Source: Escherichia phage EPIMRB01. From it: a DNA stretch of 64,000 nucleotides. Shown here piece after piece: positions 1-64,000 of this stretch. How positions within the stretch are numbered: the first letter of the stretch is position 1; every line of letters begins with the position of its first letter. Location: the sequence record PQ657784, one strand, 5' to 3'. The notes beneath the pieces are model-generated. The model was given only the letters and a program-made list of their open reading frames with translations. It was not told where the DNA came from and did no database searches. The translations under genes were made by a program, and so were the position numbers.

Positions 1-1174
1 TTTTATCAAGTTCTTCTTGAAGCAGTGCTATTTCATCAGCATGGTCAATAAACTCAGAAGATGCTTTTTCTATAGCTGCTTTAACTTTTTTAGCTTTATC
101 TACCGTCGTAATTAGAGATTGCTTTTTATTGCGAATATCATTTGCCAACGACTGCTGGGTTTTAATATTATCTCGGTATTCATCAACAAGAACTTTTAAA
201 TTATCACGGTGTGTTGAAAGCTGTTCAAACGAATGCGTGCATTCAGAAACTTTATCTTTAATTTTAGAAACAACTTTATCACCGGAACTCAATTGTGACA
301 AACAGGTTGGACATAATCCACCTTCGTGATACATATTAATGACTTTATTATACGAGTCAATTTTTGATTTAATTAAAACTGCTTCTTGACCGATTTTATT
401 AAATGCATCAGTCGGGTCTTCGTCTAAAACAATATTAACTAATCTTTCATTAGCTTCTTCTATTTCCGATTTTAGCGTTCTAGCTTCTTTTGCCAAATCA
501 TCATACATATTTTGCAGACGAGTAAGATTGTCACCCGTTAATTTTTTCTGGCGTTCAACGTTATCATTATATATTTTAATTTGTTGGATAATACTATCTT
601 TTTTAACATCAAGCACTTGGTTTTGTGAATTTAATTCACGTATTAGTGCTTTATTAAGCTTATCCATTTCAGCTAATGTTCCTACCTCAAGCAGGTCTTC
701 CACAAGCTTTCTTCGTGCAGGGGTCGACAAACCCATGAAAGGGGTATACCCTGCTGTACCAAGGACAACAATCTGCTTGAAACTGGCATATGACATTCCG
801 ATAAGCTGTTCAAATTCTGCTTGGAAATCTTTACTGCTGGCAGATTCATTAAGACGTGTACCGTTAACGGTGATTTCGAAAACGTTTGGTTTTTGTCCTC
901 TTTTGATATAGTACTTTTTCTCATCATATTCCATCCACAGTTCAACTAAAAGTTCTTTCTTATTTGTGCTGTTTATTAATTGACCTTTCTTTACATCACG
1001 AAATGGTTTGCCAAAAAGCCCAAATGTGATGGCTTCTAACATAGTAGACTTACCACCGCCATTTCGGCCAGTAATAAGAGTTTTTTGAACCTTATCTAAT
1101 TGAATGTCAATAGGATTTCCACCTACTGACATTATATTTTGATACCTAACTCGGTTTAGTTTAAAATTCTTCAC
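1..1174 (-). CDS. 46: Recombination endonuclease subunit gp46 (SbcC/Rad50-like ATPase), N-terminal part; C-terminus lies beyond window start
   Basis: Open frame from GTG at 1174 (AAGGA RBS upstream, GTGA overlap with upstream stop) to window edge; Walker A GRNGGGKST; CPTC zinc-hook-like CxxC; directly downstream of gene 47. Confidence 0.85.
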   Translation of the reverse strand, partial: MKNFKLNRVRYQNIMSVGGNPIDIQLDKVQKTLITGRNGGGKSTMLEAITFGLFGKPFRDVKKGQLINSTNKKELLVELWMEYDEKKYYIKRGQKPNVFEITVNGTRLNESASSKDFQAEFEQLIGMSYASFKQIVVLGTAGYTPFMGLSTPARRKLVEDLLEVGTLAEMDKLNKALIRELNSQNQVLDVKKDSIIQQIKIYNDNVERQKKLTGDNLTRLQNMYDDLAKEARTLKSEIEEANERLVNIVLDEDPTDAFNKIGQEAVLIKSKIDSYNKVINMYHEGGLCPTCLSQLSSGDKVVSKIKDKVSECTHSFEQLSTHRDNLKVLVDEYRDNIKTQQSLANDIRNKKQSLITTVDKAKKVKAAIEKASSEFIDHADEIALLQEELDK

Positions 1175-1434
1175 AAAAGATTCCTTTTAATGTATCTTTT
1201 AGACCATTCTATCATATCATCATAATCTAAAAAGTATTCATCAAATTCAGCCATGCAAACAACACCTTGTGCTGCTTTTGATGTGATATAAATTATTCCA
1301 ACATATCTAGAATCTTCTTCGGTGTAATCAATATTTGCTATGAATTCATCATTAATGTCAAATGTCGAAAACTTCACAGTATGCATCCTTAATACAAGAT
1401 ACAGCCATATCTTGTAATGATTTAGGTGTGTCAT
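1171..1434 (-). CDS. Hypothetical protein, 87 aa; start uncertain (overlaps upstream ORF by 77 nt)
   Basis: Six-frame ORF between genes 47 and 46; no recognisable motif. Confidence 0.4.
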   Translation of the reverse strand: MTHLNHYKIWLYLVLRMHTVKFSTFDINDEFIANIDYTEEDSRYVGIIYITSKAAQGVVCMAEFDEYFLDYDDMIEWSKRYIKRNLL

Positions 1435-1621
1435 TATCTAAAATGTTGAAGTTAAAAGATACAGCCCAGTCAGTGCAGACTGTAACCTTTTTAATACAAT
1501 TATCTTCAACCTCTAACGGTTCAAACCAATATTCAATAATTTCTTTATGCCCAATATCATCTTTTACTTCGCATTCAAAATGCTGACTCATCATAACATT
1601 TTTAAATTCATCAAAAGTCAT
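1358..1621 (-). CDS. Hypothetical protein, 87 aa
   Basis: ORF with stop/start overlap to gene 47; compact early-gene packing. Confidence 0.45.
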   Translation of the reverse strand: MTFDEFKNVMMSQHFECEVKDDIGHKEIIEYWFEPLEVEDNCIKKVTVCTDWAVSFNFNILDNDTPKSLQDMAVSCIKDAYCEVFDI

Positions 1622-2637
1622 TGTGTTGCCTCTACATATAGCTGGTTTGCATATTGAATAAGTGCTTCACGGTCAGAATCAGTGATGTCTGGAATTGCAT
1701 TAATGTATTCTTCCATCAACGTCTGAAGAGATTGAACTTCAACTTCTTCACTTTCATCTGACTCGACAGAGTTATCAATTTTTGACACAACTCGTAATGA
1801 ATGCACAACTTTTTCTAGTTCAGATTCGAACTTCGTCAGATTTTTGTCTACTTCAGTTACTATAACACGTACTGATAGATTTGTAAAATCTTTATAGTCA
1901 ATTTTTCCTTTAAATGGATAATGAATTCTACGATGCCAGGTAGTATTGTTTGGAATAAATTCCATTCGTTCTGTTTCTGTATCAAACATCCAGAACCCGC
2001 GAGGGTCATTCTCGTCACCTGCAGTTAGTGTCCATGGTGTCCCAATATATCTGACGTTAGCAGCCTCAGAGATAGTATGGAAGTGACCAGACCACACTTC
2101 TTTATAAGTCTTAAGGAAATCAGGTTCAAGACCGTGAGATTTCATTCCTTTATAAAAATAAAATCCGTTCAGTTCCCAGTGACCAACGCAAAAAGAAGCA
2201 GATGAAGTTTTGATGTGTTCAAGAATTTCACCAGTATTTTCTTCACACATCCAAGGAATTAAATCAATTAAACATCCGTCAAAATCTACTGTAGTAGGCT
2301 TATCATACACTTTAACATTAGGATATTTAGCCAAAAGCTCAGTAGAGGCATTTGGAGTTAAAGTATTTTTAAAGTGCATATCATGGTTTCCTACAACAGT
2401 ATGTAGGGTAATACCAGCATCATCAAGCATTTGAACTATTTCACGAGCAAACTCCATAGTTTTATGCGTGATTGCTTTTCGCACATCAAAAATATCGCCG
2501 TATTGAATCCAGGTAGTAATTCCATTTTTCTTAGAATATTCTATTGCTTGTTTAATTCCATCCAACTGAATGGATTGAACCCACTCATCGTCGGCTTTAA
2601 CACCTAAATGCCAATCACCTAAATTTAAAATTTTCAT
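1618..2637 (-). CDS. 47: Recombination endonuclease subunit gp47 (SbcD/Mre11-like metallophosphoesterase)
   Basis: 339 aa; phosphoesterase motifs GDWHLG, GDIFD, GNHD; synteny with 46. Confidence 0.9.
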   Translation of the reverse strand: MKILNLGDWHLGVKADDEWVQSIQLDGIKQAIEYSKKNGITTWIQYGDIFDVRKAITHKTMEFAREIVQMLDDAGITLHTVVGNHDMHFKNTLTPNASTELLAKYPNVKVYDKPTTVDFDGCLIDLIPWMCEENTGEILEHIKTSSASFCVGHWELNGFYFYKGMKSHGLEPDFLKTYKEVWSGHFHTISEAANVRYIGTPWTLTAGDENDPRGFWMFDTETERMEFIPNNTTWHRRIHYPFKGKIDYKDFTNLSVRVIVTEVDKNLTKFESELEKVVHSLRVVSKIDNSVESDESEEVEVQSLQTLMEEYINAIPDITDSDREALIQYANQLYVEATQ

Positions 2638-2797
2638 ATATCAAGAACCGTCATTGAAATGCAAAATAAAATTATTGAAATAAACCCATCTGGTGTGCTA
2701 AAGAACCCAATCCAACATGCTCTAGTGAATAGATAAAATGCAAGAAAAAGTATCACATATCCAAGAAATATCATTATATCAAACTCCGTATAAAGCT

Positions 2798-2815
2798 AAA
2801 GGGCCGAAGCCCTTT
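2798..2815 (-). terminator. GGGC-UUCG-GCCC tetraloop hairpin at 3' end of a-gt (RNA 3'-end/stability element)
   Basis: Inverted repeat aaagggc cgaa gcccttt overlapping the a-gt stop. Confidence 0.4.
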
Positions 2816-4016
2816 ATTTTGTAATAATGTCAAACTGTTCTTTAAAGCAGAAGCTTGAATCTTGATGCTGATACAAAAATTCATATGCTTTTTCTCGCTC
2901 ACGGTCATAAAGAGTTCGATCAGATGACAGTTCTTTAATACGTTCAAATGTTGATTCCATGTCATTTTCATCAAACCAAATGATACCGCTATCATGCGAG
3001 GTCAAAGGAGTATTATCAACACGGAATTTTAAATTTTCGCCAGTAGATTTCCAAAATACCGGAATTGTTCCACATGCACCAAGCTCGAGATGAGTATATT
3101 CTAAAGAACGTTGTAGATATTTTTTGTCCAACTTACTCAGCTGATAACCAAATCCGGATTTACTCATACGTTCAAGCATTTCGCTATTTACATAACGGTC
3201 AAGAATTTGCGTTGGCAAATTAGGAGCAATTTTAATTTGGTCTACTTGATGAAGACGATAATACTCGTATGGAATTCCTTTTTCTTTAATAGGAATGAAC
3301 GCTGGAGAACGTTCCAGACCTTCCATAATAGTACTTAGTCCTGCAGGTTTAAGATGTTTTTCATGAAAATCAAACATCTGATAAAAACCTTTCCATGTAG
3401 TCGTACGACCAATCCAACGGTTGATATTCATGTTAATTTCAGAAACATCTTTCCAGTAGGTTGACCGAACCTTCGCAATATCCATAGGAGGCTGAAAGTT
3501 ATATACTGTCGGTGCTTCTTCAATATCATCAAACAGAGAAACTGTTTCAGGATACCATTCTTTCATCAGAACTTTATTAAAATCACCATTATCAGAATGG
3601 CTAAAAATAACATCAGCTCGACGAACAGTTTCTTCTAATCCCAAATTTCGGCGCAAAGAAAGAGAAGAATGGTCATGTTGATAAACTACAACACGAACAG
3701 AAGGTTTAATGTTATCAATAATTTTTTTATAGTTATTAATAGTGTCTTCTTCAACCGAAGTAGCAGGAACTGAATTGATAATTAGAATATCACAATCATT
3801 TACCAGCTTAAGTGTTTTATCATATTCTTTTGCCAATAAAACCGGAATTGAAAATGATTTATAATCATGCGCGCAATTACGAGTAAATGATTTATCTTTA
3901 GCATAAACCAAAGTTACTTCATGACCATTTTTAATAAACCAATCACGTTGCTCGAGTGAGAATTTTGTTACACCACAACCTTCAAGACCTCGAGCCATAA
4001 AAATACATACTTTCAT
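2814..4016 (-). CDS. a-gt: DNA alpha-glucosyltransferase (glucosylates hydroxymethylcytosine)
   Basis: 400 aa; N-terminus MKVCIFMARGLEGCGVTKFSLEQRDWFIKNGHEVTLVYAKDKSF matches T4 alpha-gt as recalled; position after gene 47. Confidence 0.88.
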   Translation of the reverse strand: MKVCIFMARGLEGCGVTKFSLEQRDWFIKNGHEVTLVYAKDKSFTRNCAHDYKSFSIPVLLAKEYDKTLKLVNDCDILIINSVPATSVEEDTINNYKKIIDNIKPSVRVVVYQHDHSSLSLRRNLGLEETVRRADVIFSHSDNGDFNKVLMKEWYPETVSLFDDIEEAPTVYNFQPPMDIAKVRSTYWKDVSEINMNINRWIGRTTTWKGFYQMFDFHEKHLKPAGLSTIMEGLERSPAFIPIKEKGIPYEYYRLHQVDQIKIAPNLPTQILDRYVNSEMLERMSKSGFGYQLSKLDKKYLQRSLEYTHLELGACGTIPVFWKSTGENLKFRVDNTPLTSHDSGIIWFDENDMESTFERIKELSSDRTLYDREREKAYEFLYQHQDSSFCFKEQFDIITK

Positions 4017-4065
4017 TTAATATCCTCTTTGTTTTGGTTTATTTTACCAAAAATTTATAAAGCAA

Positions 4066-4085
4066 TATAGGAGCCGAAGCTCCTA
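4066..4085 (-). terminator. UUCG tetraloop hairpin (ataggagc-cgaa-gctcctat)
   Basis: Perfect 8-bp inverted repeat with cgaa loop on plus strand (UUCG on minus-strand RNA). Confidence 0.4.
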
Positions 4086-4256
4086 TCCACATAATACGCC
4101 ATACAGAGGCTCATTAGAACTTTTAAATTTTATGCGCTTATATTTTATAGTTCCTTCTGCTTTAGCTTTATCATGAGACTCTTTAAAGCGTCTCATCATT
4201 TCCTCTTTAGAGGAACGAATTTTATTATAATCTATTTCAGAAGTCTGGGTGTTCAT
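4083..4256 (-). CDS. Small hypothetical protein (57 aa), below the ORF-track cutoff
   Basis: ATG at 4256 to TAG at 4083, read by eye: MNTQTSEIDYNKIRSS...LYGVLCG; fills the gap between a-gt and the next ORF. Confidence 0.3.
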   Translation of the reverse strand: MNTQTSEIDYNKIRSSKEEMMRRFKESHDKAKAEGTIKYKRIKFKSSNEPLYGVLCG

Positions 4257-4259
4257 CTT

Positions 4260-4466
4260 TCATAACTGCCACCATTTTTTGACTTGATAAGAATCAACCC
4301 ACACTTTCATATTAGGGTCTGCTCTTACAATAGGAGGATTAACTTCTTTAATTGAACTATCATGGTATTCTTTTTCAGAAATTTTCACACAAAGATGACC
4401 ATTCAAAGATTCAGTAAATCCTGCATTAATTTTAAGACGCTTGAATTTTACGTGTGTAAGCATCAA
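4260..4466 (-). CDS. Hypothetical protein, 68 aa
   Basis: ORF in compact minus-strand gene series. Confidence 0.4.
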   Translation of the reverse strand: MMLTHVKFKRLKINAGFTESLNGHLCVKISEKEYHDSSIKEVNPPIVRADPNMKVWVDSYQVKKWWQL

Positions 4467-4749
4467 TCATATCCTCAATTTGCGATCTAGTAGTCTTCCA
4501 AAGAATACTGATGAGTTCATCGTTATATGGCTGTTTTAGAATATCCCGACTTTTCTTGATAGCATATTCGTATTGAGCAAAATTATTGTTTTCAGCTGCA
4601 ATCTGAGCGTGCTTATAAAGACGATTCAGTTCGCGTTTGTTTTTAGACAATAACTTATTTGCTTTTCTTTCTGCTTCAAGACGGTTCTTTTCTTCAATAG
4701 AAGAAATAAGCTTTTCCACTTCATCATTAATTTCGGGTTTATCAGTCAT
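4432..4749 (-). CDS. Hypothetical protein, 105 aa, basic and helical
   Basis: ORF; Lys/Glu-rich helical sequence. Confidence 0.5.
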   Translation of the reverse strand: MTDKPEINDEVEKLISSIEEKNRLEAERKANKLLSKNKRELNRLYKHAQIAAENNNFAQYEYAIKKSRDILKQPYNDELISILWKTTRSQIEDMIDAYTRKIQAS

Positions 4750-4750
4750 A

Positions 4751-4969
4751 TTATTTCTCTAATATAAAATAAAAATCATCATCTGTTAAATGATACCTGT
4801 AATTTAATTCTACACCATTAGATTTAAAAGCGGTATCATACGGATTTTCTGGATCAATATCAATGTCAAGAGCTAAAACTTCCCTGAGATACATTTTAAG
4901 TAAATAGGGAATAGCTTCAACTTCAGGTATTTCTTCCAAGAATCCGGAGAGGTTAATCGTTAGCCTCAT
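4751..4969 (-). CDS. Hypothetical protein, 72 aa
   Basis: ORF immediately downstream of gene 55. Confidence 0.5.
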
Positions 4970-5510
4970 ATAAAAAATCCAAACTAGGAGAATCGTCTAC
5001 AACACTTTTCTTTTCAGCCCCCGGTGTTCTATAGGTTGATTCTTCGTAATGCGTCATTTTATCATAGATGTCTTGAATAAAAGTTTCATCTACTAACGCA
5101 ACCATATCGTCGTCACGGCTGTCATAGACATTGTGAACGAAGTAACTATATTTCTTTGCAACTTCCTTACGTTCTTTTTTAATACGCTGGACGAATGCAT
5201 TAAAACAAGCTTGAGTTATATACGCATGTGGGTTTTTATATTTCGTTTCATCAAAATTGTGAAGCCCCTTAATAGAAGCTTCTATACCATCTGCAATCAT
5301 TTCTTGTTTCCAAGACTGGGTGTATCCTGAAAAGTTGAAACGTTTAGATAAGCCTTCTGCAATAAGCATAATGGCTAATCCGATAGTATCATTCTGACGA
5401 ACTACTTTATTTGGGTCTTTATTATTTGCTAATTCTGTTTTCCAATCAATAATAGCTTGTAAAAGCTCTTTATTGTTTACGTAATTATATTTAGGCTTAG
5501 TTTCTGACAT
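4953..5510 (-). CDS. 55: Late-transcription sigma factor gp55
   Basis: N-terminus [24 protein letters not shown] matches T4 gp55 as recalled; about 185 aa from the second ATG. Confidence 0.9.
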
Positions 5511-5588
5511 TTTCACCTCTTAGCTCAATTCATAGATCTATTATATCATAATATTTGAAGATCTATCTTAAAGCATAGAGGATATCAG

Positions 5589-5858
5589 TTATCTAAGTAA
5601 ACAGTATGCTTGGAATACTTTTTCCATCATCTTTTTAAATTCATGAATATCTATATAATGACTAGTTAGATCAGCATGATATAAAAAGTCTAAAAACTTT
5701 TCATGTGTACTAACATATTCACTTTCATTTAATTCAGAAACATGGCTTTCCCAATATCCAACACCAGTCTTATTTGGGAAAAATGAAATTTTCATGTATT
5801 GGTCAACATAGAAAATGCCATAATTTTCAATAGTAATAGAAATATTAATAAATTTCAT
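5589..5858 (-). CDS. Hypothetical protein, 89 aa
   Basis: ORF. Confidence 0.5.
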   Translation of the reverse strand: MKFINISITIENYGIFYVDQYMKISFFPNKTGVGYWESHVSELNESEYVSTHEKFLDFLYHADLTSHYIDIHEFKKMMEKVFQAYCLLR

Positions 5859-6070
5859 ACATTCATCAACTTAGCCGCTTCAAGAGCTGCATCTAGTGAA
5901 TCAAATTGGTCAACGTATTCAATCAATTCGCCATAATTGGCATATAACCACCATTGGCTAAATTCATACTCAAGGATGAATCCGTTTCCTTCAATTTGAG
6001 TTAAACCAATGCCATTTGTATTTACTTCATATCCAGCAAGACGCAAATCGTTAATAAGAGCTTCGTTCAT
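5855..6070 (-). CDS. Hypothetical protein, 71 aa
   Basis: ORF with 4-nt overlap to the downstream gene. Confidence 0.5.
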   Translation of the reverse strand: MNEALINDLRLAGYEVNTNGIGLTQIEGNGFILEYEFSQWWLYANYGELIEYVDQFDSLDAALEAAKLMNV

Positions 6071-6072
6071 AA

Positions 6073-6399
6073 TTATACCTTAGTAATTTTCAGGTCTGCA
6101 AATTTTTTCTTGCGTTGATTTTTCATGCGACGAATAGTTTTATCGGAAATTTCATGCTTTTGATAAGCTTTAGATTCTACACCAAAAGCTTTAACATCAA
6201 ATTCTGACAAGATATATTGAACCAACAATTCACGGACAGTATTGCGTCCAATCTTCTGATCATTCTGTTTCATCGTCTGATGAAGCTCTTTTTCCCATTT
6301 ATCCAAAATTTGAGGAGTTACAATATCGCCTTTTTCTAGCAAAGAAACTACTTTATCATATGCGTAAGAATTAATGACGTTTTTAATTTGAATAGTCAT
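6073..6399 (-). CDS. Hypothetical protein, 108 aa
   Basis: ORF. Confidence 0.5.
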   Translation of the reverse strand: MTIQIKNVINSYAYDKVVSLLEKGDIVTPQILDKWEKELHQTMKQNDQKIGRNTVRELLVQYILSEFDVKAFGVESKAYQKHEISDKTIRRMKNQRKKKFADLKITKV

Positions 6400-6438
6400 A
6401 CATTATCCTCAATTACGTTAAAATTTTATTATCCAAAA

Positions 6439-6452
6439 AGGGCCGAAGCCCT
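6439..6452 (-). terminator. UUCG tetraloop hairpin (agggc-cgaa-gccct)
   Basis: Inverted repeat at the 3' end of ORF 6452..6652. Confidence 0.35.
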
Positions 6453-6652
6453 TAGCTAAACTTTTTGGCACCCTTCCAGCCTTCATACATCATTGCGGCT
6501 GATATTAATATTGCTCCTGAGCAACTTGAATATTTGTGATTCCAAAACCAGTTTAGAAAAACTTCATCATCAATACCTTGGGCTATCATATTTTCAAAGA
6601 ACTGACGACGAGATTCGGCAATTCGTTGTGATAATTTAGATTCAGGATTCAT
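6452..6652 (-). CDS. Hypothetical protein, 66 aa
   Basis: ORF. Confidence 0.45.
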   Translation of the reverse strand: MNPESKLSQRIAESRRQFFENMIAQGIDDEVFLNWFWNHKYSSCSGAILISAAMMYEGWKGAKKFS

Positions 6653-6784
6653 TTAAATTTTCCAGTTACCGTTTTCATCAATAAATTTAATCCAGTCATT
6701 TACTGACCACTTAGTTGTATCACCTTTTGGAGTAACATTTAAAGTGTATAACCCCTGCTTAAAAAGCATTCGTTTGATATTCAT
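6653..6784 (-). CDS. Small hypothetical protein (about 43 aa from internal Met; track ORF 6653..6868 overlaps its neighbour)
   Basis: Track N-terminus overlaps the upstream gene by 77 nt; an internal ATG removes the overlap. Confidence 0.3.
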   Translation of the reverse strand: MNIKRMLFKQGLYTLNVTPKGDTTKWSVNDWIKFIDENGNWKI

Positions 6785-6791
6785 AATTTCC

Positions 6792-7086
6792 TCAGCTATA
6801 ACGATAACACTCGTTTGATTTACGTTTAGCAACTCGTTGAGAAGTATTATAATCAAAATCATCGTCAATGTAAACTGATTTTTTCAACTTTCTTACTTCA
6901 CCACGTAATTGGCGATTTAGCTCATCTTTAACTTCTGAATCAATACCTTTCATTCTACGCCATTTATCTGAGCGAAAAATGTTTTCAACCATATCTTTAT
7001 GACTTACCCCATCAGGAGCTTTACGCTTTCCGAAATAGTCATAATCACGCACTTTTAAGTCTTTACGACGATACGTTTTACCCATG
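6792..7086 (-). CDS. Hypothetical protein (about 98 aa from internal Met with AGGA RBS)
   Basis: ORF 6792..7130 trimmed to the Met that has an upstream RBS. Confidence 0.45.
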
Positions 7087-7260
7087 GAGTTTAATTTCCT
7101 TAGCAACTGAACTAAATACAGCACGATCACAAATCATCTGTTTATGTAACTTGAGTATAAGATAATAAACTTCAAAACCGTTTACATAAGTAACACGAAC
7201 AACATTACCATTAATAAAATAATATTGTCCCTTTTTAATCTCTTTATCAACCACAACCAT
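7078..7260 (-). CDS. Hypothetical protein, 60 aa
   Basis: ORF downstream of an early promoter. Confidence 0.4.
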   Translation of the reverse strand: MVVVDKEIKKGQYYFINGNVVRVTYVNGFEVYYLILKLHKQMICDRAVFSSVAKEIKLHG

Positions 7261-7290
7261 ATCAAATCCTCAAAGGCAATTCATATGTTA

Positions 7291-7340
7291 ATAATACCAC
7301 AGTTTGAACTTGTTGTAAACAACTTTGTGAAATTATTTTA
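7291..7340 (-). promoter_or_regulatory. T4-type early promoter (-35 GTTTAC, -10 TGGTATTAT, A/T-rich upstream element)
   Basis: Reverse complement reads AAAATAATTTCACAAAGTTGTTTAC-N15-TGGTATTAT. Confidence 0.55.
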
Positions 7341-7400
7341 GGGAATGATAAGAAGGGAACGATAGCTTAGAATGGTAATATACAGAATGTGAGAAAGAAA

Positions 7401-7414
7401 GGCCCAGAGGGCCC
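7401..7414 (-). terminator. GC hairpin (ggccc-agag-gggcc) downstream of the nrdH-like gene
   Basis: Inverted repeat on plus strand. Confidence 0.35.
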
Positions 7415-7417
7415 GTC

Positions 7418-7711
7418 TTAGTCTTCTATGATATCTCTATCATATCCAAGTGAAATGAGAGTTTCTTTGAAGTGTTTAATGTTCTTTTGTCTAGAATCAT
7501 TAATGAAAATGACTGGATAACGAATGTTAAGAGATGTGAATCCAGCGCGTTTAGCAAGAGATACAATCAGTGGACGATCATACTCAATCTTACCATTATT
7601 TGTAAGAACTTTATAGAAAGTAAAAGGAGCATTGAGCTCCTTTAGAAGTTTTGTAACTGATTGACATCCAGGACAACGACCTACTTCATCTGGAATTCCA
7701 TAGACTTCAAT
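7418..7711 (-). CDS. nrdH: NrdH-like glutaredoxin/thioredoxin-fold protein; start codon uncertain (possibly non-AUG)
   Basis: CPGC redox motif in KIEVYGIPDEVGRCPGCQ; no in-frame ATG close to the fold start (ATT at 7711 or a far-upstream start). Confidence 0.55.
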   Translation of the reverse strand: MEVYGIPDEVGRCPGCQSVTKLLKELNAPFTFYKVLTNNGKIEYDRPLIVSLAKRAGFTSLNIRYPVIFINDSRQKNIKHFKETLISLGYDRDIIED

Positions 7712-7712
7712 C

Positions 7713-8024
7713 TTATTCTTTAAGTTCGAGTTTTGTTCCACGAGAAATAATTCCTTGGTAAGCCCAATAAGGAGGATTAACAGAATCCTCACCAGAGTTT
7801 TCTTCAGGAAAATAAACCTGGATAACGAAGCCGGATTCATCAAAGGTGAAATAAGTAGTAGGCAGTTCACCTAACAAATCGGCACGAGCGTTGATTTCTT
7901 CGAGGTCTTGTTCACGTCCAGCCCAGAAGCTTGGGTTCAGACTACATTCATAGAAATAATAGTCATTACCGAACATATCAAAACCATTCCAACTCTCTAC
8001 TACATACCGCTCAAAACTAATCAT
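7713..8024 (-). CDS. Hypothetical protein, 103 aa
   Basis: ORF. Confidence 0.5.
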   Translation of the reverse strand: MISFERYVVESWNGFDMFGNDYYFYECSLNPSFWAGREQDLEEINARADLLGELPTTYFTFDESGFVIQVYFPEENSGEDSVNPPYWAYQGIISRGTKLELKE

Positions 8025-8026
8025 AA

Positions 8027-8242
8027 TTAAGCCTTTTTATCAAGAACCGCATTCAGCTTGTTAGTAATTTTATCCAGACGCTCATTGAACTCACTAGAAG
8101 ATAAGCCCTTTTCTGGAGAAATTAAACTAATCACGAAAAATATAGCAATAAAAGGAATAAGGAAAATAGCTCCAACTGCCATAAACAGAAAGAATGTTAC
8201 AGTTGTAAGAAAATCAGCTAAACCTTTACGAAATTTATACAT
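8027..8242 (-). CDS. Small membrane protein, 71 aa
   Basis: Long hydrophobic stretch FLTTVTFFLFMAVGAIFLIPFIAIFFVISLI. Confidence 0.5.
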   Translation of the reverse strand: MYKFRKGLADFLTTVTFFLFMAVGAIFLIPFIAIFFVISLISPEKGLSSSEFNERLDKITNKLNAVLDKKA

Positions 8243-8366
8243 TTACCTTTACCTTTACCTTTAATTGATTAACCAAGCATTGATAAGCACTAAACTATAT
8301 TGCGAATAAAATTCTGGACCAAAATGAAAAATCATATCATTTATAGTATCCATAATGTAATTCAAT

Positions 8367-8837
8367 TTAATCATGTGTCCACACCCCATCGGTATTTGAC
8401 CAAAGTCGCTGATTATCTGATCCTCGCCACAGCTTTTTAGTCGGAAGATTTTTCTCATACTTCCCATCAATAATAACATCAACATATTTAAGCATTTCTA
8501 GTTGTTTAATATCTTCAAACTTATATCCTGTCCACAACCAAATGCTTTTATTGGGATAAAGATTTTTTACTGTTTGAACGATGCAATGAATAACATCTCG
8601 GTTATCAGGATAGAGAGGGTCACCTCCGGTTATAGTCAATCCTTCTATATAATCATTATTCAAACATTCAATCAATTGTTCTAGCGTTTCACCAGTGAAT
8701 GGAATACCATTTCTAGCATTCCATGTTGATTTATTATAACACCCTTCACATTTATGCAAACAACCTGTAACGAAAAGAACGACCCTGCAACCAGGGCCAT
8801 TCACAAAATCACAAGGATAAAATCTATCATAATTCAT
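8367..8837 (-). CDS. nrdG: Anaerobic ribonucleotide reductase activating protein (radical SAM)
   Basis: 156 aa; CxxxCxxC motif (CLHKCEGC); directly downstream of nrdD. Confidence 0.9.
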   Translation of the reverse strand: MNYDRFYPCDFVNGPGCRVVLFVTGCLHKCEGCYNKSTWNARNGIPFTGETLEQLIECLNNDYIEGLTITGGDPLYPDNRDVIHCIVQTVKNLYPNKSIWLWTGYKFEDIKQLEMLKYVDVIIDGKYEKNLPTKKLWRGSDNQRLWSNTDGVWTHD

Positions 8838-10651
8838 TGATGCTTAACCCTATGCATGATTTCTTTATTTTTACCGAGATTAAATCCGCGTTCGTTCGGA
8901 TTTCCCAAATAACCACATGTTCTTCTTATTGTGTTCATCTTTTTAGGATCAGTTTCTCCACAAATAGAACAAACAAATCCGTTTTCAGTAGGAGTCATTT
9001 CATGGGTACTTCCACATGTAAAACATTTATCTACTGGCATATTAACACCAAAATAATCTAAATGTTGTGCAGCATAATCCCATACGGCCTCAAGACCCTT
9101 TAAGTTATTTTTCATATCAGGAAGTTCAACATAAGAAATGTGGCCGCCTGTCGCAATGAAATGATATGGTGCTTCGCGAGAAATCTTTTCAAACGGAGTA
9201 ATATTTTCTTCTACTGAAACATGGAAACTGTTAGTGTACCAACCTTTATCGGTAACATCCTTTACACTTCCATATTTTTCGGTATCAAGTTTACAGAAGC
9301 GATAACAAAGGTTTTCAGCAGGAGTAGAATACAAACTAAAAGCAAACCCAGTTCTTTCAGTCCACTGTTTAAGACGAGCATTCATTTTAGTTAAAATTTC
9401 CTGTCCAATATCACGACCGACAAGAATATTCAATTCGTGAATACCAATGTATCCTAGAGACACTGAACTTCTGCCATTTTTAAATAACTCAATTATATCG
9501 TCATCAGGTTTAAGACGAACCCCGAATGCACCTTCTTGGTAAAGAATAGGAGCAACAGTCGCTTTAACTCCTTTTAAGGAACTAATTCTACACATCAAAG
9601 CTTCAAAACATAAATCCATTCGCTCATTGAACAATTCAACAAATTTCTGTTCATTGAATTGTGTTCCAATATAAGAATCTAACGCGATACGAGGAAGATT
9701 CAGTGTTACAACACCGAGATTATTACGTCCATCAAGAATTTCATTGCCAGTCGAATCTTTCCATACGCTCAAGAAACTACGACAACCCATTGGAGAAACA
9801 GGAATAGATGAGCCGGTGATAGCTTTATTGTTCTTAGCCGAAATGATGTCAGGATACATTCTTTTGCTTGCGCACTCTAGAGCAAGCTGTTTAATATCAT
9901 AGTTCGGATCGTCTTTATAAAGATTAACACCTTCTTCAACGAACATAACAAGTTTAGGGAAAATAGGAGTTATCCCATCACGACCAAGACCTTTAATACG
10001 ATTTTTCAGAATTGCTTTCTGAATCATTCGTTCAGTCCAGTCAGTTCCCGTACCAAATGTAATTGTTACAAAAGGCGTTTGTCCGTTTGAACTAAAGAGA
10101 GTATTTACTTCATATTCATAAGCTTGGAATGCATCGTATACATCTTTTTCTGTTTTAGATTGAGCATAATTCAACGCATCAGCGATTTGCCATTTTTCTG
10201 CATCCTCAATATGTTTTGCATAGGTGCGTTTAACATAAGGAGAAAGTACTTTATCTACATTAGCAAAAGTCGTTCCGCCGTATTGATGGGAAGCAACCTG
10301 TGCAGTAATTTGTGCCATAATTGCAGTAGCAACTCCAATTGATTTAGGAGTTTCAATCTGTGCATTACCTAGCTTAAATCCGTTCTCAAGCATTCCTTTT
10401 AAATCTACTAAACAACAATTAGTAAATGGAAGAGCAGGGGAATAATCAATATCATGGAAATGAATAATTCCGCTTTCATGCGCTTTCATAATAAAAGACG
10501 GGACCATATTTTTGGCAATGTGTTTAGACACAATACCAGCCATAAGGTCCCGTTGAGTTGGAAAAACACGAGAATCTTTATTAGCATTCTCGTTTAAAAG
10601 GTCTTTATTAGTTTTATGAATCAATCCTTCAATTTCTTTTTCAATTGTCAT
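8834..10651 (-). CDS. nrdD: Anaerobic ribonucleoside-triphosphate reductase, uninterrupted reading frame
   Basis: 605 aa; C-terminal glycyl-radical motif RRTCGYLG and Cys cluster CFTCGS...CSICG. Confidence 0.92.
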   Translation of the reverse strand: MTIEKEIEGLIHKTNKDLLNENANKDSRVFPTQRDLMAGIVSKHIAKNMVPSFIMKAHESGIIHFHDIDYSPALPFTNCCLVDLKGMLENGFKLGNAQIETPKSIGVATAIMAQITAQVASHQYGGTTFANVDKVLSPYVKRTYAKHIEDAEKWQIADALNYAQSKTEKDVYDAFQAYEYEVNTLFSSNGQTPFVTITFGTGTDWTERMIQKAILKNRIKGLGRDGITPIFPKLVMFVEEGVNLYKDDPNYDIKQLALECASKRMYPDIISAKNNKAITGSSIPVSPMGCRSFLSVWKDSTGNEILDGRNNLGVVTLNLPRIALDSYIGTQFNEQKFVELFNERMDLCFEALMCRISSLKGVKATVAPILYQEGAFGVRLKPDDDIIELFKNGRSSVSLGYIGIHELNILVGRDIGQEILTKMNARLKQWTERTGFAFSLYSTPAENLCYRFCKLDTEKYGSVKDVTDKGWYTNSFHVSVEENITPFEKISREAPYHFIATGGHISYVELPDMKNNLKGLEAVWDYAAQHLDYFGVNMPVDKCFTCGSTHEMTPTENGFVCSICGETDPKKMNTIRRTCGYLGNPNERGFNLGKNKEIMHRVKHQ

Positions 10652-11121
10652 TTTAAACTCTTTCTAAGCTGCTTCTTAAATGAAGCTATTAACTGTGTTT
10701 TTGTGTCAGATTCATTATATTCAAATCCTCTTTGAAGCATCTCAGCCATCATTTCCTCTTTTCCTAAACGAGAAAATTCCTTTGATTTATCTCCAACAAA
10801 GTTAGGGTGAATATTATTTTGGGTGTAATCGGATTTTAAATAAGTAAGTAAATTTTCTAACCATTCAAGATAATCAACGCCTTGTCCTTTTAAGCCAGAA
10901 CGATTAAATTTATGTTTCATTTGACCTTCTGCAGCATTGCAGAGATTACAGAGCAATCCACGTACCTTTCCAGCTTTCGGTCCATTTAATTCATGGTCAT
11001 GGTCAAGATGATTAGCTTGAACATCAGGATTTAATTCTCGTTGGCAAATTAAGCATTTACCGTTTTGTGCATTATAAAATTTTTGTTTTTCTTCTTTGTA
11101 TAATTTGCCAGTCAATAACAT
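10648..11121 (-). CDS. 49: Endonuclease VII (Holliday-junction resolvase) gp49
   Basis: 157 aa; N-terminus and Zn-binding Cys/His pattern consistent with T4 endo VII as recalled. Confidence 0.88.
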   Translation of the reverse strand: MLLTGKLYKEEKQKFYNAQNGKCLICQRELNPDVQANHLDHDHELNGPKAGKVRGLLCNLCNAAEGQMKHKFNRSGLKGQGVDYLEWLENLLTYLKSDYTQNNIHPNFVGDKSKEFSRLGKEEMMAEMLQRGFEYNESDTKTQLIASFKKQLRKSLK

Positions 11122-11170
11122 AATAAAACCCTTACCTTAAATAGATAAGGGTATTTATTATTTTCAAGTA

Positions 11171-11617
11171 TTAAAACGCTCGGTCAGAAAAAGAAATTTG
11201 AGTTTCAAGCCATTCAATATATTCTGCCGCGGCTTGCATCAAATTTCCTTCATAACCATCGTTATTTTCTTGTGCAGCTAATTTAGCTAATGCATATGAA
11301 ATGCGTTCACCTTGAAAAGCGGCTTTAGGTTTATGAATAGCTTGATCAACTCGTTCTACGACTTCTTCAATTTCGCCATTTTCTACTGATTCAGTATTCC
11401 ACAAGCACCAATACGAAATTGGCTTATCGTAGATGTTAATAATCTTTCCATCAGAAAGTTCAATTTCAATAATTCCAGTATCAGGTTCTATATCATCTTC
11501 ACATTCTTTTGCAAGTTCACGAACTTTAAAGACAGTACCTGCACTAAGTTCCGGCCAGTAATTACATAGCCCTGTATCAACACGATTAATTCTAAACCAC
11601 TTATCTACTGTAATCAT
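11171..11617 (-). CDS. Hypothetical protein (148 aa from the Met with a GGAG RBS); sits where T4 has pin/49.x
   Basis: ORF 11171..11635 with start adjusted; acidic protein. Confidence 0.5.
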   Translation of the reverse strand: MITVDKWFRINRVDTGLCNYWPELSAGTVFKVRELAKECEDDIEPDTGIIEIELSDGKIINIYDKPISYWCLWNTESVENGEIEEVVERVDQAIHKPKAAFQGERISYALAKLAAQENNDGYEGNLMQAAAEYIEWLETQISFSDRAF

Positions 11618-11656
11618 GTCCCATCTCCATATCAATTAAGTCATTTATCGTTGGTT

Positions 11657-11690
11657 CATTATATACTGTTTCTTCATCAGTGTAAACCGG
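11657..11690 (-). promoter_or_regulatory. T4-type early promoter (GTTTAC-N16-TATATAATG)
   Basis: Reverse complement of 11657-11687 contains GTTTAC and TATATAAT. Confidence 0.5.
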
Positions 11691-11740
11691 TTCTTCCAGC
11701 TCTGGCTCTACAGTTTCCCATCTAGCCGCCCACCAGGGTT

Positions 11741-12061
11741 TTATAGCGTAATCCATTCTCGTACTGTCTGAGTTACTACACGTTCATGGGGCTCGACTAG
11801 TTCAACAGTCGGAACTGCATAATACCAGTCAGAATGATAAGAACCTGACCGAGATTCATTTACAGCCACATGTACATTATGTTTTGGACTAAAGTAAACA
11901 CACTGACGATATTGACATTTACCATCTTGCACCCAGTCTTCTATTTCGACAGGTTTAAGATAATCGGAAAAATCGAAATCATAGTTTTCCGAAAATGCAT
12001 CATGGTCTTCAATGATTTCGCTCAGAACTGCATCAACATCTAATTTATTTTCAATAGTCAT
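11741..12061 (-). CDS. Hypothetical protein, 106 aa
   Basis: ORF. Confidence 0.5.
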   Translation of the reverse strand: MTIENKLDVDAVLSEIIEDHDAFSENYDFDFSDYLKPVEIEDWVQDGKCQYRQCVYFSPKHNVHVAVNESRSGSYHSDWYYAVPTVELVEPHERVVTQTVREWITL

Positions 12062-12071
12062 TTTTCACCAA

Positions 12072-12281
12072 TTAATTTCGCAATTTATTAAGTTCTTCAT
12101 CATCAATCCAGGATTCTAGTCCTGATGGCAGGGCACATTCAATTTCCCAAAGAAGTTCTTCAATTTTATGAAGACGATCTAATTCTTCAGCTGGAATAGT
12201 AACCATTGATGGAGTTCTTGATACACTAATATCGTAAATCATATTTACCCCAGTTTGACCATGCAATCGCCGTATTTCCAC
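12072..12281 (-). CDS. Hypothetical protein, 69 aa
   Basis: ORF. Confidence 0.45.
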   Translation of the reverse strand: MEIRRLHGQTGVNMIYDISVSRTPSMVTIPAEELDRLHKIEELLWEIECALPSGLESWIDDEELNKLRN

Positions 12282-12460
12282 TTAGAAATAGACTTTTCAC
12301 CATTAGAATAATAAACTTCGAGTTTAGCACGATTATTTTTAATTTGAATAACCTTGGCTGTCATCAAAGTTCCATATCCATAGTAAACTGCAACTTCATC
12401 ACCTACATATACCGCGCTTCCGCGATAATCATGGATATAATCAGTTCCTTCGAGCATCAT
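12245..12460 (-). CDS. Hypothetical protein, 71 aa
   Basis: ORF with 4-nt overlap to nrdC. Confidence 0.45.
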   Translation of the reverse strand: MMLEGTDYIHDYRGSAVYVGDEVAVYYGYGTLMTAKVIQIKNNRAKLEVYYSNGEKSISKWKYGDCMVKLG

Positions 12461-12720
12461 TTAAAGTATTCCCGCAATTGGTCAAATCCACCAATATGAC
12501 TTCCATCAGGAGCAAATATCTGAGGCATTGTCAAGCCGATTTGAGTATCACGACCTAGTTTAGTCAGAAGCTCAGCGATTTTCTCATCATCAAAAACACC
12601 TTTTTCCGGCATAATGTTGATAAATTCAAACGGCTGTTTCTTCACAGTCAAAAGACGTTTTGCATTATCGCAATACACACATTTATGGATGTTGCTATCA
12701 TAACCATATACTTTAAACAT
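12457..12720 (-). CDS. nrdC: Thioredoxin/glutaredoxin NrdC
   Basis: 87 aa; CVYC active site; sequence MFKVYGYDSNIHKCVYCDNAKRLL matches T4 thioredoxin as recalled. Confidence 0.88.
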   Translation of the reverse strand: MFKVYGYDSNIHKCVYCDNAKRLLTVKKQPFEFINIMPEKGVFDDEKIAELLTKLGRDTQIGLTMPQIFAPDGSHIGGFDQLREYFK

Positions 12721-12721
12721 A

Positions 12722-12964
12722 TTATTCCTTAATTCCTAGTACTTGTTTAAAAGTCTCGTCGTAATCAAGACTTTGACCCGTTTGTTCTTTATGTTTGTAT
12801 ATAATATCACTTACTTCTGATAGCATATTTTTATATGAACGAGTTAAAGCTGATTTAAGCACGCTGTATCTATCAGGAAATTTACCATGTTCATTATAAT
12901 AAGCTATTGCTAATTCACGGACTGCCTTTTCGGCAGTCTCCATATATTCTTTACGCTTTGTCAT
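12722..12964 (-). CDS. Hypothetical protein (about 80 aa from internal Met)
   Basis: ORF 12722..13123 trimmed; the N-terminal extension overlaps the upstream gene. Confidence 0.4.
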
Positions 12965-13247
12965 TTTCTTCTCGGTCAAATCGGTGTTTACAATGGCGAC
13001 ATTTATAACGAAGATTACTAGTATGCCAATGGACCAATTGCACCTGTTCAGTTCCACATTCAGGGCAATTAGGAACGTTTTTAGAAGCACGTTCGCGACG
13101 TTCAACCATAGCCATAATGGCATCCCAAGCCGGAGGTTTAAAATCTAAATCGTCAGTAACTAGCAGTCCTTTATCAAACCCAGCGCATGGAGTCCATTCA
13201 GGAAAATCTGAAGCTTCAGCAATATCTTCTAATAAACGCTTTTTCAT
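12951..13247 (-). CDS. Small zinc-ribbon protein, 98 aa
   Basis: Two CxxC pairs (CPECG ... CRHCKH). Confidence 0.5.
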
Positions 13248-14170
13248 TTTAGTACCTCAATAGCATTACGTAAACCATTTGCTTTGGCGGTTAAAGTCTT
13301 AATAACTTTAGTATGCTCTTCAATCTGTTTTTCAACTTCAATCAAACGGGCACTGAGATATTCGCGTTCTTCTTTCATAGTATCATTCCCATGATTGTGC
13401 TTTGGTGTAGGTTTAAATTTACTAGGGTCCTTTAACTTAATAACAACTTTAGTTTCAAACAGTGAAAGACCATAATTCGTATTATCATCAAAGGATTCAA
13501 CTACGTCCATTTTAGACAATAACGTACGAAGATTATAAGTCAAAGAACGAATCGTTTTATTATGTTTATTAGCTTCACATGGTTTCATATATGGAAGATT
13601 TTTATATATTTCATGTGGAGCACAAACAATAATTGACAATTCAAATGGTCCATTCTGTGATGATGGAATGAATTTAGCCGTAACCCAATCTTTTACATTT
13701 ACATTAATAGTACGGTCATCGCCATGACAAAACAGTCTACGAGAATGCTTAAAAAGCATATTCACATTATTATTGAATTCATGTGAAAACTCACTAGCAA
13801 ATTTTTCTTTACTATTTTTAGAAAACCATTCTTCTAAATAAGTTCTTTTCACGTCATTAATAATATTAAATGTAACAACACTAGCATTTGATACATTAGT
13901 CTCAATGTAGTTTGGATACATAAATTTTTTAACATTATTAACAGCTATCACAGAAGATAGTAATCGGGAACGTTTGAACCACTCTAGCAAAGAACCAAGA
14001 GAATGTGAATACGCATTTTGTGTATCTTTACAAATATGGTTTTCCCATCCAATATAGTCTAAAAAATCACGAAGAATATTATTGATTACTGCTCTATGTC
14101 CTATCTGATAATTACGATGTTTAGTAATAAGACTGTCAAAATAATCAATATAATGTTTACGAGTTTTCAT
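13244..14170 (-). CDS. Hypothetical protein, 308 aa; paralogue A of a 4-gene family with C-terminal coiled coil
   Basis: About 260-aa globular part plus C-terminal heptad-repeat helix ([31 protein letters not shown]); same architecture as the three upstream genes. Confidence 0.6.
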   Translation of the reverse strand: MKTRKHYIDYFDSLITKHRNYQIGHRAVINNILRDFLDYIGWENHICKDTQNAYSHSLGSLLEWFKRSRLLSSVIAVNNVKKFMYPNYIETNVSNASVVTFNIINDVKRTYLEEWFSKNSKEKFASEFSHEFNNNVNMLFKHSRRLFCHGDDRTINVNVKDWVTAKFIPSSQNGPFELSIIVCAPHEIYKNLPYMKPCEANKHNKTIRSLTYNLRTLLSKMDVVESFDDNTNYGLSLFETKVVIKLKDPSKFKPTPKHNHGNDTMKEEREYLSARLIEVEKQIEEHTKVIKTLTAKANGLRNAIEVLK

Positions 14171-14222
14171 GTTCTTCTCACTTGGTTAATGATTTATACT
14201 CCGAGCCATCCTTGGCTTTAAA

Positions 14223-15224
14223 TTACTTAATTAGCTGTAAAGCTTGTTCAAGACGATCCAGACGATTAACAGATTCTTCCCAAATCCTTTTAGCCTTCTC
14301 ATATTCTTTCTGCGCTTTATTAGAAATTTCTAGAACTTCTTTATAAGCTTTTTCTAGTGCAATAACTTCTGGACGAATTTCTATCGGTTCAGGCGAATCG
14401 TCAAGACATTCCATTAGTTCTTCAAGGGTAGTTTCTTCTTTAGGAGTATTCACAATTTCATCACATTTTTGTTGGTAAATTTCTTTATCAGTCGGTGAGT
14501 ACGTACGTTTCACTTCACGGAGGCTAATTATAATTTTATATCCTTCCCAACCACACATATTTTTGAAAGGATATGTATGAATACTTTTTACGGTTTCCAT
14601 ACAGCCCAAAGCCGCCTCTAATTGATAAGTTATAGTGCTAGCAATTGAGAAAAATTTATTAATATTCTTTTGGTTAGCGTTTGGTGTAAAAAATCCATAA
14701 TTCACAAAAATAGCTACTTTATTTTTATCAAGCTCATATTCTTTTACGATAATCATATCAGAAGCCAAAGGATGAATTTGACGATAATTGCCATAACATA
14801 ATTTAGAAGCTGATTTTAGAATTTGTCCTTTGAAAAGTCTGAAATTACTAATCCAACGACGAGTAAAAATATTCTCAGGGTCTTCTTTATTATTAAGATG
14901 ATAAGAATTAACATCACCGAACCAATTATATCCTACTACATCTTTAGTTCGTTTAATTTCTTTCCCAAATTTACCAAGAATATCTCTGTTAACTAAGTAT
15001 GAAAGAAGACGAGACCCTTTAAAGGTTTTCTTAATGTCATCTTTATCTGTACGACTAGAAATTTCACGAACTTCGTGAATAAATCTGCTGGAAGAAACAA
15101 TGCTTACATCAATATTATTGAGCCATTGATTGATAATAGAAAGAACACTATTCTGACTAGACTTAGGTTTAACTTTATCATCAATAACACTGTTGAATGA
15201 TTTGATATATTCGTTACGAGTCAT
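14223..15224 (-). CDS. Hypothetical protein, about 333 aa (start moved to the Met downstream of promoter); paralogue B
   Basis: Segment RRWISNFRLFKGQILKSASKL resembles WRFIALFRRQLKQILSTASRL in paralogue C; C-terminal coiled coil; GAGGAG RBS. Confidence 0.6.
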   Translation of the reverse strand: MTRNEYIKSFNSVIDDKVKPKSSQNSVLSIINQWLNNIDVSIVSSSRFIHEVREISSRTDKDDIKKTFKGSRLLSYLVNRDILGKFGKEIKRTKDVVGYNWFGDVNSYHLNNKEDPENIFTRRWISNFRLFKGQILKSASKLCYGNYRQIHPLASDMIIVKEYELDKNKVAIFVNYGFFTPNANQKNINKFFSIASTITYQLEAALGCMETVKSIHTYPFKNMCGWEGYKIIISLREVKRTYSPTDKEIYQQKCDEIVNTPKEETTLEELMECLDDSPEPIEIRPEVIALEKAYKEVLEISNKAQKEYEKAKRIWEESVNRLDRLEQALQLIK

Positions 15225-15252
15225 ATTAATCTCCTCAGTAGAAAGTAAGAAC

Positions 15253-15290
15253 ATTATACCACATCCTTGTGGTAAAGTAAACTAGTTCAG
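15253..15290 (-). promoter_or_regulatory. T4-type early promoter (GTTTAC-N18-TGGTATAAT)
   Basis: Reverse complement reads GTTTACTTTACCACAAGGATGTGGTATAATG; overlaps the stop of paralogue C. Confidence 0.55.
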
Positions 15291-16310
15291 TGCATTTAGT
15301 GCATTGTTCAGTTTAGAACGTTGCTTCGTGAGATTTTTGACTTTTTCTTGAGCTTTTTCTAGCATCTTTTCAGCTTCTAGCACTTCATTAGTTGCTTTAA
15401 CGAGTTCATCATCTACTGCCTTGATAGACTTCTCAATCGCATCTGCATGCCATTTTTCAACAGGTTTAAGACTCGGATTTTCAATAGGAAGAAAATTCAC
15501 TTTATTGAATTTCCATGCATCCTTATTACCTGAACTATACATCCAAAATTTAGGATCGTTTGATGAATAATTGGATAAATTTAAATTTAAGTTATCTTGC
15601 ACTTCCTGCTTTTTCTCTTGTGTGACTTCGTCCTTTCTCAAAAAATCGTATTTAAATGAAACGATCATATCAAGTTCATATGTTGTTGTGTCTAATTTAA
15701 ATCGTTCAAAACGAGGTAAAATCTTAGACTGAACAGCGGCAACAACATCCATATACTTAAATGCTTCTGTCAACTGCGATTTAAGGCATTCGCAAATTGA
15801 AAGAGAATTTTTTGTATTAGGTTTAAAGCTAATTCGTGCAGTTCTATTATTTTCTTTTAATGGTCTTACTTCCATCTGAAGAGTATAACCATCAAATTTC
15901 AGATTCTTTAAGTTAATATCAGAACCTTTTAATCGACTCGCAGTTGATAAAATTTGCTTTAATTGTCTACGGAACAGAGCAATAAATCTCCATTCAATAC
16001 GATAATGATTTGGATTGAAGAATCCAGATGATAAATCGACCTTACTTTGACCAACGCCTTGAACAAATAGAGGATTTTTATAATCAATAGTTTTACAGAA
16101 ATCGGTGAGCTGCTCACGGGCCGTCATTTGTGTAATATACCCTGCTTTACTAAAATTACGCACCCATTCACTGCTATTCGTATACTTAAAGTGATGAATA
16201 ACACGATTAACTTTATCAGGGTCTAAATTATTTTCACACAAAAATGTCATAACATCACGAGTATAGCTGGCATTACGAACCATATCTTCAATTTGAGAAC
16301 GAGTTTTCAT
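15282..16310 (-). CDS. Hypothetical protein, 342 aa; paralogue C
   Basis: Shared internal motif with B; C-terminal coiled coil (EKAQEKVKNLTKQRSKLNNALNALN). Confidence 0.6.
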   Translation of the reverse strand: MKTRSQIEDMVRNASYTRDVMTFLCENNLDPDKVNRVIHHFKYTNSSEWVRNFSKAGYITQMTAREQLTDFCKTIDYKNPLFVQGVGQSKVDLSSGFFNPNHYRIEWRFIALFRRQLKQILSTASRLKGSDINLKNLKFDGYTLQMEVRPLKENNRTARISFKPNTKNSLSICECLKSQLTEAFKYMDVVAAVQSKILPRFERFKLDTTTYELDMIVSFKYDFLRKDEVTQEKKQEVQDNLNLNLSNYSSNDPKFWMYSSGNKDAWKFNKVNFLPIENPSLKPVEKWHADAIEKSIKAVDDELVKATNEVLEAEKMLEKAQEKVKNLTKQRSKLNNALNALN

Positions 16311-16318
16311 GGTATTCC

Positions 16319-17221
16319 TTAAGATTTAAGTAAATCAACGATTTTAATTAACTTTTCACGCTCAGATTTAGCTTTACTACTCAATCCAGATAGTCTGAAA
16401 ATTTCATCGTCATATTGTTGAATAGAAATATTCAGCTCTTCAATTTGCTTATTAAAATAATCAATTTGTTCAGAATGTTTTTCGTTACTACGACCTGGTG
16501 CAGGTTTTGTAGGCAATTTAGTTGAACTGGATTCATCCGGGCGATAAATTAAAATACAACTTGAACCAATCGGACATTTAGCACCAGATGAATATTCTAA
16601 TGTTCCGGCTTCTTTTAAAACTTCAAAAGCTAAACAGAGATGATGCCCCATATTAACATAATCTGTAGAGCGAGCTCTGACGTAATAATCATCGCCGCGA
16701 ATACTAAATTTAAAGCATTTAAGGTCTTCTGTATTATTGGTCTTAAAAATCATTTGTTTATCTAGACCTTTAGCTAATCGAGCGCCTAATGCTAATAATC
16801 GTCGTTGATTTTCCCACAAATCTGCGATCATTTGATCGAATGATAATTTTGGCATTAGTCGACCATAAAGGTCATATCCTTTATTATAATTACGAAGGAT
16901 TTCACTCGCGTTAATACGAGACAATGCTCCAATTTTATTAAGGGCTTTCATAATGCGATTAGATAAACCCATTCCAGACCAGTTTGTTCGCTGCAAATGT
17001 TTTTCTAATCCAAATCCAATATCAACTTTAAACTTATCTAAAATTTCTGCATGAACATCTCTGTCAATAACATTCAAATCCAAAGTTGGGTTAAATCTAT
17101 GAAAAAATTTATCTGGCTCTCCACGACGAAGTACAGTCCATTCATTCAATTTTTTATTAACTAAAGATTTAATTACTGCATTGACATTATTAATTGCTAC
17201 TGACATATTTTCCTCACTCAA
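16319..17221 (-). CDS. Hypothetical protein, 300 aa; paralogue D
   Basis: C-terminal coiled coil; 4-nt overlap with the upstream membrane-protein gene. Confidence 0.55.
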   Translation of the reverse strand: MSEENMSVAINNVNAVIKSLVNKKLNEWTVLRRGEPDKFFHRFNPTLDLNVIDRDVHAEILDKFKVDIGFGLEKHLQRTNWSGMGLSNRIMKALNKIGALSRINASEILRNYNKGYDLYGRLMPKLSFDQMIADLWENQRRLLALGARLAKGLDKQMIFKTNNTEDLKCFKFSIRGDDYYVRARSTDYVNMGHHLCLAFEVLKEAGTLEYSSGAKCPIGSSCILIYRPDESSSTKLPTKPAPGRSNEKHSEQIDYFNKQIEELNISIQQYDDEIFRLSGLSSKAKSEREKLIKIVDLLKS

Positions 17222-17622
17222 TTTTCAATTTTACTAAATACGCAGAATATGATGGAAAAGACTATATAAGCACCGCACACAGATTGAACTAATACCATTC
17301 CAAAGAACCAGACAATATTATCAAACAGTGTCTGTTTTACGTCGAAAGGACGTAAACTTACAGTAATATTATCACCTTTTTCTATTGAAGAATACATCTC
17401 TGGAGAAATATATTCACTAAATCTATAACCGTCTTTGAGTTCATATACGGCAATAAACGATAAACTAGACCCCTTTCCTTGAGTTCCTGTAAGGGTATTA
17501 ACTATAGTAACATCATAATCTTTATAATGCATATAATCATTAATAGCATAATAACCATATGCAATTACTATACATAAACAACATATCAATAAATTCAATC
17601 TTTTAATTATCAACTGTTTCAT
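17218..17622 (-). CDS. Membrane protein, 134 aa (N- and C-terminal hydrophobic helices)
   Basis: LNLLICCLCIVIAYGYYAI and FFGMVLVQSVCGAYIVFSIIFCVF hydrophobic segments. Confidence 0.55.
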   Translation of the reverse strand: MKQLIIKRLNLLICCLCIVIAYGYYAINDYMHYKDYDVTIVNTLTGTQGKGSSLSFIAVYELKDGYRFSEYISPEMYSSIEKGDNITVSLRPFDVKQTLFDNIVWFFGMVLVQSVCGAYIVFSIIFCVFSKIEN

Positions 17623-17651
17623 AATAATCTCAATTAAAAGGGCTTAGAACC

Positions 17652-17680
17652 ATTATACCATCCTTGGTATAAAGCGGTTA
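17652..17680 (-). promoter_or_regulatory. Candidate middle-type promoter (MotA-box-like CGCTTTA, 12 bp, TATAAT)
   Basis: Reverse complement reads CGCTTTATACCAAGGATGGTATAATGG. Confidence 0.4.
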
Positions 17681-18205
17681 TGCGAGTACCGTCTTTAACC
17701 GTTCTTCAAATTTCCGAAGAGTGTTCTGGCGTTCAGCTCTTTGCTTTTTGTAAGTTTCAATACGCTCTGAAATGAGAGTGTATCGTTCATTTACTGATTC
17801 TTTCATAAAATCAGGAATTTCACGAGAAGCTTTAATTTCATCAAATTTATCAATAACAGCTTGCTCTTCAGCAATTAAGTTATCATACATCAAAATATCT
17901 TTCTTGATGAACTCAATATCTTCTTGAGTTACACGAGATAATTTAGATGCTTTATCCTTTTTGTACTGTTCGTTAGTATCACGAGACCAGTGTAATGTAC
18001 GATTTTTATTCGTATTCTTATAAATTTCTACAATACCAATCTCATCAATAATAACGATCCAATTCCAACGGGATTTGTAAATTTGTCCTCCATCAACCGC
18101 GATTTCACCACCGATTGAGACATCATTAAAGAACTTGCTTTGAGCTTCAGATTTAAATTTACCATCATTGTAGTTTACTAAGTTGAAAATATCTTTAGCA
18201 TTCAT
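17678..18205 (-). CDS. Hypothetical protein, about 175 aa (start at the Met after promoter and GGAGG RBS)
   Basis: Track ORF 17678..18265 starts upstream of its own promoter; internal Met MNAKDIFN has the RBS. Confidence 0.5.
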   Translation of the reverse strand: MNAKDIFNLVNYNDGKFKSEAQSKFFNDVSIGGEIAVDGGQIYKSRWNWIVIIDEIGIVEIYKNTNKNRTLHWSRDTNEQYKKDKASKLSRVTQEDIEFIKKDILMYDNLIAEEQAVIDKFDEIKASREIPDFMKESVNERYTLISERIETYKKQRAERQNTLRKFEERLKTVLA

Positions 18206-18231
18206 TTTCTGTTCCTCCGTAGTTGATAGTT

Positions 18232-18270
18232 GTATAGTATCACAGAGGAACAGTCTTGTAAACAACTAAA
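18232..18270 (-). promoter_or_regulatory. T4-type early promoter with conserved leader TACTATACAACTATCAACTAC
   Basis: Reverse complement reads GTTTACAAGACTGTTCCTCTGTGATACTATACAACTATCAACTACGGAGG. Confidence 0.55.
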
Positions 18271-18571
18271 AGAAACTTCTTTCACAATTTTTTCCACTGA
18301 ACCACGCGCTCACTGCTTTCTTAGTCTCAGGAGCAGTGTTATCCATAAACCATTCAAAGGCAGCCTTTTTATGATTCTGGAGGGCTTCTCGGGCTTTAAT
18401 CTGCTCACGGTCTATTAACACTAACATATGAGCCTTTCTTGTCACCAAGGGCTTCTTATGATTTTTTGAATACTCCCAATCATTTGTCCATCGCATCGTT
18501 GTTGCGAACTGAAATACTGCTTCTTTAATTTTAGTTTCGTAAATTTCACGAGCCTTTGAGTATAACATCAT
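18266..18571 (-). CDS. Hypothetical protein, about 100 aa
   Basis: ORF; start chosen among clustered Met codons after a GGAGG RBS. Confidence 0.5.
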   Translation of the reverse strand: MMLYSKAREIYETKIKEAVFQFATTMRWTNDWEYSKNHKKPLVTRKAHMLVLIDREQIKAREALQNHKKAAFEWFMDNTAPETKKAVSAWFSGKNCERSFF

Positions 18572-18669
18572 TACCTCCATTTACCAGTTTAATTCTAGTC
18601 ATCTTTTTGATGGCAGTCCATATAATCTATTTCTGAACTGCCTTTTTATCTTAGAAGGCCTCTTATGAA

Positions 18670-19638
18670 TTATTTCAGAAGAGTAACCTCAGCGATTTCT
18701 TCCCAACCGTTTTTGTCGGTCATAATAAAGTCAGCAAGATAAAGAGCAGTACGCAGTGAAACATTGCGTAAACGATTAACATTGACTTTCATCCATGATA
18801 ATGCTTTATAAGTTTCTTCATCAGAAAGACCGCGCTTTTGCATCATGTCAGTTGAAAGAATAACATCTTCAACCCTGACCATAATTTCTTCATTAGTGTG
18901 AACACCTAAATCTAAATAAACTGAGCGGGACACTAATGCTTGTAAATGTGGAGCAAGTTTAGTACCACGGTCTAATTCGCGGTCAATGTCAACGTTTGTG
19001 ATAAAAACAATCGTTCCTTTAAATTCAAACTCACGCTCAATGCCTTTTTCTTCTAAGTAAGAAGATGCAGTGCTCCAGCAGACTTTACGGGTCTCTCCAG
19101 TGTCCAGAGCAGCTTTCAGAAGATTAAGAATGTCCATATCAGAGAAAACATCCACATCATCAATCAAAAGGACAGAATTCTCTTCACGATTATTCCAAAG
19201 CTGCTCATAAAGACCAATACCAGAGATTTTACCGTTAATGCTTTTATACTCAATGTATCCAATATCATTTGCTTTATTTAAAGCTTTATCTAAAGAATAC
19301 GTTTTACCAATACCTGCTGCACCAGAGATAATTAATGAACGAATGTTTCCGTTAATAATACCATTCGTCATCATTCCCATAACATTAAATCTTTTATTAA
19401 TGCGGGTTTTCATATCTTCATATGATTCTTTAACTTCTTCAACTTTTACACCGTCATATGAAATGTCTGATTTGTAAACCCAAACACCGCGACGTTTACC
19501 GTCAATTTCAACAAAAACTTTACCATCTCCTTGTGCATCTACCGGAGCATTATCAGGGAACCACTCACCTAAGAGTTCAAAAGTTCCAGAGATTTCTTTG
19601 CCAAAGTAGATACCCTTATTGATAGTTACAGTTTTCAT
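18670..19638 (-). CDS. P-loop NTPase (AAA+-like ATPase), about 322 aa
   Basis: Walker A GAAGIGKT; Walker B VLLIDDVD; sensor-like FITN; start at the Met after promoter and GGAGAAT RBS. Confidence 0.65.
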   Translation of the reverse strand: MKTVTINKGIYFGKEISGTFELLGEWFPDNAPVDAQGDGKVFVEIDGKRRGVWVYKSDISYDGVKVEEVKESYEDMKTRINKRFNVMGMMTNGIINGNIRSLIISGAAGIGKTYSLDKALNKANDIGYIEYKSINGKISGIGLYEQLWNNREENSVLLIDDVDVFSDMDILNLLKAALDTGETRKVCWSTASSYLEEKGIEREFEFKGTIVFITNVDIDRELDRGTKLAPHLQALVSRSVYLDLGVHTNEEIMVRVEDVILSTDMMQKRGLSDEETYKALSWMKVNVNRLRNVSLRTALYLADFIMTDKNGWEEIAEVTLLK

Positions 19639-19672
19639 TTTATTCTCCAAATCCGTATCAGTTGATAGTTGT

Positions 19673-19725
19673 ATAGTACCATAAAGCTTTATGCTTGTAA
19701 ACCGTTCTGTGAAAAATTTTTGAAA
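19673..19725 (-). promoter_or_regulatory. T4-type early promoter with conserved leader
   Basis: Reverse complement reads TTTTTCACAGAACGGTTTAC-N17-TACTATACAACTATCAACTG. Confidence 0.55.
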
Positions 19726-19726
19726 T

Positions 19727-19751
19727 AAAAAAAGGGAGCCCGAAGGCTCCC
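19727..19751 (-). terminator. Intrinsic terminator (GGGAGCC-UUCG-GGCUCCC followed by a U run)
   Basis: Plus strand aaaaaaagggagcccgaaggctccc immediately after the stop of ORF 19754..20767. Confidence 0.7.
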
Positions 19752-19753
19752 TA

Positions 19754-20767
19754 TCATTTATAATAACTTCGGTGGTTTTCAAGATAGACCTTCTCAAGGA
19801 AGTCATCCCAGAAACTCATATCTACTTTTTGCTGCATACCGTTCTTAGAAGCTTCAGTAGATGCTGCTTCTACTTGATCTACCACATCTTCCAAAAACTC
19901 TTGAACTATTTTAAATGGATGTTTACCCAACTTCACGTCGAGAATAAATGGAGCATCTTGGAGTGGATAAACCAAGTCGCCAGTTTTGTAAATTTCCAAT
20001 AGTTGGAGTCCACCACGACAAGCATGACTTAGTGCTTTCCAATCAATACCTTCATTAGCTTCGGCTTTACGAGCACGTTCACCATATTCAGCATCTAATT
20101 TGTTCAGTGACTGCTTAAGCTCAATAAGAGAAAGCGTTGTCTGATATTTACGACCCAGCACTGTATAGAACGTTTGTGGACCTGTTTTCTCATGATTATG
20201 GAACACCCATTCACAGAATTCGTTTTCTGGAAGACGATGCTTAATATCTTCAATTTTAGTGCGACGTTGTCCTTGTGTTCCATCTTCTCGGTAGACATTC
20301 CGTTGATCAGGAATTTGATTAATTACTTTCAACACATCACGTAATGCAGCTAGACGAGAACCTTTAACACCATATTTAGAGGCTTGCTTGCGGACATATC
20401 CTAAATAGGATTTCATGTTAGTCGTATAAAAACGAGAACGGTTGTCTTGAATAAACTTCCACACATCAGGCAAATCAGATTTAACCACTAGTTCAGGTGG
20501 AGTGTGAAGCATATCCAATGCTACAGTTTCACCATCTGCTGCTAATTTAAAGAAATACTTAAGACTATACAATTCGTGGTCAATATCATCTTTAGTGTTT
20601 TTAGATGATGTGTTGTTGGTATTTTTACTCATGTGCTCTTTGACATTTCCGATAAGAATATCGCGAGCAGGAGGAACAAAGATTTCTTTAAAATCTACAT
20701 CAGATTCTGGGGTAGAAGTTCCATAAAGATGACTACCGAAATAGCTTTTCATTACTGTTTTCATCAT
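19754..20767 (-). CDS. Pol-beta-superfamily nucleotidyltransferase-like protein, 337 aa
   Basis: N-terminal FGSHLYGTSTPESDVDF fits the G[SG]-x(9-13)-DxD signature; no other domain recognised. Confidence 0.55.
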   Translation of the reverse strand: MMKTVMKSYFGSHLYGTSTPESDVDFKEIFVPPARDILIGNVKEHMSKNTNNTSSKNTKDDIDHELYSLKYFFKLAADGETVALDMLHTPPELVVKSDLPDVWKFIQDNRSRFYTTNMKSYLGYVRKQASKYGVKGSRLAALRDVLKVINQIPDQRNVYREDGTQGQRRTKIEDIKHRLPENEFCEWVFHNHEKTGPQTFYTVLGRKYQTTLSLIELKQSLNKLDAEYGERARKAEANEGIDWKALSHACRGGLQLLEIYKTGDLVYPLQDAPFILDVKLGKHPFKIVQEFLEDVVDQVEAASTEASKNGMQQKVDMSFWDDFLEKVYLENHRSYYK

Positions 20768-21225
20768 TCAGCCTTATATTCAATAACAGGACATACTTTA
20801 GCTTTACGAGCTTTTAAAAATTCAACGATAATCGATTTCTTGGGTTGAATAGGAGGTAAACCTTTATTTTTCCTATCAATGTTTTCTACGTGTAAAGCAT
20901 AATCCTTTTTCCATTTATAATCTTTATATTTTTCACGCAAATGTACAGGAATAACAAATGAACCAATAATAAGTAAAACAACCAAAAGCGCAAGTATAAA
21001 TGCTGATGGAAGCAAAGTCCATAAACTACCGAAAATAAGCCATCGTTGTAGGCTTTCTGCACAAATAATTGTTAGCCCTACAAGTATAGCACATCCAAAA
21101 ATAGAAACGAAAAATGTAGGAATGACAATAGACCAAAAATATGCGCATAATGTCTTAGGTCGTTGCCATTCATCGTTAAACAATTTGAATAATTTATAGT
21201 GCCAAGAGTTTTCATTAATAATCAT
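20764..21225 (-). CDS. Membrane protein, 153 aa (two or more TM helices)
   Basis: Hydrophobic segments YFWSIVIPTFFVSIFGCAILVGLTIICA and LLPSAFILALLVVLLIIGSFVIP. Confidence 0.55.
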   Translation of the reverse strand: MIINENSWHYKLFKLFNDEWQRPKTLCAYFWSIVIPTFFVSIFGCAILVGLTIICAESLQRWLIFGSLWTLLPSAFILALLVVLLIIGSFVIPVHLREKYKDYKWKKDYALHVENIDRKNKGLPPIQPKKSIIVEFLKARKAKVCPVIEYKAE

Positions 21226-21227
21226 AA

Positions 21228-21749
21228 TTATCCTTTCATTGAAGGCGTAACGGTTGTTAAATACTTAATCATAGCTTCAGCTTCTGATTTTGATAATGAA
21301 ATTTCTTCACCGTTTTGACGAATAGAAATAAAATCCGGATGACGGTCACCACCAGCTTTTAAAACACACATATAAGTATCAGTTTCGCCTTCAATATTTG
21401 AAATGATTGAAGCAGTTCCGCATGAATGTGGTTTTTGATAAATCAATACAGCTTTTCTTCCACCGTTTGACTGTTCATAGGCTTTTAATACATCAAGCAA
21501 ATCAGTTCTTTTATCAATAGCTAAAATGTTATTTTCATCTTCAATGTTAAATCCTTCGGATACTTCATAAAGCGTTACCCATAAATCACCGATGTCAATA
21601 ACAGCATTTACTTTTCCACGGCTTTCAAGAGTATGACAAATTTTCTTGATTTCGTCATAACTCATTTTAATAATATCATCTCCTTGACTAAGAAAGATGT
21701 CATTTTTAAATTCAACACGAATTAAACCACTTCCACTTGAAATAAACAT
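21228..21749 (-). CDS. Hypothetical protein, 173 aa; paralogue of 21756..22310
   Basis: C-terminus SKSEAEAMIKYLTTVTPSM resembles TKDEAIALKTYLDSVIPTM of its neighbour. Confidence 0.55.
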   Translation of the reverse strand: MFISSGSGLIRVEFKNDIFLSQGDDIIKMSYDEIKKICHTLESRGKVNAVIDIGDLWVTLYEVSEGFNIEDENNILAIDKRTDLLDVLKAYEQSNGGRKAVLIYQKPHSCGTASIISNIEGETDTYMCVLKAGGDRHPDFISIRQNGEEISLSKSEAEAMIKYLTTVTPSMKG

Positions 21750-21755
21750 ATTTCC

Positions 21756-22310
21756 TCACTTTGAAATCATAGTTGGAATGACAGAATCAAGATAAGTCTT
21801 TAGCGCAATAGCTTCGTCTTTGGTAAATGTAATGATATGTGATCGAAAATCATCAATTTGACGAATAGATACTACATCTCCCTCTTCATAGCATTTTGAC
21901 ACATTTAAAATAGTTTCATCATTCTGATCGCAAGCGTTAGTAATAATAGCATTGCAATTTTTGAGCCATTTTAAACTATGTTTTCTTTCATTAGAATAAT
22001 AAAAATATTTAATCTTAGCTATAAAACTATCCCAATGGATAACTGATAAACACATTGACTCGCTTTTAATATTAAATCCTGGGCATGAAGAATAAAAATG
22101 AATTTTATGCTCATCATTAATGCTTACAATTTTATCAGTGTAAGCATATTCAATTTGAGTTAAACGAACAATTTCACTAGGTGTAAAATACAGCATATCG
22201 TCTTCTTGCGTCAAACGATACATATTATTTACTTTTTCTATAGCCAATTCACCAAAAAGTGGACTAACTTCTAATACTAATCGTTTCATATTAATCCTTT
22301 TTATTGGCAC
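21756..22310 (-). CDS. Hypothetical protein, 184 aa; paralogue of 21228..21749
   Basis: Shared C-terminal motif with the downstream gene. Confidence 0.55.
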   Translation of the reverse strand: MPIKRINMKRLVLEVSPLFGELAIEKVNNMYRLTQEDDMLYFTPSEIVRLTQIEYAYTDKIVSINDEHKIHFYSSCPGFNIKSESMCLSVIHWDSFIAKIKYFYYSNERKHSLKWLKNCNAIITNACDQNDETILNVSKCYEEGDVVSIRQIDDFRSHIITFTKDEAIALKTYLDSVIPTMISK

Positions 22311-22569
22311 GAATTTGTTCTAAAATTTTAGAGTATTCCTTTGTATCAGATTTACGTACAATCGATACACTATACGGCATACTATCGGTGTCTTTTATAA
22401 AGCGTTCCAAATGACATTCTAATAAAATTTCTGGATTATAAATCGTGTACATCAAATTACCTGTTGCTCCACGATATTGACAGATTTCTACTGATTGAAC
22501 ACCATTCCATAATTTTGTTAAGACCAAATCACCTACTTCTAATTTAGGAAAGCCCATGTTATTCACCAA
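22291..22569 (-). CDS. Hypothetical protein, 92 aa
   Basis: ORF. Confidence 0.45.
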   Translation of the reverse strand: MVNNMGFPKLEVGDLVLTKLWNGVQSVEICQYRGATGNLMYTIYNPEILLECHLERFIKDTDSMPYSVSIVRKSDTKEYSKILEQIRANKKD

Positions 22570-22744
22570 TTAAAGTTTCAATATAAGAATCAAGATTTAC
22601 TTTAGCTTCTTCCATAAGAGTTTTGTATTTAATCTTGTTGGCATGTCCGGAGAAAGCTGATTCATCAATAATTGTTGATGTATGAACAGCTTTACTATAC
22701 GTCTCAATTAATTCTCTTAATTTAAAAGCCTGCTCACTTGTCAT
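22559..22744 (-). CDS. Hypothetical protein, 61 aa
   Basis: First ORF after the early promoter at 22876-22910. Confidence 0.4.
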   Translation of the reverse strand: MTSEQAFKLRELIETYSKAVHTSTIIDESAFSGHANKIKYKTLMEEAKVNLDSYIETLIGE

Positions 22745-22875
22745 TACATACTCCTCTGAATCATATCAATAATGTTGTTCACCAAATTATAAGTAAACAT
22801 TGGGTAATTATATTGAATCATCACATACACAACAAACAAAACTTTCATTCTCTTCTCCTTGGCAGTTGACAAGAT

Positions 22876-22910
22876 TACTATACCATAACCTTGCCAACTT
22901 GTAAACCATT
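22876..22910 (-). promoter_or_regulatory. T4-type early promoter (GTTTAC-N17-GTATAGTAAT)
   Basis: Reverse complement reads GTTTACAAGTTGGCAAGGTTATGGTATAGTAAT. Confidence 0.5.
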
Positions 22911-23082
22911 AAATGACGTTTTCGATAAAATTCTGAAGCTTTGTATGAGCATCAACCATGATTTTCATTTCTTCCTTTGCGAAAGCTGTGCCTCTTTCAC
23001 GAGAAGAACATTCATAGTCAGAAACTGCATTAGCATATTCTTCAATTAGCTTCATTAAAAACATCTGCTTTTCAGTTTTCAT
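22909..23082 (-). CDS. Small hypothetical protein, 57 aa (below track cutoff)
   Basis: ATG at 23082 to TAA at 22909, read by eye: MKTEKQMFLMKLIEEYANAV... Confidence 0.3.
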   Translation of the reverse strand: MKTEKQMFLMKLIEEYANAVSDYECSSRERGTAFAKEEMKIMVDAHTKLQNFIENVI

Positions 23083-23266
23083 TATTCCACCTAATCATTT
23101 CAAGATATTGAACTAACTTAGCTTTGGATTTATCCAAATCCTTTTTAGCTGTTTCTATACCGTCGTATGAATATCCTTCACAATGCTCAACTGCTAATTG
23201 ATATGAATCTATTTCAACATCACGTGCTAATTTAATGATTTTTTCAAACTGTTCGTGTGTTAGCAT
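23072..23266 (-). CDS. Hypothetical protein, 64 aa
   Basis: ORF. Confidence 0.4.
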   Translation of the reverse strand: MLTHEQFEKIIKLARDVEIDSYQLAVEHCEGYSYDGIETAKKDLDKSKAKLVQYLEMIRWNNEN

Positions 23267-23268
23267 AC

Positions 23269-23508
23269 TTAAACTCTCGTATTATGATCGATAATTTCAT
23301 CAAGAAACATATCTAACGCTTCTAAAGCATTATCAACTTTAGTTTCAAAGTCTTTAATGCCTTTATTCGAAATACCCGATGAATACCAAGCAAAGTCAAT
23401 CAGCTCTTCATCTGCTTTACGAATTGAAGCCACTAATTCCTTGATTTTATCTGCTTGCTCTATACTAATCATTATTCTACCACATATGACAGAGAGAATA
23501 TTGCACAC
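23269..23508 (-). CDS. Hypothetical protein, 67-79 aa (start ambiguous)
   Basis: ORF; alternative Met at 23472 would remove the overlap with the upstream gene. Confidence 0.4.
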
Positions 23509-23660
23509 GCCATGTGAGTTGCAACTTCATCACACATATTATAACGTTTCTTAAGAAGTTCTACAAGTTCTTCACTAGTAACTTCATCCATGTCGACGAA
23601 AAAATCACCATTAATGATGACGTAGATATTTCCTTCTTGATTGAGTGCTTCAATTTTCAT
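23472..23660 (-). CDS. Hypothetical protein, about 62 aa (start at the Met after promoter and GAGGAG RBS)
   Basis: Track ORF 23472..23705 trimmed to MKIEALNQ. Confidence 0.4.
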
Positions 23661-23687
23661 GATGTTCTCCTCTTTATCCGATAGTTG

Positions 23688-23725
23688 TATAGTATCACAG
23701 CTCAAACGGAAAGTAAACCGGTAAA
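23688..23725 (-). promoter_or_regulatory. T4-type early promoter with conserved leader
   Basis: Reverse complement reads GGTTTAC-N17-GATACTATACAACTATCGGATAAAGAGGAG. Confidence 0.55.
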
Positions 23726-23728
23726 ATG

Positions 23729-23751
23729 AAAAAAGTCTCCCGAAGGAGACT
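23729..23751 (-). terminator. Intrinsic terminator (AGUCUCC-UUCG-GGAGACU followed by a U run)
   Basis: Plus strand aaaaaagtctcccgaaggagact just downstream of ORF 23756..24142. Confidence 0.65.
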
Positions 23752-23755
23752 AATG

Positions 23756-24142
23756 TTATTCGAGGGAAAGAAGATATTTACTCTGGTAAAACATTCCAGT
23801 AATATCATCTATCGTGCTTTGAATGGCTGGAGGCATTTCTTTATAAATGCTGTTAGATTGGTCTAGTATGCGATCAATCATTTTAATTGTGTCGGTAGGA
23901 AGTTTACTGGCATCTGGAATTGAAGGCGTGTATTTTCTACCAGAATACCCCAAATATTGTTCACCAAATTTATCAATCAAATCTGGCAATTCGGAGAAAA
24001 TAAAATCGTATGCTTTGTGTCTAGCATAACTTTTAGTTTCAAAATGTGCAGAATGAAAATAAGCTTGTGCAGCCATTAATAAACCTAAGTATTCATCTGC
24101 CTTTGAAGGTTTTCCACTTTGTGAAAAGTCGCTGAATTTCAT
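23756..24142 (-). CDS. Hypothetical protein, 128 aa (position of T4 rI.-1)
   Basis: ORF immediately downstream of rI. Confidence 0.5.
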
Positions 24143-24432
24143 TCAGTCTCCAATTTAATGTTCATAATTCTAGCGTATGATTGTGCCATCTCCGCGCCTC
24201 GTTCTATACATTCAAAATCAGAAGAGCACGGGTCATTTTTATAGGTCGTTCTCATAAAACTATAGAACTGTTCAGATGATTCTACGCTTTTATTTTCAAA
24301 AAGCATATAAACATGTCTAATACCAGATTCCATAAATTTATCAAAATGAGGATCGACATTCGCTTCAATCGATGGTGATAAAGCAAATGACAATCCTAGC
24401 ATGGCAAATAGTGCCGTTGCTTTTAAGGCCAT
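24139..24432 (-). CDS. rI: Lysis-inhibition regulator rI-like membrane/periplasmic protein
   Basis: 97 aa with N-terminal signal-anchor MALKATALFAMLGLSFALS; size and position next to tk match T4 rI. Confidence 0.65.
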   Translation of the reverse strand: MALKATALFAMLGLSFALSPSIEANVDPHFDKFMESGIRHVYMLFENKSVESSEQFYSFMRTTYKNDPCSSDFECIERGAEMAQSYARIMNIKLETE

Positions 24433-24444
24433 AAAGGCCTCCTA

Positions 24445-24657
24445 TCATTTTTGTCCTGTATTTACTTTATGCCGATGCACGGCCTTAACTTTATCAAGGT
24501 ATTTTTCAAAATTTCGCAATCTAGTATAGTCTGCCGGAGATTGGTTGAGTGATACTTCTCGACGCAAAGCTGAAATGATATTTCCAACTTCCCTACGAAT
24601 TTCATCTAATTGAAGCACAGTAAGATTGCGAAGTTGCTTTTCAGTTAATTGTAGCAT
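24445..24657 (-). CDS. Hypothetical protein, 70 aa
   Basis: ORF between tk and rI. Confidence 0.5.
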
Positions 24658-24699
24658 ATATACCCCTTTAGTTAGATAAACCTATTTATAACTTTTGCA

Positions 24700-25281
24700 C
24701 TAACCGAGCTTTTTAGTTAATTCGTTCCAGTGTTTTCTACACAAAGAAACATAAATTTCATCACCAATACAGATTTGATTACCTTCTTTAACTGGTGTTC
24801 CATCTTCCATTAATCGAGCTGTCATAATCGCTTTTTTGCCGCAATGACAAACTGCCTTTAGTTCAATAAGTTTATCTGCAATCGCTAAAAGTTCTTTAGA
24901 ACCTTCAAACAATTTTCCAGCGAAATCAGTCCTTAATCCATAAGCCATAACAGGAACATTATATGTATCAACAATTCGACTTAATTGATGCACCTGTTCA
25001 GTTTTTAAAAACTGAGCTTCATCTACAAATACGCAATGAATATCTTTTTGTGCTTCAGCCCATTTATAGAACTCGAAAATATCCATATCATCTGTAATAA
25101 TATTCGCTTCCTGCTTAATTCCAATGCGAGAAACAACTTCACAGACAGAATCGCGAGTATCAATAGCAGGCTTAAGAACTAATACACCCATTCCACGTTC
25201 TTTATAATTATGTGCAGCAGTCAAAAGAGAAGCAGATTTTCCAGCATTCATTGCTGCATAAGTAAAAATTAAACTCGCCAT
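24700..25281 (-). CDS. tk: Thymidine kinase
   Basis: 193 aa; P-loop MNAGKS; C-terminal Zn-binding Cys pairs typical of type II TK. Confidence 0.92.
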   Translation of the reverse strand: MASLIFTYAAMNAGKSASLLTAAHNYKERGMGVLVLKPAIDTRDSVCEVVSRIGIKQEANIITDDMDIFEFYKWAEAQKDIHCVFVDEAQFLKTEQVHQLSRIVDTYNVPVMAYGLRTDFAGKLFEGSKELLAIADKLIELKAVCHCGKKAIMTARLMEDGTPVKEGNQICIGDEIYVSLCRKHWNELTKKLG

Positions 25282-25290
25282 ATCACCTTC

Positions 25291-25476
25291 TTAAAGCGTA
25301 TTCACATAAGCTATTAATTCATTTTCTTTCTTATCAAACCGATCAGCAAATTCTTCCTGCTGTTCGGGAGATAGCGGGCCGTATTCATCATAAAAGGTGT
25401 TTGCTTCTGTATGCTCATCTAGAAGTTCATGGATAAGCTCAAACAATTTATCTTTTTGTTCTTTACTCAGACTCAT
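25291..25476 (-). CDS. Hypothetical acidic protein, 61 aa
   Basis: ORF. Confidence 0.45.
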   Translation of the reverse strand: MSLSKEQKDKLFELIHELLDEHTEANTFYDEYGPLSPEQQEEFADRFDKKENELIAYVNTL

Positions 25477-25646
25477 ATATTAATTTCCAGGAGTTTTAAA
25501 ATAATTCGCTTTTGCTTAAATATTTCCATAGTTAAATGATCAGTATCTTTTTGACCAATTCCAATGGCAAAACCTTTATTAGCAGCGAGTTCAATTAAAT
25601 TATCAAGCTCACGTAACACTTCGTATTGTAACTCAAAACTATTCAT
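25473..25646 (-). CDS. Small hypothetical protein, about 57 aa (below track cutoff)
   Basis: ATG at 25646 to TGA at 25473, read by eye; ATGA overlaps at both ends. Confidence 0.3.
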   Translation of the reverse strand: MNSFELQYEVLRELDNLIELAANKGFAIGIGQKDTDHLTMEIFKQKRIILKLLEINI

Positions 25647-25870
25647 TTTGGTTTACCTTCTTTAACGAAATCTGGATAAGGATAAAATCCCGAATAAAAT
25701 CCTTCACCTTTATGATTGATACATCCTTTATTAGAACAATAGCACCAATAATCGAAATCACAAGTCATTTCATCGTTGCATAAAGCAAAAACAACCGGCC
25801 ACTTACACTTTTCACAGTGGGCATTTTTAAGAATACTAGTTTGGCTCATAACCATGTAACCTTTAAGCAA
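25643..25870 (-). CDS. Cys-rich small protein, 75 aa (probable Zn-binding)
   Basis: Cys pattern CEKCKW...C...C...CYC...C. Confidence 0.45.
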   Translation of the reverse strand: MLKGYMVMSQTSILKNAHCEKCKWPVVFALCNDEMTCDFDYWCYCSNKGCINHKGEGFYSGFYPYPDFVKEGKPK

Positions 25871-26058
25871 TATTCTTCTACATGTTGTTTACGACCTTTC
25901 TTATCAATAAAGGTATATTCAACGAATGTTCCAATGTAGTCTTTATCTACATCATGTGGACTATTAATTGGGCATTTAGTACGGCAAATGCGTTCCCATT
26001 GACGAATAATTACTGCTTTGTTTTTAGGATCAAACGGATGTGGGTAATGTACTTTCAT
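25846..26058 (-). CDS. Hypothetical protein, 70 aa
   Basis: ORF. Confidence 0.4.
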   Translation of the reverse strand: MKVHYPHPFDPKNKAVIIRQWERICRTKCPINSPHDVDKDYIGTFVEYTFIDKKGRKQHVEEYCLKVTWL

Positions 26059-26509
26059 AATCCACCACTATTAAATCAATATCAGGAGTAAACATGTCGA
26101 TTAATTTAGAAACCTTATCCCAATCGCCGCCAGCAATACCACAACCTATACGCGGAATGTAAATTACCGGTTTAAACAAAAGGGTTTCTGCCTGTAGATT
26201 TAATTCTATCATGCAGTTTACTAAAGCACCATAATCAAGATTAGGACCTGGTTCGTATTGCGTATACAAGTTATAACATATGCCAAACCCATTAGGTTTA
26301 TGTTTAAAAACAATAGACATATCACCGAGTTTTTCACGCGAACCATATTCAGTTGTGGTCTTATCTATTTCTAAAATTTTGGGATAGGCTCTTGCTAATT
26401 GACCAGCTACACCACTGCCCATTGTATGAAAACAGTTACACCCGTGCGCAATAATATTACCTTCAAGAAAGAGGGCGACAATATCGCCCTTGATATATTT
26501 TACAATCAT
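26030..26509 (-). CDS. Macro-domain protein (ADP-ribose binding/processing fold), 159 aa
   Basis: Macro-domain motifs KGDIVAL, GSGVAGQL, PRIGCGIAGG. Confidence 0.65.
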   Translation of the reverse strand: MIVKYIKGDIVALFLEGNIIAHGCNCFHTMGSGVAGQLARAYPKILEIDKTTTEYGSREKLGDMSIVFKHKPNGFGICYNLYTQYEPGPNLDYGALVNCMIELNLQAETLLFKPVIYIPRIGCGIAGGDWDKVSKLIDMFTPDIDLIVVDYESTLPTSV

Positions 26510-26853
26510 CTAGTACTCAATCCTCGATTATAAGAATCTACTAAACGGTCAACCATTGAATGACAAGCGGCTTTATCTTTTTCCTCCGCAACTGAACATT
26601 CTAGGGTATTCCACTTTTTAGCATATCGTTTTAATAATGTATCGTTTTTGTATCTGCTTGATTTATCTCTTTCTCCGTCTTTATATGCATATATTAATTT
26701 CTGCGCAAATTCAGCTTGGCATGCTTTATTTTTCCCACAATAATCTGCCGCAGTGCGGTTCACATACTCCCTAATTTCAGTATATGATGTATCTGCTGAC
26801 GCATAAGCAGAAAATGAAATTAATCCTATACATAAAACCAAAATTTTAGTCAT
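26506..26853 (-). CDS. Secreted hypothetical protein, 115 aa (in the position of T4 vs)
   Basis: N-terminal signal peptide MTKILVLCIGLISFSAYASA; identity with Vs not verified. Confidence 0.5.
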   Translation of the reverse strand: MTKILVLCIGLISFSAYASADTSYTEIREYVNRTAADYCGKNKACQAEFAQKLIYAYKDGERDKSSRYKNDTLLKRYAKKWNTLECSVAEEKDKAACHSMVDRLVDSYNRGLSTR

Positions 26854-27391
26854 TTACTATTTCCAAAAGTTTATTATTTTTAAGGTAATTAGCCTTTTCT
26901 AGGACTTCAGAAGCATATTTAGAACCTGCTTTAACATTCCATCCCGAATTATAAGAGGATATTGCTTTTCTTATATCGCCCTTATGTATATTTAACCAAT
27001 AAGAAAGTTCAATGTACGCCCAGGAAGCTGAATTGGATCGTTTATTCAACATTCTTTTTATTTCAGCATCGGTCATATTATAACCAAGTTCCTTAACTCT
27101 CGCTCGCATAGTAGGCAAATAATTTTGGAACATTCCGTAAGCATGATGTTTTGGTTTAGATTTTAAATTAACTCCGCCAGAGCTTTCTTGCCATAAAATA
27201 GCAGCCATTATATGACCTAATCCGCTCTTGTGGATATTTTTGTGTGTTTTATATTTTCCATCCTTAGAAAATTGTTCCCCGAATTGATACGCGTAACGCA
27301 TGTTATCGAGTTGGACATTACTGAAAGTATGCTCGGAGCTATGTGCCATCATTGAAATGGCCAATAGACCAGCGAGTAGTGCTTTTCTCAT
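26846..27391 (-). CDS. Secreted lytic-transglycosylase-like protein, 181 aa
   Basis: Signal peptide; SLT-like motifs LWQESSGG, GMFQ, SYNSGW. Confidence 0.6.
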   Translation of the reverse strand: MRKALLAGLLAISMMAHSSEHTFSNVQLDNMRYAYQFGEQFSKDGKYKTHKNIHKSGLGHIMAAILWQESSGGVNLKSKPKHHAYGMFQNYLPTMRARVKELGYNMTDAEIKRMLNKRSNSASWAYIELSYWLNIHKGDIRKAISSYNSGWNVKAGSKYASEVLEKANYLKNNKLLEIVND

Positions 27392-27398
27392 GTTTACC

Positions 27399-27860
27399 TC
27401 ATTGAGTTTTAATTACTGCTTTAGAAGCCTTTCCTGGTAAACGACGACTGTTGATAATTGCCATCCTACATTGAAGTGACGGGTCTTTGAACTTCTCATT
27501 AGGTTTACAAACTGTAAATCCAAGCCAAAGATTTCCATCTGTAATTTCTAAACGTCCAGGACGATATTCAACTCCATCAATAAAATCCTCATCAATGTCA
27601 GGACGCGGAGGCATACTCAGGAATTCATTAACTTCTAAAACATGGTCTTTTATTTTATGGAATAATTCAAAAACATATGTCTCATCAATCTCCCGTTGAA
27701 TTGCACGATCAAGAAGATGTTGAGAATATTTTAGATGAAACGATGAGACCCCTGCTGCTTTTGATGCCTCACGAATCTCATTGTTAATTTGACGAAACTC
27801 CGACTCAAAGTGACGACGAAGCTTATTTCGACGGATAAAAACTTCTGTATTGATAGTCAT
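27399..27860 (-). CDS. regB: Sequence-specific endoribonuclease RegB
   Basis: 153 aa; sequence MTINTEVFIRRNKLRRHFESEF matches T4 RegB as recalled; preceded by an early promoter. Confidence 0.88.
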   Translation of the reverse strand: MTINTEVFIRRNKLRRHFESEFRQINNEIREASKAAGVSSFHLKYSQHLLDRAIQREIDETYVFELFHKIKDHVLEVNEFLSMPPRPDIDEDFIDGVEYRPGRLEITDGNLWLGFTVCKPNEKFKDPSLQCRMAIINSRRLPGKASKAVIKTQ

Positions 27861-27888
27861 GTTATTCTCCTCTTAACTGATAGAAAAA

Positions 27889-27925
27889 TTATACCACAGT
27901 CAAGAGGAAAAGTAAACAGTTATTC
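27889..27925 (-). promoter_or_regulatory. T4-type early promoter for regB (GTTTAC-N17-TGGTATAAT)
   Basis: Reverse complement reads CTGTTTACTTTTCCTCTTGACTGTGGTATAAT. Confidence 0.6.
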
Positions 27926-28198
27926 TTTAAATCTAGTCAATTTATTCATAGACTTTGAAACTTCTGCACGAACCTCATGTAGATTTTTGAGCTGTTCAAG
28001 ACGCTGCGTATAGTAAGCAATTTCATCTTCTTCGAGACAGTCCTGTGAATCTTCTTTAAGATAACGTGCATAGTCCTGAAAAGCGTTACGAACTACTTCC
28101 TGGAAATCATCAAGACTTTGAATTTTCTTAGGAGCAGCAGATACACGACGAGGGGCAGTATAATACTCATAACCAAACCCTGCGCTTAATTGAGCCAT
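27920..28198 (-). CDS. Hypothetical protein, about 92 aa
   Basis: ORF trimmed to the Met giving an ATGA junction with the upstream gene. Confidence 0.45.
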
Positions 28199-28464
28199 TA
28201 GTATTTTTCCTCTGGTTGGAACACTGCACGACAAGCCCACATACTGGCTTCTTTGAGTTTCGTTTTAGCAATAGTTAACTGATCGAGGCTTTCAGCATAA
28301 TTCTTCGCGAGTTCATCGTCTTCACAGCTATCAAATGCTTCCCAAAATTCATCGTATAAAGCATCAAAGATAAGTCCTAAACGAACTTCAGCGTCTTTGA
28401 TAGCATTCACTTTACCGATTTTCTCTTCGGTATGCGGCTTATAACCCTTAATATCTTCAATCAT
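28198..28464 (-). CDS. Hypothetical protein, about 88 aa
   Basis: ORF trimmed to the Met with a GAGGAAG RBS. Confidence 0.45.
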
Positions 28465-28678
28465 ATTTGACTTCCTCACCAGTACATAAATCATATTCAA
28501 CTAAACGAATAGGTTCATGAATGCCATATCCCTGAACAGAAATTTCTGTCGTAGGATAAATTCCATCAATATCACCCATATTCCAGGCTTCATTAAATTG
28601 CTGTTCGCCTGAATTACTAAACCACTCGGCGAAAGCATTTAGCACATCTTCAGAACCTTCAATAATTATCTTTGCCAT
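28457..28678 (-). CDS. Hypothetical protein, 73 aa
   Basis: ORF. Confidence 0.45.
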   Translation of the reverse strand: MAKIIIEGSEDVLNAFAEWFSNSGEQQFNEAWNMGDIDGIYPTTEISVQGYGIHEPIRLVEYDLCTGEEVKYD

Positions 28679-29040
28679 TACAAACTCTCGGTGAAGGTAC
28701 GAGCGATAACGTCGCGCTGCTGTTCCGGAGTCAGAGAGTTAAAGCGAACTGCATAACCTGATACACGGATGGTCAGCTGCGGATATTTTTCCGGATGCTT
28801 AACTGCATCTTCCAGAGTTTCACGACGCAGAACGTTAACGTTCAGGTGTTGACCACCTTCAATTTTAACTGTAGGTTGTGTTTCAATTTCAATTTCACGG
28901 GCATGCAAACCGTAGAAAATTTCCGGGTCTACAAAAGAGTCCTCTTTAAAGGTTTTAGAGACAATAATTCGTGCTTGAATACCATCTTCAAAATAAATAG
29001 TACCTTTATGTGTGCCTTCAAGAATTTGATATGCTTTCAT
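28678..29040 (-). CDS. Autonomous glycyl-radical cofactor-like protein (GrcA/YfiD-like)
   Basis: 120 aa; C-terminal glycyl-radical motif RVSGYAVRF as in GrcA and the C-termini of PFL/NrdD. Confidence 0.75.
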
Positions 29041-29047
29041 ATAAACC

Positions 29048-29377
29048 TCAATTAGAAAATAAATTTATCCAAGATTGTTCTTTAATTAAAAATGGCTCAG
29101 AATCATATGCCATTAAACTTTGGGTGATTAGTCCTTTAAAAGGTCCATCAATAAATTCCATGGTAAAATATGGAATTTTATTCATTAACTGTGCGTTAGG
29201 AGCAGTGCACAAAACTCTGCATCCTTTGAATACACCCTTTTGTAATTTGTATTGCTTGGGATAAAATTCGCTCAAAATGTTATTATTTGCTAAAATTTCA
29301 AAATGATTCACCAATTTATTTTTAATAGTTTTTGGTGAAAAATAAAGATATTCGAAAAGCTGTGTGTCTGTCATCAT
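29048..29377 (-). CDS. Hypothetical protein, 109 aa
   Basis: ORF. Confidence 0.45.
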
Positions 29378-29973
29378 TGCATTCCAATCACAAAAAATTG
29401 AGGACGAACTGTTTCACCTGTTTCAGCATTATAGCTTCGACAACAGTGTTGTACCGTTTTAATATGGATATTGTAAATCTTATCCATATCAGGAGCTTTA
29501 ATAGGTTCGTCAATTATGTACAAGATACGAGAAAGCGATAACCCACGGAATTTATGACCTTCATTACCGATAAAACTACGGACAGAATCAGTAAATAAAC
29601 GGAATCGAATATCATCGCTAGAATAACGAGAAAATTCTTTTTCAATGTTGCCAGCAGAAATTTTAGCGTAAGCTGAAGTATTAGAAAGAACAATAACTGT
29701 TCCGCCATCATACAGCCAATTAGCGGCAAAGTTAGTCACAGCAATTGATTTACCGGATTGACGTCCACCATCTATACGAAGTGTGCAGTACTGTTTGAGC
29801 ACATCTTCCATTGGTGGAAGATAATCATTCTTACAGAGTTCTTCTACTCTAGCATCAGAATGGTGTGTAAAAGCATTCATCAGGGATAGATACGGGCCAG
29901 TTAAAAATGTTCTCATATTTTCTCTCTTAATTTTTGGGCCATTCCATGGCACATGAGTTGTCCATTCCTGCAT
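29374..29973 (-). CDS. Small P-loop NTPase with terminase-ATPase-like Walker motifs, 199 aa
   Basis: Walker A GGRQSGKS (compare gp17 SRQLGKT in this window) and Walker B ILYIIDE. Confidence 0.55.
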   Translation of the reverse strand: MQEWTTHVPWNGPKIKRENMRTFLTGPYLSLMNAFTHHSDARVEELCKNDYLPPMEDVLKQYCTLRIDGGRQSGKSIAVTNFAANWLYDGGTVIVLSNTSAYAKISAGNIEKEFSRYSSDDIRFRLFTDSVRSFIGNEGHKFRGLSLSRILYIIDEPIKAPDMDKIYNIHIKTVQHCCRSYNAETGETVRPQFFVIGMQ

Positions 29974-30051
29974 TACCCATTACCGCACTCAGGCTCGACC
30001 TTATCACAGGTTGGCGGGAATACCTCAAATGAGGTCCAGGTTGTTCCCATA

Positions 30052-30525
30052 TTATTTGAACGATTTAACGTACTGAATAGAACCTTTACTATTTACAAAG
30101 GCAATTTTACCATTTTTATTATACATTGTAGCAGTACGTTGATAGCCATAAGTTTGTTTACCAGATTGATAACCAACTAATGCAAAATTATCTTCACCCA
30201 TTTTATTCTGTTTAGCGCGAATGCGTTCATGACCATGTGCCATAAGAACCTTAGCATCACCAGTTGCAATGGATCGACGAGTTTTTTCATCTTCAACTGT
30301 ATTAACAAAGTCGTCAAATGAATCAAATTTAGCATGAGATTTATTATACAATTTTCCATCTACTGCATAATTATATCCCTGTACATCCATCTCAACTTCT
30401 GTACCATCATCCAATACAGCAGTAATTTTCTGTCCTTTTTTAAATTTCAAAAGATCAGTAAAAGATTCAGCAATAATTTGAGAATTAATAGCTGCTTCAG
30501 TGATAAATTCTTGATATGTTTTCAT
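30052..30525 (-). CDS. Internal (capsid-packaged) protein with capsid-targeting sequence, 157 aa (IPII/IPIII position)
   Basis: N-terminus MKTYQEFITEAAINSQIIAE matches the T4 internal-protein targeting leader with protease-type cleavage after I-x-E. Confidence 0.7.
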   Translation of the reverse strand: MKTYQEFITEAAINSQIIAESFTDLLKFKKGQKITAVLDDGTEVEMDVQGYNYAVDGKLYNKSHAKFDSFDDFVNTVEDEKTRRSIATGDAKVLMAHGHERIRAKQNKMGEDNFALVGYQSGKQTYGYQRTATMYNKNGKIAFVNSKGSIQYVKSFK

Positions 30526-30579
30526 GTGTTTCCTTTAAATATTTTAATTAGTAATTTGTCTCTTCAAGCAACTGTGAAT

Positions 30580-30613
30580 ATACTATCACAATTCTAGGAG
30601 AAAGTAAACAACT

Positions 30614-30615
<2 letters not shown>
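30580..30615 (-). promoter_or_regulatory. T4-type early promoter (GTTTAC-N17-ATAGTATAT)
   Basis: Reverse complement reads GTTTACTTTCTCCTAGAATTGTGATAGTATAT; overlaps the lysozyme stop. Confidence 0.5.
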
Positions 30616-31582
<967 letters not shown>

Positions 31583-31586
<4 letters not shown>

Positions 31587-32071
31587 TTTAATTTCCTGCA
31601 TTCAGTGATAAAGTTATTTAAATTTTGAGTATATTTCTTTTCATCAAAAATCTTTTGTTGTCTGCGTAGCCGCCATGGCATTTCAATGAACGTGTACCAT
31701 ATCCCAGATAATATTGCTGCTGTAAAAATATTAACAAGTATGGTTAAAAGAATCCAATCTCCTATTCTGTCCATTGGATTTTTTATAAAAAAGTAAAATA
31801 CGAATGATGTCACAGGAAGACTAATAATATACCACAGAATCATAATCTTATCTGTGAACCAATCAGCGTTCGTTAACTTAGCGCGACCATTATAAATACA
31901 CACGAATTTATCATCTGTTGCAGTAGATGGCTTAACTGGTTGATATCCCATTCTAAACTCCCTAATCAACAAATTTTTCATATCTTCGGAACAGCCATTC
32001 CAGTCAACTCTATCAACTGAAATGCCATCATCCACATCATCTAAATCATACCAGCGAGTTTTTAAAATCAT
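31583..32071 (-). CDS. Small membrane protein, 162 aa; member of a tandem paralogue family
   Basis: Two hydrophobic helices; C-terminal motif NFITECRKLK shared with neighbours. Confidence 0.5.
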
Positions 32072-32430
32072 TTAATTTTCCTGCAATCGCTCACAAACTC
32101 TTTCATTGATTCATTTTCAATATAAGACATGTAGCTATTGTATTCTTTTAATTGTATTTTGTAATCCTTTTTTCTTTGCCAATTTATGTTAAAATTATCA
32201 TAATGAAAATATAGTATAGTGCCAAAGAATGAAAATAATGAAATCGCTATAGTAAAACGAAGTTCACTCCAAACCTCTGTTATAATTGCTGAACCATCGA
32301 TGTTTAAAATAATACAATCAATCATTAATCCAATAAGACTACCCGCAAGAGCTGCAAATACTGATACGGCAAGAATTAATAGTACCTCAGGAAACGAATA
32401 TTTGACTTTATTTAGTTTTGGCTTTTGCAT
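32068..32430 (-). CDS. Small membrane protein, 120 aa; tandem paralogue
   Basis: Two hydrophobic helices; C-terminal EFVSDCRKIK. Confidence 0.5.
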   Translation of the reverse strand: MQKPKLNKVKYSFPEVLLILAVSVFAALAGSLIGLMIDCIILNIDGSAIITEVWSELRFTIAISLFSFFGTILYFHYDNFNINWQRKKDYKIQLKEYNSYMSYIENESMKEFVSDCRKIK

Positions 32431-32792
32431 CGTGATTCCTTAACAAATTTCATAATTTCGTTAAATTCATACATATCTAGTTTAAGCTGGTGTTCCTTTT
32501 TAATCTTTTTACACTGAGCTTTCCATTCACGTACGCGTTTACGATAATGTCTTCCTTGATACCAGTATCCTACCCAATTTACAGGTACTAATAAAAATGG
32601 AACTATCATTGGAAGAATTAGTGTTGACACAAATATTACATCAAATTTATTAACAGTCATAACGTCTATAACCATTCCAGCTATAAATGATACAACTACA
32701 ACAGGACCTATTAATACATCGGTAGAAATTATCTGGCGCTTTAGTTCATACTTCAAAGGTTTACTTGGAAGGTATAGTGATGGCTTTGACAT
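32412..32792 (-). CDS. Small membrane protein, about 126 aa; tandem paralogue
   Basis: Two hydrophobic helices; C-terminal KFVKESRCK; start trimmed to an internal Met. Confidence 0.5.
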   Translation of the reverse strand: MSKPSLYLPSKPLKYELKRQIISTDVLIGPVVVVSFIAGMVIDVMTVNKFDVIFVSTLILPMIVPFLLVPVNWVGYWYQGRHYRKRVREWKAQCKKIKKEHQLKLDMYEFNEIMKFVKESRCKSQN

Positions 32793-33369
32793 ATTCTCTG
32801 CATTCCTTAACAAATTTTTCTAATAATAAATCGCTTTCAAAATTAGGATTTTCCACGAATTTATCAAAAAGATCATCAACAATAGTTAAGATATTCTTTT
32901 TACTAAGAATACGCTTATTTTCATATTTTGTTTCAGAGTCAACTATAAGAGTAAAGAAATATTTCTTTCCCTGAAATTTTACCGTAGTATCAATATAAAA
33001 TAAATTTGACTTTTGTAAATTACGTTTAAACCCTGCGTCACTTAAACTGTAAACGCCAAGATAATCATAATCGTCGTTTAAATAACAAACTGTCCATTCA
33101 GGGGAAACGAAATCAGTAAATTCAACATCAAAATCACACGTCAATGAATGAATTGATTCAATACTTTTAATGAGTATTCCAGGGCGTATTAAAGACTTTT
33201 TACCTCTATAAAATCTTCCAGAAAGACTTTCATCAGTTTCATATGAAGACCCCCAATAGTAATTACGTCCTTCTGCCATACGTTTAAGAGCATTTAGTAA
33301 TTGGTCTGGAACATCAACCTGTCTTTGGAACTCTTCAAACATTGAATTGAAATCATTTTGCATTCTCAT
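32761..33369 (-). CDS. Hypothetical soluble protein, 202 aa, carrying the same C-terminal motif as the downstream membrane paralogues
   Basis: C-terminal EKFVKECREYVK. Confidence 0.5.
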   Translation of the reverse strand: MRMQNDFNSMFEEFQRQVDVPDQLLNALKRMAEGRNYYWGSSYETDESLSGRFYRGKKSLIRPGILIKSIESIHSLTCDFDVEFTDFVSPEWTVCYLNDDYDYLGVYSLSDAGFKRNLQKSNLFYIDTTVKFQGKKYFFTLIVDSETKYENKRILSKKNILTIVDDLFDKFVENPNFESDLLLEKFVKECREYVKAITIPSK

Positions 33370-33390
33370 TCCTATTTACTCCAAGTAATA

Positions 33391-33404
33391 GGGGCCGAAG
33401 CCCC
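33391..33404 (-). terminator. UUCG tetraloop hairpin (ggggc-cgaa-gcccc)
   Basis: Inverted repeat at the 3' end of ORF 33411..34004. Confidence 0.4.
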
Positions 33405-33410
33405 TTATCA

Positions 33411-34004
33411 TTATTTCAGAGAATTAATGTATTCCTGAACATCGGCAGAGGTAGTTTCAACCCCAGAAATATTGCCATTAAAGGTTTCAACTCGAGCAAG
33501 AGTATCTTCAATATCAACTTTAGTCAGTGCTGCAATTTCAACTACATCATCGGCAGTACTAATTCCAAGGGCATTTGCCGCACGAGTTTCACGGATATAT
33601 TCCAATTTAACTGCAAGTTCTTGGCGAGCATCATCTAACTCAACTACTTTCTTGGCGATTTCAATTCGCATTTCAGCATAACCATCAGCTTTAGTAGTCA
33701 ACTGTTCAGCTGTTCGACGATATAGTAAACCGAGCTTAGCATGCATTGTTACATCTTGACCTTCGGAAAGAAGTTTACGAATTTCACGCTCTTTTGATTC
33801 GGCTTGTCGATTCTTTTCGATAACAAGTTCACGAATACGTTTTTCTTCATTAATAGATTTAACAGAAGCAGTTTTTAGATCTTTAATTTTATCAAGTAGT
33901 TTTGCTGCTGCAGCAGTATACTGTTCTTCAACAGATAAATTTTTAGCCATAGCAGAACCAAGTTTAGTGCGAATAAACTCAACAATTTTCTTCAGTGTGT
34001 TCAT
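33411..34004 (-). CDS. Coiled-coil protein, 197 aa
   Basis: Long charged helical repeats; no enzymatic motif. Confidence 0.5.
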
Positions 34005-34047
34005 AGTATTTCCTTAGGTTGATTAAAAATTAAAATCTGTGAAAGAA

Positions 34048-34578
34048 TTATATCATGCTATTTAAGAGATGTAAACTATTTTTAATTTTACAAATTCGTT
34101 CAGCTTCTTCAACAGCGGCGGCGATAATGCTTTTAGCTATAGGAGTACTAATACTAGTAGCTTTTACACTTAACACGATTTCTTTATCTTTACCAGGCCA
34201 ACCCCACGATTTTTCACCGTGAGTGCCTTTAATTACAGCAGACACCTCAAGTGAGCATCCATTATCATATGTTTTTACATTGACAACCCAAGGTTCACTT
34301 TTCTCAATCGGTTTCTCAATCGGTTTATCCCAGTAAATATTAAGAATACGTGGGACATCAAATTTGGCAGGACAAATCTTAACCGTAAGACCTTCGCTTT
34401 CTAGCCAATTAATAAGAGGGCGTTCATACAGGCGACGATGTGGGCTTGGGATTCGACAAGCCTTATGTCCGTTGCTTGCGGCTTCACTAAGCTGTTCTAA
34501 TACCTGCTTTTGCATTATTGATAAGATACCATCAAAAGATTTTTCGGAAGTTTCATTCAGTTCGGTATAAAGAGACAT
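34048..34578 (-). CDS. Hypothetical protein, 176 aa
   Basis: ORF. Confidence 0.5.
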   Translation of the reverse strand: MSLYTELNETSEKSFDGILSIMQKQVLEQLSEAASNGHKACRIPSPHRRLYERPLINWLESEGLTVKICPAKFDVPRILNIYWDKPIEKPIEKSEPWVVNVKTYDNGCSLEVSAVIKGTHGEKSWGWPGKDKEIVLSVKATSISTPIAKSIIAAAVEEAERICKIKNSLHLLNSMI

Positions 34579-34633
34579 AACAGTTTCCTCAAATTATAGG
34601 CTCATAATATCTCAATCATGAGCCTATGTAAAC

Positions 34634-34897
34634 TTATTTCATATTATTGAAATATTCTTCTGCGATTTCGTCGTTATCGTGGTAAACTTTAGAAGACAGT
34701 TTAACATAACCTTCAGCGGTGAACATGTTAATCACAACCTTTACAGTATACCACTGACCATCTTCATTACCCATTACTGCATAGGTTTCAAACATCGGAT
34801 GGTCAGGACCGATAACTTTAATATCATTCACTGTACGACCGAAATCTTCTGAAACGCATTTCATAAAGAAGTTGAACAGTTCGCCGTAATTATCCAT
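34634..34897 (-). CDS. Hypothetical protein, about 87 aa (start at the Met after promoter and GGAGAAT RBS)
   Basis: Track ORF 34634..34951 trimmed to MDNYGELF. Confidence 0.45.
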   Translation of the reverse strand: MDNYGELFNFFMKCVSEDFGRTVNDIKVIGPDHPMFETYAVMGNEDGQWYTVKVVINMFTAEGYVKLSSKVYHDNDEIAEEYFNNMK

Positions 34898-34942
34898 TTT
34901 ATTCTCCAAGTTGTTTTTCTGTATCAGTAGTTGATAGTTGTA

Positions 34943-34995
34943 TAGTACCATGGAAGAACGGGGATGTAAACCGTTTTGTGAAAAAATTTTTAAAA
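34943..34995 (-). promoter_or_regulatory. T4-type early promoter with conserved leader
   Basis: Reverse complement reads AAAAATTTTTTCACAAAACGGTTTAC-N17-GGTACTATACAACTATCAACTAC. Confidence 0.55.
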
Positions 34996-35104
34996 AGTTT
35001 TAGGGAATTCTAGGGCAGGGATGGGCAATTAAAGGATAGGATAATATATTATAAAGGGTATAAACTAAATGATGCCTAGAGAGGTCCAGAAAGGCCTAGA
35101 TATC

Positions 35105-35132
35105 AAAAAGCCCCAACCTTTCGGTCGGGGCT
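35105..35132 (-). terminator. Intrinsic terminator (AGCCCC-loop-GGGGCU plus U5); copy 1 of an exact 28-nt repeat
   Basis: Plus strand aaaaagccccaacctttcggtcggggct just after the stop of ORF 35139..35612. Confidence 0.65.
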
Positions 35133-35138
35133 AAAATG

Positions 35139-35612
35139 TTATTTGATTTGTTTAGCAGACCAAATGCGGTCTTTGATGATTTTTTGGATGTCTTCAACAT
35201 ACTCAAGAGAGTGAGCATGTGGGTTATCTTTGAAACTATAAGCACGAGCTAGCTTTTGGCCTTCGGTTTTGATTACTAAAAGCTCTTTAAGGATAGCTTC
35301 ATATTTAGCGATAATTCCTTTAACAATATTTTTTTCTTGTGCAGCTTTAGGATCTGCTTTAGGAGCAGGTTTACCCGAAGCCTTTGCAAAAGCAGCGCCA
35401 GTAGCAACTAAACTTTTCCAGGCCATACTAACTGCATTTCCCGTAAATCCTTCTGCTTTCATGTCGCGAGCAAACTGGAATCGTGATTCGTCAGAAGCAT
35501 CTTTATAGGAATATTTACCCGCTGCAATGGCTGCTTTTGCGACAGCTTGAATTTCGGTGCTAGATGCTTCATTTAACACCGCTTCATTTAAAAATTGAGC
35601 ATATGATTTCAT
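35139..35612 (-). CDS. Internal-protein-like protein with capsid-targeting-type leader, 157 aa
   Basis: N-terminus MKSYAQFLNEAVLNE resembles the internal-protein leader MK(T/S)YxEF(I/L)xE with an L-x-E cleavage context; Ala/Lys-rich body. Confidence 0.6.
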   Translation of the reverse strand: MKSYAQFLNEAVLNEASSTEIQAVAKAAIAAGKYSYKDASDESRFQFARDMKAEGFTGNAVSMAWKSLVATGAAFAKASGKPAPKADPKAAQEKNIVKGIIAKYEAILKELLVIKTEGQKLARAYSFKDNPHAHSLEYVEDIQKIIKDRIWSAKQIK

Positions 35613-35652
35613 CTTATTTCCTGTTTTAATTCGTGGATTTAATATACTACTA

Positions 35653-35660
35653 TATTTATA
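35653..35660 (-). promoter_or_regulatory. Late promoter TATAAATA upstream of the internal-protein-like gene
   Basis: Reverse complement of 35653-35660 is TATAAATA. Confidence 0.5.
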
Positions 35661-35662
35661 CT

Positions 35663-35690
35663 AAAAAGCCCCAACCTTTCGGTCGGGGCT
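35663..35690 (-). terminator. Intrinsic terminator; copy 2 of the exact 28-nt repeat
   Basis: Identical sequence to 35105-35132. Confidence 0.6.
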
Positions 35691-35693
35691 AAG

Positions 35694-35996
35694 CCTTGCG
35701 GCAACCTTGTCGGGGTTCCACCTGCTAAGGCAAGTGTTTGTACGAAACGCCGGGATTCGAACCCGGTTATTAAGCAGTTGACGCTACTCAATATTTTTAA
35801 AAGGCCATATCTCGACCATATCCGAACGTTCCGTCAAAAACGCTACTCGGCTTACGGCAAAGATATTTCCTCGAATCGATAATTCGGTGCGCCGTTTCTG
35901 CTGTGATAGTAAAGAATCAGAACACAGTAAAACTGTGGGAGAAACTATACTCCAGGGAACATCAGTCCGACGACTTACCGGTAGCGACCCGGTTTC
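35694..35996 (-). ncRNA. Non-coding region next to the tRNA cluster containing a tRNA-like T-arm; candidate small stable RNA or tRNA remnant
   Basis: No credible ORF; 35749-35768 cgccgggattcgaacccggt is a perfect T-stem-loop (GGTTCGAATCC) without a full cloverleaf. Confidence 0.3.
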
Positions 35997-36347
35997 TTAG
36001 TATTCTTTTAAAGCATCAACCTGTTCACGACGTTTACGCCATAAATCAATTACTTCATACGCAGATTCAGCATTTCGAATTGGACGGCATTTATATAAAG
36101 ACTTATGATTTTGATATTGTGTAGATAACGGAATTTTATCTAAAAGGTCTTTACGTTCAAAATATTCGTAACCATCTAAACCAAATGAACGATTTTTGAG
36201 AAATTGCCAATGACCGTATTCGTTTTCGACATAAACATAATCTGCATGCTGATAAAGTAAATTAATTACACGTTCAGAAATAACAGTGTCATTGTGATTA
36301 AAATAGAATGTTAAATCATGAACTACTAAATAAACATTACCTTTCAT
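35997..36347 (-). CDS. Hypothetical protein, 116 aa, immediately downstream of the tRNA cluster
   Basis: ORF; no motif recognised. Confidence 0.45.
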   Translation of the reverse strand: MKGNVYLVVHDLTFYFNHNDTVISERVINLLYQHADYVYVENEYGHWQFLKNRSFGLDGYEYFERKDLLDKIPLSTQYQNHKSLYKCRPIRNAESAYEVIDLWRKRREQVDALKEY

Positions 36348-36363
36348 ATTTTCCTCACTTAAT

Positions 36364-36439
36364 TGGTCGAGGCAGTAGGGATCGAACCTACGACCTAGGA
36401 CTTAGAAGGTCCTTGCTCTTCCTTCTGAGCTATGCCTCG
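36364..36439 (-). tRNA. tRNA-Arg (anticodon UCU)
   Basis: Cloverleaf folded by eye: 7-bp acceptor, D-stem GCTC/GAGC, anticodon loop CTTCTAA, T-loop TTCGATC, encoded CCA. Confidence 0.8.
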
Positions 36440-36443
36440 GATT

Positions 36444-36518
36444 TGGCGGACGTGATAGGATTCGAACCTATAACCAATCGCTTAACAGGCGATCGCTCTG
36501 CCATTGAGCTACACATCC
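36444..36518 (-). tRNA. tRNA-Asn (anticodon GUU)
   Basis: Acceptor GGATGTG/CACGTCC, D-arm AGCTCAATGGCAGAGC, anticodon loop CTGTTAA, T-arm, CCA. Confidence 0.7.
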
Positions 36519-36522
36519 AAAT

Positions 36523-36609
36523 TGGTGGGGAGTGATGGAGTCGAACCACCCGAGTCGCAATGACAATGAATTTACAGTCCACACCGCTACCTCTACGGGA
36601 TAACTCCCC
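36523..36609 (-). tRNA. tRNA-Tyr (anticodon GUA), long variable arm; D-arm non-canonical
   Basis: Perfect acceptor GGGGAGT/ACTCCCC, anticodon loop CTGTAAA, T-arm GGTGG-TTCGACT-CCATC, CCA; D-stem pairs only weakly. Confidence 0.6.
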
Positions 36610-36618
36610 AAATTAATT

Positions 36619-36693
36619 TGGTGGCCCTGGGTGGAATTGAACCACCATCTGGCGATTATGAGTCGCTTGCTTGAACCTTCCAGCTACAGGGCC
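36619..36693 (-). tRNA. tRNA with CAU anticodon (tRNA-Ile2-like; Met not excluded)
   Basis: Acceptor GGCCCTG/CAGGGCC, anticodon loop CTCATAA, T-arm, CCA. Confidence 0.7.
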
Positions 36694-36694
36694 T

Positions 36695-36770
36695 TGGTGC
36701 TGATTGACGGAATCGAACCGCCGACCTTCTCATTACAAGTGAGTTGCTCTTCCTTCTGAGCTAAATCAGC
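36695..36770 (-). tRNA. tRNA-Thr (anticodon UGU)
   Basis: Acceptor GCTGATT/AATCAGC, D-arm AGCTCAGAAGG, anticodon loop CTTGTAA, T-arm, CCA. Confidence 0.8.
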
Positions 36771-36775
36771 AAAGC

Positions 36776-36865
36776 TGGCGGAGGCGATAGGATTTGAACC
36801 TATGAGTCGCCGGAGCGACTGCCGGTTTTCAAGACCGGTGCATTAAACCACTCTGCCACGCCTCC
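36776..36865 (-). tRNA. tRNA-Ser (anticodon UGA), long variable arm
   Basis: Acceptor GGAGGCG/CGCCTCC, anticodon loop CTTGAAA, long extra arm, T-arm GGTTCAAATCC. Confidence 0.8.
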
Positions 36866-36867
36866 AG

Positions 36868-36941
36868 TCTCCATACAAGGATTTGAACCTTGGACCTCCT
36901 GATCCCAAATCAGGCGCTCTACCAAACTGAGCTACACGGAG
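36868..36941 (-). tRNA. tRNA-Pro (anticodon UGG), CCA not encoded
   Basis: D-arm AGCTCAGTTTGGTAGAGC, anticodon loop TTTGGGA, T-arm GGTTCAAATCC; acceptor includes G-U pairs. Confidence 0.7.
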
Positions 36942-36951
36942 TAAATTAAAT

Positions 36952-37025
<74 letters not shown>

Positions 37026-37030
37026 AAATT

Positions 37031-37119
37031 TGGTGCGAGAAGTGGGACTCGAACCCACAAGGAAATCATTCCGCAGCATTTTAAGTGCTGTGCCTTTACC
37101 AATTTGACCATTCTCGCGC
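37031..37119 (-). tRNA. tRNA-Leu (anticodon UAA), long variable arm
   Basis: Acceptor GCGCGAG/CTCGCAC, anticodon loop CTTAAAA, long extra arm, T-arm GGTTCGAGTCC, CCA. Confidence 0.8.
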
Positions 37120-37191
37120 TGGGAATAAAGGACTTGAACCTTTGCATCCTGGAATCAAAATCCAGTGCCTTACCAACTTGGCTAATTCCCA
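37120..37191 (-). tRNA. tRNA-Gln (anticodon UUG), CCA not encoded
   Basis: Acceptor TGGGAAT/ATTCCCA, anticodon loop TTTTGAT, T-arm GGTTCAAGTCC. Confidence 0.75.
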
Positions 37192-37277
37192 ATTATTAAC
37201 AAAGGCTCTCAAACAAGAACCCTTGATGATAGAGGGTATTAATCAGTGCGGTATGAGTTAATAATAACAAATAATTC

Positions 37278-37793
37278 TTAAAGCAAATCAACCATTTTAA
37301 CAGTCGGCAAAACAATTTCTTCTTCAATATAAGTAAATTCTACATGTTCAACTACACGCAAGAAATCATAGTCATAGTATTCAGAAGCATGACCAAGAAT
37401 ATCAATGAGGCCTTCAGATATCTTATTACCATTCACAAAGAATAAATCAAATACACGTTCTTCATCTTCTTCGGATTTATTACCAAGGTCAACTTCTATG
37501 TCAAAGAGCTTTTTAATGAATTCTGGATAAAGTTGGTCTGAGAACAGTCCTTCAACCAAATATTCATATATAAAAAGCTCTTGCTCGCTGAACAAACCAT
37601 TACCACAATAACGTTCAACTTTGGTACTAGAATGACGACTCTTAAACTTCTTCAAGAGATATTTAAATTGTTGGAGCTCATTCTCTTCTACGCCAAACAG
37701 TGTTTTGGTTTTATAGTTGTCACCATCATTTTCACAGGTAGTGACATCAATTACGTAACCCTTAGGAATTGTGCTGCCTAAACGAATATACAT
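37278..37793 (-). CDS. Hypothetical acidic protein, 171 aa
   Basis: ORF upstream of the tRNA cluster. Confidence 0.5.
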   Translation of the reverse strand: MYIRLGSTIPKGYVIDVTTCENDGDNYKTKTLFGVEENELQQFKYLLKKFKSRHSSTKVERYCGNGLFSEQELFIYEYLVEGLFSDQLYPEFIKKLFDIEVDLGNKSEEDEERVFDLFFVNGNKISEGLIDILGHASEYYDYDFLRVVEHVEFTYIEEEIVLPTVKMVDLL

Positions 37794-38089
37794 TTGTTCA
37801 CCATATTAATATAAGTATATTTAATACATTCAAGACCCAAAGGATTCTTGAAAATATCATATTCAAGAGGACCTTTTTCTGTTTCAATAAAGAAATCAAA
37901 ATTTACTGTATTAAATTTACGGTCTTCCTTCACTAATTTAACTTGAGAAGATGAACGGTCAATGTAAACCTTTTCAACTTCAAAACATGTTAAAATGCCA
38001 TAATCATCAATCAAGGCTTTAGCAGCATCTTGATCATATTTATATCCATTTTCAACGGACGATACTTTCGCATAAAGAATCATTATCAA
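37778..38089 (-). CDS. Hypothetical protein, 103 aa
   Basis: ORF. Confidence 0.5.
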   Translation of the reverse strand: MIMILYAKVSSVENGYKYDQDAAKALIDDYGILTCFEVEKVYIDRSSSQVKLVKEDRKFNTVNFDFFIETEKGPLEYDIFKNPLGLECIKYTYINMVNKCIFV

Positions 38090-38466
38090 CCTTCATCAAC
38101 AATAGTATGCGTATTGGCATTTACAATTTGCCACCAATCAAAGCGATTAGAACCATACATCGGTTTGTTTTCATTTTCTTTAATAATGCCACGGAGTTCA
38201 TCTTCAGTGGCGGCTTTCGCGATTAAATCAGCATATCCACCACGAGGATAATAATTATCACCTGCAAAAAGTAAAAAGTTTGGTTTAATGTTATTGAACT
38301 CTTCAAGAGTAATAACTTTTCCTGTTGGTTGAACAATCTCTACATATTTATATCCCAATTTTTGAGCAGCATCTACTGCTTCAAGCAAAGTATCATGAGC
38401 CCATCCTATTTGACAATTCGGCTTTTTAGATGGATTAGCCTGATAATCCGCGTACACTTTATACAT
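38086..38466 (-). CDS. Hypothetical protein, about 126 aa (start at the Met with AAGGTGA RBS)
   Basis: Track ORF 38086..38499 trimmed to MYKVYADYQ. Confidence 0.5.
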   Translation of the reverse strand: MYKVYADYQANPSKKPNCQIGWAHDTLLEAVDAAQKLGYKYVEIVQPTGKVITLEEFNNIKPNFLLFAGDNYYPRGGYADLIAKAATEDELRGIIKENENKPMYGSNRFDWWQIVNANTHTIVDEG

Positions 38467-38467
38467 T

Positions 38468-38653
38468 CTATTCACCTTTAGAAATTTTATCCATAACAAT
38501 AGCGATTAAACCAATTAAAAATGCTACTACAAGTGAAAAAACATTTTCTGCTGTAGTCAATAATCCGCATATAAATCCAACAAACATTGAAAAACTAAAA
38601 GCGGAAGCAGAAATTGCAATAGCAACATTTCGAATTAATTCACAACGTTTCAT
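38468..38653 (-). CDS. Small membrane protein, 61 aa
   Basis: Two hydrophobic segments; GGAGGAGAAT RBS; directly after an early promoter. Confidence 0.5.
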   Translation of the reverse strand: MKRCELIRNVAIAISASAFSFSMFVGFICGLLTTAENVFSLVVAFLIGLIAIVMDKISKGE

Positions 38654-38680
38654 TTTATTCTCCTCGGTAGTTGATAGGGT

Positions 38681-38730
38681 AATAGTATCACAACTAAAAC
38701 CCTATGTAAACAACTTTGTGAAATATTTAT
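38681..38730 (-). promoter_or_regulatory. T4-type early promoter with conserved leader variant
   Basis: Reverse complement reads AATAAATATTTCACAAAGTTGTTTAC-N17-GATACTATTACCCTATCAACTAC. Confidence 0.55.
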
Positions 38731-39017
38731 TACAAAAGATTTTTAGCAATAATCTTGAGATGTGCCGCAGAAATGTGTTTAGCTTTAAACAACGCAGTTT
38801 CTTCAGCAGGAGAGATAATGATTGTAGCACCATCCTTTTTAGCAGACCACCCATCACCTAGGTAAACAGTACCTTTGATTTCTTCGCCATCAACCAAACT
38901 AATCATTGGTTTACCTTCTCGTCCTTTATTTGCTTTAATAACTTCAGAAGTAAGAGTAGCTTCAGTAATAGTAGAAACCGGGGTAGTTGTAGAAGTAAAT
39001 TCTTTGAAAGTTTTCAT
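38730..39017 (-). CDS. Internal protein with capsid-targeting leader, 95 aa (IPI position and size)
   Basis: N-terminus MKTFKEFTSTTTPVSTITE with I-T-E cleavage context; located between 57B and the tRNA cluster. Confidence 0.65.
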   Translation of the reverse strand: MKTFKEFTSTTTPVSTITEATLTSEVIKANKGREGKPMISLVDGEEIKGTVYLGDGWSAKKDGATIIISPAEETALFKAKHISAAHLKIIAKNLL

Positions 39018-39045
39018 TTTATTTTCCTAATTAATTTTGATGAGA

Positions 39046-39786
<741 letters not shown>

Positions 39787-39787
<1 letters not shown>

Positions 39788-40500
39788 TATAGTACCTTTA
39801 GTGTATTTTTAATTTTAGAAAAAAGTTCTTCAAGAGAACCATCGTTTGTAATTACTAAATCGCCATCACGAATTGGCAATCCAGCTTCTGTAATATGAGT
39901 ATCATTGGATTTTTGACCAGGACGAACTACATGAATTACTGTAGCACCCATCGCCCTAGCCGCATCCATTTCATGATCTTGACGAGTATCAGGAACGATA
40001 TAATAATCATAACCTGAGTTAAATTTATCAAGATAATCTAAAGCAAATAATTTTACCCAATACATGCGGTCGAAGTTATTAACAATCAAATCCGTACCTA
40101 GGGCTTGCATCAGACGACGGACTGACCATTGATCTTCAATATTATTTATAACGTCAGCAATCTTGTTAAATGCTACGAAATTAACTGCGTCATCAAAAAC
40201 AAACACACCTTTAATTGGGCTTTTACTATTAAGATAGCAAAATGCTTGTTCCATAATCGTAATTACTTCTAATTTAGTCAGATTTAAATTAGTCTCACGA
40301 TCATAGTCAATTCCTTCAAACTCTTTACGAGTTAAGCAAGGATAGTCAGTGTTTGCAGCAAACACACCCCATGCATAAGCCAATGCATCCTTAATAGGAC
40401 CAGCAAGTTGATATTTAACTGCAGAATAATTATTCATAATAAAATCTGCAGTAGTATCTTTTCCACTACGCTTTACACCACTTAAAAAGATTAGTTTCAT
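39787..40500 (-). CDS. 1: Deoxynucleoside monophosphate kinase gp1
   Basis: 237 aa; P-loop GVKRSGKDT; position after 57A. Confidence 0.88.
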
Positions 40501-40549
40501 ATGTTTCTCCTCAAATTTAGTTAAGATTATAACACATGAAACTTAAGCA

Positions 40550-41080
40550 TTAAACTTCTGCTATAATTTTGCCATCTTTTTCTACTTGAAAATACGTATA
40601 AGGAATCGTTGCTGTGCATACTAAAGCTGGGTCTGAATCTTCTGTGTAGCTAAATTCTACTTCAGACAGGTCAGAAACCCAAGGCTTATAAAAGTTTATT
40701 GACATCACGATTTCAGTTTTACTATTATCTAAAATGTAAAGCGTAATGTATTCAGGACCTGTTTTTTGGGCAGTATTTTCGCCTGTAAGATAGTTACTAG
40801 TTCCTAGCATCCATTCATACATTCCTATCCACGACTTAAGTTCTTCATCAACTATAAATCTCACAATGAGTGGGTCGTACTCAAATGTAACTCCTGGACG
40901 CTGTGCTCGGCCTAGTCCAAAAGGCCCAGTCACGGTATCAGTAACAGGTATCCTAATTCCCGGAATAGGAACTGACTGAGCATTTAAAGTAAAAGCAGAT
41001 GTAGTATTACTATGCGGTATTGATACTACAAAGTTAGTTGTATTTGCTTGGTTAAAAATTTGTTGTAGTGCTTGCGACAT
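40550..41080 (-). CDS. 3: Tail sheath stabiliser/tail completion protein gp3
   Basis: About 176 aa from MSQALQQIFNQ; track ORF extends upstream in-frame; T4 order 1-3-2-4. Confidence 0.75.
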   Translation of the reverse strand: MSQALQQIFNQANTTNFVVSIPHSNTTSAFTLNAQSVPIPGIRIPVTDTVTGPFGLGRAQRPGVTFEYDPLIVRFIVDEELKSWIGMYEWMLGTSNYLTGENTAQKTGPEYITLYILDNSKTEIVMSINFYKPWVSDLSEVEFSYTEDSDPALVCTATIPYTYFQVEKDGKIIAEV

Positions 41081-41186
41081 ATATTCCTCATAATGCTTTA
41101 TAAATGTTGGTGGTATAATGGGTCTAAGTCCCTTCCATTCAATTCCAATTAGAACAAACAATAGAAAAGAATGGAAGATAATAGAA

Positions 41187-42011
41187 TTAGATATTTGACC
41201 AGACTTTGTTTGCAGAGAAACGTTTTCCTTTTGAAACGAACTGCTGAAGTGGCATTAACACAACGTTCGCCCAGTCTTTCGGGGCGATTTCAACAAGGCT
41301 ACCCATAATATTACCAGGTATATATGCCTTAATCATTTGGTCTGCACCCCTAAATCCTTTCACTTGACTCCAATCAATTTTTAATTTCGTTTTATTAGTA
41401 ATAGTAGGTGTATTTGAATATTGCTTTAAAAGCTCTTCTAGAAATTGCTGACGAGCTTTAGGTGGAATATAGTGCAAGTTCAATCCGTACATTAAATTAT
41501 GTTTACCTAAACCAAGGTAAATTATCAAAGGAAATTTATCCCAATAAGGAAGAGTTTCCTTGTGTTTAGCATCATAAGCAAAAGCATATATTCGTCCCGG
41601 CTGCGGGCGAACAACTTTATGTCCTTTTACCTGCTTAATAGTTTCAGCAAACCACTTTCTAGTTTTATTATTAATTGCTGCACCTTCATTACGAATTTTA
41701 TCACGCAATGTTTGTCTGAATGAATTTATCATAAGCAGTTGTCTTTCTTGCTTATTGAGTTTATTCATTGGTTTTGATTCAAGCTTTTGAATCTTTTCAG
41801 CTGTTTTAATTCCTGAAGCATATTTTGACATTGCCGAAGTAAACGTAGAATATTTAATTCCTTTTTCTTCAGCAAATTGCTTTCCTGTCATTCCTTTTGC
41901 TTTGGACTTTTTGTATTCAAGACCTATCTGAATCCATTTCTTTTCGTTTAATGATTGCTTAACCTTTGGAACTTGGGGAGTGCTTTCATTAATTATTTGA
42001 AAAATAGCCAT
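41187..42011 (-). CDS. 2: DNA end-protector protein gp2
   Basis: 274 aa, basic; position between 3 and 4. Confidence 0.8.
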
Positions 42012-42463
42012 TATGCCCCCTTAAAGCCAAGAGCTCGTAATCCATCTTCTGTTAAAATTCTAAATTTTATTCCACGCTTTTCAGCTAAAGCTTGAGCTGC
42101 TTTCCATTTGTCAGTATTAACTGAATATGTATAAATTTCATTCATAAATCTTTTCTTCGCTGCAGTTGTTAGATGTGCTGGTTTAACTGGTGGTTGTGTT
42201 TCTTTTTTAGGCTTTATTTCAATAAAAAATTCTTGTCCAGAAGAATCTTTCATCCAAATATCCATGAAGTATCTACGTTTTTTCCCTTCTGCATTACAAA
42301 AATAAGGAATTACTGCTGTTTCACTACCCCATGCAATAATTTCTGGATTTTTATCTAACCATTCAAAAAAGAATTTTTCCCAATTTGATCTATACGTAAT
42401 TTTTTTAGGGTCACCTCTATATTTTGATATATTTTTAGGAACCCATTTTCCAGAATATGCCAT
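42011..42463 (-). CDS. 4: Head completion protein gp4
   Basis: 150 aa; last minus-strand gene before the divergent late promoter region. Confidence 0.8.
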
Positions 42464-42474
42464 TGGATTCTCCT

Positions 42475-42497
42475 TATAAATAGATAATATATTTATA
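42475..42497. promoter_or_regulatory. Divergent late promoters: TATAAATA on plus strand (gene 53) and on minus strand (gene 4)
   Basis: Plus 42475-42482 tataaata; reverse complement of 42490-42497 is TATAAATA. Confidence 0.55.
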
Positions 42498-42510
42498 AAC
42501 AGGAGGGCCC

Positions 42511-43101
42511 ATGCTCTTTACATTTTTTGATCCGATTGAATATGCGGCCAAAACGGTGAATAAAAACGCGCCGACTATTCCTATGACAGATATTTTTAGA
42601 AACTATAAAGACTATTTCAAACGCGCTCTTGCGGGATATCGCTTACGTACTTATTATATTAAAGGTTCACCACGCCCGGAAGAATTAGCAAATGCTATAT
42701 ATGGAAATCCACAGTTGTATTGGGTTTTATTGATGTGTAATGATAATTATGATCCGTATTATGGATGGATTACTTCGCAAGAAGCTGCTTATCAAGCATC
42801 TATACAAAAATACAAAAACGTAGGTGGAGACCAAATAGTATATCATGTGAACGAGAATGGTGAAAAATTTTATAATTTAATAGCATACGATGATAATCCA
42901 TATGTTTGGTATGATAAAGGCGATAAAGCTAGAAAATATCCTCAATATGAAGGAGCACTTGCTGCCGTCGATACGTATGAAGCTGCTGTTCTTGAAAATG
43001 AAAAACTTCGTCAAATAAAAATAATAGCAAAATCAGACATTAATTCATTTATGAACGACCTTATACGTATAATGGAGAAATCTTATGGAAATGATAAGTA
43101 A
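42511..43101 (+). CDS. 53: Baseplate wedge protein gp53
   Basis: 196 aa; first gene of the plus-strand late block, before gene 5. Confidence 0.85.
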   Translation: MLFTFFDPIEYAAKTVNKNAPTIPMTDIFRNYKDYFKRALAGYRLRTYYIKGSPRPEELANAIYGNPQLYWVLLMCNDNYDPYYGWITSQEAAYQASIQKYKNVGGDQIVYHVNENGEKFYNLIAYDDNPYVWYDKGDKARKYPQYEGALAAVDTYEAAVLENEKLRQIKIIAKSDINSFMNDLIRIMEKSYGNDK

Positions 43102-44812
43102 TAACCTTAATTGGTTTGTTGGTGTTGTTGAAGATAGAATGGACCCATTAAAATTAGGTCGTGTTCGTGTTCGTGTTGTTGGTCTGCATCCACATCAAAG
43201 AGCCCAAGGCGATGTAATGGGTATTCCAACTGATAAATTACCGTGGATGTCAGTTATTCAACCTATAACTTCGGCAGCAATGTCTGGAATTGGAGGCTCC
43301 GTTACTGGTCCGGTAGAAGGAACTAGAGTTTATGGTCATTTTTTAGACAAATGGAAAACTAACGGAATTGTCCTTGGCACTTATGGCGGAATAGTTCGCG
43401 AAAAACCTAATAGACTTGAAGGATTTTCTGACCCAACTGGTCAGTATCCTAGACGTCTAGGAAATGATACTAACGTATTAAACCAAGGCGGAGAAGTAGG
43501 ATATGATTCGTCTTCTAATATTATCCAAGATAGTAATCTAGACACTGCGATAAATCCCGATGATAGACCGCTATCAGAGATTCCAACTGATGATAATCCA
43601 AATATGTCAATGGCTGAAATGCTTCGCCGTGATGAAGGATTAAGACTAAAAGTTTATTGGGATACTGAAGGATATCCGACAATTGGCATTGGTCATCTTA
43701 TCATGAAGCAGCCAGTTCGTGATATGACCCAAATTAATAAAGTTTTATCAAAACAAGTTGGTCGTGAAATTACCGGAAATCCAGGTTCTATTACAATGGA
43801 AGAAGCGGTAACTTTATTTGAACGCGATTTGGCTGATATGCAACGTGACATTAAATCACATTCTAAAGTTGGCCCAGTTTGGCAAGCAGTTAATCGTTCT
43901 CGTCAAATGGCATTAGAAAATATGGCATTTCAGATGGGCGTTGGTGGCGTAGCTAAATTTAACACAATGTTAACTGCTATGTTAGCCGGAGATTGGGAAA
44001 AAGCATACAAAGCCGGTCGTGATTCATTATGGTATCAACAAACAAAAGGCCGTGCATCCCGTGTTACCATGATTATTCTTACAGGTAATTTGGAATCATA
44101 CGGTATTGAAGTTAAAACACCAGCTAGGTCTTTGTCAGCAATGGCTGCTACTGTAGCAAAGTCTTCTGACCCGGCTGACCCTCCTATTCCGAATGATTCG
44201 AGAATTTTATTCAAAGAACCTGTTTCTTCATATAAAGGTGAATATCCGTATGTTCACACAATGGAAACTGAAAGCGGTCATATTCAGGAATTTGATGATA
44301 CCCCTGGACAAGAACGATACAGATTAGTTCATCCGACTGGAACATATGAGGAAGTATCACCGTCAGGAAGAAGAACAAGAAAAACTGTTGATAATTTATA
44401 TGATATAACAAATGCTGATGGTAATTTTTTGGTAGCCGGCGATAAAAAGACTAACGTCGGTGGATCAGAAATTTACTACAACATGGATAATCGTCTTCAC
44501 CAAATAGATGGAAGCAACACAATATTTGTGCGCGGCGATGAAACTAAGACAGTTGAAGGTAATGGAACTATCCTAGTAAAAGGTAATGTTACTATTGTAG
44601 TTGAAGGTAATGCTGACATTACAGTTAAAGGGGATGCTACCACTTTAGTTGAAGGAAATCAGACTAATACAGTAAATGGAAATCTTTCTTGGAAAGTTGC
44701 TGGGACAGTTGATTGGGACGTTGGTGGTGATTGGACAGAAAAAATGGCATCTATGAGTTCTATTTCATCTGGTCAATACACAATTGATGGATCGAGGATT
44801 GACATTGGCTAA
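43085..44812 (+). CDS. 5: Baseplate central spike/tail lysozyme gp5
   Basis: 575 aa; internal lysozyme domain similar to e (EGLRLKVYWDTEGYPTIGIGHLI); C-terminal VxGxxxxx beta-helix repeats. Confidence 0.92.
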   Translation: MEMISNNLNWFVGVVEDRMDPLKLGRVRVRVVGLHPHQRAQGDVMGIPTDKLPWMSVIQPITSAAMSGIGGSVTGPVEGTRVYGHFLDKWKTNGIVLGTYGGIVREKPNRLEGFSDPTGQYPRRLGNDTNVLNQGGEVGYDSSSNIIQDSNLDTAINPDDRPLSEIPTDDNPNMSMAEMLRRDEGLRLKVYWDTEGYPTIGIGHLIMKQPVRDMTQINKVLSKQVGREITGNPGSITMEEAVTLFERDLADMQRDIKSHSKVGPVWQAVNRSRQMALENMAFQMGVGGVAKFNTMLTAMLAGDWEKAYKAGRDSLWYQQTKGRASRVTMIILTGNLESYGIEVKTPARSLSAMAATVAKSSDPADPPIPNDSRILFKEPVSSYKGEYPYVHTMETESGHIQEFDDTPGQERYRLVHPTGTYEEVSPSGRRTRKTVDNLYDITNADGNFLVAGDKKTNVGGSEIYYNMDNRLHQIDGSNTIFVRGDETKTVEGNGTILVKGNVTIVVEGNADITVKGDATTLVEGNQTNTVNGNLSWKVAGTVDWDVGGDWTEKMASMSSISSGQYTIDGSRIDIG

Positions 44813-44846
44813 TATACTTCCAATGAGCGCTGATTTAGGAGAATCC

Positions 44847-45341
44847 ATGGAAGGTTCTTCTATCGACGTCACCTTTACCGCTCAATTAGAAACAGGTGAA
44901 ACGTTAGTATCTATAAATATAACTAGTTACGAAGAAACTCCTGGGGTTTTAGTAGAAGAAAATCATTTATATGGAACGTATGAATCTGTATTTGGATTTG
45001 GAAATGATGCATTGAAATATCGTTTAGATGATGAATTTAAAACTGCTGCTTCATGGGAAGACCTTCCAACTGATTCTAATACTCAGTTATATCTATGGAA
45101 AGCTCCTCAAAACCTCCAGAAGACATTCACTTACGAAGTAACATTAATATATGACTACCAAGAACAAAGTGAATCTGGAGGTTCTGGTAGTAATTCTAGG
45201 TCATCTTCTGATACTATTGAACCAACGGATCCTCCAGCTCCAATAAGAAAAACTCTTGTTAAAAATTACACAAAAACTATAGTTGGAAATTGGAGCCGTT
45301 GGGCTAATAAATTGAGAAGCTACGTATATGAGAGGCAATAA
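44847..45341 (+). CDS. 5.1: gp5.1-position protein (about 164 aa from the Met with AGGAG RBS)
   Basis: ORF 44784..45341 trimmed to remove the overlap with gene 5. Confidence 0.6.
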
Positions 45342-45634
45342 TGTCAGGATTAAGTTATGATAAGTGTGTTACTGCTGGCCATGAAGCATGGCCTCCAACA
45401 GTTGTGAATGCTACACAAAATAAAGTATTCACTGGAGGAATTGCTGTTCTCGTAGCAGGTGATCCAATTACAGAACATACAGAAATTAAAAAGCCATATG
45501 AAACACATGGCGGAGTGACACAACCTAGAACTTCTAAGGTATATGTCACTGGAAAGAAAGCTGTTCAAATGGCTGATCCAATATCATGTGGCGATACTGT
45601 GGCTCAGGCATCATCTAAAGTATTCATTAAATAG
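45341..45634 (+). CDS. 5.4: Spike-tip PAAR-like protein gp5.4
   Basis: 97 aa; [30 protein letters not shown] matches T4 gp5.4 as recalled. Confidence 0.85.
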
Positions 45635-45642
45635 GATTTAAA

Positions 45643-47625
45643 ATGGCAAATACCCCTGTAAATTATCAATTAACAAGAACAGCAAATGCTATTCCCGAGA
45701 TATTCGTCGGGGGTACATTTGCTGAAATAAAACAAAACCTCATTGAATGGCTTAATGGCCAAAATGAATTTTTGGATTATGATTTTGAAGGCTCAAGATT
45801 AAACGTTCTGTGCGACCTTTTGGCTTATAATACATTATACATTCAGCAGTTTGGTAATGCTGCCGTATATGAAAGCTTTATGCGTACTGCTAACTTACGT
45901 AGTTCAGTAGTTCAAGCGGCGCAAGATAATGGATATTTACCTACTTCAAAATCAGCTGCTCAAACTGAAATTATGCTAACTTGTACAGACGCATTGAATA
46001 GAAATTACATTACTATTCCTCGTGGTACTCGCTTTTTAGCATATGCAAAAGATACTTCTGTTAATCCTTATAACTTTGTCTCTACCGAAGATGTTATTGC
46101 TATTCGTGATAAAAATAACCAGTATTTTCCACGTTTAAAATTAGCCCAAGGACGTATAGTAAGAACTGAAATCGTTTATGATAAATTAACACCTATTATC
46201 ATTTATGACAAAAATATAGATAGAAACCAAGTTAAGCTGTATGTTGATGGAGCAGAATGGATTAACTGGACAAGAAAGTCAATGGTTCACGCTGGTTCTA
46301 CATCAACAATTTACTATATGCGTGAAACTATTGATGGAAATACTGAATTTTATTTTGGTGAAGGTGAGATTTCCGTTAATGCGGCAGAAGGAGCATTGAC
46401 CGCTAATTATATTGGAGGTCTTAAACCTACTCAGAACTCTACGATTGTTATTGAGTATATCAGTACTAACGGTGCAGATGCGAACGGTGCAGTCGGATTT
46501 TCATACGCAGATACATTAACAAATATAACTGTCATCAATATTAATGAAAACCCAAACGATGACCCAGATTTTGTTGGGGCAGATGGCGGCGGTGACCCAG
46601 AAGATATTGAACGTATTCGCGAATTGGGTACTATTAAACGTGAAACCCAGCAACGCTGCGTAACTGCGACCGACTATGATACATTCGTTTCAGAAAGATT
46701 CGGTTCTATTATTCAAGCGGTTCAGACTTTCACTGATTCTACTAAGCCTGGTTATGCATTTATTGCTGCTAAACCTAAATCAGGACTATATTTAACTACT
46801 GTACAACGTGAAGATATTAAAAATTATCTCAAAGATTATAATTTAGCTCCTATTACACCATCAATTATTTCTCCTAATTATCTTTTTGTTAAGACTAATT
46901 TAAAAGTCACATATGCTTTAAATAAGCTGCAAGAATCCGAACAGTGGCTTGAAGGTCAAATAATTGATAAAATTGATCGTTATTATACCGAAGATGTAGA
47001 AATTTTTAACTCATCTTTCGCTAAATCTAAGATGTTGACATATGTAGATGATGCAGATCATTCTATCATTGGCTCATCGGCGACAATTCAGATGGTACGT
47101 GAAGTACAAAACTTCTATAAAACGCCTGAAGCGGGTATTAAATACAATAATCAAATAAAAGATCGTTCTATGGAATCTAATACGTTTTCATTTAATTCCG
47201 GACGAAAGGTTGTAAATCCTGATACTGGCTTAGAAGAAGATGTATTATATGACGTTCGTATAGTATCAACAGACCGAGATTCTAAAGGAATTGGCAAAGT
47301 TATTATTGGTCCATTTGCTTCTGGTGATGTTACAGAAAATGAAAACATTCAGCCATATACAGGCAATGATTTTAATAAATTAGCAAGTTCCGATGGACGT
47401 GACAAATACTATGTTATCGGTGAAATAAATTATCCAGCTGACATGATTTATTGGAATATCGCTAAAATTAATTTAACATCCGATAAATTTGAGGTTCAGA
47501 CTATTGAGCTATATTCTGATCCAATAGACGATGTTATTTTCACACGCGATGGTTCACTGATTGTATTTGAAAATGATTTACGTCCACAATACTTAACTAT
47601 CGATTTGGAGCCTATATCACAATGA
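45643..47625 (+). CDS. 6: Baseplate wedge protein gp6
   Basis: 660 aa; size and order as in T4. Confidence 0.9.
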   Translation: MANTPVNYQLTRTANAIPEIFVGGTFAEIKQNLIEWLNGQNEFLDYDFEGSRLNVLCDLLAYNTLYIQQFGNAAVYESFMRTANLRSSVVQAAQDNGYLPTSKSAAQTEIMLTCTDALNRNYITIPRGTRFLAYAKDTSVNPYNFVSTEDVIAIRDKNNQYFPRLKLAQGRIVRTEIVYDKLTPIIIYDKNIDRNQVKLYVDGAEWINWTRKSMVHAGSTSTIYYMRETIDGNTEFYFGEGEISVNAAEGALTANYIGGLKPTQNSTIVIEYISTNGADANGAVGFSYADTLTNITVININENPNDDPDFVGADGGGDPEDIERIRELGTIKRETQQRCVTATDYDTFVSERFGSIIQAVQTFTDSTKPGYAFIAAKPKSGLYLTTVQREDIKNYLKDYNLAPITPSIISPNYLFVKTNLKVTYALNKLQESEQWLEGQIIDKIDRYYTEDVEIFNSSFAKSKMLTYVDDADHSIIGSSATIQMVREVQNFYKTPEAGIKYNNQIKDRSMESNTFSFNSGRKVVNPDTGLEEDVLYDVRIVSTDRDSKGIGKVIIGPFASGDVTENENIQPYTGNDFNKLASSDGRDKYYVIGEINYPADMIYWNIAKINLTSDKFEVQTIELYSDPIDDVIFTRDGSLIVFENDLRPQYLTIDLEPISQ

Positions 47626-50600
47626 CAGTAAAAGCACCTTCAGTCACTAGTCTCAGAATTTCCAAGTTATCCGCAAATCAGGTGCAAGTACGCTGGGATG
47701 ACGTTGGTGCTAATTTCTACTATTTTGTAGAAATCGCTGAGACAAAAACAAACTCGGGGGAAAATCTCCCGAGCAATCAATACCGATGGATTAACTTAGG
47801 ATATACTGCAAATAACAGCTTCTTTTTTGATAATGCTAATCCATTGACATCGTACATTATTAGAGTAGCTACAGCTGCGCAGGATTTTGAGCAGTCTGAT
47901 TGGATTTATACTGAAGAGTTTGAAACTTTTGCTACAAACGCTTATACATTTCAAAACATGATTGAAATGCAATTAGCTAATAAATTCATTCAGGAAAAAT
48001 TTACTCTTAATAATTCTGACTATGTCAATTTTAACAATGACACTATAATGGCTGCATTGATGAATGAATCGTTTCAATTCAGCCCATCATATGTTGATGT
48101 TTCATCAATAAGTAATTTTATTATTGGTGAAAATGAGTATCATGAAATACAAGGTTCTATTCAGCAAGTATGTAAGGATATTAACCGAGTTTATTTGATG
48201 GAATCAGAAGGGATTCTATATCTTTTTGAGCGTTATCAACCTGTAGTTAAAGTATCTAATGATAAAGGACAAACCTGGAAAGCTGTAAAGCTCTTCAATG
48301 ACCGTGTAGGATATCCTTTATCTAAGACTGTATATTACCAATCTGCAAACACAACATACGTTCTAGGATACGACAAGATTTTCTATGGCCGCAAATCTAC
48401 TGATGTTAGATGGTCAGCTGATGATGTCAGATTTAGTTCGCAGGATATAACATTTGCTAAACTTGGCGACCAATTACATCTAGGATTTGATGTAGAAATT
48501 TTTGCCACTTACGCGACTTTGCCAGCTAATGTATACCGCATTGCAGAAGCTATTACTTGCACCGATGATTACATTTACGTTGTCGCCAGAGACAAAGTTA
48601 GATACATAAAAACGAGTAATGCACCTATAGATTCTGACCCATTATCTCCAACATATTCGGAACGGCTATTTGAACCTGATACGATGACTATAACCGGAAA
48701 TCCTAAAGCAGTATGTTATAAAATGGATTCTATTGGTGATAAAGTTTTTGCTCTTATTATCGGAGAAGTTGAAACATTAAATGCTAATCCTAGAACATCA
48801 AAAATAATTGATTCTGCTGATAAAGGAATATATGTTTTAAATCATGGCACGAAAACATGGAAAAGAGTTTTTGGCAACACTGAAGAAGAAAGAAGACGTA
48901 TTCAACCTGGATATGCGAATATGTCAACTGATGGTAAATTAGTTTCTCTGTCTTCGAGTAATTTTAAATTTTTAAGCGATAACATTGTTAATGACCCTGA
49001 AACTGCAGCGAAATATCAGTTAATCGGTGCTGTTAAATATGAATTTCCTCGTGAATGGCTAGCTGATAAGCATTATCATATGATGGCATTTATAGCAGAT
49101 GAAAAATCTGATTGGGAAACTTTTACACCTCAGCCGATGAAATACTATGCAGAACCATTCTTTAACTGGTCTAAAAAATCTAACACACGCTGTTGGATAA
49201 ACAACTCTGACAGAGCTGTAGTAGTTTATGCTGATTTAAAATACACTAAAGTTATAGAAAATATTCCGGAAACATCGCCAGATAGATTAGTTCATGAATA
49301 CTGGGATGATGGTGATTGTACGATAGTAATGCCAAATGTTAAATTCACGGGATTTAAAAAATACGCGTCTGGGATGCTTTTTTATAAGTCTTCTGGTGAA
49401 ATAATTTCTTACTATGATTTTAACTATCGAGTGAGAGACACGGTTGAAATAATTTGGAAGCCAACTGGAATATTTTTAAAAGCATTTTTACAAAACCAAG
49501 AGCGTGAAACTCCTTGGTCCCCGGAAGAAGAGCATGGATTAGCTGATCCTGATTTAAGACCATTGATTGGCACAATGATGCCTGATTCTTATTTGCTACA
49601 GGATTCTAATTTTGAGGCATTCTGCGAAGCATATATTCAGTATCTTTCTGATGGATATGGAACTCAGTATAATAATTTACGAAATTTAATTCGTAACCAA
49701 TATCCGCGAGAAGAGCATGCGTGGGAATATTTGTGGTCAGAGATATATAAAAGAAACATTTATTTAAATGCTGACAAACGTGATGCTGTTGCAAGATTTT
49801 TTGAATCACGTAGCTATGATTTTTATTCTACTAAAGGAATTGAAGCATCATACAAATTTCTTTTTAAAGTTCTTTATAATGAAGAAGTTGAAATTGAAAT
49901 TGAATCTGGGGCTGGTACTGAATATGATATAATCGTTCAATCTGATTCTTTGACTGAAGATTTAGTAGGACAAACGATTTATACTGCTACAGGAAGATGT
50001 AATGTTACTTATATAGAAAGAAGCTATTCCAATGGCAAATTGCAATGGACCGTAACTATTCATAATCTTTTGGGAAGATTAATTGCCGGTCAAGAAGTTA
50101 AAGCAGAAAGACTCCCTAGTTTCGAAGGCGAAATTATTCGCGGGGTTAAAGGAAAGGATTTGCTTCAAAATAACATAGACTATATTAATAGAAGTAGATC
50201 ATATTATGTAATGAAAATTAAATCCAATTTACCTTCTTCCCGCTGGAAATCTGACGTTATTCGTTTTGTTCATCCAGTAGGATTTGGATTTATAGCAATT
50301 ACCCTTTTAACAATGTTTATTAATGTTGGTTTAACTCTTAAACACACAGAGACTATAATTAATAAATACAAAAACTATAAATGGGATTCTGGATTGCCTA
50401 CTGAATATGCTGATAGAGTAGCCAAATTGACTCCAACTGGTGAAATTGAGCATGATTCAGTAACAGGCGAAGCAATTTATGAACCTGGCCCAATGGCTGG
50501 TGTAGAATATCCTCTTCCTGATGACTATAATGCTGAAAATAATAATTCAATATTTCAAGGTCAATTGCCATCTGAACGACGTAAATTAATGAGTCCTCTA

Positions 50601-50720
50601 TTTGATGCATCTGGAACAACATTTGCGCAATTTAGGGATTTAGTTAATAAACGTCTAAAAGATAATATAGGAAATCCAAGAGACCCTGAAAATCCAACAC
50701 AGGTTAAAATAGATGAATGA
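47622..50720 (+). CDS. 7: Baseplate wedge protein gp7
   Basis: 1032 aa; size and order as in T4. Confidence 0.9.
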   Translation: MTVKAPSVTSLRISKLSANQVQVRWDDVGANFYYFVEIAETKTNSGENLPSNQYRWINLGYTANNSFFFDNANPLTSYIIRVATAAQDFEQSDWIYTEEFETFATNAYTFQNMIEMQLANKFIQEKFTLNNSDYVNFNNDTIMAALMNESFQFSPSYVDVSSISNFIIGENEYHEIQGSIQQVCKDINRVYLMESEGILYLFERYQPVVKVSNDKGQTWKAVKLFNDRVGYPLSKTVYYQSANTTYVLGYDKIFYGRKSTDVRWSADDVRFSSQDITFAKLGDQLHLGFDVEIFATYATLPANVYRIAEAITCTDDYIYVVARDKVRYIKTSNAPIDSDPLSPTYSERLFEPDTMTITGNPKAVCYKMDSIGDKVFALIIGEVETLNANPRTSKIIDSADKGIYVLNHGTKTWKRVFGNTEEERRRIQPGYANMSTDGKLVSLSSSNFKFLSDNIVNDPETAAKYQLIGAVKYEFPREWLADKHYHMMAFIADEKSDWETFTPQPMKYYAEPFFNWSKKSNTRCWINNSDRAVVVYADLKYTKVIENIPETSPDRLVHEYWDDGDCTIVMPNVKFTGFKKYASGMLFYKSSGEIISYYDFNYRVRDTVEIIWKPTGIFLKAFLQNQERETPWSPEEEHGLADPDLRPLIGTMMPDSYLLQDSNFEAFCEAYIQYLSDGYGTQYNNLRNLIRNQYPREEHAWEYLWSEIYKRNIYLNADKRDAVARFFESRSYDFYSTKGIEASYKFLFKVLYNEEVEIEIESGAGTEYDIIVQSDSLTEDLVGQTIYTATGRCNVTYIERSYSNGKLQWTVTIHNLLGRLIAGQEVKAERLPSFEGEIIRGVKGKDLLQNNIDYINRSRSYYVMKIKSNLPSSRWKSDVIRFVHPVGFGFIAITLLTMFINVGLTLKHTETIINKYKNYKWDSGLPTEYADRVAKLTPTGEIEHDSVTGEAIYEPGPMAGVEYPLPDDYNAENNNSIFQGQLPSERRKLMSPLFDASGTTFAQFRDLVNKRLKDNIGNPRDPENPTQVKIDE

Positions 50721-51717
50721 TTCAAGTGTTATCTATCGTGCGATAGTTACTTCAAAATTTAGAACAGAAAAAATGTTGAATTTTTATAATTCAATTGGAA
50801 GTGGTCCGGATAAAAACACTATCTTTATTACATTTGGAAGATCAGAACCGTGGTCATCAAACGAAAATGAGGTGGGATTTGCCCCACCTTATCCCACCGA
50901 TTCTGTGTTAGGTGTAACTGACATGTGGACTCATATGATGGGAACCGTGAAGGTTCTTCCATCTATGCTTGATGCAGTTATTCCTCGTCGAGATTGGGGA
51001 GATACTAGATATCCGGATCCATACACATTTAGAATTAACGATATTGTAGTGTGTAACTCAGCTCCTTACAACGCTACCGAATCAGGCGCAGGCTGGTTAG
51101 TATATCGTTGTTTAGATGTTCCTGATACCGGAATGTGCTCAATTGAGTCTTTAACTAATAAGGATGAATGCCTTAAGTTAGGTGGAAAATGGACTCCTTC
51201 TGTTAGGTCAATGACTCCTCCTGAAGGTCGAGGAGACGCGGAAGGAACAATCGAACCTGGAGACGGGTATGTATGGGAATATCTTTTTGAGATTCCGCCT
51301 GATGTATCTATAAACAGATGCACGAATGAATATATCGTGGTTCCTTGGCCTGAGGAATTAAAAGAAGATCCGACTAGATGGGGGTATGAAGATAACCTCA
51401 CTTGGCAGCAAGATGATTTTGGATTAATTTACCGGGTTAAGGCAAATACTATTCGTTTTAAAGCATACTTAGATTCAGTTTATTTTCCTGAAGCTGCATT
51501 GCCAGGAAATAAAGGATTTAGACAAATATCGATAATCACGAATCCTCTTGAAGCTAAAGTTCATCCAAATGACCCAAACGTTAAAGCTGAAAAGGATTAC
51601 TATGATCCGGAAGATTTAATGAGGCATTCGGGCGAAATGATTTATATGGAAAATAGGCCACCTATTATTATGGCAATGGATCAAACAGAAGAAATCAATA
51701 TTCTGTTTACATTTTAA
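50713..51717 (+). CDS. 8: Baseplate wedge protein gp8
   Basis: 334 aa; size and order as in T4. Confidence 0.9.
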   Translation: MNDSSVIYRAIVTSKFRTEKMLNFYNSIGSGPDKNTIFITFGRSEPWSSNENEVGFAPPYPTDSVLGVTDMWTHMMGTVKVLPSMLDAVIPRRDWGDTRYPDPYTFRINDIVVCNSAPYNATESGAGWLVYRCLDVPDTGMCSIESLTNKDECLKLGGKWTPSVRSMTPPEGRGDAEGTIEPGDGYVWEYLFEIPPDVSINRCTNEYIVVPWPEELKEDPTRWGYEDNLTWQQDDFGLIYRVKANTIRFKAYLDSVYFPEAALPGNKGFRQISIITNPLEAKVHPNDPNVKAEKDYYDPEDLMRHSGEMIYMENRPPIIMAMDQTEEINILFTF

Positions 51718-51722
51718 ATTAA

Positions 51723-51749
51723 GGGAGCCCATGGGCTCCCTTTTTCTTT
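51723..51749 (+). terminator. Hairpin plus T run after gene 8 (GGGAGCC-CAT-GGGCTCCC TTTTTCTTT)
   Basis: Perfect 7-8 bp GC stem followed by a T-rich run. Confidence 0.6.
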
Positions 51750-51756
51750 ATAAATA
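51749..51756 (+). promoter_or_regulatory. Late promoter TATAAATA upstream of gene 9
   Basis: tataaatactat 25 nt upstream of the gene 9 ATG. Confidence 0.6.
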
Positions 51757-51780
51757 CTATAAACTCATAAGGAAACCGCT

Positions 51781-52647
51781 ATGTTCATTCAAGAACCAAA
51801 GAAATTGATTGATACCGGCGAAATTGGTAACGCTTCTACTGGTGATATCTTATTCGACGGTGGTAATAAAATTAATAGTGATTTTAATGCAATTTATAAC
51901 GCGTTTGGCGATCAGCGTAAAATGGCAGTAGCAAATGGTACTGGTGCTGACGGCCAAATTATCCATGCTACTGGATATTATCAAAAGCATTCTATCACAG
52001 AGTACGCAACTCCGGTGAAAGTTGGTACTAGGCATGATATTGATACCTCTACTGTTGGTGTTAAAGTTATCATTGAAAGAGGAGAACTCGGTGACTGTGT
52101 TGAATTCATTAATTCTAACGGATCGATATCAGTTACTAATCCTTTAACAATTCAAGCCATTGATTCAATTAAAGGTGTTTCGGGTAATTTGGTAGTAACT
52201 AGCCCATATAGTAAAGTTACTTTACGTTGTATTTCATCTGATAATTCTACGTCAGTTTGGAATTATTCTATTGAAAGTATGTTTGGCCAAAAGGAATCAC
52301 CGGCCGAAGGTACATGGAATATTTCTACATCTGGATCAGTTGACATTCCATTATTTCATCGTACTGAATACAATATGGCTAAATTGCTAGTTACTTGTCA
52401 ATCGGTAGATGGAAGAAAAATTAAAACGGCAGAAATAAATATTCTTGTAGATACTGTTAATTCAACGGTCATTTCTTCTGAATATGCTGTCATGCGGGTT
52501 GGGAATGAAACCGAAGAAGACGAAATCGCTAATATTGCATTTAGTATTAAAGAAAATTATGTAACGGCGACTATAAGTTCTTCAACTGTCGGTATGAGAG
52601 CAGCAGTTAAAGTTATCGCTACGCAGAAAATCGGGGTGGCTCAATAA
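51781..52647 (+). CDS. 9: Baseplate protein gp9 (long-tail-fibre socket)
   Basis: 288 aa; size and order as in T4. Confidence 0.88.
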   Translation: MFIQEPKKLIDTGEIGNASTGDILFDGGNKINSDFNAIYNAFGDQRKMAVANGTGADGQIIHATGYYQKHSITEYATPVKVGTRHDIDTSTVGVKVIIERGELGDCVEFINSNGSISVTNPLTIQAIDSIKGVSGNLVVTSPYSKVTLRCISSDNSTSVWNYSIESMFGQKESPAEGTWNISTSGSVDIPLFHRTEYNMAKLLVTCQSVDGRKIKTAEINILVDTVNSTVISSEYAVMRVGNETEEDEIANIAFSIKENYVTATISSSTVGMRAAVKVIATQKIGVAQ

Positions 52648-54452
52648 TGAAACAAAATATTAATATCGGTAATGTTGTTGATGATGGTACCGGTGACTAC
52701 CTGCGTAAAGGTGGTATAAAAATAAATGAAAACTTTGATGAACTTTATTATGAACTTGGTGATGGAGATGTTCCATATTCAGCCGGTGCCTGGAAAACTT
52801 ATGATGCTTCATCTGGACAAACACTAACGGCAGAATGGGGAAAATCATATGCCATTAATACTTCGTCTGGAAGAGTAACTCTACAACTTCCTAAAGGAAC
52901 TGTTAATGATTACAACAAGGTAATTAGAGCTAGAGACGTATTCGCTACATGGAACATCAATCCAGTTACTTTAGTAGCTGCTTCCGGAGATACAATTAAA
53001 GGGTCGTCATCGTCAGTTGAAATTAATATTCAATTTAGTGATTTAGAGCTAGTTTATTGCGCTCCAGGACGTTGGGAATATGTCAAAAACAAACAAATTG
53101 ACAAAATTGTTAGTTCAGATATTAGTAATGTAGCTCGCAAAGAATTTTTAGTTGAAGTTCAAGGACAAACTGACTTTTTAGATGTTTTCAATGGAACTAG
53201 TTATAATGTCAATAACATCAGAGTAAAACATCGTGGTAACGAATTGTATTACGGCGATGTATTTAGCGAAAACAGTGACTTTGGCTCTCCGGGCGAAAAT
53301 GAAGGCGAATTAGTTCCTCTTGATGGATTTAATATTCGATTAAGACAGCCTTGTAATATTGGTGACACCGTTCAAATTGAAACATTTATGGATGGTGTAT
53401 CACAATGGAGAAGTTCATATACAAGACGCCAAATAAAAGTACTAGATTCAAAACTAACATCAAAGACTTCTTTAGAAGGAAGCATTTATGTTACTGATTT
53501 ATCGGCGATGAAATCAATTCCATTCTCTGCATTTGGATTAATTCCTGGTGAACCCATTAATCCTAATTCTCTTGAGGTTCGTTTTAATGGAATTTTACAG
53601 CAACAAGCTGGAACAGCTGGATATCCTCTGTTTTTGTGTGAAGGCGCTAATTCAGATACGCAAGAAGGTTGTATATCTCTTGGCGGCGAATGGAAAGAAT
53701 CAAACACCGATTATTCTATAGAATATGAAGACGGAAAACCTATCAGTCTTTTATTTGATAGAAAATTTGAATCAGGCGATATAATCGTTATAACGTGGTT
53801 CAATAATGATTTAGGAACTCTTTTAGAAAAAGATGACATTATTGAATTAACGGATGACCGTTATGTTAGCAAAGGATCATCTACCGAAGTTACTGGTGAT
53901 GTAGCCTTAACAGATTTTGATAAAATCGGTTGGCCAAATGTTGAAAAAGTTGATTCTTATACTAGAACGTATAATTCAATATCATCTATTTTCGATAGCA
54001 TTTATCCTGTAGGTTCAATTTATGAAAATGCTATAAATCCAAATAATCCGGTGACTTATATGGGATTTGGTTCATGGAAATTATTTGGTAAAGGACAGGT
54101 TTTAGTAGGATGGAATGATGATGTTACGGATCCAAACTTTGCTTTAAACAATAATGATTTAGATTCTAGCGGAAATCCTTCACATACTGCCGGTGGAACA
54201 GTTGGAACAACAACAGTGACACTTGAGAATGCAAATCTTCCTGCAACTAAAACCGACGAAAGAGTTTTAATTGAAGACGAAAACGGATCAGTTATTATTG
54301 GAGGTTGCCAATATGACCCAGATGAAACTGGTCCTATATATACAAAATATCGTGAAGACTACGCAACAACAAACTCTTCACATACTCCTCCTGCTAATAT
54401 TAGTAATATTCAACCGTCTATTACTGTATACCGTTGGATAAGGATTGCATAA
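52647..54452 (+). CDS. 10: Baseplate wedge protein gp10
   Basis: 601 aa; TAATG junctions with genes 9 and 11. Confidence 0.88.
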
Positions 54453-55111
54453 TGAGTTTACTTAATAATAAAGCGGGAGTTATTTCCCGCTTAGCAGATT
54501 TTCTTGGTTTTAGAACTAAGAAAAATGATATTTCGGTTATGAATAATCAGCCAGTAGGTGCTGTAACAATTTCACAAATAGCAAAAGGTTTTTATGACCC
54601 AAATGTAGAATCTGCTATCAATGATGTTAGAAATATGGCAGAGCAACAAGTTGGAGCTGTATTAGTTAATATAAGCGGCGTATCTCCTACTGGTGTGCAG
54701 CAAACAGACTATTGGTCATTTGAAGGAACTGTTACTGATACTTCAGCCAAACCAGGTGACCCAGTTATTGTTAACATGTTTGGTATTCCAGTTAAAGCTA
54801 CTAACGGAATGACTTCAATCGAATTTACCAGTGCCGTTAGAACAGCTCTACAGGAAATGGTTGCAAAATTTATTGCAATTGATTCATTTGAAGACCATCC
54901 TACAATAGGAAATAAAATACAAGTTAAGTATTTAGATAACCAGGAACATATCTTAGAACAATACTCTGATAAAGGAATTACTTTCAAACAGGAAATAATT
55001 TCTCCTTCTAAACCTGGATACGGAACTTGGCAATTATTAGGTGCGCAAACTGTTACGCTAGATAGTCACACACAACCCACGGTATTTTATTATTTTGAGA
55101 GAATAGCATGA
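54452..55111 (+). CDS. 11: Baseplate wedge protein gp11 (short-tail-fibre attachment)
   Basis: 219 aa from [20 protein letters not shown]; track ORF begins at an upstream TTG. Confidence 0.88.
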
Positions 55112-56658
55112 GTAACAATACATATCAGCACGTATCAAATGAATCAAAATATGTTAAATTCGATCCTGCAGGATCGAATTTTCCTGACACTGTCACGACA
55201 GTGCAGTCTGCATTATCAAAAATAAGTAATATCGGCGTAAATGGTATTCCTGATGCAACTATGGAAGTTAAAGGAATAGCAATGATTGCGTCAGAGCAAG
55301 AGGTTTTAGATGGAACTAATAATTCTAAAATCGTTACACCAGCTACATTAGCAACAAGATTATTGTATCCAAATGCTACTGAAACTAAGTATGGTTTAAC
55401 GCGCTATTCAACAAATGAAGAAACATTAGAAGGCTCAGATAATAATTCATCAATAACGCCGCAAAAACTGAAATACCATACTGACGATGTGTTCCAAAAT
55501 AGATATTCGTCTGAGTCATCAAACGGGGTTATTAAAATATCATCTACACCTGCAGCTTTAGCTGGAGTTGATGATACTACGGCAATGACTCCATTAAAAA
55601 CACAAAAACTTGCAATAAAATTAATTTCACAAATAGCTCCTTCCGAAGATACTGCATCAGAATCTGTGAGAGGTGTAGTTCAATTATCTACTGTTGCGCA
55701 AACTCGTCAAGGAACTCTCCGCGAAGGATATGCAATTTCTCCGTATACCTTTATGAATTCTGTTGCAACACAAGAATATAAGGGTGTTATACGTTTAGGA
55801 ACACAATCGGAAATTAACAGTAATTTGGGAGATGTTGCAGTAACGGGTGAAACACTAAATGGTCGAGGAGCTACTGGTTCTATGCGTGGAGTAGTTAAAT
55901 TAACGACGCAAGCCGGTATTGCCCCTGAAGGTGATAGCTCTGGTGCATTAGCATGGAACGCAGATGTAATTAATACTCGTGGTGGACAAACTATTAATGG
56001 TTCTTTAAATTTAGACCATCTTACAGCAAACGGAATTTGGTCGCGCGGCGGAATGTGGAAAAATGGCGATCAACCTGTTGCCACTGAAAGATATGCGTCC
56101 GAAAGGGTTCCAGTTGGAACTATTATGATGTTTGCGGGTGATTCAGCGCCTCCAGGTTGGATTATGTGCCATGGTGGAACCGTGTCAGGAGATCAATATC
56201 CTGATTATAGAAACACAGTTGGAACGAGATTTGGTGGTGATTGGAATAACCCTGGCATTCCTGATATGCGAGGTCTTTTTGTTAGAGGAGCTGGCACGGG
56301 CGGTCATATTTTAAATCAACGAGGACAAGATGGCTATGGGAAGGATAGACTTGGCGTAGGATGTGACGGAATGCATGTTGGTGGTGTTCAGGCACAACAA
56401 ATGTCATACCATAAACACGCTGGTGGTTGGGGAGAATACCAAAGACATGAAGCTCCATTTGGCGCGTCCGTTTATCAAGGATATCTTGGAACTAGAAAAT
56501 ATGCCGACTGGGATAATGCTTCATACTTCACTAATGATGGATTTGAATTGGGTGGACCGAGAGATGCCCTTGGTACACTTAATCGTGAAGGATTAATTGG
56601 TTATGAAACTAGACCATGGAATATATCATTAAACTATATTATTAAAATTCATTACTAA
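55108..56658 (+). CDS. 12: Short tail fibre protein gp12
   Basis: 516 aa; N-terminus [13 protein letters not shown] and C-terminal receptor-binding region with HxH metal-site motif (SYHKHAGG). Confidence 0.88.
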
Positions 56659-56667
56659 GGATTACAA

Positions 56668-58125
56668 ATGATTGAATTAAAAGAGTTACCTTTTGTTGAT
56701 AGCGTTCCTGGCGAAGGTCAGGAACGTATTTCATGGATTAAAAATGGTGAAGAAATATTAGGAGCTAGTACTAAGTATGGAAACGATGGGTCAATGAATA
56801 GACCAACTGTTTCTGTGTTTAAAAATGTCGAGGTTCTCGACGAAAATGTAGGAATTCTTAAAACTGCCATTGAAACATCTCAGGAAGATATTAAAACCAT
56901 TCAAGGCATTTTAGATGTATCAGGAGATATAGAAGCGCTATCACAGATTAGTGTTAATAAAAATGATATATCAAATTTAAAGACACTCACGAATGAACAT
57001 ACTGATATATTAAATGGTACAAATACTACGGTTGATAATATTCTTTCTGACATTGGTCCATTTAATTCGCAAGCAAATTCAGTTTATAGAACGATTAGAA
57101 ATGATTTGTTATGGATTAAAAGGGAATTAGGACAATATGCTGGGCAAGACATTAATGGTCTTCCTGTTGTAGGAAATAGCAGCACGGGTATGAAGCACCG
57201 TATCATTAATAATACAGATGCTATAACTTCCCAAGGAATACGTCTAAGCGATTTGGAAGAAAAATTTATTGAATCTGATGTAGGTTCACTGACAATTGAA
57301 GTCGGAAATCTTAGACAAGAACTTGGACAAAGACCATCTTCATTCAGTGAAAGCATATATTCACGTGTGCATAATTTAGATCAATCTCAGATTAATCTTA
57401 GTTCCGAAATTAAATCTATCAAAACTTCTATTGGATATCCAGGAAATACTTCAATAATCACAGATGTTAACACTAATACACGAGAAGTTTCAGCTTTAAA
57501 TGATGAACTAAATAAAAGCGGAGGTATTAAACAACGATTGACTGTCATTGAAACGTCAATTGGCTCAGATGATATTCCTTCTAGTATTAAAGGTAGAATT
57601 AAAGATAATACAACATCTATTGAGTTTTTAAATGGAATTGTTGGTGAAAACACTTCATCTGGACTACGAGCAAACGTTTCATGGTTAAACCAAATCGTTG
57701 GAACTGATTCTAGTGGAGGTCAGCCTTCTCCTCCTGGGTCTCTTTTAAATAGAGTTTCAACAGTTGAAACTTCAGTTAATAGACTGAACAATGATGTTCA
57801 AAACTTACAAGTTGAAATTGGTAATAACACTACTGGAATTAAAGGCCAAGTTGTTGCATTAAATAAACTAGTAAGCGGCACAAATCCAAATGGTTCAACA
57901 GTAGAAGAGCGCGGATTAACTAATTCAATAAAAGCTAATGAAACTAACATTTCTTCTATTAATCAAGAAATGCGTAGTATTAAAAGTAATGTATCTTCAT
58001 TACAGGGGGATGTTCAGACTTTACAGGAAGCAGGTTATATTCCTGAAGCTCCAAAAGATGGCCAAGCTTACGTTCGTAAAGACGGCGAATGGGTACTACT
58101 TTCTACCTTTTTATCACCAGCATAA
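56668..58125 (+). CDS. wac: Fibritin (whisker antigen control, wac)
   Basis: 485 aa coiled coil ending in the foldon [27 protein letters not shown]. Confidence 0.92.
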
Positions 58126-58128
58126 CAT

Positions 58129-58144
58129 GGGGCCGCAAGGCCCC
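58129..58144 (+). terminator. GNRA-type hairpin after wac (GGGGCC-GCAA-GGCCCC)
   Basis: Perfect 6-bp GC stem with GCAA loop; no strong T run. Confidence 0.4.
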
Positions 58145-58157
58145 AAAGGATTTTTAA

Positions 58158-59859
<1,702 letters not shown>

Positions 59860-59900
59860 TAAATATTATAAACTAATTAAAGCCCAGATTAGGAGAAATC

Positions 59901-63041
<3,141 letters not shown>

Positions 63042-63069
63042 TATTAAAGCATATTAAAGAGGATTAAAA

Positions 63070-64000
63070 ATGACTTTATTATCTCCGGGCATTGAGCTCA
63101 AAGAAACTACGGTTCAAAGCACCGTGGTTAATAACTCTACTGGTACAGCAGCTTTGGCCGGTAAATTCCAGTGGGGTCCTGCTTTTCAGATTAAACAGGT
63201 TACAAATGAAGTAGATTTAGTTAATACTTTTGGTCAACCTACAGCTGAAACTGCTGATTATTTTATGTCTGCAATGAATTTCTTACAATATGGAAATGAT
63301 TTGCGAGTTGTGCGCGCTGTCGATAGAGATACCGCTAAAAACTCATCTCCGATTGCTGGTAATATTGAATACACTATTTCTACCCCAGGTAGTAACTACG
63401 CGGTTGGAGATAAAATCACAGTTAAGTATGTTTCAGAAGACATTGAAACGGAAGGTAAAATTACCGAAGTAGATGCTGATGGAAAAATTAAGAAAATTAA
63501 TATTCCTACTGCAAAAATTATCGCTAAAGCGAAAGAAGTCGGTGAATATCCAGCATTAGGTTCTAACTGGACCGCGGAAATTTCTTCGTCTTCATCTGGT
63601 TTAGCTGCAGTAATAACTCTTGGAAAAATTATTACTGATTCCGGTATTTTATTAGCTGAGATTGAAAATGCTGAAGCTGCTATGACAGCAGTTGAATTTC
63701 AAACAAATCTCGAAAAATATGGAATTCCAGGAGTAGTAGCTCTTTATCCAGGCGAGTTGGGCGATAAAATCGAAATTGAAATCGTATCTAAAGCTGACTA
63801 CGCAAAAGGTGCTTCTGCATTACTCCCAATTTATCCAGGTGGCGGAACACGTGCATCTACTGCCAAAGCAGTGTTTGGATATGGACCACAAACTGATTCA
63901 CAATACGCTATTATAGTTCGTCGCAATGATGCTATTGTTCAAAGTGTTGTTCTTTCAACAAAGCGTGGTGAAAAAGATATTTACGATAGCAACATCTATA
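63070..64000 (+). CDS. 18: Tail sheath protein gp18, N-terminal portion (continues beyond window end)
   Basis: ATG at 63070 after GAGGA RBS; open frame to window end (MTLLSPGIELKETTVQSTVVNNSTGTAALAGKFQWGPAF...). Confidence 0.88.
   Translation, partial: MTLLSPGIELKETTVQSTVVNNSTGTAALAGKFQWGPAFQIKQVTNEVDLVNTFGQPTAETADYFMSAMNFLQYGNDLRVVRAVDRDTAKNSSPIAGNIEYTISTPGSNYAVGDKITVKYVSEDIETEGKITEVDADGKIKKINIPTAKIIAKAKEVGEYPALGSNWTAEISSSSSGLAAVITLGKIITDSGILLAEIENAEAAMTAVEFQTNLEKYGIPGVVALYPGELGDKIEIEIVSKADYAKGASALLPIYPGGGTRASTAKAVFGYGPQTDSQYAIIVRRNDAIVQSVVLSTKRGEKDIYDSNIY

Follow-up and report, generated by a model that had tools for sequence, protein, structure and literature searches.

Phage gene vs.8 encodes a small homologue of the terminase ATPase core and lies directly downstream of a candidate structured RNA

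The window analysed here is a stretch of 64,000 nucleotides from Escherichia phage EPIMRB01 (sequence record PQ657784). The ORF at 29374..29973 on its minus strand is almost certainly the orthologue of the T4 gene vs.8, with a product homologous to the ATPase core of the large terminase subunit (TerL) of T4-type phages. The encoded protein is 100% identical to that of phage KIT03, where the gene is annotated as vs.8, shares 84% identity with T4 Vs.8 across aa 17-199 and matches PHROG 1488 over aa 22-199 (E 4.6e-78). [quoted passage not shown] The order e/ip/(denV) - vs.8 - vs.x - regB, with the genes on the same strand, is kept in Tequatro-, Gelderland-, Kanagawa- and Dhakavirus and in one Klebsiella phage (Table 1). 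In a tblastn search, the vs.8 protein was found in 1009 of 50,697 phage records, mostly from T-even-type phages of Escherichia, Shigella, Klebsiella, Yersinia and Salmonella; the gene, which the initial annotation had considered unusual, is thus commonplace within its lineage.

The window differs from T4 upstream of vs.8. In T4 the upstream neighbour is denV, followed by ipII and ipIII, whereas in the window denV and ipII/ipIII are missing and a single ip gene is found in their place. The product of this ip gene has weak similarity to T4 IpII (E 1.7e-4), and its similarity to T4 IpIII is confined to the N-terminal 13 aa. The ORF had been placed in the position where T4 carries denV, as if it stood in for that gene. 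However, T4 carries both genes, adjoining each other, and because it has the same gene at the same place, the ORF of the window lies in its own conserved position. Comparison with the T4 vs.8/denV region hence upholds the shared position of vs.8 and not the replacement of denV, which was rejected. The ORF product has no Pyr_excise match in Pfam. The reported lack of denV was confirmed for the whole 64 kb window, in which a tblastn search with T4 DenV gave a best E-value of 4.1. The presence of denV varies in the group (479 'Escherichia' records with denV versus 550 with vs.8), and in one distant relative denV is located on the opposite side of vs.8, adjoining regB.

Table 1. Coordinates of genes, protein motifs and RNA features in the window
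Feature	Coordinates	Strand	Remarks
vs.8 CDS, likely translated form	29374..29916	-	180 aa + stop; ATG at 29916; begins MRTFLTGPYLSLMNAF...
Upstream stretch of the maximal ORF, 57 nt	29917..29973	-	overlaps the 3' part of the RNA element and the ribosome-binding region (AAGAGAG)
Walker A / P-loop GGRQSGKS, aa 69-76	29746..29769	-	terminase-type Arg-Gln; aligns with gp17 SRQLGKT (hhalign)
FRG motif, R143-G144 invariant	29542..29550	-	aligns with the pre-Walker B Arg-Gly of T4-type terminases (gp17 ...AVRGNS...)
Walker B ILYIIDE, aa 150-156	29506..29526	-	catalytic-type Glu E156; aligns with gp17 MIYIDE
GC-rich non-coding element, candidate structured RNA, 111 nt	29938..30048	-	directly upstream of vs.8
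Helix P1 (5' strand / 3' strand)	30044-30048 / 30016-30020	-	
Helix P2 (5' strand / 3' strand)	30031-30035 / 30022-30026	-	
Three-way junction, Pa	30012-30014 / 29977-29979	-	covariation
Three-way junction, Pb	30008-30011 / 29998-30001	-	covariation
Three-way junction, Pc	29993-29994 / 29985-29986	-	covariation
3' hairpin (5' strand / 3' strand)	29947-29950 / 29938-29941	-	
ip (internal-head-protein) gene	30052..30525	-	upstream neighbour, where T4 has ipIII, ipII and denV; KIT03 label 'ip'
vs.7	29048-29377	-	downstream of vs.8; ORF mapped onto the KIT03 annotation
vs.6	28678-29040	-	downstream of vs.8; mapped onto the KIT03 annotation
Small ORF	between vs.6 and vs.4	-	mapped onto the KIT03 annotation
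vs.4	about 28198-28463	-	mapped onto the KIT03 annotation
vs.3	about 27920-28197	-	mapped onto the KIT03 annotation; followed by regB
regB	27399-27860	-	after the block downstream of vs.8 (27920..29377)
gp17, large terminase of the same phage	61206..63038	+	comparison partner; Walker A SRQLGKT, Walker B MIYIDE

The 199-aa ORF first described is present in the window, but the translated protein is likely shorter, starting at M20 of this ORF, which gives about 180 aa. M20 is an invariant column in the family alignment, most homologues (173-181 aa) begin at the equivalent residue, and the annotations of two close relatives, KIT03 and AUBRB02, give vs.8 a length of 543 nt. The first 19 codons are unconserved, with 1- and 2-nt indels relative to T4 that shift the frame, and residues 1-21 of the 199-aa ORF have a pLDDT below 50 in the AlphaFold 2 (AF2) model. 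The corresponding 57 nt are probably untranslated. The longest ORF of T4 (216 aa; nts 3899-4549 of locus L001, from T4 strain 147) reads the leader stretch in a different frame from the window, and the T4 reference protein is listed with 219 aa. Since this reference model spans 64253..64912 (PMC9697503 supplement), its CDS runs through the conserved leader, and the decades-old annotation of T4 vs.8 probably hid a non-coding element beneath a coding sequence. Similar spurious N-terminal extensions are seen in some database homologues (P0004, 195 aa, and P0032, 246 aa). The gain for annotation is that the longest-ORF models, of 199 aa here and 216-219 aa in T4, intrude into a conserved non-coding element.

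This element occupies the central 111 of the 135 nt that separate ip from vs.8 and has a GC content of 52%, compared with 35% for the window; its T4 counterpart is located at about 64,795-64,935. Its alignment with T4 begins exactly at the stop codon of the differing upstream gene, and it is still conserved where the identity of Vs.8 falls to 35-40%. It contains an invariant core, ACCUGURAUAAGGUCGAGC...GCGGUAA.GG, and was detected by blastn in 1012 phage records. The window holds one copy of the core, as a single covariance-model match at 29970-30020 (62.4 bits), while two tandem copies are found in Kanagawaviruses and in one other contig. Tandem loci were observed in Edwardsiella phage PEi20 (L004, 2819-2980), in L049 and L055, and in L052 (827-963).

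The core is predicted to fold into a three-way junction formed by Pa, Pb and Pc, which is supported by covariation across 47 distinct sequences. In these, pair 10-45 occurs as AU (22), UA (11), UG (7) or CG (6) and is never unpaired, pair 30-37 as CG (41) or UA (6), and pair 7-47 as CG (29), GC (6), GU (4) or UA (2). The covariation score of the pairing is 0.263, compared with 0.095 after shuffling, and none of 500 shuffles reaches that value; when the pairing partners are slid along the alignment, the score is at most 0.153. The G-U pairs of the junction are compatible with the strand of vs.8 (minus) and not with the other one. Compensatory changes are also found in the 5' flanking hairpin, which occurs as GGGAA/UUCCC, GGGAG/CUCCC, AAAGG/CCUUU, AAAGCU/AGCUUU and GGAAC/GUUCC, and the second copy at tandem loci keeps the helices, with a change from A-U to G-C in Pb and from GC/GC to GUC/GAC in Pc. 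The folding energy of the single sequence is no better than that of shuffled sequences (z -0.26), and RNAalifold on a MAFFT alignment recovered only part of the structure.

No Rfam 15 family was plausibly matched by the copy of the window (E up to 10) or by the Vequintavirus and Dhakavirus copies (E up to 1). The element tested as neither a tRNA nor a tmRNA, no sigma-70-type promoter or terminator stands out, and its core sequence is not printed in any of the papers searched. It is apparently an undescribed phage RNA and a candidate for a new structured one. Candidate roles are a stable small RNA processed together with tRNAs or a cis-acting leader.

The distribution of the core extends beyond that of vs.8. 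In T-even-type loci the distance from the core to vs.8 downstream is about 90-100 nt, increasing to about 450-500 nt at loci with an ip insertion; some Klebsiella-type contigs have an ip gene separating the element from vs.8. The core is also present in Vequintavirinae, and a relaxed pattern search retrieved it from a 360-kb jumbo phage contig, from phage contigs of about 46 kb and from others. There is no vs.8 gene near the core in the Vequintavirinae, jumbo phage and about 46-kb phage loci. Most loci outside the T-even type have tRNA genes near the core and on the same strand, so that it lies within or next to clusters of tRNA genes; it follows a tRNA-Glu by 53 nt, is flanked by tRNA-Glu and tRNA-Met, or precedes tRNAs by 160-550 nt. 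Two further matches, found among 185,579 bacterial and archaeal genomes, were rejected as chance: in each, the sequence departs from the element immediately past the seed, and about 9 matches to the 19-nt pattern are expected in 596 Gb. Conversely, some distant vs.8-like genes have no element beside them, so vs.8 and the element are separable modules. An obligate pair of Vs.8 and the RNA was rejected, each being found without the other.

The element marks a recombination boundary of a variable region. Where the window has one ip gene instead of the ipIII-ipII-denV block of T4 (30049-30525 in the window, 2396-3872 in L001), homology to T4 is regained exactly with the first nucleotide of the RNA element, and the genes upstream of the element vary in other genera as well (ip, denV, small ORFs). 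In Vequintavirus contigs (L007, 2559-3017; L031, 222-629), the ORF just downstream of the element has a very basic start, ...KKRRRRGRPLKEESN, a stretch that looks arginine-rich or AT-hook-like, and a perfect promoter-like site, TTGACA-17-TAAAAT, lies between the element and this ORF in rV5-type phages. One of these Vequintavirus-type contigs also carries a group I intron (Rfam RF00028, 81 bits; L031, 3115-3418) about 3 kb from the element, which is unrelated to vs.8.

The Walker motifs reported for the ORF, GGRQSGKS and ILYIIDE, are present and vary little or not at all among 22 aligned homologues, which reach down to 38% identity. Residues D68-G-G-R-Q-S-G-K75, R143-G144, L151, I154, E156 and P157 are invariant, I153 is nearly so, and position 155 is Asp or Glu. 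Because these columns are invariant across the 22 homologues, the motifs do not reflect a chance resemblance in the sequence. Vs.8 keeps the residues for ATP binding and, probably, for hydrolysis. The spacing of the two motifs also resembles that of gp17, as suggested earlier: the distance between motif starts is 81 aa in Vs.8 and 90 aa in gp17. In total, 36 columns are invariant in the family, all catalytic motifs included. This bears on the notion that vs.8 is an inert relic, the decaying and functionless fragment of a duplicated terminase gene. The protein is a truncated form of a larger enzyme with no known phenotype, which would suit a relic. However, invariant catalytic motifs among such divergent homologues, retention in about 1000 genomes while neighbouring genes come and go, and detection of the Vs.8 protein early in T4 infection (PMC9697503 supplement) make this explanation highly improbable.

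A relationship with terminase is indicated by profile comparisons. Aligned with hhalign against 19 T4-type TerL ATPase regions, the Vs.8 family matches with a probability of 95.7% (E 9.2e-9). The match covers 133 columns, beginning ahead of Walker A and ending beyond Walker B, and in it the Walker A, Arg-Gly and Walker B motifs each fall on their terminase counterparts. Against gp17 alone, the E-value is 4.9e-4. PHROG 2 (terminase large subunit) is matched by all 22 family members (best E 3.9e-8) and Pfam Terminase_6N, weakly, by 21 of them (best E 6.8e-5). The same homology was found independently by PSI-BLAST and structure comparison (PMC13601566). The proposal of a miniature relative of the terminase ATPase core encoded outside the packaging operon is therefore upheld by hhalign, by PHROG 2 and by the published work.

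The relationship is nevertheless remote. The single sequence gives weak Pfam matches to AAA_14 (E 0.032) and Terminase_6N (E 0.056, 13.5 bits compared with a cutoff of 22), and no Pfam model is matched at its curated cutoff in either the single-sequence or the family scans. NCBIfam returned no family for Vs.8, and a profile search of PDB sequences gave nothing significant, the best match being the SRP receptor (E 0.058). In a HMMER scan of 1.84 billion representative proteins, 50 relatives were matched, all of 66-259 aa and with no full-length terminase among them. As judged from these profiles, Vs.8 is homologous to the large terminase yet lies outside the curated family boundary.

The product is a single ASCE/RecA-like P-loop domain of about 180 aa. 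Its AF2 model contains one domain with five strands (mean pLDDT 79.5), and the C-terminus lies about 43 aa past Walker B, at the strand that follows this motif. Vs.8 corresponds to ATPase subdomain I of gp17 (Terminase_6N, PHROG 2), gp17 having 610 aa compared with 180 aa for Vs.8. The family alignment and hhalign reveal no equivalent of gp17 residues 1-140, and Q143 of gp17, the adenine-reading Gln that is invariant in the terminase alignment, has as its counterpart L52 in an unconserved column. As the chain stops about 43 residues after Walker B, it has neither subdomain II nor the RNase-H-like nuclease/translocation domain, as seen in both the alignment and the AF2 model. With the N-terminal region, the adenine Gln, subdomain II and the nuclease domain absent, Vs.8 is very probably not a packaging motor on its own. 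From the established architecture of TerL, we infer that it would be no DNA translocase by itself. A role as a DNA-translocating accessory factor, as once suggested, conflicts with the absence of subdomain II, of the nuclease/translocation domain and of an equivalent of gp17 1-140.

By structure, the model resembles a broader set of ATPases. Foldseek against the PDB returned generic ASCE matches alone, with TM below 0.5, the best of which are RecA1 domains of RNA and DNA helicases. Unlike SF2 helicases (DEAD-box, RIG-I-like, Mfd), Vs.8 has one domain and not two tandem RecA-like domains, no SF2 helicase motif beyond Walker A and B was found in it, and the profiles favour terminase (Terminase_6N in 21 of 22 family members, compared with a weak Pfam DEAD match in 3 of 22). 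Many uncharacterised phage proteins of 145-175 aa in BFVD share the Vs.8 fold (Foldseek E 1e-4 to 1e-7); they come from T4-type phages of Aeromonas, Vibrio, Acinetobacter and Proteus and from jumbo phages (201phi2-1, phiRSL1 and Phabio). Judging from these models, small ASCE ATPases may be more widespread among large phages.

These likenesses raise the alternative that Vs.8 is an independent enzyme, a minimal RecA-like NTPase acting early on nucleic acid or on the nucleotide pool, for whose present job the terminase ancestry would be irrelevant. Such an enzyme might be stimulated by RNA or DNA, or might be partnered with the structured RNA encoded just upstream. The strict conservation of the catalytic residues, the helicase RecA1 domains as top structural matches, the fold shared with small uncharacterised proteins, some from jumbo phages, and the RNA element directly upstream in nearly all T-even-type genomes are in its favour. 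However, helicase activity requires a second domain to partner a single RecA domain, and the lack of helicase motifs beyond Walker A and B and the few weak DEAD matches also count against this alternative. Moreover, Vequintavirinae, a jumbo phage and 46-kb phages have the RNA but no vs.8 beside it, and vs.8-like genes occur without the RNA. This alternative was considered distinctly unlikely.

The packaging ATPase gp16 of phi29 is, like Vs.8, a small terminase-type ASCE ATPase (Foldseek 5hd9, E 4.9e-3), and phi29 has pRNA where vs.8 has a three-way-junction RNA encoded adjacent to it. The comparison is one of analogy: the RNA of the window type occurs without vs.8, vs.8-like genes occur without the RNA, and vs.8 is an early gene. 

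Timing and location bear on a possible role in packaging. In T4, vs.8 is early at both the RNA and the protein level, according to a time-resolved omics study (PMC9697503 supplement). In the window, gp16 and gp17 are encoded at 60728-63038 on the plus strand, in the 16/17 operon, whereas vs.8 is found outside this operon, 31 kb away, on the other strand and among early genes. The terminase of T4 is a late protein. Vs.8 could modulate packaging by co-assembling or competing with gp17 (or with gp16 or the portal) through ATPase-ATPase contacts, thereby tuning or blocking the terminase. Such a role would draw on the homology with the ATPase core of gp17, in which the Arg-Gly and Arg-Gln motifs are shared, and some records do name the protein 'DNA packaging protein' or 'terminase large subunit', though these are automatic names. 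Because vs.8 is early and the terminase late, as are the proheads, the earlier suggestion of a regulator or competitor of packaging fits poorly. Moreover, equivalents of the N-terminal 140 aa and of subdomain II of gp17, which are interaction regions, are missing, vs.8 never lies in the packaging operon in the loci compared, and no packaging phenotype is on record in the literature searched. A modulator of packaging is thus quite improbable.

A link to host immunity comes from published work. Evans et al. (Nat Commun, 3 Aug 2026, PMC13601566) retrieved vs.8 when T4 proteins were screened with AlphaFold 3 against EcAvs2, a sensor of terminase. [quoted passage not shown] Co-expression of vs.8 with EcAvs2 led to toxicity, and AlphaFold 3 places vs.8 with ATP in the EcAvs2 pocket for the terminase ATPase domain (PMC13601566). 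The authors suggested that such activators of Avs2 may be anti-defence proteins. The non-terminase activators Ksap1 and Ksap2 are likewise small proteins of phages, built of a central beta-sheet flanked by helices; they are predicted in the terminase pocket of Avs2 and are limited to particular phage lineages (PMC13601566). In the description given there, vs.8 is set apart from Ksap1/2 as a sequence homologue of the terminase ATPase with Walker motifs. The gene and its homology to terminase were hence already in the literature in August 2026.

Two genes downstream of vs.8 in T4, vs.4 and vs.3, are established counter-defence genes that encode nucleotide sponges. T4 Vs.4, encoded downstream of vs.8, is a cGAMP sponge, alias Acb2 (PMC10449767), and TadIV-1, a sponge that counteracts type IV Thoeris, was amplified from T4 with primers named vs3 (PMC13243611). 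In the latter study, each of Vs.3 to Vs.8 was produced from a plasmid with 'the promoter of vs.8' driving expression. A link between vs.8 and these sponge genes would be guilt by association.

Taken as a whole, the observations are best explained, with a fair degree of probability, by a homologue of the terminase core that is no motor and may serve as an early look-alike at the interface with immunity. According to this explanation, Vs.8 would not translocate DNA; it would act early in infection, at the phage-host immunity interface, most likely by resembling, in its ATP-loaded state, the terminase ATPase domain. For some terminase-sensing or other host factors it could serve as a decoy or inhibitor, and sensors of the Avs2 type would in turn have learned to detect it. 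The look-alike role and the decoy or counter-defence mechanism are themselves tentative, having been given clearly less than even weight. The sole functional result, the activation of EcAvs2 by vs.8 (PMC13601566), harms the phage, contrary to the expectation for a simple decoy. In addition, the invariant catalytic Glu and the Arg-Gln suggest real turnover of ATP, which counts against a passive mimic since such a mimic would not need it. A more specific form, in which Vs.8 would be a dedicated early mimic of the terminase ATPase that pre-occupies or mis-assembles host sensors (Avs-type, Upx-type) and so shields the late packaging enzyme, seems unlikely. Were this mimic reading true, EcAvs2 would represent a sensor that has come to recognise the mimic. 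An extension of the mimic reading, in which Vs.8 would also work with the upstream structured RNA, was considered less likely still.

Because vs.8 and its homology were already published, the contribution of the window to this protein is one more vs.8 orthologue and a corrected gene model. The upstream RNA is the more novel part of the locus and the one most worth an experiment. With regard to the protein, the terminase belongs to the small set of universal targets of bacterial innate immunity. A phage-encoded version of its ATPase core that is produced early is relevant to the ways in which phages deal with sensors of this kind, or in which the sensors extend their range.

Follow-up and report, generated by a model that had tools for sequence, protein, structure and literature searches.

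We report here that the 157-codon open reading frame between the lysozyme gene e and a vs.8 homologue of Escherichia phage EPIMRB01 (PQ657784) is, as judged from its sequence, ip4, the already named gene for the T-even internal protein Ip4. Its product is very probably a small head protein that enters the host together with the DNA, as its leader and putative cleavage sites suggest, and by analogy with T4 Ip1, Ip2, and Ip3 it is most likely an injected inhibitor of a restriction-type host defence. The whole reading, in which the ip4 product would be targeted by its leader, cut by gp21, injected, and put to use in disabling a nuclease-type defence, seems to us somewhat better than an even bet, with its functional part drawn from analogy. 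The gene is already known, being named, annotated, and represented in Pfam, so that its recognition is correct and the gene itself no discovery. All coordinates refer to the window, by which we mean the whole 64,000-nucleotide stretch of DNA that was analysed, and the principal features are as follows.

31135..31142, minus strand: late-promoter box TATAAATA before e, matched exactly, 27 nt 5' of the start codon.
30580..30609, minus strand: predicted early promoter of T4 type (GTTTAC, 18 nt with TG at -15/-14, TAGTAT), from a pattern match.
30531..30535, minus strand: Shine-Dalgarno sequence AAGGA, 5 nt upstream of the ip4 ATG, read from the sequence.
30052..30525, minus strand: ip4 coding sequence, encoding the Ip4 precursor, from the open reading frame, Pfam, PHROG, and near-identity to named Ip4.
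30496..30525, minus strand: capsid-targeting sequence MKTYQEFITE, codons 1-10, ending in I-T-E, from the match to the T4 leader.
30466..30495, minus strand: linker AAINSQIIAE, codons 11-20, with the second motif I-A-E, from the conservation of E20.
30055..30465, minus strand: predicted mature Ip4, codons 21-157, 137 aa, 15.5 kDa, pI 9.3 (computed).

The reading frame, as given by the open reading frame list and the sequence itself, runs on the minus strand from an ATG start through 157 codons to a stop codon. Its translation opens MKTYQEFITEAAINSQIIAE, the first ten residues being MKTYQEFITE, and the string MKTYQEF occurs a single time in a six-frame translation of the 64-kb window. The original prediction of an internal-protein gene of 157 residues at 30052-30525 had the coordinates and the length exactly right and gave no strand, to which minus is to be added; it was also right that this is the size of neither IPII nor IPIII, the T4 ipII and ipIII products having 100 and 193 residues. 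Ip4 matches Pfam DUF7412 (PF24183) with 319.4 bits (E=5.7e-96; the curated cut-off is 27 bits), covering positions 1-157 of the 158 in the profile, and PHROG 3155, 'internal virion protein', with E=6e-102, and these matches, with the canonical leader and the (L/I)-x-E sites described below, bear out the assignment to an internal-protein gene. The name Ip4 is said to go back to the literature on T-even polymorphism, to Repoila et al. in 1994. Phages T2, RB18, RB33, and many others encode a protein 100% identical to that of the window, and Klebsiella and Salmonella T4-like phages encode homologues at 68-71% identity (both tblastn). The BFVD model of UniProt Q38388, 'Ip4 [Enterobacteria phage K3]', is a structure match with a sequence identity of 99%, and the gene is annotated 'Ip4' in ime09 and Shfl2, the ime09 protein being 98.7% identical to that of the window. 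We note that the Tequatrovirus Escherichia phage AUBRB02 (OY979771.1) matches positions 20000..44000 of the window with 100% identity. Identity to a characterised internal protein, which had been named as a ground for setting the prediction aside, is found as regards the name, Ip4, and not as regards a function.

Both the capsid-targeting leader and the (L/I)-x-E head-protease motif that had been read from the sequence are present. The first ten residues match the leader of T4 IPII and IPIII, MKTYQEFIAE, at nine of ten positions, with A9T as the sole change. In IPIII residues 1-10 suffice for packaging, with positions 4 and 7 acting in targeting and positions 8 and 10 in cleavage (PMC9026906), and Ip4 keeps all four of these key residues (Y4, F7, I8, and E10). 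Across an alignment of 14 family members that are 61-99% identical, every sequence has F7, E10, and E20, with Y or F at position 4 and I, L, or M at position 8. At the level of the motif, (L/I)-x-E occurs as I-T-E at residues 8-10 and as I-A-E at residues 18-20; all homologues but one, which has T, carry I, L, M, or V at position 18, residues 11-17 are variable, and residues 10-20 of the AlphaFold2 model have pLDDT values below 50. The invariance of E10 and E20, the variability of residues 11-17, and the low pLDDT across residues 10-20 lead us to infer two cuts by gp21, one predicted after I-T-E10 and the other after I-A-E20, with codons 11-20 probably forming a second piece of the propeptide. 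A third candidate site, M-G-E at residues 109-111, was rejected, the corresponding residues being P-G-E in most homologues. In the literature on Ip4 and DUF7412 in phages we found no report of virion presence, cleavage, or injection, and the paper on Yersinia phage fPS-2 is without virion proteomics.

The ip4 gene lies between e (30614..31108, minus strand) and the vs.8 homologue (29374..29973, minus strand). The order of genes here is e-ipIII-ipII-denV-vs.8 in T4 and e-ip4-vs.8 in the window, T2, and KIT03, whereas Sf25 has an additional IpII-like gene ahead of ip4 and ime09 has a 93-aa ip gene and denV in the corresponding position; the ip4 loci of Tequatrovirus differ solely in this e-ip4 interval, which is empty in the window, T2, and KIT03 and filled in Sf25 and ime09. 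In a pairwise BLASTN comparison of the window with T4, 96% identity extends from upstream of e into ip4 and ends at 30494, the end of the 10-codon leader. No homology to T4 is detected from 30493 to 30053, and it restarts at 30052, the final base of the ip4 stop codon, which aligns with the base immediately 3' of the T4 denV stop. Since the homology breaks at the end of the leader and restarts at the stop, the mature-coding part of ip4 is a discrete cassette, and it occupies the exact place of T4 ipIII(mature)-ipII-denV. The module of promoter, ribosome-binding site, and leader that precedes the ip4 cassette is found nearly identical before T4 ipIII and at 74% identity before T4 ipII, so that ip4 shares with the other members of the ip locus both its position in the e-vs.8 slot and the module behind which it sits. 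The cassette structure of ip4 fits the published view that T-even phages exchange head cargo by means of the shared leader (PMC9026906).

Two features of the surrounding interval can be added. The segment from e to vs.8 (29974..30613, minus strand) is without denV, ipII, and ipIII, as in T2 and KIT03; denV, which encodes endonuclease V for UV repair, is in this interval in T4 and ime09. T2 is classically more UV-sensitive than T4, with which the absence of denV agrees. The vs.8 homologue (29374..29973, minus strand) is a 199-aa open reading frame belonging to PHROG 1488 (unknown function), with a Walker-A-like GGRQSGKS and a weak similarity to the ATPase region of the terminase large subunit (PHROG 2, E=1.3e-4).

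The early promoter that had been claimed upstream of ip4 is supported at the level of sequence, as GTTTACTTTCTCCTAGAATTGTGATAGTAT at 30580..30609 on the minus strand, 55 nt 5' of the ATG. Its form, GTTTAC-N18-TAnnWT with TG, we take to be the T4 early-promoter architecture of the Liebig and Rüger consensus. The pattern GTTTAC-N18-TAnnWT has 15 matches in the window, all 15 of them on the minus strand, against a chance expectation of 0.59 (from shuffles), and the majority also have TG two bases 5' of the -10 element; the copy before ip4 is nearly identical to the elements that precede T4 ipIII and T2 ip4. A generic sigma-70 scan missed this promoter, because its -10 and -35 hexamers score 8/12 against the E. 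coli consensus, and the T4-specific pattern search recovered it. The block AAAGGA.AC..ATG, which includes the ribosome-binding site, is kept 5' of every ip gene in the alignment.

A dedicated late promoter directly 5' of ip4 was not found, in that the interval from e to ip4 contains no TATAAATA box, and the nearest such box on the minus strand is the one before e at 31135..31142. Nor is there a terminator-like site on the minus strand from e to ip4. In a Klebsiella Jiaodavirus the e stop adjoins the ip4 start (TAAATG) and in a Salmonella Gelderlandvirus the two genes overlap, and in these Klebsiella and Salmonella phages ip4 is without a promoter of its own. From the late box before e, the uninterrupted stretch between the genes, and the abutment of e and ip4 in these relatives, we infer that the e late promoter is the likely source of late ip4 transcripts, by read-through. 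Between the early promoter and the ip4 start, positions 30553..30562 (minus strand) read AGTTGCTTGA in the window and in Sf25 and TTACTTGA in T4 and T2. T4 middle promoters have a MotA box with the core TGCTT(t/c)A, to which the former is close, and TAATTA follows it 13 nt downstream; the resemblance is probably due to chance.

The distribution of ip4 is broad and its sequence is strongly conserved. It occurs in 319 phage records and T4-type e in approximately 501 (megablast), so that about 319 of roughly 501 records with this lysozyme gene have ip4, and in Tequatrovirus the e-proximal ip slot is most often filled by Ip4, which the classic phage T2 also has. Homologues are found in phages of E. 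coli, Klebsiella, Salmonella, and Serratia. In 290 records the identity of Ip4 is 99% or more (tblastn); for T4 IPIII, the mature part occurs in 261 records, in most of them with 80-95% identity. The ip4 gene of the window differs from that of T2 by nine synonymous and no non-synonymous changes (dN/dS 0), from that of KIT03 by five and one (dN/dS 0.05), and from that of ime09 by 23 and two (dN/dS 0.02); this range of 0-0.05 is similar to that of the lysozyme gene e, and ip4 is under strong purifying selection. Between Tequatrovirus and Jiaodavirus the identity is 69% for Ip4 and 66% for e, which indicates that Ip4 has diverged in step with its essential neighbour, and the pairing of e and ip4 is kept in Jiaodavirus (Klebsiella) and Gelderlandvirus (Salmonella) T4-like phages. 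The description of internal-protein loci as hypervariable therefore applies to what the locus contains and does not extend to ip4 itself, with its dN/dS of 0-0.05 and its presence in about 319 of about 501 records.

Exhaustive searching of 1.84 billion representative proteins with a profile returned three further, distant relatives of Ip4 (P0015-P0017), all short, leader-bearing, phage-type proteins without an annotated domain, of which P0015 is 35-39% identical to Ip4 homologues (tblastn). The distant relatives start in a leader-like manner, M-N-F-x-x-F-L-N-E (e.g. MNFEQFLNE), and such N-termini would argue for the leader-based reading of Ip4. The 2.8-kb contig that encodes one of them has no informative neighbour genes.

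The AlphaFold2 model of Ip4 (mean pLDDT 78.8, pTM 0.73) predicts an N-terminal beta-hairpin, three helices, and a C-terminal beta-sheet, and many positions of mature Ip4 are invariant across genera in the 14-homologue alignment. Foldseek searches with this model gave no informative relative in the PDB (best E=0.16, TM below 0.2) and only Ip4 itself among viral models, and PADLOC returned nothing for Ip4. Searching the PDB by sequence gave spurious matches, the best of them to a designed repeat protein at E=5.8e-4 in which no single matched stretch passed alone. An enzymatic role suggested by the invariant H64 and H99 was considered and rejected, since both histidines are replaced in P0015-P0017, and there is accordingly no sign of a catalytic site in Ip4.

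Elsewhere in the window, a second 157-aa open reading frame (35139..35612, minus strand; upstream signals to 35700) opens MKSYAQFLNEAVLNEASSTE, its N-terminus resembling the leader M-K-S/T-Y-x-x-F-L-x-E, and it contains further x-x-E sites. On its 5' side, also on the minus strand, are a hairpin with a T-run, an exact TATAAATA late box at 35653..35660, and an AGGAAA ribosome-binding site. It belongs to PHROG 2280 (unknown function), has no Pfam match, and is found in 511 phage records, where it is 'hypothetical protein', 'Phage protein', or unannotated among the matches listed; the product may be a packaged protein that has escaped recognition. Nine tRNA genes are clustered at 36367..37191 on the minus strand, and T4 is usually credited with eight.

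The nature of the known internal proteins provides the basis for considering what Ip4 does. Each of T4 Ip1, Ip2, and Ip3 inhibits a single type IV restriction enzyme of the GmrSD type, without cross-protection (PMC12373910), IPIII without its leader is still functional in the cytoplasm (PMC9391042), and Bas37_0260 inhibits McrBC, so that the targets of the family extend beyond GmrSD (bioRxiv 10.1101/2025.11.20.689424). With Ip1-3 and Bas37_0260 as precedents, inhibition of a nuclease-type defence by the injected protein is the likeliest role for Ip4. We propose that early synthesis of the 157-aa precursor would depend on the promoter of ip4 itself and late synthesis on read-through from that of e, and that the leader would carry the precursor into the prohead core, where gp21 would cleave it after E10 and probably also after E20. 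The 137-aa basic protein would remain in the head and then be injected with the DNA, and once in the cell it would bind and disable a nuclease-type host defence acting against the incoming glucosyl-hydroxymethylcytosine DNA. Because ip4 is as conserved as e across phages of E. coli, Klebsiella, and Salmonella, the target would probably be widespread in the Enterobacteriaceae.

Several observations count against Ip4 as an injected inhibitor. No reproducible inhibition of active GmrSD variants was obtained with 'ip4-10', among which we match ip4 by name (PMC12373910 Supplementary Fig. 9). T2 encodes a protein identical to the Ip4 of the window, yet it is restricted by the GmrSD systems of ECOR21 and ECOR17 (PMC12373910), and the fold searches provide no informative relative. 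Identity of at least 99% in 290 records, against 80-95% for IPIII, is also unusual for an inhibitor engaged in an arms race. The target of Ip4 is not among the GmrSD variants screened so far (PMC12373910, with ip4 matched by name), and these negatives together with the unusual conservation suggest either a different and more widely conserved target or a general role with the head or the DNA.

The latter, in which Ip4 would be packaged and injected as a general basic protein of the head core or associated with the DNA, with no specific anti-defence target, we regard as unlikely. Such a protein could aid scaffold organisation, DNA charge neutralisation, or ejection, its mature sequence being kept for packing or DNA binding, and mature Ip4 is indeed basic (pI 9.3), as are T4 IPII and IPIII, while a T4 head contains about 300 copies of the internal proteins, which at low salt bind DNA (PMC9026906). 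Strong purifying selection, and vertical inheritance alongside e across genera, also suit housekeeping better than an arms race, and the negative GmrSD screens (PMC12373910) would be expected. However, T4 is without ip4 and has unrelated proteins in the slot, so the specific structure of Ip4 is not required for head assembly; all T-even internal proteins of known function are inhibitors of type IV restriction, and the highly conserved globular domain, which the model predicts to be well folded, would exceed what charge neutralisation needs. The failure of 'ip4' to affect the GmrSD variants in the screen (PMC12373910), and the restriction of T2 by two GmrSD systems in spite of its Ip4, are equally in keeping with an injected inhibitor of a defence other than type IV restriction, such as an abortive-infection or nucleotide-depleting system, another first-response system, or a widely conserved host nuclease. 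The spread of ip4 over phages of E. coli, Klebsiella, Salmonella, and Serratia would suit a broadly conserved target of this kind, and the early promoter would permit ongoing supply after injection. Nonetheless, we think this quite unlikely, as PADLOC, Pfam, and the fold searches point to no particular target and the leader-bearing precedents all indicate type IV restriction.

A further alternative dispenses with the head, and has Ip4 barely packaged despite its leader and working chiefly in the cytoplasm, as an early product of its own promoter. The strong early-type promoter directly 5' of the gene, the lack of a TATAAATA box between e and ip4, and the activity of leaderless IPIII in the cytoplasm (PMC9391042) are in its favour, but we consider it highly improbable. 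The leader is conserved in both protein and DNA, E10 and E20 are invariant even in homologues that are 61-70% identical, and leader-like N-termini persist at 35-39% identity, a pattern that would be hard to account for without packaging and processing. Moreover, ip4 of the Klebsiella and Salmonella phages lies directly against the lysozyme gene, which is expressed late, and lacks a separate promoter, and T4 ipIII has the same early promoter and an established virion protein as its product (PMC9026906).

The conservation of Ip4 raises a further proposal, which we put forward tentatively as a possibility well short of even, namely that Ip4 was the original occupant of the e-proximal ip slot in enterobacterial Tevenvirinae, has been passed down vertically, and neutralises a conserved first-response host factor. 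If so, Ip4 would be another kind of injected effector than Ip1-3, with a fold without known relatives, and its target would be a conserved factor common to E. coli, Klebsiella, Salmonella, and Serratia and not a fast-evolving GmrSD variant. Injected internal proteins are the earliest phage molecules to face host immunity, and specific inhibition of type IV restriction enzymes has been demonstrated for four of them (Ip1, Ip2, Ip3, and Bas37_0260). The target of Ip4, once found, would explain part of the host range of T-even phages, which is relevant for the choice of therapeutic phages, and could expose a widespread defence or host factor.

The system closest to that described here is the Ip4 of K3, T2, RB18, RB33, and ime09, which is the same protein, 99-100% identical across 157 residues, encoded in the same place by vs.8 and e, and with no substantive difference. 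Among the internal proteins of T4 the resemblance is of another sort. The alignment with IPII and IPIII that had been proposed as a check gives a likeness led by the leader, and the mature part of Ip4 is unrelated to them; with IPIII, BLASTP aligns residues 2-13 and no others, and with IPII and IPI the alignments are of low identity and led by the leader, such that by mature-domain similarity Ip4 is not an orthologue of IPIII, IPII, or IPI. Nevertheless, T4 IPIII is similar to Ip4 in that it is encoded in the slot directly 3' of e and has a basic mature protein, and the two genes have a nearly identical early promoter, ribosome-binding site, and first approximately 32 nt of coding sequence. 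They differ in that IPIII has 183 mature residues, compared to 137-147 in Ip4, and a known target, the two-gene GmrSD system of E. coli ECOR17, whereas in Ip4 a further cleavage motif, at residue 20, is conserved.

T4 IPI (IPI*; Pfam IPI_T4, PF11634), an inhibitor of the GmrSD of E. coli CT596, is similar to Ip4 in having a propeptide of about 20 residues ending in I-x-E (19 in IPI, a predicted 20 in Ip4), a small basic mature protein, and its own early-type promoter upstream, but it is encoded at a different locus, 38730..39017. In the window this is a 95-aa minus-strand gene that matches Pfam IPI_T4 over residues 20-95 (E=2e-53), with an early-type promoter at 39048..39077 on the same strand, and because the match starts at residue 20 its propeptide would comprise 19 residues ending in I-T-E. 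With ipI and ip4 both in the window, the phage has at least two leader-bearing internal proteins. Ip4 itself has no match to Pfam IPI_T4, and its BLASTP similarity to IPI (E=3e-4) is driven mostly by the N-terminus, with a weak match to PHROG 4363 (E=0.0077). Bas37_0260, from the HIDEN-SEQ preprint, is, like Ip4, a non-T4, leader-bearing internal protein that was recognised by its N-terminal leader, and according to its authors it lacks homology to T4 IPI, IPII, and IPIII beyond that leader (bioRxiv 10.1101/2025.11.20.689424); unlike Ip4, it is encoded at the ipI locus, away from e.

Follow-up and report, generated by a model that had tools for sequence, protein, structure and literature searches.

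Two questions are raised by the 3′ end of the tRNA operon in Escherichia phage EPIMRB01 (PQ657784): why an identical terminator stands on both sides of a small gene resembling those for internal proteins, and what is encoded in the adjoining stretch that contains an isolated tRNA T-arm. The window, i.e. the whole 64-kb stretch of DNA analysed here, is from a Tequatrovirus (T4-like phage), and the region showed 96–99.9% nucleotide identity to many Tequatrovirus genomes. All genes at the locus lie on the minus strand. Taken as a whole, the locus is very probably the 3′ end of the tRNA operon (rnaD, rnaC, trailer and terminator T1) followed by a self-contained optional gene module, cassette A, bounded by T1 repeats. 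The features are as follows, in the direction of transcription.

36364–37191, minus strand: T2-type tRNA cluster (Gln, Leu, Gly, Pro, Ser, Thr, Met, Tyr, Asn, Arg), called by ARAGORN and Rfam.
35997–36347, minus strand: 116-aa ORF between tRNA-Arg and rnaD, the 'T2L trna.2 ORF' (phrog_3355).
35886–36000 (about), minus strand: rnaD (species 2 RNA), ~115 nt, from alignment with T4 and RB68 rnaD and from covariation.
35741–35879, minus strand: rnaC (species 1 RNA), 139 nt, tRNA-like, T arm at 35750–35766, from homology to T4 rnaC and covariation.
35693–35740, minus strand: structured 3′ trailer of 48 nt between rnaC and T1, with three small hairpins (fold z = −4.05).
35663–35692, minus strand: upstream copy of T1, stem-loop at 35667–35690, putative terminator of the tRNA/rnaD/rnaC operon.
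35653–35660, minus strand: T4 late-promoter motif TATAAATA, adjoining the terminator T-run and lying 41 nt ahead of the start codon of cassette A.
35139–35612, minus strand: cassette A gene, encoding a 157-aa basic all-alpha protein (ORF list; phrog_2280).
35105–35134, minus strand: downstream copy of T1, stem-loop at 35109–35132 and then a T-run, predicted to end the cassette A transcript.
34942–34970, minus strand: T4-type early promoter of e.8 (TTTACA-17-TACTAT with a TG extension), from a promoter scan.
34634–34897, minus strand: 87-aa homologue of e.8, next gene downstream of the slot that holds cassette A (phrog_2678, E 2.7e-56; syntenic with T4 e.8).

The 28-mer AAAAAGCCCCAACCTTTCGGTCGGGGCT was confirmed on re-inspection to be identical at 35105–35132 and 35663–35690, as the sequence-only reading of this DNA had claimed. 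The exact repeat runs 2 nt further, to 30 nt (35105–35134 and 35663–35692), and reaches 35 nt with two mismatches (repeat family D12; 33 of 35 positions identical). No further copy of AAAAAGCCCCAACCTTTCGGTCGGGGCT was present in the window when up to three mismatches were allowed, and none of 100 shuffled controls contained any match. The predicted fold on the minus strand was also borne out: each copy reads AGCCCCGACC-GAAA-GGTTGGGGC and then a T-run, forming a 10-bp stem with seven G-C pairs capped by a GNRA tetraloop (GAAA), with a dG of −20.6 kcal/mol and z = −5.8. Both copies are thus predicted intrinsic (rho-independent) terminators, with a G+C-rich hairpin and a U-run placed downstream of a transcription unit. 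The single T1 copy of T4 corresponds to the upstream copy of the window. Transcription of the tRNA cluster in T4 ends after the species I RNA gene (PMC2330249), and the upstream copy is the counterpart of the T4 operon termination site given there. The 116-aa ORF is absent from T4, and both of its ends are matched by primers #24 and #25 of the same paper.

An assembly artefact was rejected as the source of the repeat, as the arrangement recurs in hundreds of independent genomes. A biological alternative is that the two copies came to be alike by independent selection for one optimal hairpin around a gene that is a fixed resident; GNRA-tetraloop terminators are common, and both copies may be needed to insulate their transcription units. 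This is very improbable: the identity is not confined to paired positions but takes in the TTA that precedes the stem, the T-run and sequence past it, nearby terminators such as T2 are unrelated in sequence, the 64 kb holds no other copy, and the empty site of T4 is the exact product of a crossover between the two copies. In T4 and PST the slot lacks a gene and holds a single terminator copy. The left flank of the single T1 in T4 is that of the left copy in the window, the right flank is that of the right copy, and the window after in-silico excision was colinear with T4, with 424 of 442 positions identical and no gap at the junction. The earlier proposal that the borders of the cassette lie at the terminator repeats was upheld by comparison of relatives, in which presence or absence of the gene, an optional module, maps precisely to the T1 repeat.

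The occupancy of the slot was surveyed in the GenBank phage collection, because scanning IMG/VR with the T-arm and acceptor sequence of rnaC recovered no more than five contigs. Four states were found, namely empty, A, B and A+B, where B is a second cassette, and the order in A+B was always rnaC-T1-A-T1-B-T2-e.8. Insert sizes in a spread sample of 60 of the 729 records fell into classes of ~0, 558, 690 and 1240 bp. Four or more further genera (Mosigvirus, Dhakavirus, that of phage QL01, Jiaodavirus) had homologues of A with 43–80% amino acid identity in this slot, each with the operon terminator before it and a terminator after it. Cassette B was at least 95% identical in 164 of 165 records (85.6% in the remaining one), and the shared sequence flanking it was limited to ~9 nt, GGG[C/A]TTTTT.

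These distributions bear on the direction of change. The sequence-only reading had the gene inserted by recombination between terminator repeats; spelled out, cassette A would have entered an ancestrally empty, T4-like site at the terminator recently, duplicating the terminator. The copies are identical at 30 of 30 positions in the window, as a recent event would leave them, while the downstream copy has drifted by 2–5 nt in RB68, ECML-134 and L008; empty sites do exist (T4, PST, RB6), and cassette B looks recently spread, given its near-uniformity. Gene conversion, however, is equally able to keep two copies identical, and both T1 stems alter jointly within one genome (GACC/GACC in the window, TTCC/TTCC in Mosigvirus). 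Since A homologues hold the same position, between terminators, in the four other genera, the empty state of T4 and PST is most simply explained, and more likely to have arisen, by deletion between the repeats, and the direction first proposed is probably reversed; we consider a recent insertion unlikely, though a serious competitor.

In the favoured reading, the two T1 copies are direct repeats that would serve as a movable site of recombination. Crossing-over from one copy to the other would precisely remove a unit of 'T1 + late promoter + gene', yielding the T4/PST state, and the unit could be restored by the same reaction run backwards or by recombination with a relative infecting the same cell; such crossovers would generate the four natural states. 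Indels mediated by terminator/promoter motifs, including excision as a mini-circle, are documented in T4-like phages (PMC2839356, PMC4122927). Homologous recombination at the terminator cannot by itself account for everything, because the repeat is just 30–35 nt without an early promoter and the flanks of B share still less.

The module appears to carry its own transcription signals. The motif TATAAATA occurs 12 times in the window against 10.5 expected, which is no enrichment, and is statistically uninformative by itself, so the late-promoter call rests on its position and on conservation across genera: the junction TTTTT(A/G)GTATAAATAT is conserved in RB68, QL01, JS98 and Jiaodavirus, while Mosigvirus and Dhakavirus IME341 have a TAATAAATA-like sequence in place of the motif. 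Cassette A would accordingly be transcribed late, from a promoter directly after the T-run of the upstream T1, and its transcript would be stopped by the second, identical T1 (35105–35134) ahead of the early promoter of e.8, which belongs to a repeat family of early promoters (D1) with five copies in the window.

That the repeat brackets an internal-protein-like gene was also confirmed: the 157-aa product of the minus-strand ORF at 35139–35612 has an internal-protein-type N-terminus, MKSYAQFLNE|AVLNE|A, which contains two protease motifs of the form L-x-E. The first ten residues, MKSYAQFLNE in A and MKTYAEFLTE in B, resemble a capsid-targeting sequence, and in A they are followed by L/I-x-E sites as cleaved by the prohead protease (gp21), with candidate cleavages at FLNE|A (residues 7–11) and VLNE|A (13–17). 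A site of the form L/I/M/C-x-E|(A/Q)-S is kept in all homologues aligned. A capsid-targeting regular expression written for the present analysis matched two ORFs in the whole 64-kb window. The N-termini of A and B resemble that of the IpIV-like ORF of the window and, more loosely, that of ipI (MKTFKEF...). Mullaney and Black reportedly described in 1996 a capsid-targeting sequence resembling MKTYQEFIAE, and the annotations of the IpIV-like and PST Ip proteins agree with it.

The cassette A protein has a pI of 9.5. An AlphaFold model was all helical (pLDDT 75); it gave no significant match in PDB and in BFVD matched its own family only. Searching PDB sequences with a profile was likewise without a hit. 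Nor did Pfam yield a match for cassette A; of the five local ORFs tested, e.8 alone produced a weak hit, below threshold (PF23559, 16.7 bits; cut-off 27). Cassette A is hypothetical in every database record, never annotated as an internal protein, and is named in no record or paper found, the catalogue of T-even internal proteins by Repoila et al. (1994) lying outside the search.

[quoted passage not shown] Alternatively, it could be a late cytoplasmic or structural accessory protein, neither packaged nor injected, whose N-terminal likeness is a functionless product of gene shuffling; the resemblance to IpI–III does end after the first 10–17 residues. Against this, the N-terminal motif and L-x-E|A are kept down to 38–43% identity (Yersinia fHe-Yen9-01 and Klebsiella KP01) while the remainder diverges, and the neighbouring cassette B bears the same kind of signal (MKTYAEFLTEA) on a body unrelated to A. 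A role outside the head thus seems unlikely, without being far-fetched, and packaging is the preferred reading.

Upstream of T1, the perfect T-stem-loop CCGGG-TTCGAAT-CCCGG is present as described (35750–35766, minus strand). It had been taken for an orphan, a description that does not hold: covariation places it in a complete tRNA-like four-way junction, that of rnaC. Alignment of 35694–35996 across T-even genomes matched the stretch to T4 rnaD and rnaC, both of which RB68 annotates there. The stretch had been suggested to hold a small stable RNA or a tRNA remnant; the former is correct and already known, as rnaC and rnaD, and the latter is not supported. Likewise, its description as having no ORF requires amendment, as ORFs of 34–50 aa are present, but none is conserved. 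Several deposited genomes carry short hypothetical proteins, tRNA-Lys, tRNA-Phe or tRNA-OTHER over the rnaC/rnaD stretch.

rnaC was identical to the annotated T4 rnaC (NC_000866 70908–71046) at 137 of 139 nt (98.6%) and occupies the same place at the 3′ end of the operon, in the order rnaD, rnaC, terminator common to both phages; by homology it is the T4 species 1 RNA and not new. Its acceptor stem has 7 bp, a long hairpin replaces the D arm, an anticodon-like stem of 10 bp ends in an invariant CGUCAA loop, and the T arm completes the fold; compensatory changes back all of these parts. The structure has 48 pairs (95.5% paired), 12 of them with compensatory changes, and none of 500 shuffles did as well. 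A search of Rfam over 34900–37400 at E ≤ 1 returned only tRNAs and chance matches, with no match to RF00005 or any other family in 35694–35996 and no ARAGORN call there; rnaC is tRNA-like, not a tRNA. Being tRNA-like, it is presumably processed as one.

rnaD, directly upstream of rnaC, is by homology the T4 species 2 RNA, likewise not new. The 5′ end of rnaD and the stop codon of the 116-aa ORF overlap. The rnaD fold is built from a hairpin at the 5′ end, a long-range helix and an apical domain that can be swapped and contains a hairpin at 35923–35937 (26 pairs, 12 with compensatory changes, 0/500 shuffles as good). Identity to T4 was 78% overall, the 5′ 50 nt and 3′ 25 nt being conserved and the middle replaced; rnaD of Shfl2, OE5505 and HY03 was 97–99% identical, with the same central domain, and RB68 has a central domain of a different type. 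A convergent adaptive SNP has reportedly been found in phage BW-1, falling in rnaD. This change turns the rnaD of BW-1 into the allele of the window, and a C-G pair is regained in the hairpin at 35923–35937. Both RNAs have been known since the 1970s, and both would be cut as stable RNAs from a transcript shared with the tRNA cluster (36364–37191).

Could the stretch 35694–35996 be a tRNA gene in decay, or code for a short protein, and not be a functional RNA? The lack of a tRNA call there by ARAGORN or Rfam would fit, as would the deposited annotations listed above. We regard it as extremely improbable: rnaC is 97.8–100% identical across three genera, compensatory base changes are many in both RNAs, and in T4 both RNAC and RNAD have been detected experimentally, by RNA-seq and Northern blot (PMC9697503). 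Two known stable RNAs remain the preferred reading. The trailer that follows them was 94–99% identical across Tequatrovirus, Mosigvirus and Dhakavirus IME341 loci and 81–85% identical in JS98, QL01 and SP18; its hairpin GCC-GCAA-GGC is swapped for ACC-CUA-GGU in JS98 and QL01. It contains a degenerate terminator-like motif (CCCCGAC..AAGGTTG, 35702–35717). Pairing of this motif with the T1 3′ arm as an antiterminator was rejected as unlikely, because at most 7 bp across a loop of ~35 nt would compete with the 10-bp tetraloop hairpin.

Cassettes A and B are two families labelled 'hypothetical' in hundreds of genomes, both with a capsid-targeting signal. All three T4 internal proteins are reported to counter restriction by blocking GmrSD-family type IV enzymes, which makes A and B, by analogy, reasonable candidates for injected anti-defence proteins. 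A bolder combination would make both of them new 'Ip' types, injected anti-defence proteins not recognised before, on a terminator-bounded unit still actively excised and re-inserted during infection, with rnaD as a host-specific fitness factor needing its intact apical hairpin, as the restored C-G pair of BW-1 would suggest; we offer this joint reading tentatively and as rather unlikely in full. The four-state slot is a clean natural case for testing recombination at a 30-nt terminator repeat, and the covariation-supported structures of rnaC and rnaD could seed RNA families and stop mis-annotation of these genes as tRNA-Lys, tRNA-Phe or short ORFs.

Compared with known systems, the RNA part of the locus is close to that of T4, where rnaC and rnaD also close the tRNA cluster and precede the operon terminator. 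It differs in that the central domain of rnaD is one long hairpin in T4 and two short hairpins in the window, and in that tRNA-Arg abuts rnaD in T4, whereas the 116-aa ORF lies between them in the window. rnaC shares with canonical tRNAs (RF00005) the 7-bp acceptor stem, the 5-bp T stem with a UUCGAAU loop and the four-way junction, and its neighbours in Karamvirus and Kagamiyamavirus are genuine tRNAs; unlike canonical tRNAs, it has a ~65-nt hairpin instead of a D arm, a 10-bp 'anticodon' stem with a 6-nt loop, and ACA where CCA is expected.

Polymorphism of internal proteins among T-even phages has been described (Repoila et al. 1994, as cited in PMC12373910 and PMC4122927). Like IpI, IpII and IpIII of T4, cassette A combines a capsid-targeting-like N-terminus with an L/I-x-E protease site, and it is small, basic, non-essential, variably present among relatives and flanked by regulatory signals. 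It differs in its location, between e.8 and rnaC and not at the ipI or ipII/ipIII loci, and in a mature part without sequence or fold similarity to known internal proteins.

The module itself resembles PeSL elements (Arbiol 2010, Comeau 2014), in which a repeated stem-loop or terminator flanks an optional ORF in a hyperplastic region; as mini-circle excision predicts, relatives lacking the gene (T4, PST) retain a single copy of the repeat. A PeSL is, however, a composite in which a stem-loop lies just ahead of an early promoter resembling those of sigma-70, followed by a Shine-Dalgarno sequence and ATG (PMC4122927), and here the stem-loop part alone (30–35 nt) is repeated, the motif after the upstream T1 copy is that of a late promoter, and the early promoter of e.8 lies ~140 nt from the downstream copy. 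The documented PeSL crossovers, too, fall between the −10 element and ATG, or between the −10 element and the Shine-Dalgarno sequence, and not in the stem-loop; crossover in an AT-rich region has the status of a proposal (PMC2839356, PMC4122927). What is new here is modest, namely two unannotated internal-protein candidates and covariation-backed structures for rnaC and rnaD. Little is new in kind, as these RNAs, module shuffling and internal-protein variation have already been described for T4-like phages. The locus is an ordinary, largely known piece of T-even genome plasticity, and it matches the terminator/promoter-mediated module shuffling of T4-like phages represented by PeSL elements and internal-protein polymorphism.

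The 28-mer at 35105-35132 recurs at 35663-35690 without a mismatch, as the sequence-only reading had stated, and the exact repeat in fact extends to 30 nt (T1; downstream copy 35105-35134, upstream copy 35663-35692), or to 35 nt when two mismatches are allowed. No further copy of the 28-mer with up to three mismatches was found in the window, and 0 of 100 shuffles matched. Every gene of this region is on the minus strand, where T1 reads AGCCCCGACC-GAAA-GGUUGGGGC, then a U-run. This confirms the proposed terminator: the stem has 10 bp and is capped by a GNRA tetraloop (dG -20.6 kcal/mol, z = -5.8). The two copies enclose a 157-aa ORF (35139-35612, minus strand), termed cassette A.

T4 carries a single T1, whose left flank is that of the left copy in the window and whose right flank is that of the right copy. 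Deletion in silico of one 558-bp repeat unit made the window colinear with T4, with 424 of 442 positions identical and a gap-free junction. In relatives, the interval between the stable RNA gene rnaC and e.8, the first gene downstream (the slot), may also hold a second cassette, B, with a 188-aa product (MKTYAEFLTE↓A...) and, behind the gene, a terminator other than T1, designated T2.

States of the slot
Empty: T4, PST
A: window, RB68
B: Shfl2, HY03
A+B: OE5505, ECML-134, an IMG/VR contig

The order in A+B genomes is invariably rnaC-T1-A-T1-B-T2-e.8. From the 729 matching records a spread sample of 60 was examined. The query was covered in full by 36 of these (about 6 empty, 21 A-sized, 4 B-sized and 5 A+B-sized); in the other 24 the match starts only at the terminator or at rnaC, and the four of them that were fetched include ECML-134 (A+B) and HY03 (B). 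Cassette A is present in 511 phage records (≥90% identity in 368) and B in 165 (≥95% in all except one). The T1 repeat of 30-35 nt stands on both sides of A; the flanks of B, T1 and T2, have only GGG(C/A)TTTTT in common. In deposited OE5505 (L003, 1714-2836), both cassette genes are frameshifted: GGGTAAATTATTCC of A has one T too many, and B is split in two, as B is also in RB69. These broken genes may be pseudogenes or sequencing errors. The e.6/e.8 interval is polymorphic too: its ORF has 176 aa in the window (phrog_6869; 34048-34578, minus strand) and 172 aa in RB68, against 111 aa in T4, where it is e.7, and 58 aa in both PST and Shfl2.

The duplication had been read as insertion by cassette exchange. 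An optional module with a precise empty site in T4 agrees with that reading, but the direction is probably the reverse, since Mosigvirus, Dhakavirus IME341, QL01, contig L008 and Jiaodavirus all carry homologues of A (43-80% amino acid identity) at this position, directly after the terminator of the tRNA/rnaD/rnaC operon. The simplest history would be that A is an old resident gene and that the T4/PST state arose by deletion between the repeats; recent re-acquisition of A in the window's own lineage is conceivable. The T1 stem pairs are more alike within a genome than between genera (GACC/GACC in the window, TTCC/TTCC in Mosigvirus), a pattern indicative of gene conversion or of repeated rounds of excision and re-integration. 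A motif at 35702-35717 (CCCCGAC..AAGGTTG, minus strand), between rnaC and the upstream T1, resembles a decayed third T1 copy, is conserved across genera and may be the scar of an older duplication.

The description of the bracketed gene as internal-protein-like is upheld by its capsid-targeting-like N-terminus, but neither a Pfam family for the ORF nor a fold match for its predicted structure (all-helical, pLDDT 75) was found. The ORF matches phrog_2280 (function unknown), its homologues are confined to T4-like phages and every one is named 'hypothetical', and the protein is basic (pI 9.5). Its N-terminus, MKSYAQFLNE↓AVLNE↓A, follows the same pattern as that of an IpIV-like 157-aa ORF at 30052-30525 (minus strand; MKTYQEFITEA) adjoining lysozyme gene e, which is like the annotated 157-aa ipIV beside e in phage PST in position and length. 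The product of ipI (38730-39017, minus strand), differing from T4 IpI at 1 of 95 residues, resembles the pattern more loosely, and in six frames of the 64-kb window the capsid-targeting regular expression matched only A and the IpIV-like ORF. The motif and an L/I/M/C-x-E↓(A/Q)-S site are kept in A homologues down to 38-43% identity (Yersinia fHe-Yen9-01, Klebsiella KP01). During assembly of the T4 head, proteins with such an N-terminus are directed to the prohead core, and the gp21 protease removes the targeting sequence. We infer that the A product is probably packaged and injected. Counting A, this phage has three candidate capsid-targeted proteins at three loci. A TATAAATA late-promoter motif at 35653-35660 abuts the terminator T-run, 41 nt before the A ATG; the motif alone showed no enrichment in the window, and the junction TTTTT(A/G)GTATAAATAT recurs in RB68, QL01, JS98 and Jiaodavirus. 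All three internal proteins of T4 were recently shown to be inhibitors of distinct restriction enzymes of the GmrSD type (PMC12373910), and purely by analogy anti-restriction would be the likeliest role of A and B.

Many Tequatrovirus (T4-like) genomes match the region at 96-99.9% identity, and 35694-35996 aligns with the annotated rnaC and rnaD of T4 (NC_000866) plus a trailer preceding the operon terminator. RB68 has exactly the arrangement of the window, with both RNAs annotated. ARAGORN and Rfam found ten tRNAs at 36364-37191 and made no call in 35694-35996.

Features upstream of T1
35693-35740, minus strand: trailer between rnaC and the operon terminator
35741-35879, minus strand: rnaC (species 1 RNA), by alignment with T4
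about 35886-36000, minus strand: rnaD (species 2 RNA), by alignment with T4
35997-36347, minus strand: 116-aa ORF (phrog_3355) between tRNA-Arg and rnaD, inside the tRNA operon

In T4, rnaC and rnaD are cotranscribed with the tRNAs, with termination after the species I gene (PMC2330249), and both have been seen by RNA-seq and Northern blot (PMC9697503); their roles are given as unknown (PMC3014915). The 116-aa ORF is the 'T2L trna.2 ORF' of PMC2330249, its ends being matched by primers no. 24 and no. 25 of that paper, and the window thus has a T2-type tRNA region, without segB. The stop codon of this ORF overlaps the first rnaD-homologous bases, so that 3′ processing of tRNA-Arg, which could make the rnaD 5′ end in T4, cannot do so here.

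Of the two proposals made for 35694-35996, a small stable RNA was correct, borne out by alignment to the annotated RNAs of T4 and RB68 and by covariation-backed folds where Rfam was silent; a tRNA remnant is contradicted by the covarying four-way junction of rnaC. In the RNAalifold consensus of 12 aligned rnaC sequences, the acceptor stem has 7 bp, and at its two central U·U mismatches phage TG1 has U-A and C-G. A long irregular hairpin stands where a tRNA has its D-arm; the other two arms are a 10-bp anticodon-like stem with an invariant CGUCAA loop and a 5-bp T stem with loop UUCGAAU. Among its 48 pairs, 95.5% of cells are paired (about 40% with partners slid) and 12 show changes on both sides, values reached by 0 of 500 shuffles. 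The T-stem-loop at 35750-35766 is therefore not an orphan, and rnaC is tRNA-like but not a tRNA, which explains the labels tRNA-Lys, tRNA-Phe and tRNA-OTHER in some deposited genomes. In some deposited genomes it is mis-annotated as short ORFs. Identity of rnaC is 97.8-100% among Tequatrovirus, Mosigvirus and Gaprivervirus, with neighbouring proteins down to 70-80%, and 75-83% in Karamvirus, Tegunavirus and Kagamiyamavirus. It is cleanly absent from both Dhakavirus genomes, IME341 (L016, 2266-2460) and JS98 (L021, 1500-1712), where rnaD runs directly onto the trailer (…GGCGCACCGA joined to ACACUUGCC…), and is thus dispensable there.

In the fold of rnaD, from 13 sequences, (A/G)CCGG-GUCGCUA-CCGG(U/C) makes a 5′ hairpin and GUCGUCG/CGGCG-CAC a long-range helix; the remaining elements are a short helix, in which U-A switches to A-U, and an apical domain whose sequence type varies between lineages. 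Compensatory changes occur in 12 of the 26 pairs tested, a result equalled by none of 500 shuffles. In a 2025 study, all phage BW-1 lines evolved on E. coli ECOR34 had acquired a single convergent SNP, T to C at position 164264 inside rnaD (PMC12685909). The rnaD of BW-1 (L026) is of the window's type, and the SNP, at alignment column 86, is A to G in the RNA sense (CACAG-UUUUA-CUAUG to CACAG-UUUUA-CUGUG), restoring a C-G pair and giving an allele identical to 35923-35937 (minus strand) of the window. This hairpin keeps its stem, with a variable loop, in HY03, IME341 and a Phapecoctavirus copy, and would appear to matter for fitness on some hosts. An rnaD-like sequence also lies between tRNA-Asn and tRNA-Thr of Phapecoctavirus OP562383 (L020, 1470-1590, minus strand), of a different subfamily and labelled an Acinetobacter phage, with 79% identity over 81 nt and a compensatory change in both the 5′ hairpin and the long-range helix. 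Of 237 matching records, just 7 cover 80% or more of this query; most Phapecoctavirus records listed match no further than its first ~86 nt, a pattern suggestive of horizontal transfer. Adjoining it is an undetected tRNA-like sequence, GGACUUG…GCAGGUAUCGAAUCCUGC…CGAGUCC.

New here are two candidate capsid-targeted proteins without annotation, A and B, whose locus is absent from the ip loci in the accessible literature, the covariation-backed structures of rnaC and rnaD, neither with an Rfam match in the scanned stretch, and the proposal that the T4 arrangement is the deleted state. The components themselves are of known kinds: T4 species 1 and 2 RNAs, an operon terminator, and a terminator-bounded optional gene of internal-protein type. 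According to the promoter-early stem-loop (PeSL) model of Arbiol, Comeau and Krisch, the optional ORFs of hyperplastic regions lie between terminator/promoter motifs, whose recombination excises a mini-circle and leaves one copy in the relative; the authors tie this model to the internal-protein polymorphism of Repoila et al. 1994 (PMC2839356, PMC4122927). The T1 arrangement fits such a mechanism, but unlike in canonical PeSLs, the repeat is the stem-loop only, its upstream copy precedes a putative late promoter, and the e.8 early promoter is ~140 nt away from the downstream copy. Five similar early-promoter regions on the minus strand (18216-18263, 19655-19702, 23671-23718, 34924-34971 and 38664-38711; 69-81% identity with the reference copy across 48 nt), including the e.8 and ipI promoters, are the repeated promoter component of PeSL-type elements.

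Follow-up and report, generated by a model that had tools for sequence, protein, structure and literature searches.

The 64,000-nt stretch of Escherichia phage EPIMRB01 DNA analysed here (the window) is part of a Tequatrovirus (T4-like) genome. This assignment is based on an 801-nt query spanning the gene described below, which matches 675 phage records, the best DNA match being Escherichia phage AUBRB02 (99.9%). The gene region is collinear with the tRNA region of T4 (Table 1), and the locus is indeed tRNA-adjacent, as claimed in the earlier note that drew attention to it: ten tRNA genes and, just upstream of the gene, a match to the 3' part and trailer of T4 rnaC precede it. The gene itself is an ORF of 157 aa that starts with ATG and has the N-terminus MKSYAQFLNEAVLNE, the latter as that note had reported. 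Two loci are recognised in the literature for internal protein (Ip) genes (PMC12373910). Being placed between rnaC and e.8, the gene occupies a third site, outside the 57B-tRNA.4 and vs.8/denV-e loci. Two other ip genes lie in the window: ipI and, at 30052..30525, an Ip4-like gene assigned to PHROG 3155 ('internal virion protein'). The latter encodes a different 157-aa protein, which rules out the identification of the ORF as Ip4.

Table 1. Features in and around the rnaC-e.8 gap of the window, in the order in which they are read on the minus strand
Feature	Position	Strand	Evidence or remark
ipI	39017..38730	-	
Homologs of trna.4, trna.3, trna.2		-	
Ten tRNAs	37191..36364	-	
116-aa ORF		-	
Match to T4 rnaC 3' part/trailer		-	
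35-nt direct repeat, left copy	35658..35692	.	repeat family D1; copies 94% identical
Upstream intrinsic terminator, left copy	35667..35690	-	dG -20.3 kcal/mol; ends the tRNA/rnaC operon
T4-type late promoter motif TATAAATA	35653..35660	-	sequence; 40 nt before ATG
Ribosome-binding site AGGAAA	35617..35622	-	sequence; 4 nt before ATG, kept in homolog loci
CDS, 157-aa precursor (17.2 kDa, pI 9.5)	35139..35612	-	stop included; ORF list, PHROG 2280, tblastn, dN/dS
Capsid-targeting-sequence (CTS)-like leader, codons 1-10, MKSYAQFLNE, first L-x-E site	35583..35612	-	Ip leader comparison; predicted cut after E10
Second L-x-E site, codons 11-15, AVLNE	35568..35582	-	sequence; predicted cut after E15
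N-terminal three-helix domain, residues 16-75	35388..35567	-	model confident over residues 18-75, pLDDT 86-91
Disordered Lys/Pro/Ala-rich linker AKASGKPAPKAD, residues 76-87	35352..35387	-	low pLDDT
C-terminal helical hairpin, residues 88-157	35142..35351	-	model helices 88-124 and 132-155; protein alignment
Downstream intrinsic terminator, right copy	35109..35132	-	dG -20.6 kcal/mol, z -5.6 vs shuffles
35-nt direct repeat, right copy	35100..35134	.	repeat family D1
Homologs of e.8, e.7 replacement, e.6, e.5		-	

The gene lies in a cassette bounded by two terminator copies

The late promoter motif and the strong terminator that had been noticed before are both present, at the positions given in Table 1. 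What had been missed is that a terminator of identical type also precedes the gene. Both hairpins have a 10-bp stem, a GAAA loop and a run of U, the downstream stem being GC-rich. The order is terminator, TATAAATA, ribosome-binding site, ORF, terminator, and TATAAATA starts 6 nt past the upstream stem, at the end of the U tract. The two copies of the 35-nt direct repeat are 558 nt apart and bound a cassette of 558 bp.

Taken as an octamer, TATAAATA is not enriched in the window (12 occurrences on both strands, for ~15.7 expected from base composition). It is found directly after a terminator, however, in six of the eight homologous loci (G50, RB32, phiD1, GRNsp7, RB27 and KP1), while the JK36 and 04086 loci carry AATAAATA instead. 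It is this conservation of position, not the octamer count, that supports a functional late promoter. In Klebsiella phage KP1 the terminator and its flanks differ in sequence but the arrangement is the same, and the succession of terminator, promoter motif, ribosome-binding site, ORF and terminator is conserved in four genera. Judged by motif and position, the gene has a late promoter and a terminator of its own that are real and conserved. The ipI and Ip4-like genes of the window have early-type promoters and lack an exact TATAAATA; a promoter that appears to be late only is an unusual arrangement among the ip genes of this stretch.

The junctions of the cassette were aligned with those of T4 and RB32. 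In T4 the rnaC trailer is followed by a single terminator and then by sequence leading toward the e.8 early promoter. Both flanks are shared by the window, where the gene sits inside a duplicated terminator; the alignment indicates that the cassette arose when the terminator of the tRNA/rnaC operon was duplicated. The cassette could be gained or lost by recombination between these copies, and this would explain why the site is empty, with one terminator copy, in T2, T4, T6 and PST.

A widespread family at a variably occupied site

A tblastn search found the protein in 511 phage records, in 467 of which it is nearly full length. They span four Tevenvirinae genera, and the gene is always at an rnaC-e.8-type site: the order tRNA/rnaC, gene, e.8 is kept in Tequatrovirus, Dhakavirus (04086) and Jiaodavirus (KP1), and in Mosigvirus JK36 the gene also lies directly behind the tRNA/rnaC unit. 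When the empty-site junction of T4 was used as a query, most relatives turned out to hold an insert of ~558 or ~690 nt. An insertion unique to EPIMRB01 is thus ruled out, the occupied site being the majority state and T4 the exception. The longer insert, found in 165 records, is a gene of 187 aa (RB14ncORF136c, G50_00133, RB69ORF148c-149c) that is absent from the window, stands in tandem with the 157-aa gene in some phages, such as G50, and is frameshifted in RB69. The site can therefore be empty, or hold the 157-aa gene, the 187-aa gene or both.

Pairwise Nei-Gojobori comparisons of eight homologs gave dN/dS values of 0.04-0.17, with dS up to ~2. This is a real gene under strong purifying selection, truncated or frameshifted copies being present in some phages (P0006-P0009). 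As a separate observation, the family is more widely spread and more conserved than would be expected of a narrow arms-race inhibitor, which counts against an effector reading.

The description of the gene as previously uncatalogued holds up. Its ~510 records label it 'hypothetical protein' or similar, the one exception found being an isolated UniRef entry for a homolog from a Klebsiella phage, labelled 'Internal head protein'. The Karam-lab RB32 record, which names Ip4, Ip5, Ip7 and Ip9, leaves the equivalent RB32ORF133c hypothetical; it does remark that this ORF is 'flanked by 34 bp imperfect direct repeat', and it notes repeats around Ip7/Ip9 too. A search for papers under the RB32, RB14 or RB69 ORF names found none; an earlier notice in Repoila et al. 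1994 is possible. The gene was never listed in the classical catalogue of internal proteins because T2, T4 and T6 leave the site empty.

A basic, helical protein related only to its own family

All the sequence features described in the earlier note were confirmed, including an Ala/Lys-rich helical body. Ala and Lys account for 18.5% and 13.4% of the residues, and these proportions and the pI (9.5) are close to those of IPII and IPIII. The AlphaFold2 model (mean pLDDT 75) is all-helical and divides the protein into two domains. A conserved AGKYSYKD..SDESRFQF..D.KAEGF motif lies in the N-terminal three-helix domain, although this half of the protein varies more than the other. The linker AKASGKPAPKAD continues into PKAAQEK and holds a 12-nt tandem repeat (direct repeat D2, 35344-35367). 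In the protein alignment, the C-terminal hairpin is almost invariant in Tequatrovirus, Mosigvirus and Dhakavirus, where the N-terminal domain varies more. In the relatives from Klebsiella and Yersinia phages the leader and the N-terminal domain are retained, but the C-terminus is a different one.

The PHROG 2280 profile, annotated 'unknown function', matches the protein over its full length (residues 1-157, E=4e-60). Beyond this family, which is restricted to T4-like phages, the mature protein gave no significant match in Pfam, NCBIfam or a PDB sequence-profile search. A phmmer search of 1.84 billion representative proteins returned 11 hits, all of them family members, fragments or low-complexity matches, and Foldseek retrieved only the family itself from BFVD; the PDB folds gave no match either. 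The comparison with the internal-protein families of T-even phages that the earlier note had called for had a divided outcome. The leader matches, as detailed below, but the body is unrelated to the eight families compared: no significant similarity to IPI-III, Ip4, Ip5, Ip6, Ip7 or Ip9 was detected, nor to the RB69 internal head proteins. Neither sequence nor fold similarity to any characterised restriction inhibitor was found.

The N-terminus resembles the leaders of known internal proteins

The annotated Ips of T4, T2, T6, RB32, RB14 and RB69 all start MK[TM][YF]xxF, position 6 being nearly always E or N, and most of their leaders continue to (I/L)-x-E↓A (the arrow marks the cleavage point). 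Mutational work on IPIII has shown that residues 4 and 7 matter mainly for targeting, and residues 8 and 10 for processing (PMC9026906). The ORF has Y4, F7, L8 and E10, that is, the very residues at the four positions shown experimentally to matter in the capsid-targeting sequence (CTS) of IPIII, while S3, A5 and Q6 differ from the commonest leader, MKTYQEF.

The specificity of this resemblance was assessed in two ways. A regular expression for the leader retrieved only three of the 491 ATG-initiated ORFs of the window: ipI, the Ip4-like gene and the 157-aa ORF. A position-weight matrix was then built from 11 annotated Ip leaders, leaving out the 157-aa family, and used to score the ATG-ORFs of at least 50 aa. 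The 157-aa ORF ranks third of 491 with 4.2 bits, for a mean of -17.1 (sd 5.9) and a next ORF at -0.6. The only two above it, ipI (22.9) and the Ip4-like gene (29.6), are both effectively in the training set of the matrix. Alignment to known targeting sequences, designated beforehand as the comparison that could overturn the proposed leader, thus upholds both the resemblance to a targeting leader and its L-x-E context.

The N-terminus, MKSYAQFLNE-AVLNE↓AS, contains two L-x-E protease sites, FLNE↓A and VLNE↓A. The AVLNE segment comes from a 15-nt tandem duplication (TTAAATGAAGC at 35591..35581, repeated at 35576..35566) and is missing in the RB27, JK36 and 04086 homologs. Residues 5-15 are disordered in the model (pLDDT < 50). 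Leaders in the family include MKSYAQFLNEAVLNE↓ASS, MKTYNEFLNESVLTE↓ASA, MKTYAQFLMTE↓ASA, MKSYAEFLTE↓QSS, MLEYSEFLKELFCE↓ASI and MKFKEFLAE↓ASS. Their length varies from 9 to 15 residues; each closes with hydrophobic-x-E, after which the mature protein starts with the conserved ASS(S/T)(D/E)(V/I). Insertions and deletions among the homologs are limited to the leader, the mature N-terminus being conserved.

A near-identical homolog was detected in a virion preparation

Product g140 of phage fD1 (= phiD1; 67942..68415, 157 aa) shares 98% identity with the window protein and appears among the phage-particle-associated proteins identified by LC-MS/MS (PMC8309999 Table S3). The annotated Ips of this phage, g129 (Ip4) and g146 (IPI), are also particle-associated, and the neighbours g138 and g139 are unlisted (PMC8309999 Table S3). 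The virions were purified by ultracentrifugation only, and 113 of the 277 phage proteins (137 at a looser threshold) were detected together with 672 host proteins; a homing endonuclease encoded next door was also flagged (PMC8309999). Since the preparation was not clean, this detection provides modest support.

Proposed role and mechanism

The leader, the cleavage sites, the late-promoter/terminator cassette and the dispensability of the gene are observed at the sequence level, dispensability following from the lack of the gene in T2, T4, T6 and PST. From these elements a pathway can be proposed. With its signals in place, late transcription from TATAAATA would yield a single-gene mRNA of ~530 nt extending to the downstream terminator; the motif suggests expression at the time of prohead assembly. 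The MKSYAQFLNE leader, which matches the known ones, would then act as a CTS and take the 17-kDa precursor into the prohead scaffolding core, where the prohead protease gp21 would cut after Glu10 and/or Glu15 (L-N-E↓A occurs twice). The product would be a basic (pI 9.6) helical protein of 142-147 residues lying among the packaged DNA. Its expected N-terminal peptide is ASSTEIQAVAK after a cut at E15 or AVLNEASSTEIQAVAK after a cut at E10, the uncut N-terminus being SYTQFLNEAVLNEASSTEIQAVAK. Finally, the protein would leave the head with the DNA and act before phage gene expression. That it is packaged and processed seems to me quite probable. The broader proposal is also likely, if slightly less so: that the product belongs to a new T-even internal protein family, packaged in the head and injected with the DNA, and that the site of the gene is a third ip locus.

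As to what the injected protein might do, the earlier note had suggested a packaged effector, and its interpretation is supported overall, the word effector reflecting an analogy with the known cases. Ip1, Ip2 and Ip3 act as inhibitors, each of a different GmrSD type IV restriction enzyme (Silas et al. 2025, PMC12373910), and the leader-bearing Bas37_0260 inhibits McrBC (bioRxiv 10.1101/2025.11.20.689424). Since all the leader-bearing proteins characterised so far act against restriction, this is the role to expect by default. By this analogy the protein would block a first-line host defence directed at modified phage DNA; the likeliest target would be a type IV modification-dependent restriction enzyme. 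DNA mimicry is impossible for it, since it is basic. I propose an anti-restriction or anti-defence function tentatively, as a possibility to be taken seriously, if somewhat less likely than not.

Among the alternatives, the one that survives best is packaging without a specific host target: the protein would be either a DNA-associated head component (charge neutralisation, genome organisation) or an accessory constituent of the scaffolding core. Its basic character (pI 9.6) and its linker KPAPKADPKAAQEK, rich in Lys, Pro and Ala and made up of a short tandem repeat, would suit such a role, the more so as lysines of T4 internal proteins touch DNA phosphates in packaged heads (review PMC3012670). 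The low dN/dS and the near-invariance of the hairpin between genera, over ~510 records, point the same way, and for none of the seven further Ips ip4-10 did assays with GmrSD variants reveal a reproducible target (Silas et al. 2025, PMC12373910). Yet the gene is dispensable, as T2, T4, T6 and PST make normal heads without it, and every CTS-bearing protein of known function is a restriction inhibitor. Moreover, association with DNA and an effector role are mutually compatible. I consider a purely non-effector protein unlikely.

Much less probable still is an unpackaged late cytoplasmic protein, whose leader-like N-terminus would be left over from recombination with ip genes and whose presence among virion proteins would be contamination. 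Such a reading could draw on the 41% of phage proteins and 672 host proteins flagged in the fD1 preparation, on the three of the first seven residues that depart from the commonest leader, and on a matrix score far under those of ipI and the Ip4-like gene, both of which are effectively in the training set. A relic, however, would hardly fit the retention of the four functionally mapped CTS positions, nor the purifying selection on leader and cleavage context in four genera, where only leader length varies. It is also at odds with the same leader being present on a second, unrelated gene at the rnaC-e.8 site, and with late-only expression, which fits the timing of prohead assembly. As for a chance ORF or a decaying remnant caught between two terminators, to which the lack of Pfam, NCBIfam and PDB matches, the truncated or frameshifted copies in some phages and the split RB69 copy of the neighbouring family might have pointed, it is refuted by dN/dS values of 0.04-0.17 at dS up to ~2, by 467 full-length records, by the fD1 peptides seen in LC-MS/MS (PMC8309999) and by the confident model of residues 18-75.

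The reading that I prefer, a packaged and injected internal protein, can be taken one step further, to a version that I regard as doubtful but worth stating. The rnaC-e.8 gap would be a third, unrecognised ip locus and the gene a modular injected effector whose target lies outside the known GmrSD/McrBC enzymes. The nearly invariant hairpin and the basic linker may then form a delivery or DNA-riding module, and the faster-evolving N-terminal three-helix domain may be the specificity module directed against host defence. If this modular effector exists, it escaped sixty years of T-even genetics because T2, T4 and T6 lack the gene.

Internal proteins that are injected are at work before the expression of any phage gene. 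The four whose targets are known all neutralise restriction enzymes directed against modified phage DNA, and in this way such proteins contribute to the host range of T4-like phages, a group in wide use for phage therapy and biocontrol. Most Tequatrovirus genomes sequenced so far carry the present family, which also occurs in three further genera, yet it is absent from the model phages T2, T4 and T6. A new candidate Ip family will not surprise a specialist, but this one is concrete, testable and widely distributed. With it, the map of ip loci would grow from two to three, and the leader with a duplicated cleavage site offers a second natural variant for the engineering of protein delivery in T4 heads.

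Comparison with known systems

The nearest counterparts are IPI, IPII and IPIII of T4 (Ip1-3). They likewise have an MKT(Y/F)xEF(I/L)xE-type leader followed by an (L/I)-x-E↓A site, and all are small and basic (pI 8.9-9.5, versus 9.5 for the 157-aa protein). Their genes and the 157-aa gene alike are non-essential, variably present, single-gene units bounded by repeated regulatory DNA, and the near-identical fD1 homolog g140 was detected in a virion preparation beside annotated Ips. By contrast, the mature body is unrelated in sequence to theirs; IPI* is made of two beta sheets flanked by helices, whereas the model of the 157-aa protein is all-helical with two domains. The 157-aa gene also differs in its third locus, its late-only promoter, its S3/A5/Q6 residues and its duplicated cleavage site.

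Ip4-Ip10 reportedly go back to Repoila et al. 1994 and to Karam-lab and Krisch-lab annotations of T2, T6, RB14, RB32 and PST. They too are CTS-bearing cassette genes, recognised by their leader and swapped between close relatives. Ip4, Ip5, Ip6, Ip7 and Ip9 have no similarity to the 157-aa protein, and their annotators left its gene unnamed; compared with Ip4-Ip10, the 157-aa gene is much more widely distributed, over four genera. The 187-aa gene of the same site likewise has a leader (MKTYAEFLTE↓AA), terminators of its own, a basic helical body and membership of PHROG 2280. Between the two proteins pairwise BLAST is significant for the leader only, and hhalign gives a probability of 22% for the rest; direct comparison thus lends no support to homology of the two bodies, although PHROGs groups the proteins together.

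Bas37_0260 offers a further parallel: this Ip, recognised recently through its leader, has a body that does not resemble IPI-III and shows that such orphan proteins may have a restriction target outside the GmrSD family (bioRxiv 10.1101/2025.11.20.689424). It lies in the ipI locus, however, and its function has been demonstrated, whereas the role suggested for the 157-aa protein derives from analogy. Finally, the PeSL terminator-promoter repeats are an established route of cassette shuffling in T4-type phages (Comeau 2014, PMC4122927; Arbiol 2010, PMC2839356), which Comeau et al. tie to earlier observations on the IP locus (PMC4122927). In PeSL cassettes, as here, a stem-loop terminator and a promoter bound a small accessory gene, and their repetition makes gain or loss by recombination possible. 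A PeSL consists of a stem-loop and an early promoter, whereas the 157-aa cassette combines a terminator with a late promoter, the repeated unit being the rnaC terminator.

Leader of the 157-aa protein and names of its homologs

The leader of the 157-aa candidate internal protein (35139..35612) carries two consecutive L-N-E|A protease sites (bars mark the predicted cut), which result from a 15-nt tandem duplication of TTAAATGAAGC in the leader codons. By contrast, the homologs in the related lineages RB27, JK36 and 04086 display a single leader protease site. As to naming, the Klebsiella-phage homolog A0AAU8BA37 (Klebsiella phage KPKp, P0011 cluster) is called 'Internal head protein' in UniRef, while all other named members read in three UniRef clusters are 'hypothetical', 'uncharacterized' or 'Phage protein'.

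Other genes with a capsid-targeting sequence

The rnaC-e.8 site can also hold a 187-aa gene, either by itself or arranged in tandem beside the 157-aa one, and the product of this second gene bears a capsid-targeting sequence as well (MKTYAEFLTE|AAKLPS). It is present in 165 phage records, in all of which it is annotated as hypothetical; in the RB69 reference genome the copy is split by a frameshift.

Downstream of gene e, the position held by ipIII in T4 is occupied by an Ip4-like gene, so that the set of internal proteins of EPIMRB01 differs from that of T4. Its product matches the 'internal virion protein' family PHROG 3155 and is identical to T2/RB32 Ip4 over its N-terminal 40-45 residues. 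Upstream of this gene lies a promoter of the early type (GTTTAC, spacer, TAGTAT), and no exact copy of TATAAATA, the T4-type late promoter motif found upstream of 35139..35612, precedes it.

Features of the rnaC-e.8 region, with related genes
Feature	Coordinates	Strand	Remark
Leader tandem duplication, 15 nt	35566..35591	-	TTAAATGAAGC present twice
Ip4-like gene with capsid-targeting sequence, 157 aa	30052..30525	-	leader MKTYQEFITE|AAINSQ...
176-aa ORF	34048..34578	-	at T4 e.7 position
e.8 ORF, 105 aa as listed	34634..34951	-	
Early-type promoter	about 34970..34942	-	upstream of e.8
116-aa ORF	35997..36347	-	immediately downstream of tRNA-Arg
tRNA cluster, ten genes	36364..37191	-	
171-aa ORF	37278..37793	-	immediately upstream of tRNA cluster
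187-aa gene, phage G50	L002 (G50 locus) 4139..4702		also RB14ncORF136c, RB69ORF148c/149c

Comparison of the flanking regions with other phages

RB32 has an ORF similar in size to the 176-aa ORF at the e.7 position, noted there as an e.7 replacement. The true start of e.8 is probably the internal Met18 (MDNYGELF...), which would yield the 87-aa e.8 of T4.

The 171-aa ORF, at whose position T4 has no ORF, has counterparts of the same size by position in RB32 (ORF135c), RB69 (ORF151c) and fD1 (g142). In the LC-MS/MS list of fD1, both g142 and the adjoining HNH endonuclease g141 are flagged as particle-associated (PMC8309999), which shows how permissive that list is.

The tRNA cluster includes tRNA-Asn and tRNA-Tyr, neither of which is among the eight that the T4 record annotates. 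The CAU-anticodon tRNA of the cluster is called Met, whereas its T4 counterpart carries the annotation tRNA-Ile. No segB homing endonuclease is found within the cluster. Finally, T4 is devoid of an ORF after tRNA-Arg, whereas T2, G50 and GRNsp7 have one there of the same size as the 116-aa ORF, that of T2 being noted in its record as similar to RB69ORF150c.

Follow-up and report, generated by a model that had tools for sequence, protein, structure and literature searches.

A near-identical counterpart of T4 ipI at the ipI locus of Escherichia phage EPIMRB01

The ipI locus of Escherichia phage EPIMRB01 carries a gene whose product is identical to internal protein I (IPI) of phage T4 at 94 of 95 residues, in a gap-free BLASTP alignment (NC_000866 ipI, NP_049749). 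On sequence evidence, this gene is very probably an orthologue, in effect an allele, of T4 ipI, with the function of IPI as an inhibitor of GmrSD. The gene is already known, ordinary, and annotated in the public record, ordinary because a single conservative residue separates its product from T4 IPI. According to the initial annotation, the ipI position is occupied by a gene for an internal protein, and this is borne out by the identity to T4 IPI, by a match to Pfam PF11634, and by a gene order that is the same as in T4. It had also judged the sequence to be divergent from IPI, and here the alignment gave near-identity, which refutes the judgement. The useful outcome is negative: the supposed divergence does not exist, the locus has not been exchanged, and ipI is a textbook anti-restriction gene at a textbook location that matters little in itself.

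The window analysed is a stretch of 64,000 nucleotides (record PQ657784), in which the gene, its parts, and its flanking signals are located as follows.

38682..38710, minus strand: second early promoter/PeSL, just 3' of ipI, driving the trna.4 homologue (scan and fold; two differences from T4)
38730..39017, minus strand: ipI coding sequence of 95 codons, with ATG at 39017 and TAA stop at 38730..38732 (ORF list)
38733..38960, minus strand: mature IPI* domain, residues 20-95, 76 aa, 75/76 identical to 2JUB
38817..38819, minus strand: codon 67, ATT (Ile), where T4 has GTT (Val); sole amino-acid difference from T4 IPI
38961..39017, minus strand: N-terminal leader, MKTFKEFTSTTTPVSTITE (residues 1-19), unchanged from T4 and ending in the prohead-protease motif I-T-E↓A
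39025..39028, minus strand: Shine-Dalgarno AGGA, 7 nt 5' of the ipI ATG, read from the sequence and kept in T4
39037..39068, minus strand: stem-loop over the -10 region, with GATGAGGTAGTGATACTATTATCTCATC as its core, part of a PeSL (promoter-early stem-loop) cassette (fold)
39048..39076, minus strand: T4-type ipI early promoter, TTTACA, 17 nt, TACTAT, with an extended -10 TG (consensus scan)

The gene product matches the Pfam family PF11634, IPI_T4 ("nuclease inhibitor from bacteriophage T4"), with 178.7 bits against a cut-off of 25 bits (E=2e-53), residues 20-95 being aligned to positions 1-76 of the 76 in the model. It also matches PHROG 4363, "internal virion protein" (E=3.7e-48). These two matches establish that the reading frame is a real gene and not a chance ORF. 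Its length of 95 aa had been likened to that of T4 IPI, and the minus-strand ORF at 38730..39017 indeed aligns without gaps. Three plus-strand ORFs of 36-51 aa that overlap it (38718..38861, 38755..38865, and 38875..39030) were set aside as shadow ORFs, given how strongly the minus-strand gene is supported. Nucleotide identity to T4 is 99% over 442 bases, counted from the ipI promoter up to where the next gene starts and taking in both promoter/stem-loop cassettes. Six nucleotides differ within the coding sequence, five of them synonymously, and protein and DNA alignments agree that the only residue to differ from T4 IPI is V67I (V48I in mature IPI* numbering).

Judged by its sequence, the phage itself is a Tequatrovirus, indistinguishable across the 24 kb compared from Escherichia phage AUBRB02 (OY979771.1), to which positions 27000..51000 of the window are 100.0% identical and in which the gene is annotated as "ipi1: Internal protein I". 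For positions 1..8000 AUBRB02 was not reported at 100%, and the best among the matches listed was phage FriedrichZschokke, at 99.0%. By the coordinate offset, position 1 of the window falls ahead of the first base of the linear AUBRB02 record. The mismatch over 1..8000 has one of two explanations: either a circularly permuted end has been wrapped, or the two records are near-identical but different.

The initial annotation had also described a targeting-type leader. Translation does start with MKTFKEFTSTTTPVSTITE, and these residues are identical to the capsid-targeting leader of T4 IPI. Residue 20, directly after the leader, is where the chain of PDB 2JUB starts, and the Pfam model starts there too. 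Compared with 2JUB, the NMR structure of IPI* ("Internal protein I", 76 residues), residues 20-95 show 75/76 identities (E=1.5e-44). In T4, the short N-terminal peptide of IPI is removed by the prohead protease gp21 (PMC9958956). Cleavage by gp21 at I-T-E↓A is likewise predicted here from the presence of the motif, which in the form (I/L)-T-E↓A is invariant in the 9 family members aligned. These 9 are the protein of the window and those of T4, EC128, 121/2022-2B, ECML-134, the Mosigvirus phages LF82-9 and PhAPEC2, NiC89, and Dhakavirus dhaeg. Across them the mature domain is strongly conserved, and leader residues 8-17 vary most.

An early promoter had been placed before ipI, and the consensus scan located one of T4 type immediately upstream, at 39048..39076, differing from its T4 counterpart at four positions that all lie in the spacer. 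When the 78-nt region upstream of ipI was folded, the hairpin had a stability of -18.3 kcal/mol (z = -4.28), and none of 200 shuffled sequences was as stable. The hairpin across the -10 box of the downstream promoter gave z = -2.63. An identical 19-mer, TTTCACAAAGTTGTTTACA, occurs in both elements, so that ipI is bracketed by direct repeats; their hairpin stem sequences differ, and a -10 box is embedded in each. The 18-mer TTCACAAAGTTGTTTACA, from the -35 region of the early promoters, has exact copies at 39071..39088, 38705..38722, and 7314..7331 and a copy with 3 mismatches at 34965..34982, all the exact copies being on the minus strand; the pattern search, which allowed up to 3 mismatches, thus returned 4 matches against 0.09 expected by chance. 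By sequence and predicted fold, the elements flanking ipI fit the published PeSL cassettes and their promoter consensus in PST/T4, TTTACW-N17-TAYWAT (PMC4122927). A role in the modular shuffling of genes in T4-like phages has been proposed for such cassettes (PMC4122927; PMC2839356).

The genes around ipI are arranged in the order gene 1, 57A, 57B/Acb1, ipI, trna.4, trna.3, trna.2, and tRNAs, as in T4 (NC_000866). The upstream neighbour 57B (39090..39545, minus) matches Pfam Acb1 (E=2.6e-60), and on its 5' side lie 57A (Pfam GP57) and gene 1 (dNMP kinase). Acb1 is an anti-CBASS cyclic-nucleotide phosphodiesterase family, and several database records still call the gene "RNA ligase". With this match, two counter-defence genes, Acb1 and IPI, adjoin each other. 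On the 3' side of ipI, the homologues of trna.4, trna.3, and trna.2 correspond to PHROGs 1692, 1411, and 2023. The location between 57B and the tRNA cluster, as it was first described, is correct but loose, as four ORFs intervene before the tRNAs: these three homologues and a 171-aa ORF.

The latter (37278..37793, minus), which lies after the trna.2 homologue and before the tRNA genes, belongs to phrog_2290 (unknown function) and has no Pfam match; the corresponding place in T4 is without an annotated gene. It was considered as a relocated segB homing endonuclease gene and rejected, BLASTP finding no similarity to T4 SegB (E=2.4). The tRNA cluster itself (36364..37191, minus) comprises ten genes (Arg, Asn, Tyr, Met-CAT, Thr, Ser, Pro, Gly, Leu, and Gln). 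By contrast, the T4 cluster has eight genes and is interrupted by segB, so the cluster of the window adds Asn and Tyr and is without segB.

What is known of T4 IPI suggests how the product would act. IPI belongs to the prohead core, each head containing about 360 copies, and is injected together with the DNA (PMC9958956). The encapsidation of T4 IPI* and its ejection with DNA are known (PMC4437046), as is its inhibition of CT596/Eco94-type GmrSD restriction (PMC4437046; PMC12373910). Following this literature, ipI would have an early transcript, starting at its own promoter, and would be transcribed late in infection too, and the 95-aa precursor would enter the scaffolding core of the prohead through its N-terminal leader. 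There gp21 would cut after Glu19, at I-T-E↓A, releasing the 76-aa IPI*, of which some 360 copies per head would be ejected into the cell with the DNA. IPI* would then bind and inactivate the CT596-type GmrSD type IV restriction endonuclease, sparing the glucosyl-hydroxymethylcytosine DNA. Sequence identity, leader and cleavage motif, promoter, and synteny are conserved with T4, and it is by homology that packaging, cleavage, and GmrSD inhibition are expected of the V67I allele. The window encodes a DNA alpha-glucosyltransferase (2814..4016; Pfam AGT, E=4e-237), and the phage would thus probably produce glucosyl-hmC DNA, the substrate of GmrSD. In AUBRB02, the annotation has a prohead protease gene shortly past the position at which the window ends.

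Could the gene be something other than a functional T4-type ipI? That the locus is exchanged among related phages had been put forward initially, and this is sound as background: PeSL-type repeats with their exact shared 19-mer flank ipI, and polymorphism at ip loci is documented (PMC12373910, citing Repoila et al. 1994; PMC4122927). A different internal-protein gene could on these grounds have been swapped in by recombination between PeSL cassettes, as in other T-even phages. This was tested directly and refuted, the occupant being T4 ipI with 99% identity in both DNA and protein. With a product matching T4 IPI at all but one residue, the locus has not been exchanged for another internal-protein gene, and the chance that a swap explains it is close to nil. 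Equally far-fetched is the idea that ipI is a non-functional or unexpressed remnant, since the frame is intact and of full length, the promoter, ribosome-binding site, and cleavage site are all conserved, and the fact that five of the six coding differences from T4 are synonymous is consistent with purifying selection.

The remaining question concerns the one substituted residue, which might shift the set of GmrSD variants that IPI* inhibits. Position 67 is Val in 8/8 of the other family members sampled, the Mosigvirus and Dhakavirus homologues included, so that Ile67 is a derived state at a position conserved in homologues down to 58% identity. Moreover, the Ip proteins are strictly specific to their cognate GmrSD: Ip1, Ip2, and Ip3 each block none but the cognate variant, the target of Ip1 being the CT596-type enzyme (PMC12373910). 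On the other hand, hardly any substitution is more conservative than Val to Ile, in which a beta-branched aliphatic side chain gains one methylene. The residue lies between Ile66 and Ile68, both invariant among the 9 aligned members, and the hydrophobic run T-I-V/I-I-S suggests a buried position in a core beta-strand and not an interface. The other 75 mature residues are unchanged, and the allele is common in phages of ordinary E. coli hosts: with tblastn, about 25 phage records were at least 99% identical to the ipI product, a level that a query of 95 aa reaches only when every residue matches, and they include UFV13 (vB_EcoM-UFV13), PEC04, and OES_C-3. A further 98 records, T4 among them, had 95-99% identity. 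As some 25 records encode the exact protein, the V67I allele is a common and already deposited variant. On grounds of chemistry and conservation, V48I would be neutral. A change of specificity is thus highly unlikely, the substitution being the mildest possible, and we attach just as little probability to the more specific proposal that Ile at IPI* position 48 is adaptive and extends or shifts inhibition to a GmrSD variant resistant to T4 IPI*, for instance a UTI89-type enzyme. The preferred reading accordingly stays with an allele of T4 ipI, very probably equivalent in function, and no feature of the sequence speaks against it.

The phage does differ from T4 at its other internal-protein locus, where Ip4 occupies the ipII/ipIII site. 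T4 has ipII and ipIII beside the lysozyme gene e, whereas this phage has Ip4 in their place, encoded by a second ORF with a capsid-targeting leader (30052..30525, minus, 157 aa, starting with MKTYQEFITE↓A and matching Pfam DUF7412), which adjoins e (30614..31108). With "Ip4" of phage RB51 its product shares 99.4% identity, and searches of Pfam and of phage records returned no function for it. For those interested in injected anti-GmrSD proteins, the Ip4 locus is a better target in this window than ipI.

Compared with known systems, the gene is closest to T4 ipI itself (NP_049749; 2JUB; PF11634), with which it shares the 95-aa length, the 19-aa leader, the I-T-E↓A site, the type and position of the promoter, the ribosome-binding site, and the neighbouring genes, and from which it differs by V67I and five synonymous nucleotide changes in the coding sequence. 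Among other IPI alleles of the Tevenvirinae, those of vB_EcoM-UFV13, PEC04, and OES_C-3 are identical to it. The proteins of the Mosigvirus phages PhAPEC2 and LF82-9 (85-88%) and of Dhakavirus dhaeg (50-58%) belong to the same family and have the same locus and cleavage motif. Variation in the more distant members is greatest in the leader, and the allele described here belongs to the T4-proper group. Finally, T4 IPII and IPIII and Ip4 share with IPI the leader MKT(F/Y)(K/Q)EF and the logic of packaging, but their similarity to IPI is confined to the leader, their locus is beside lysozyme e, and their GmrSD targets are others.
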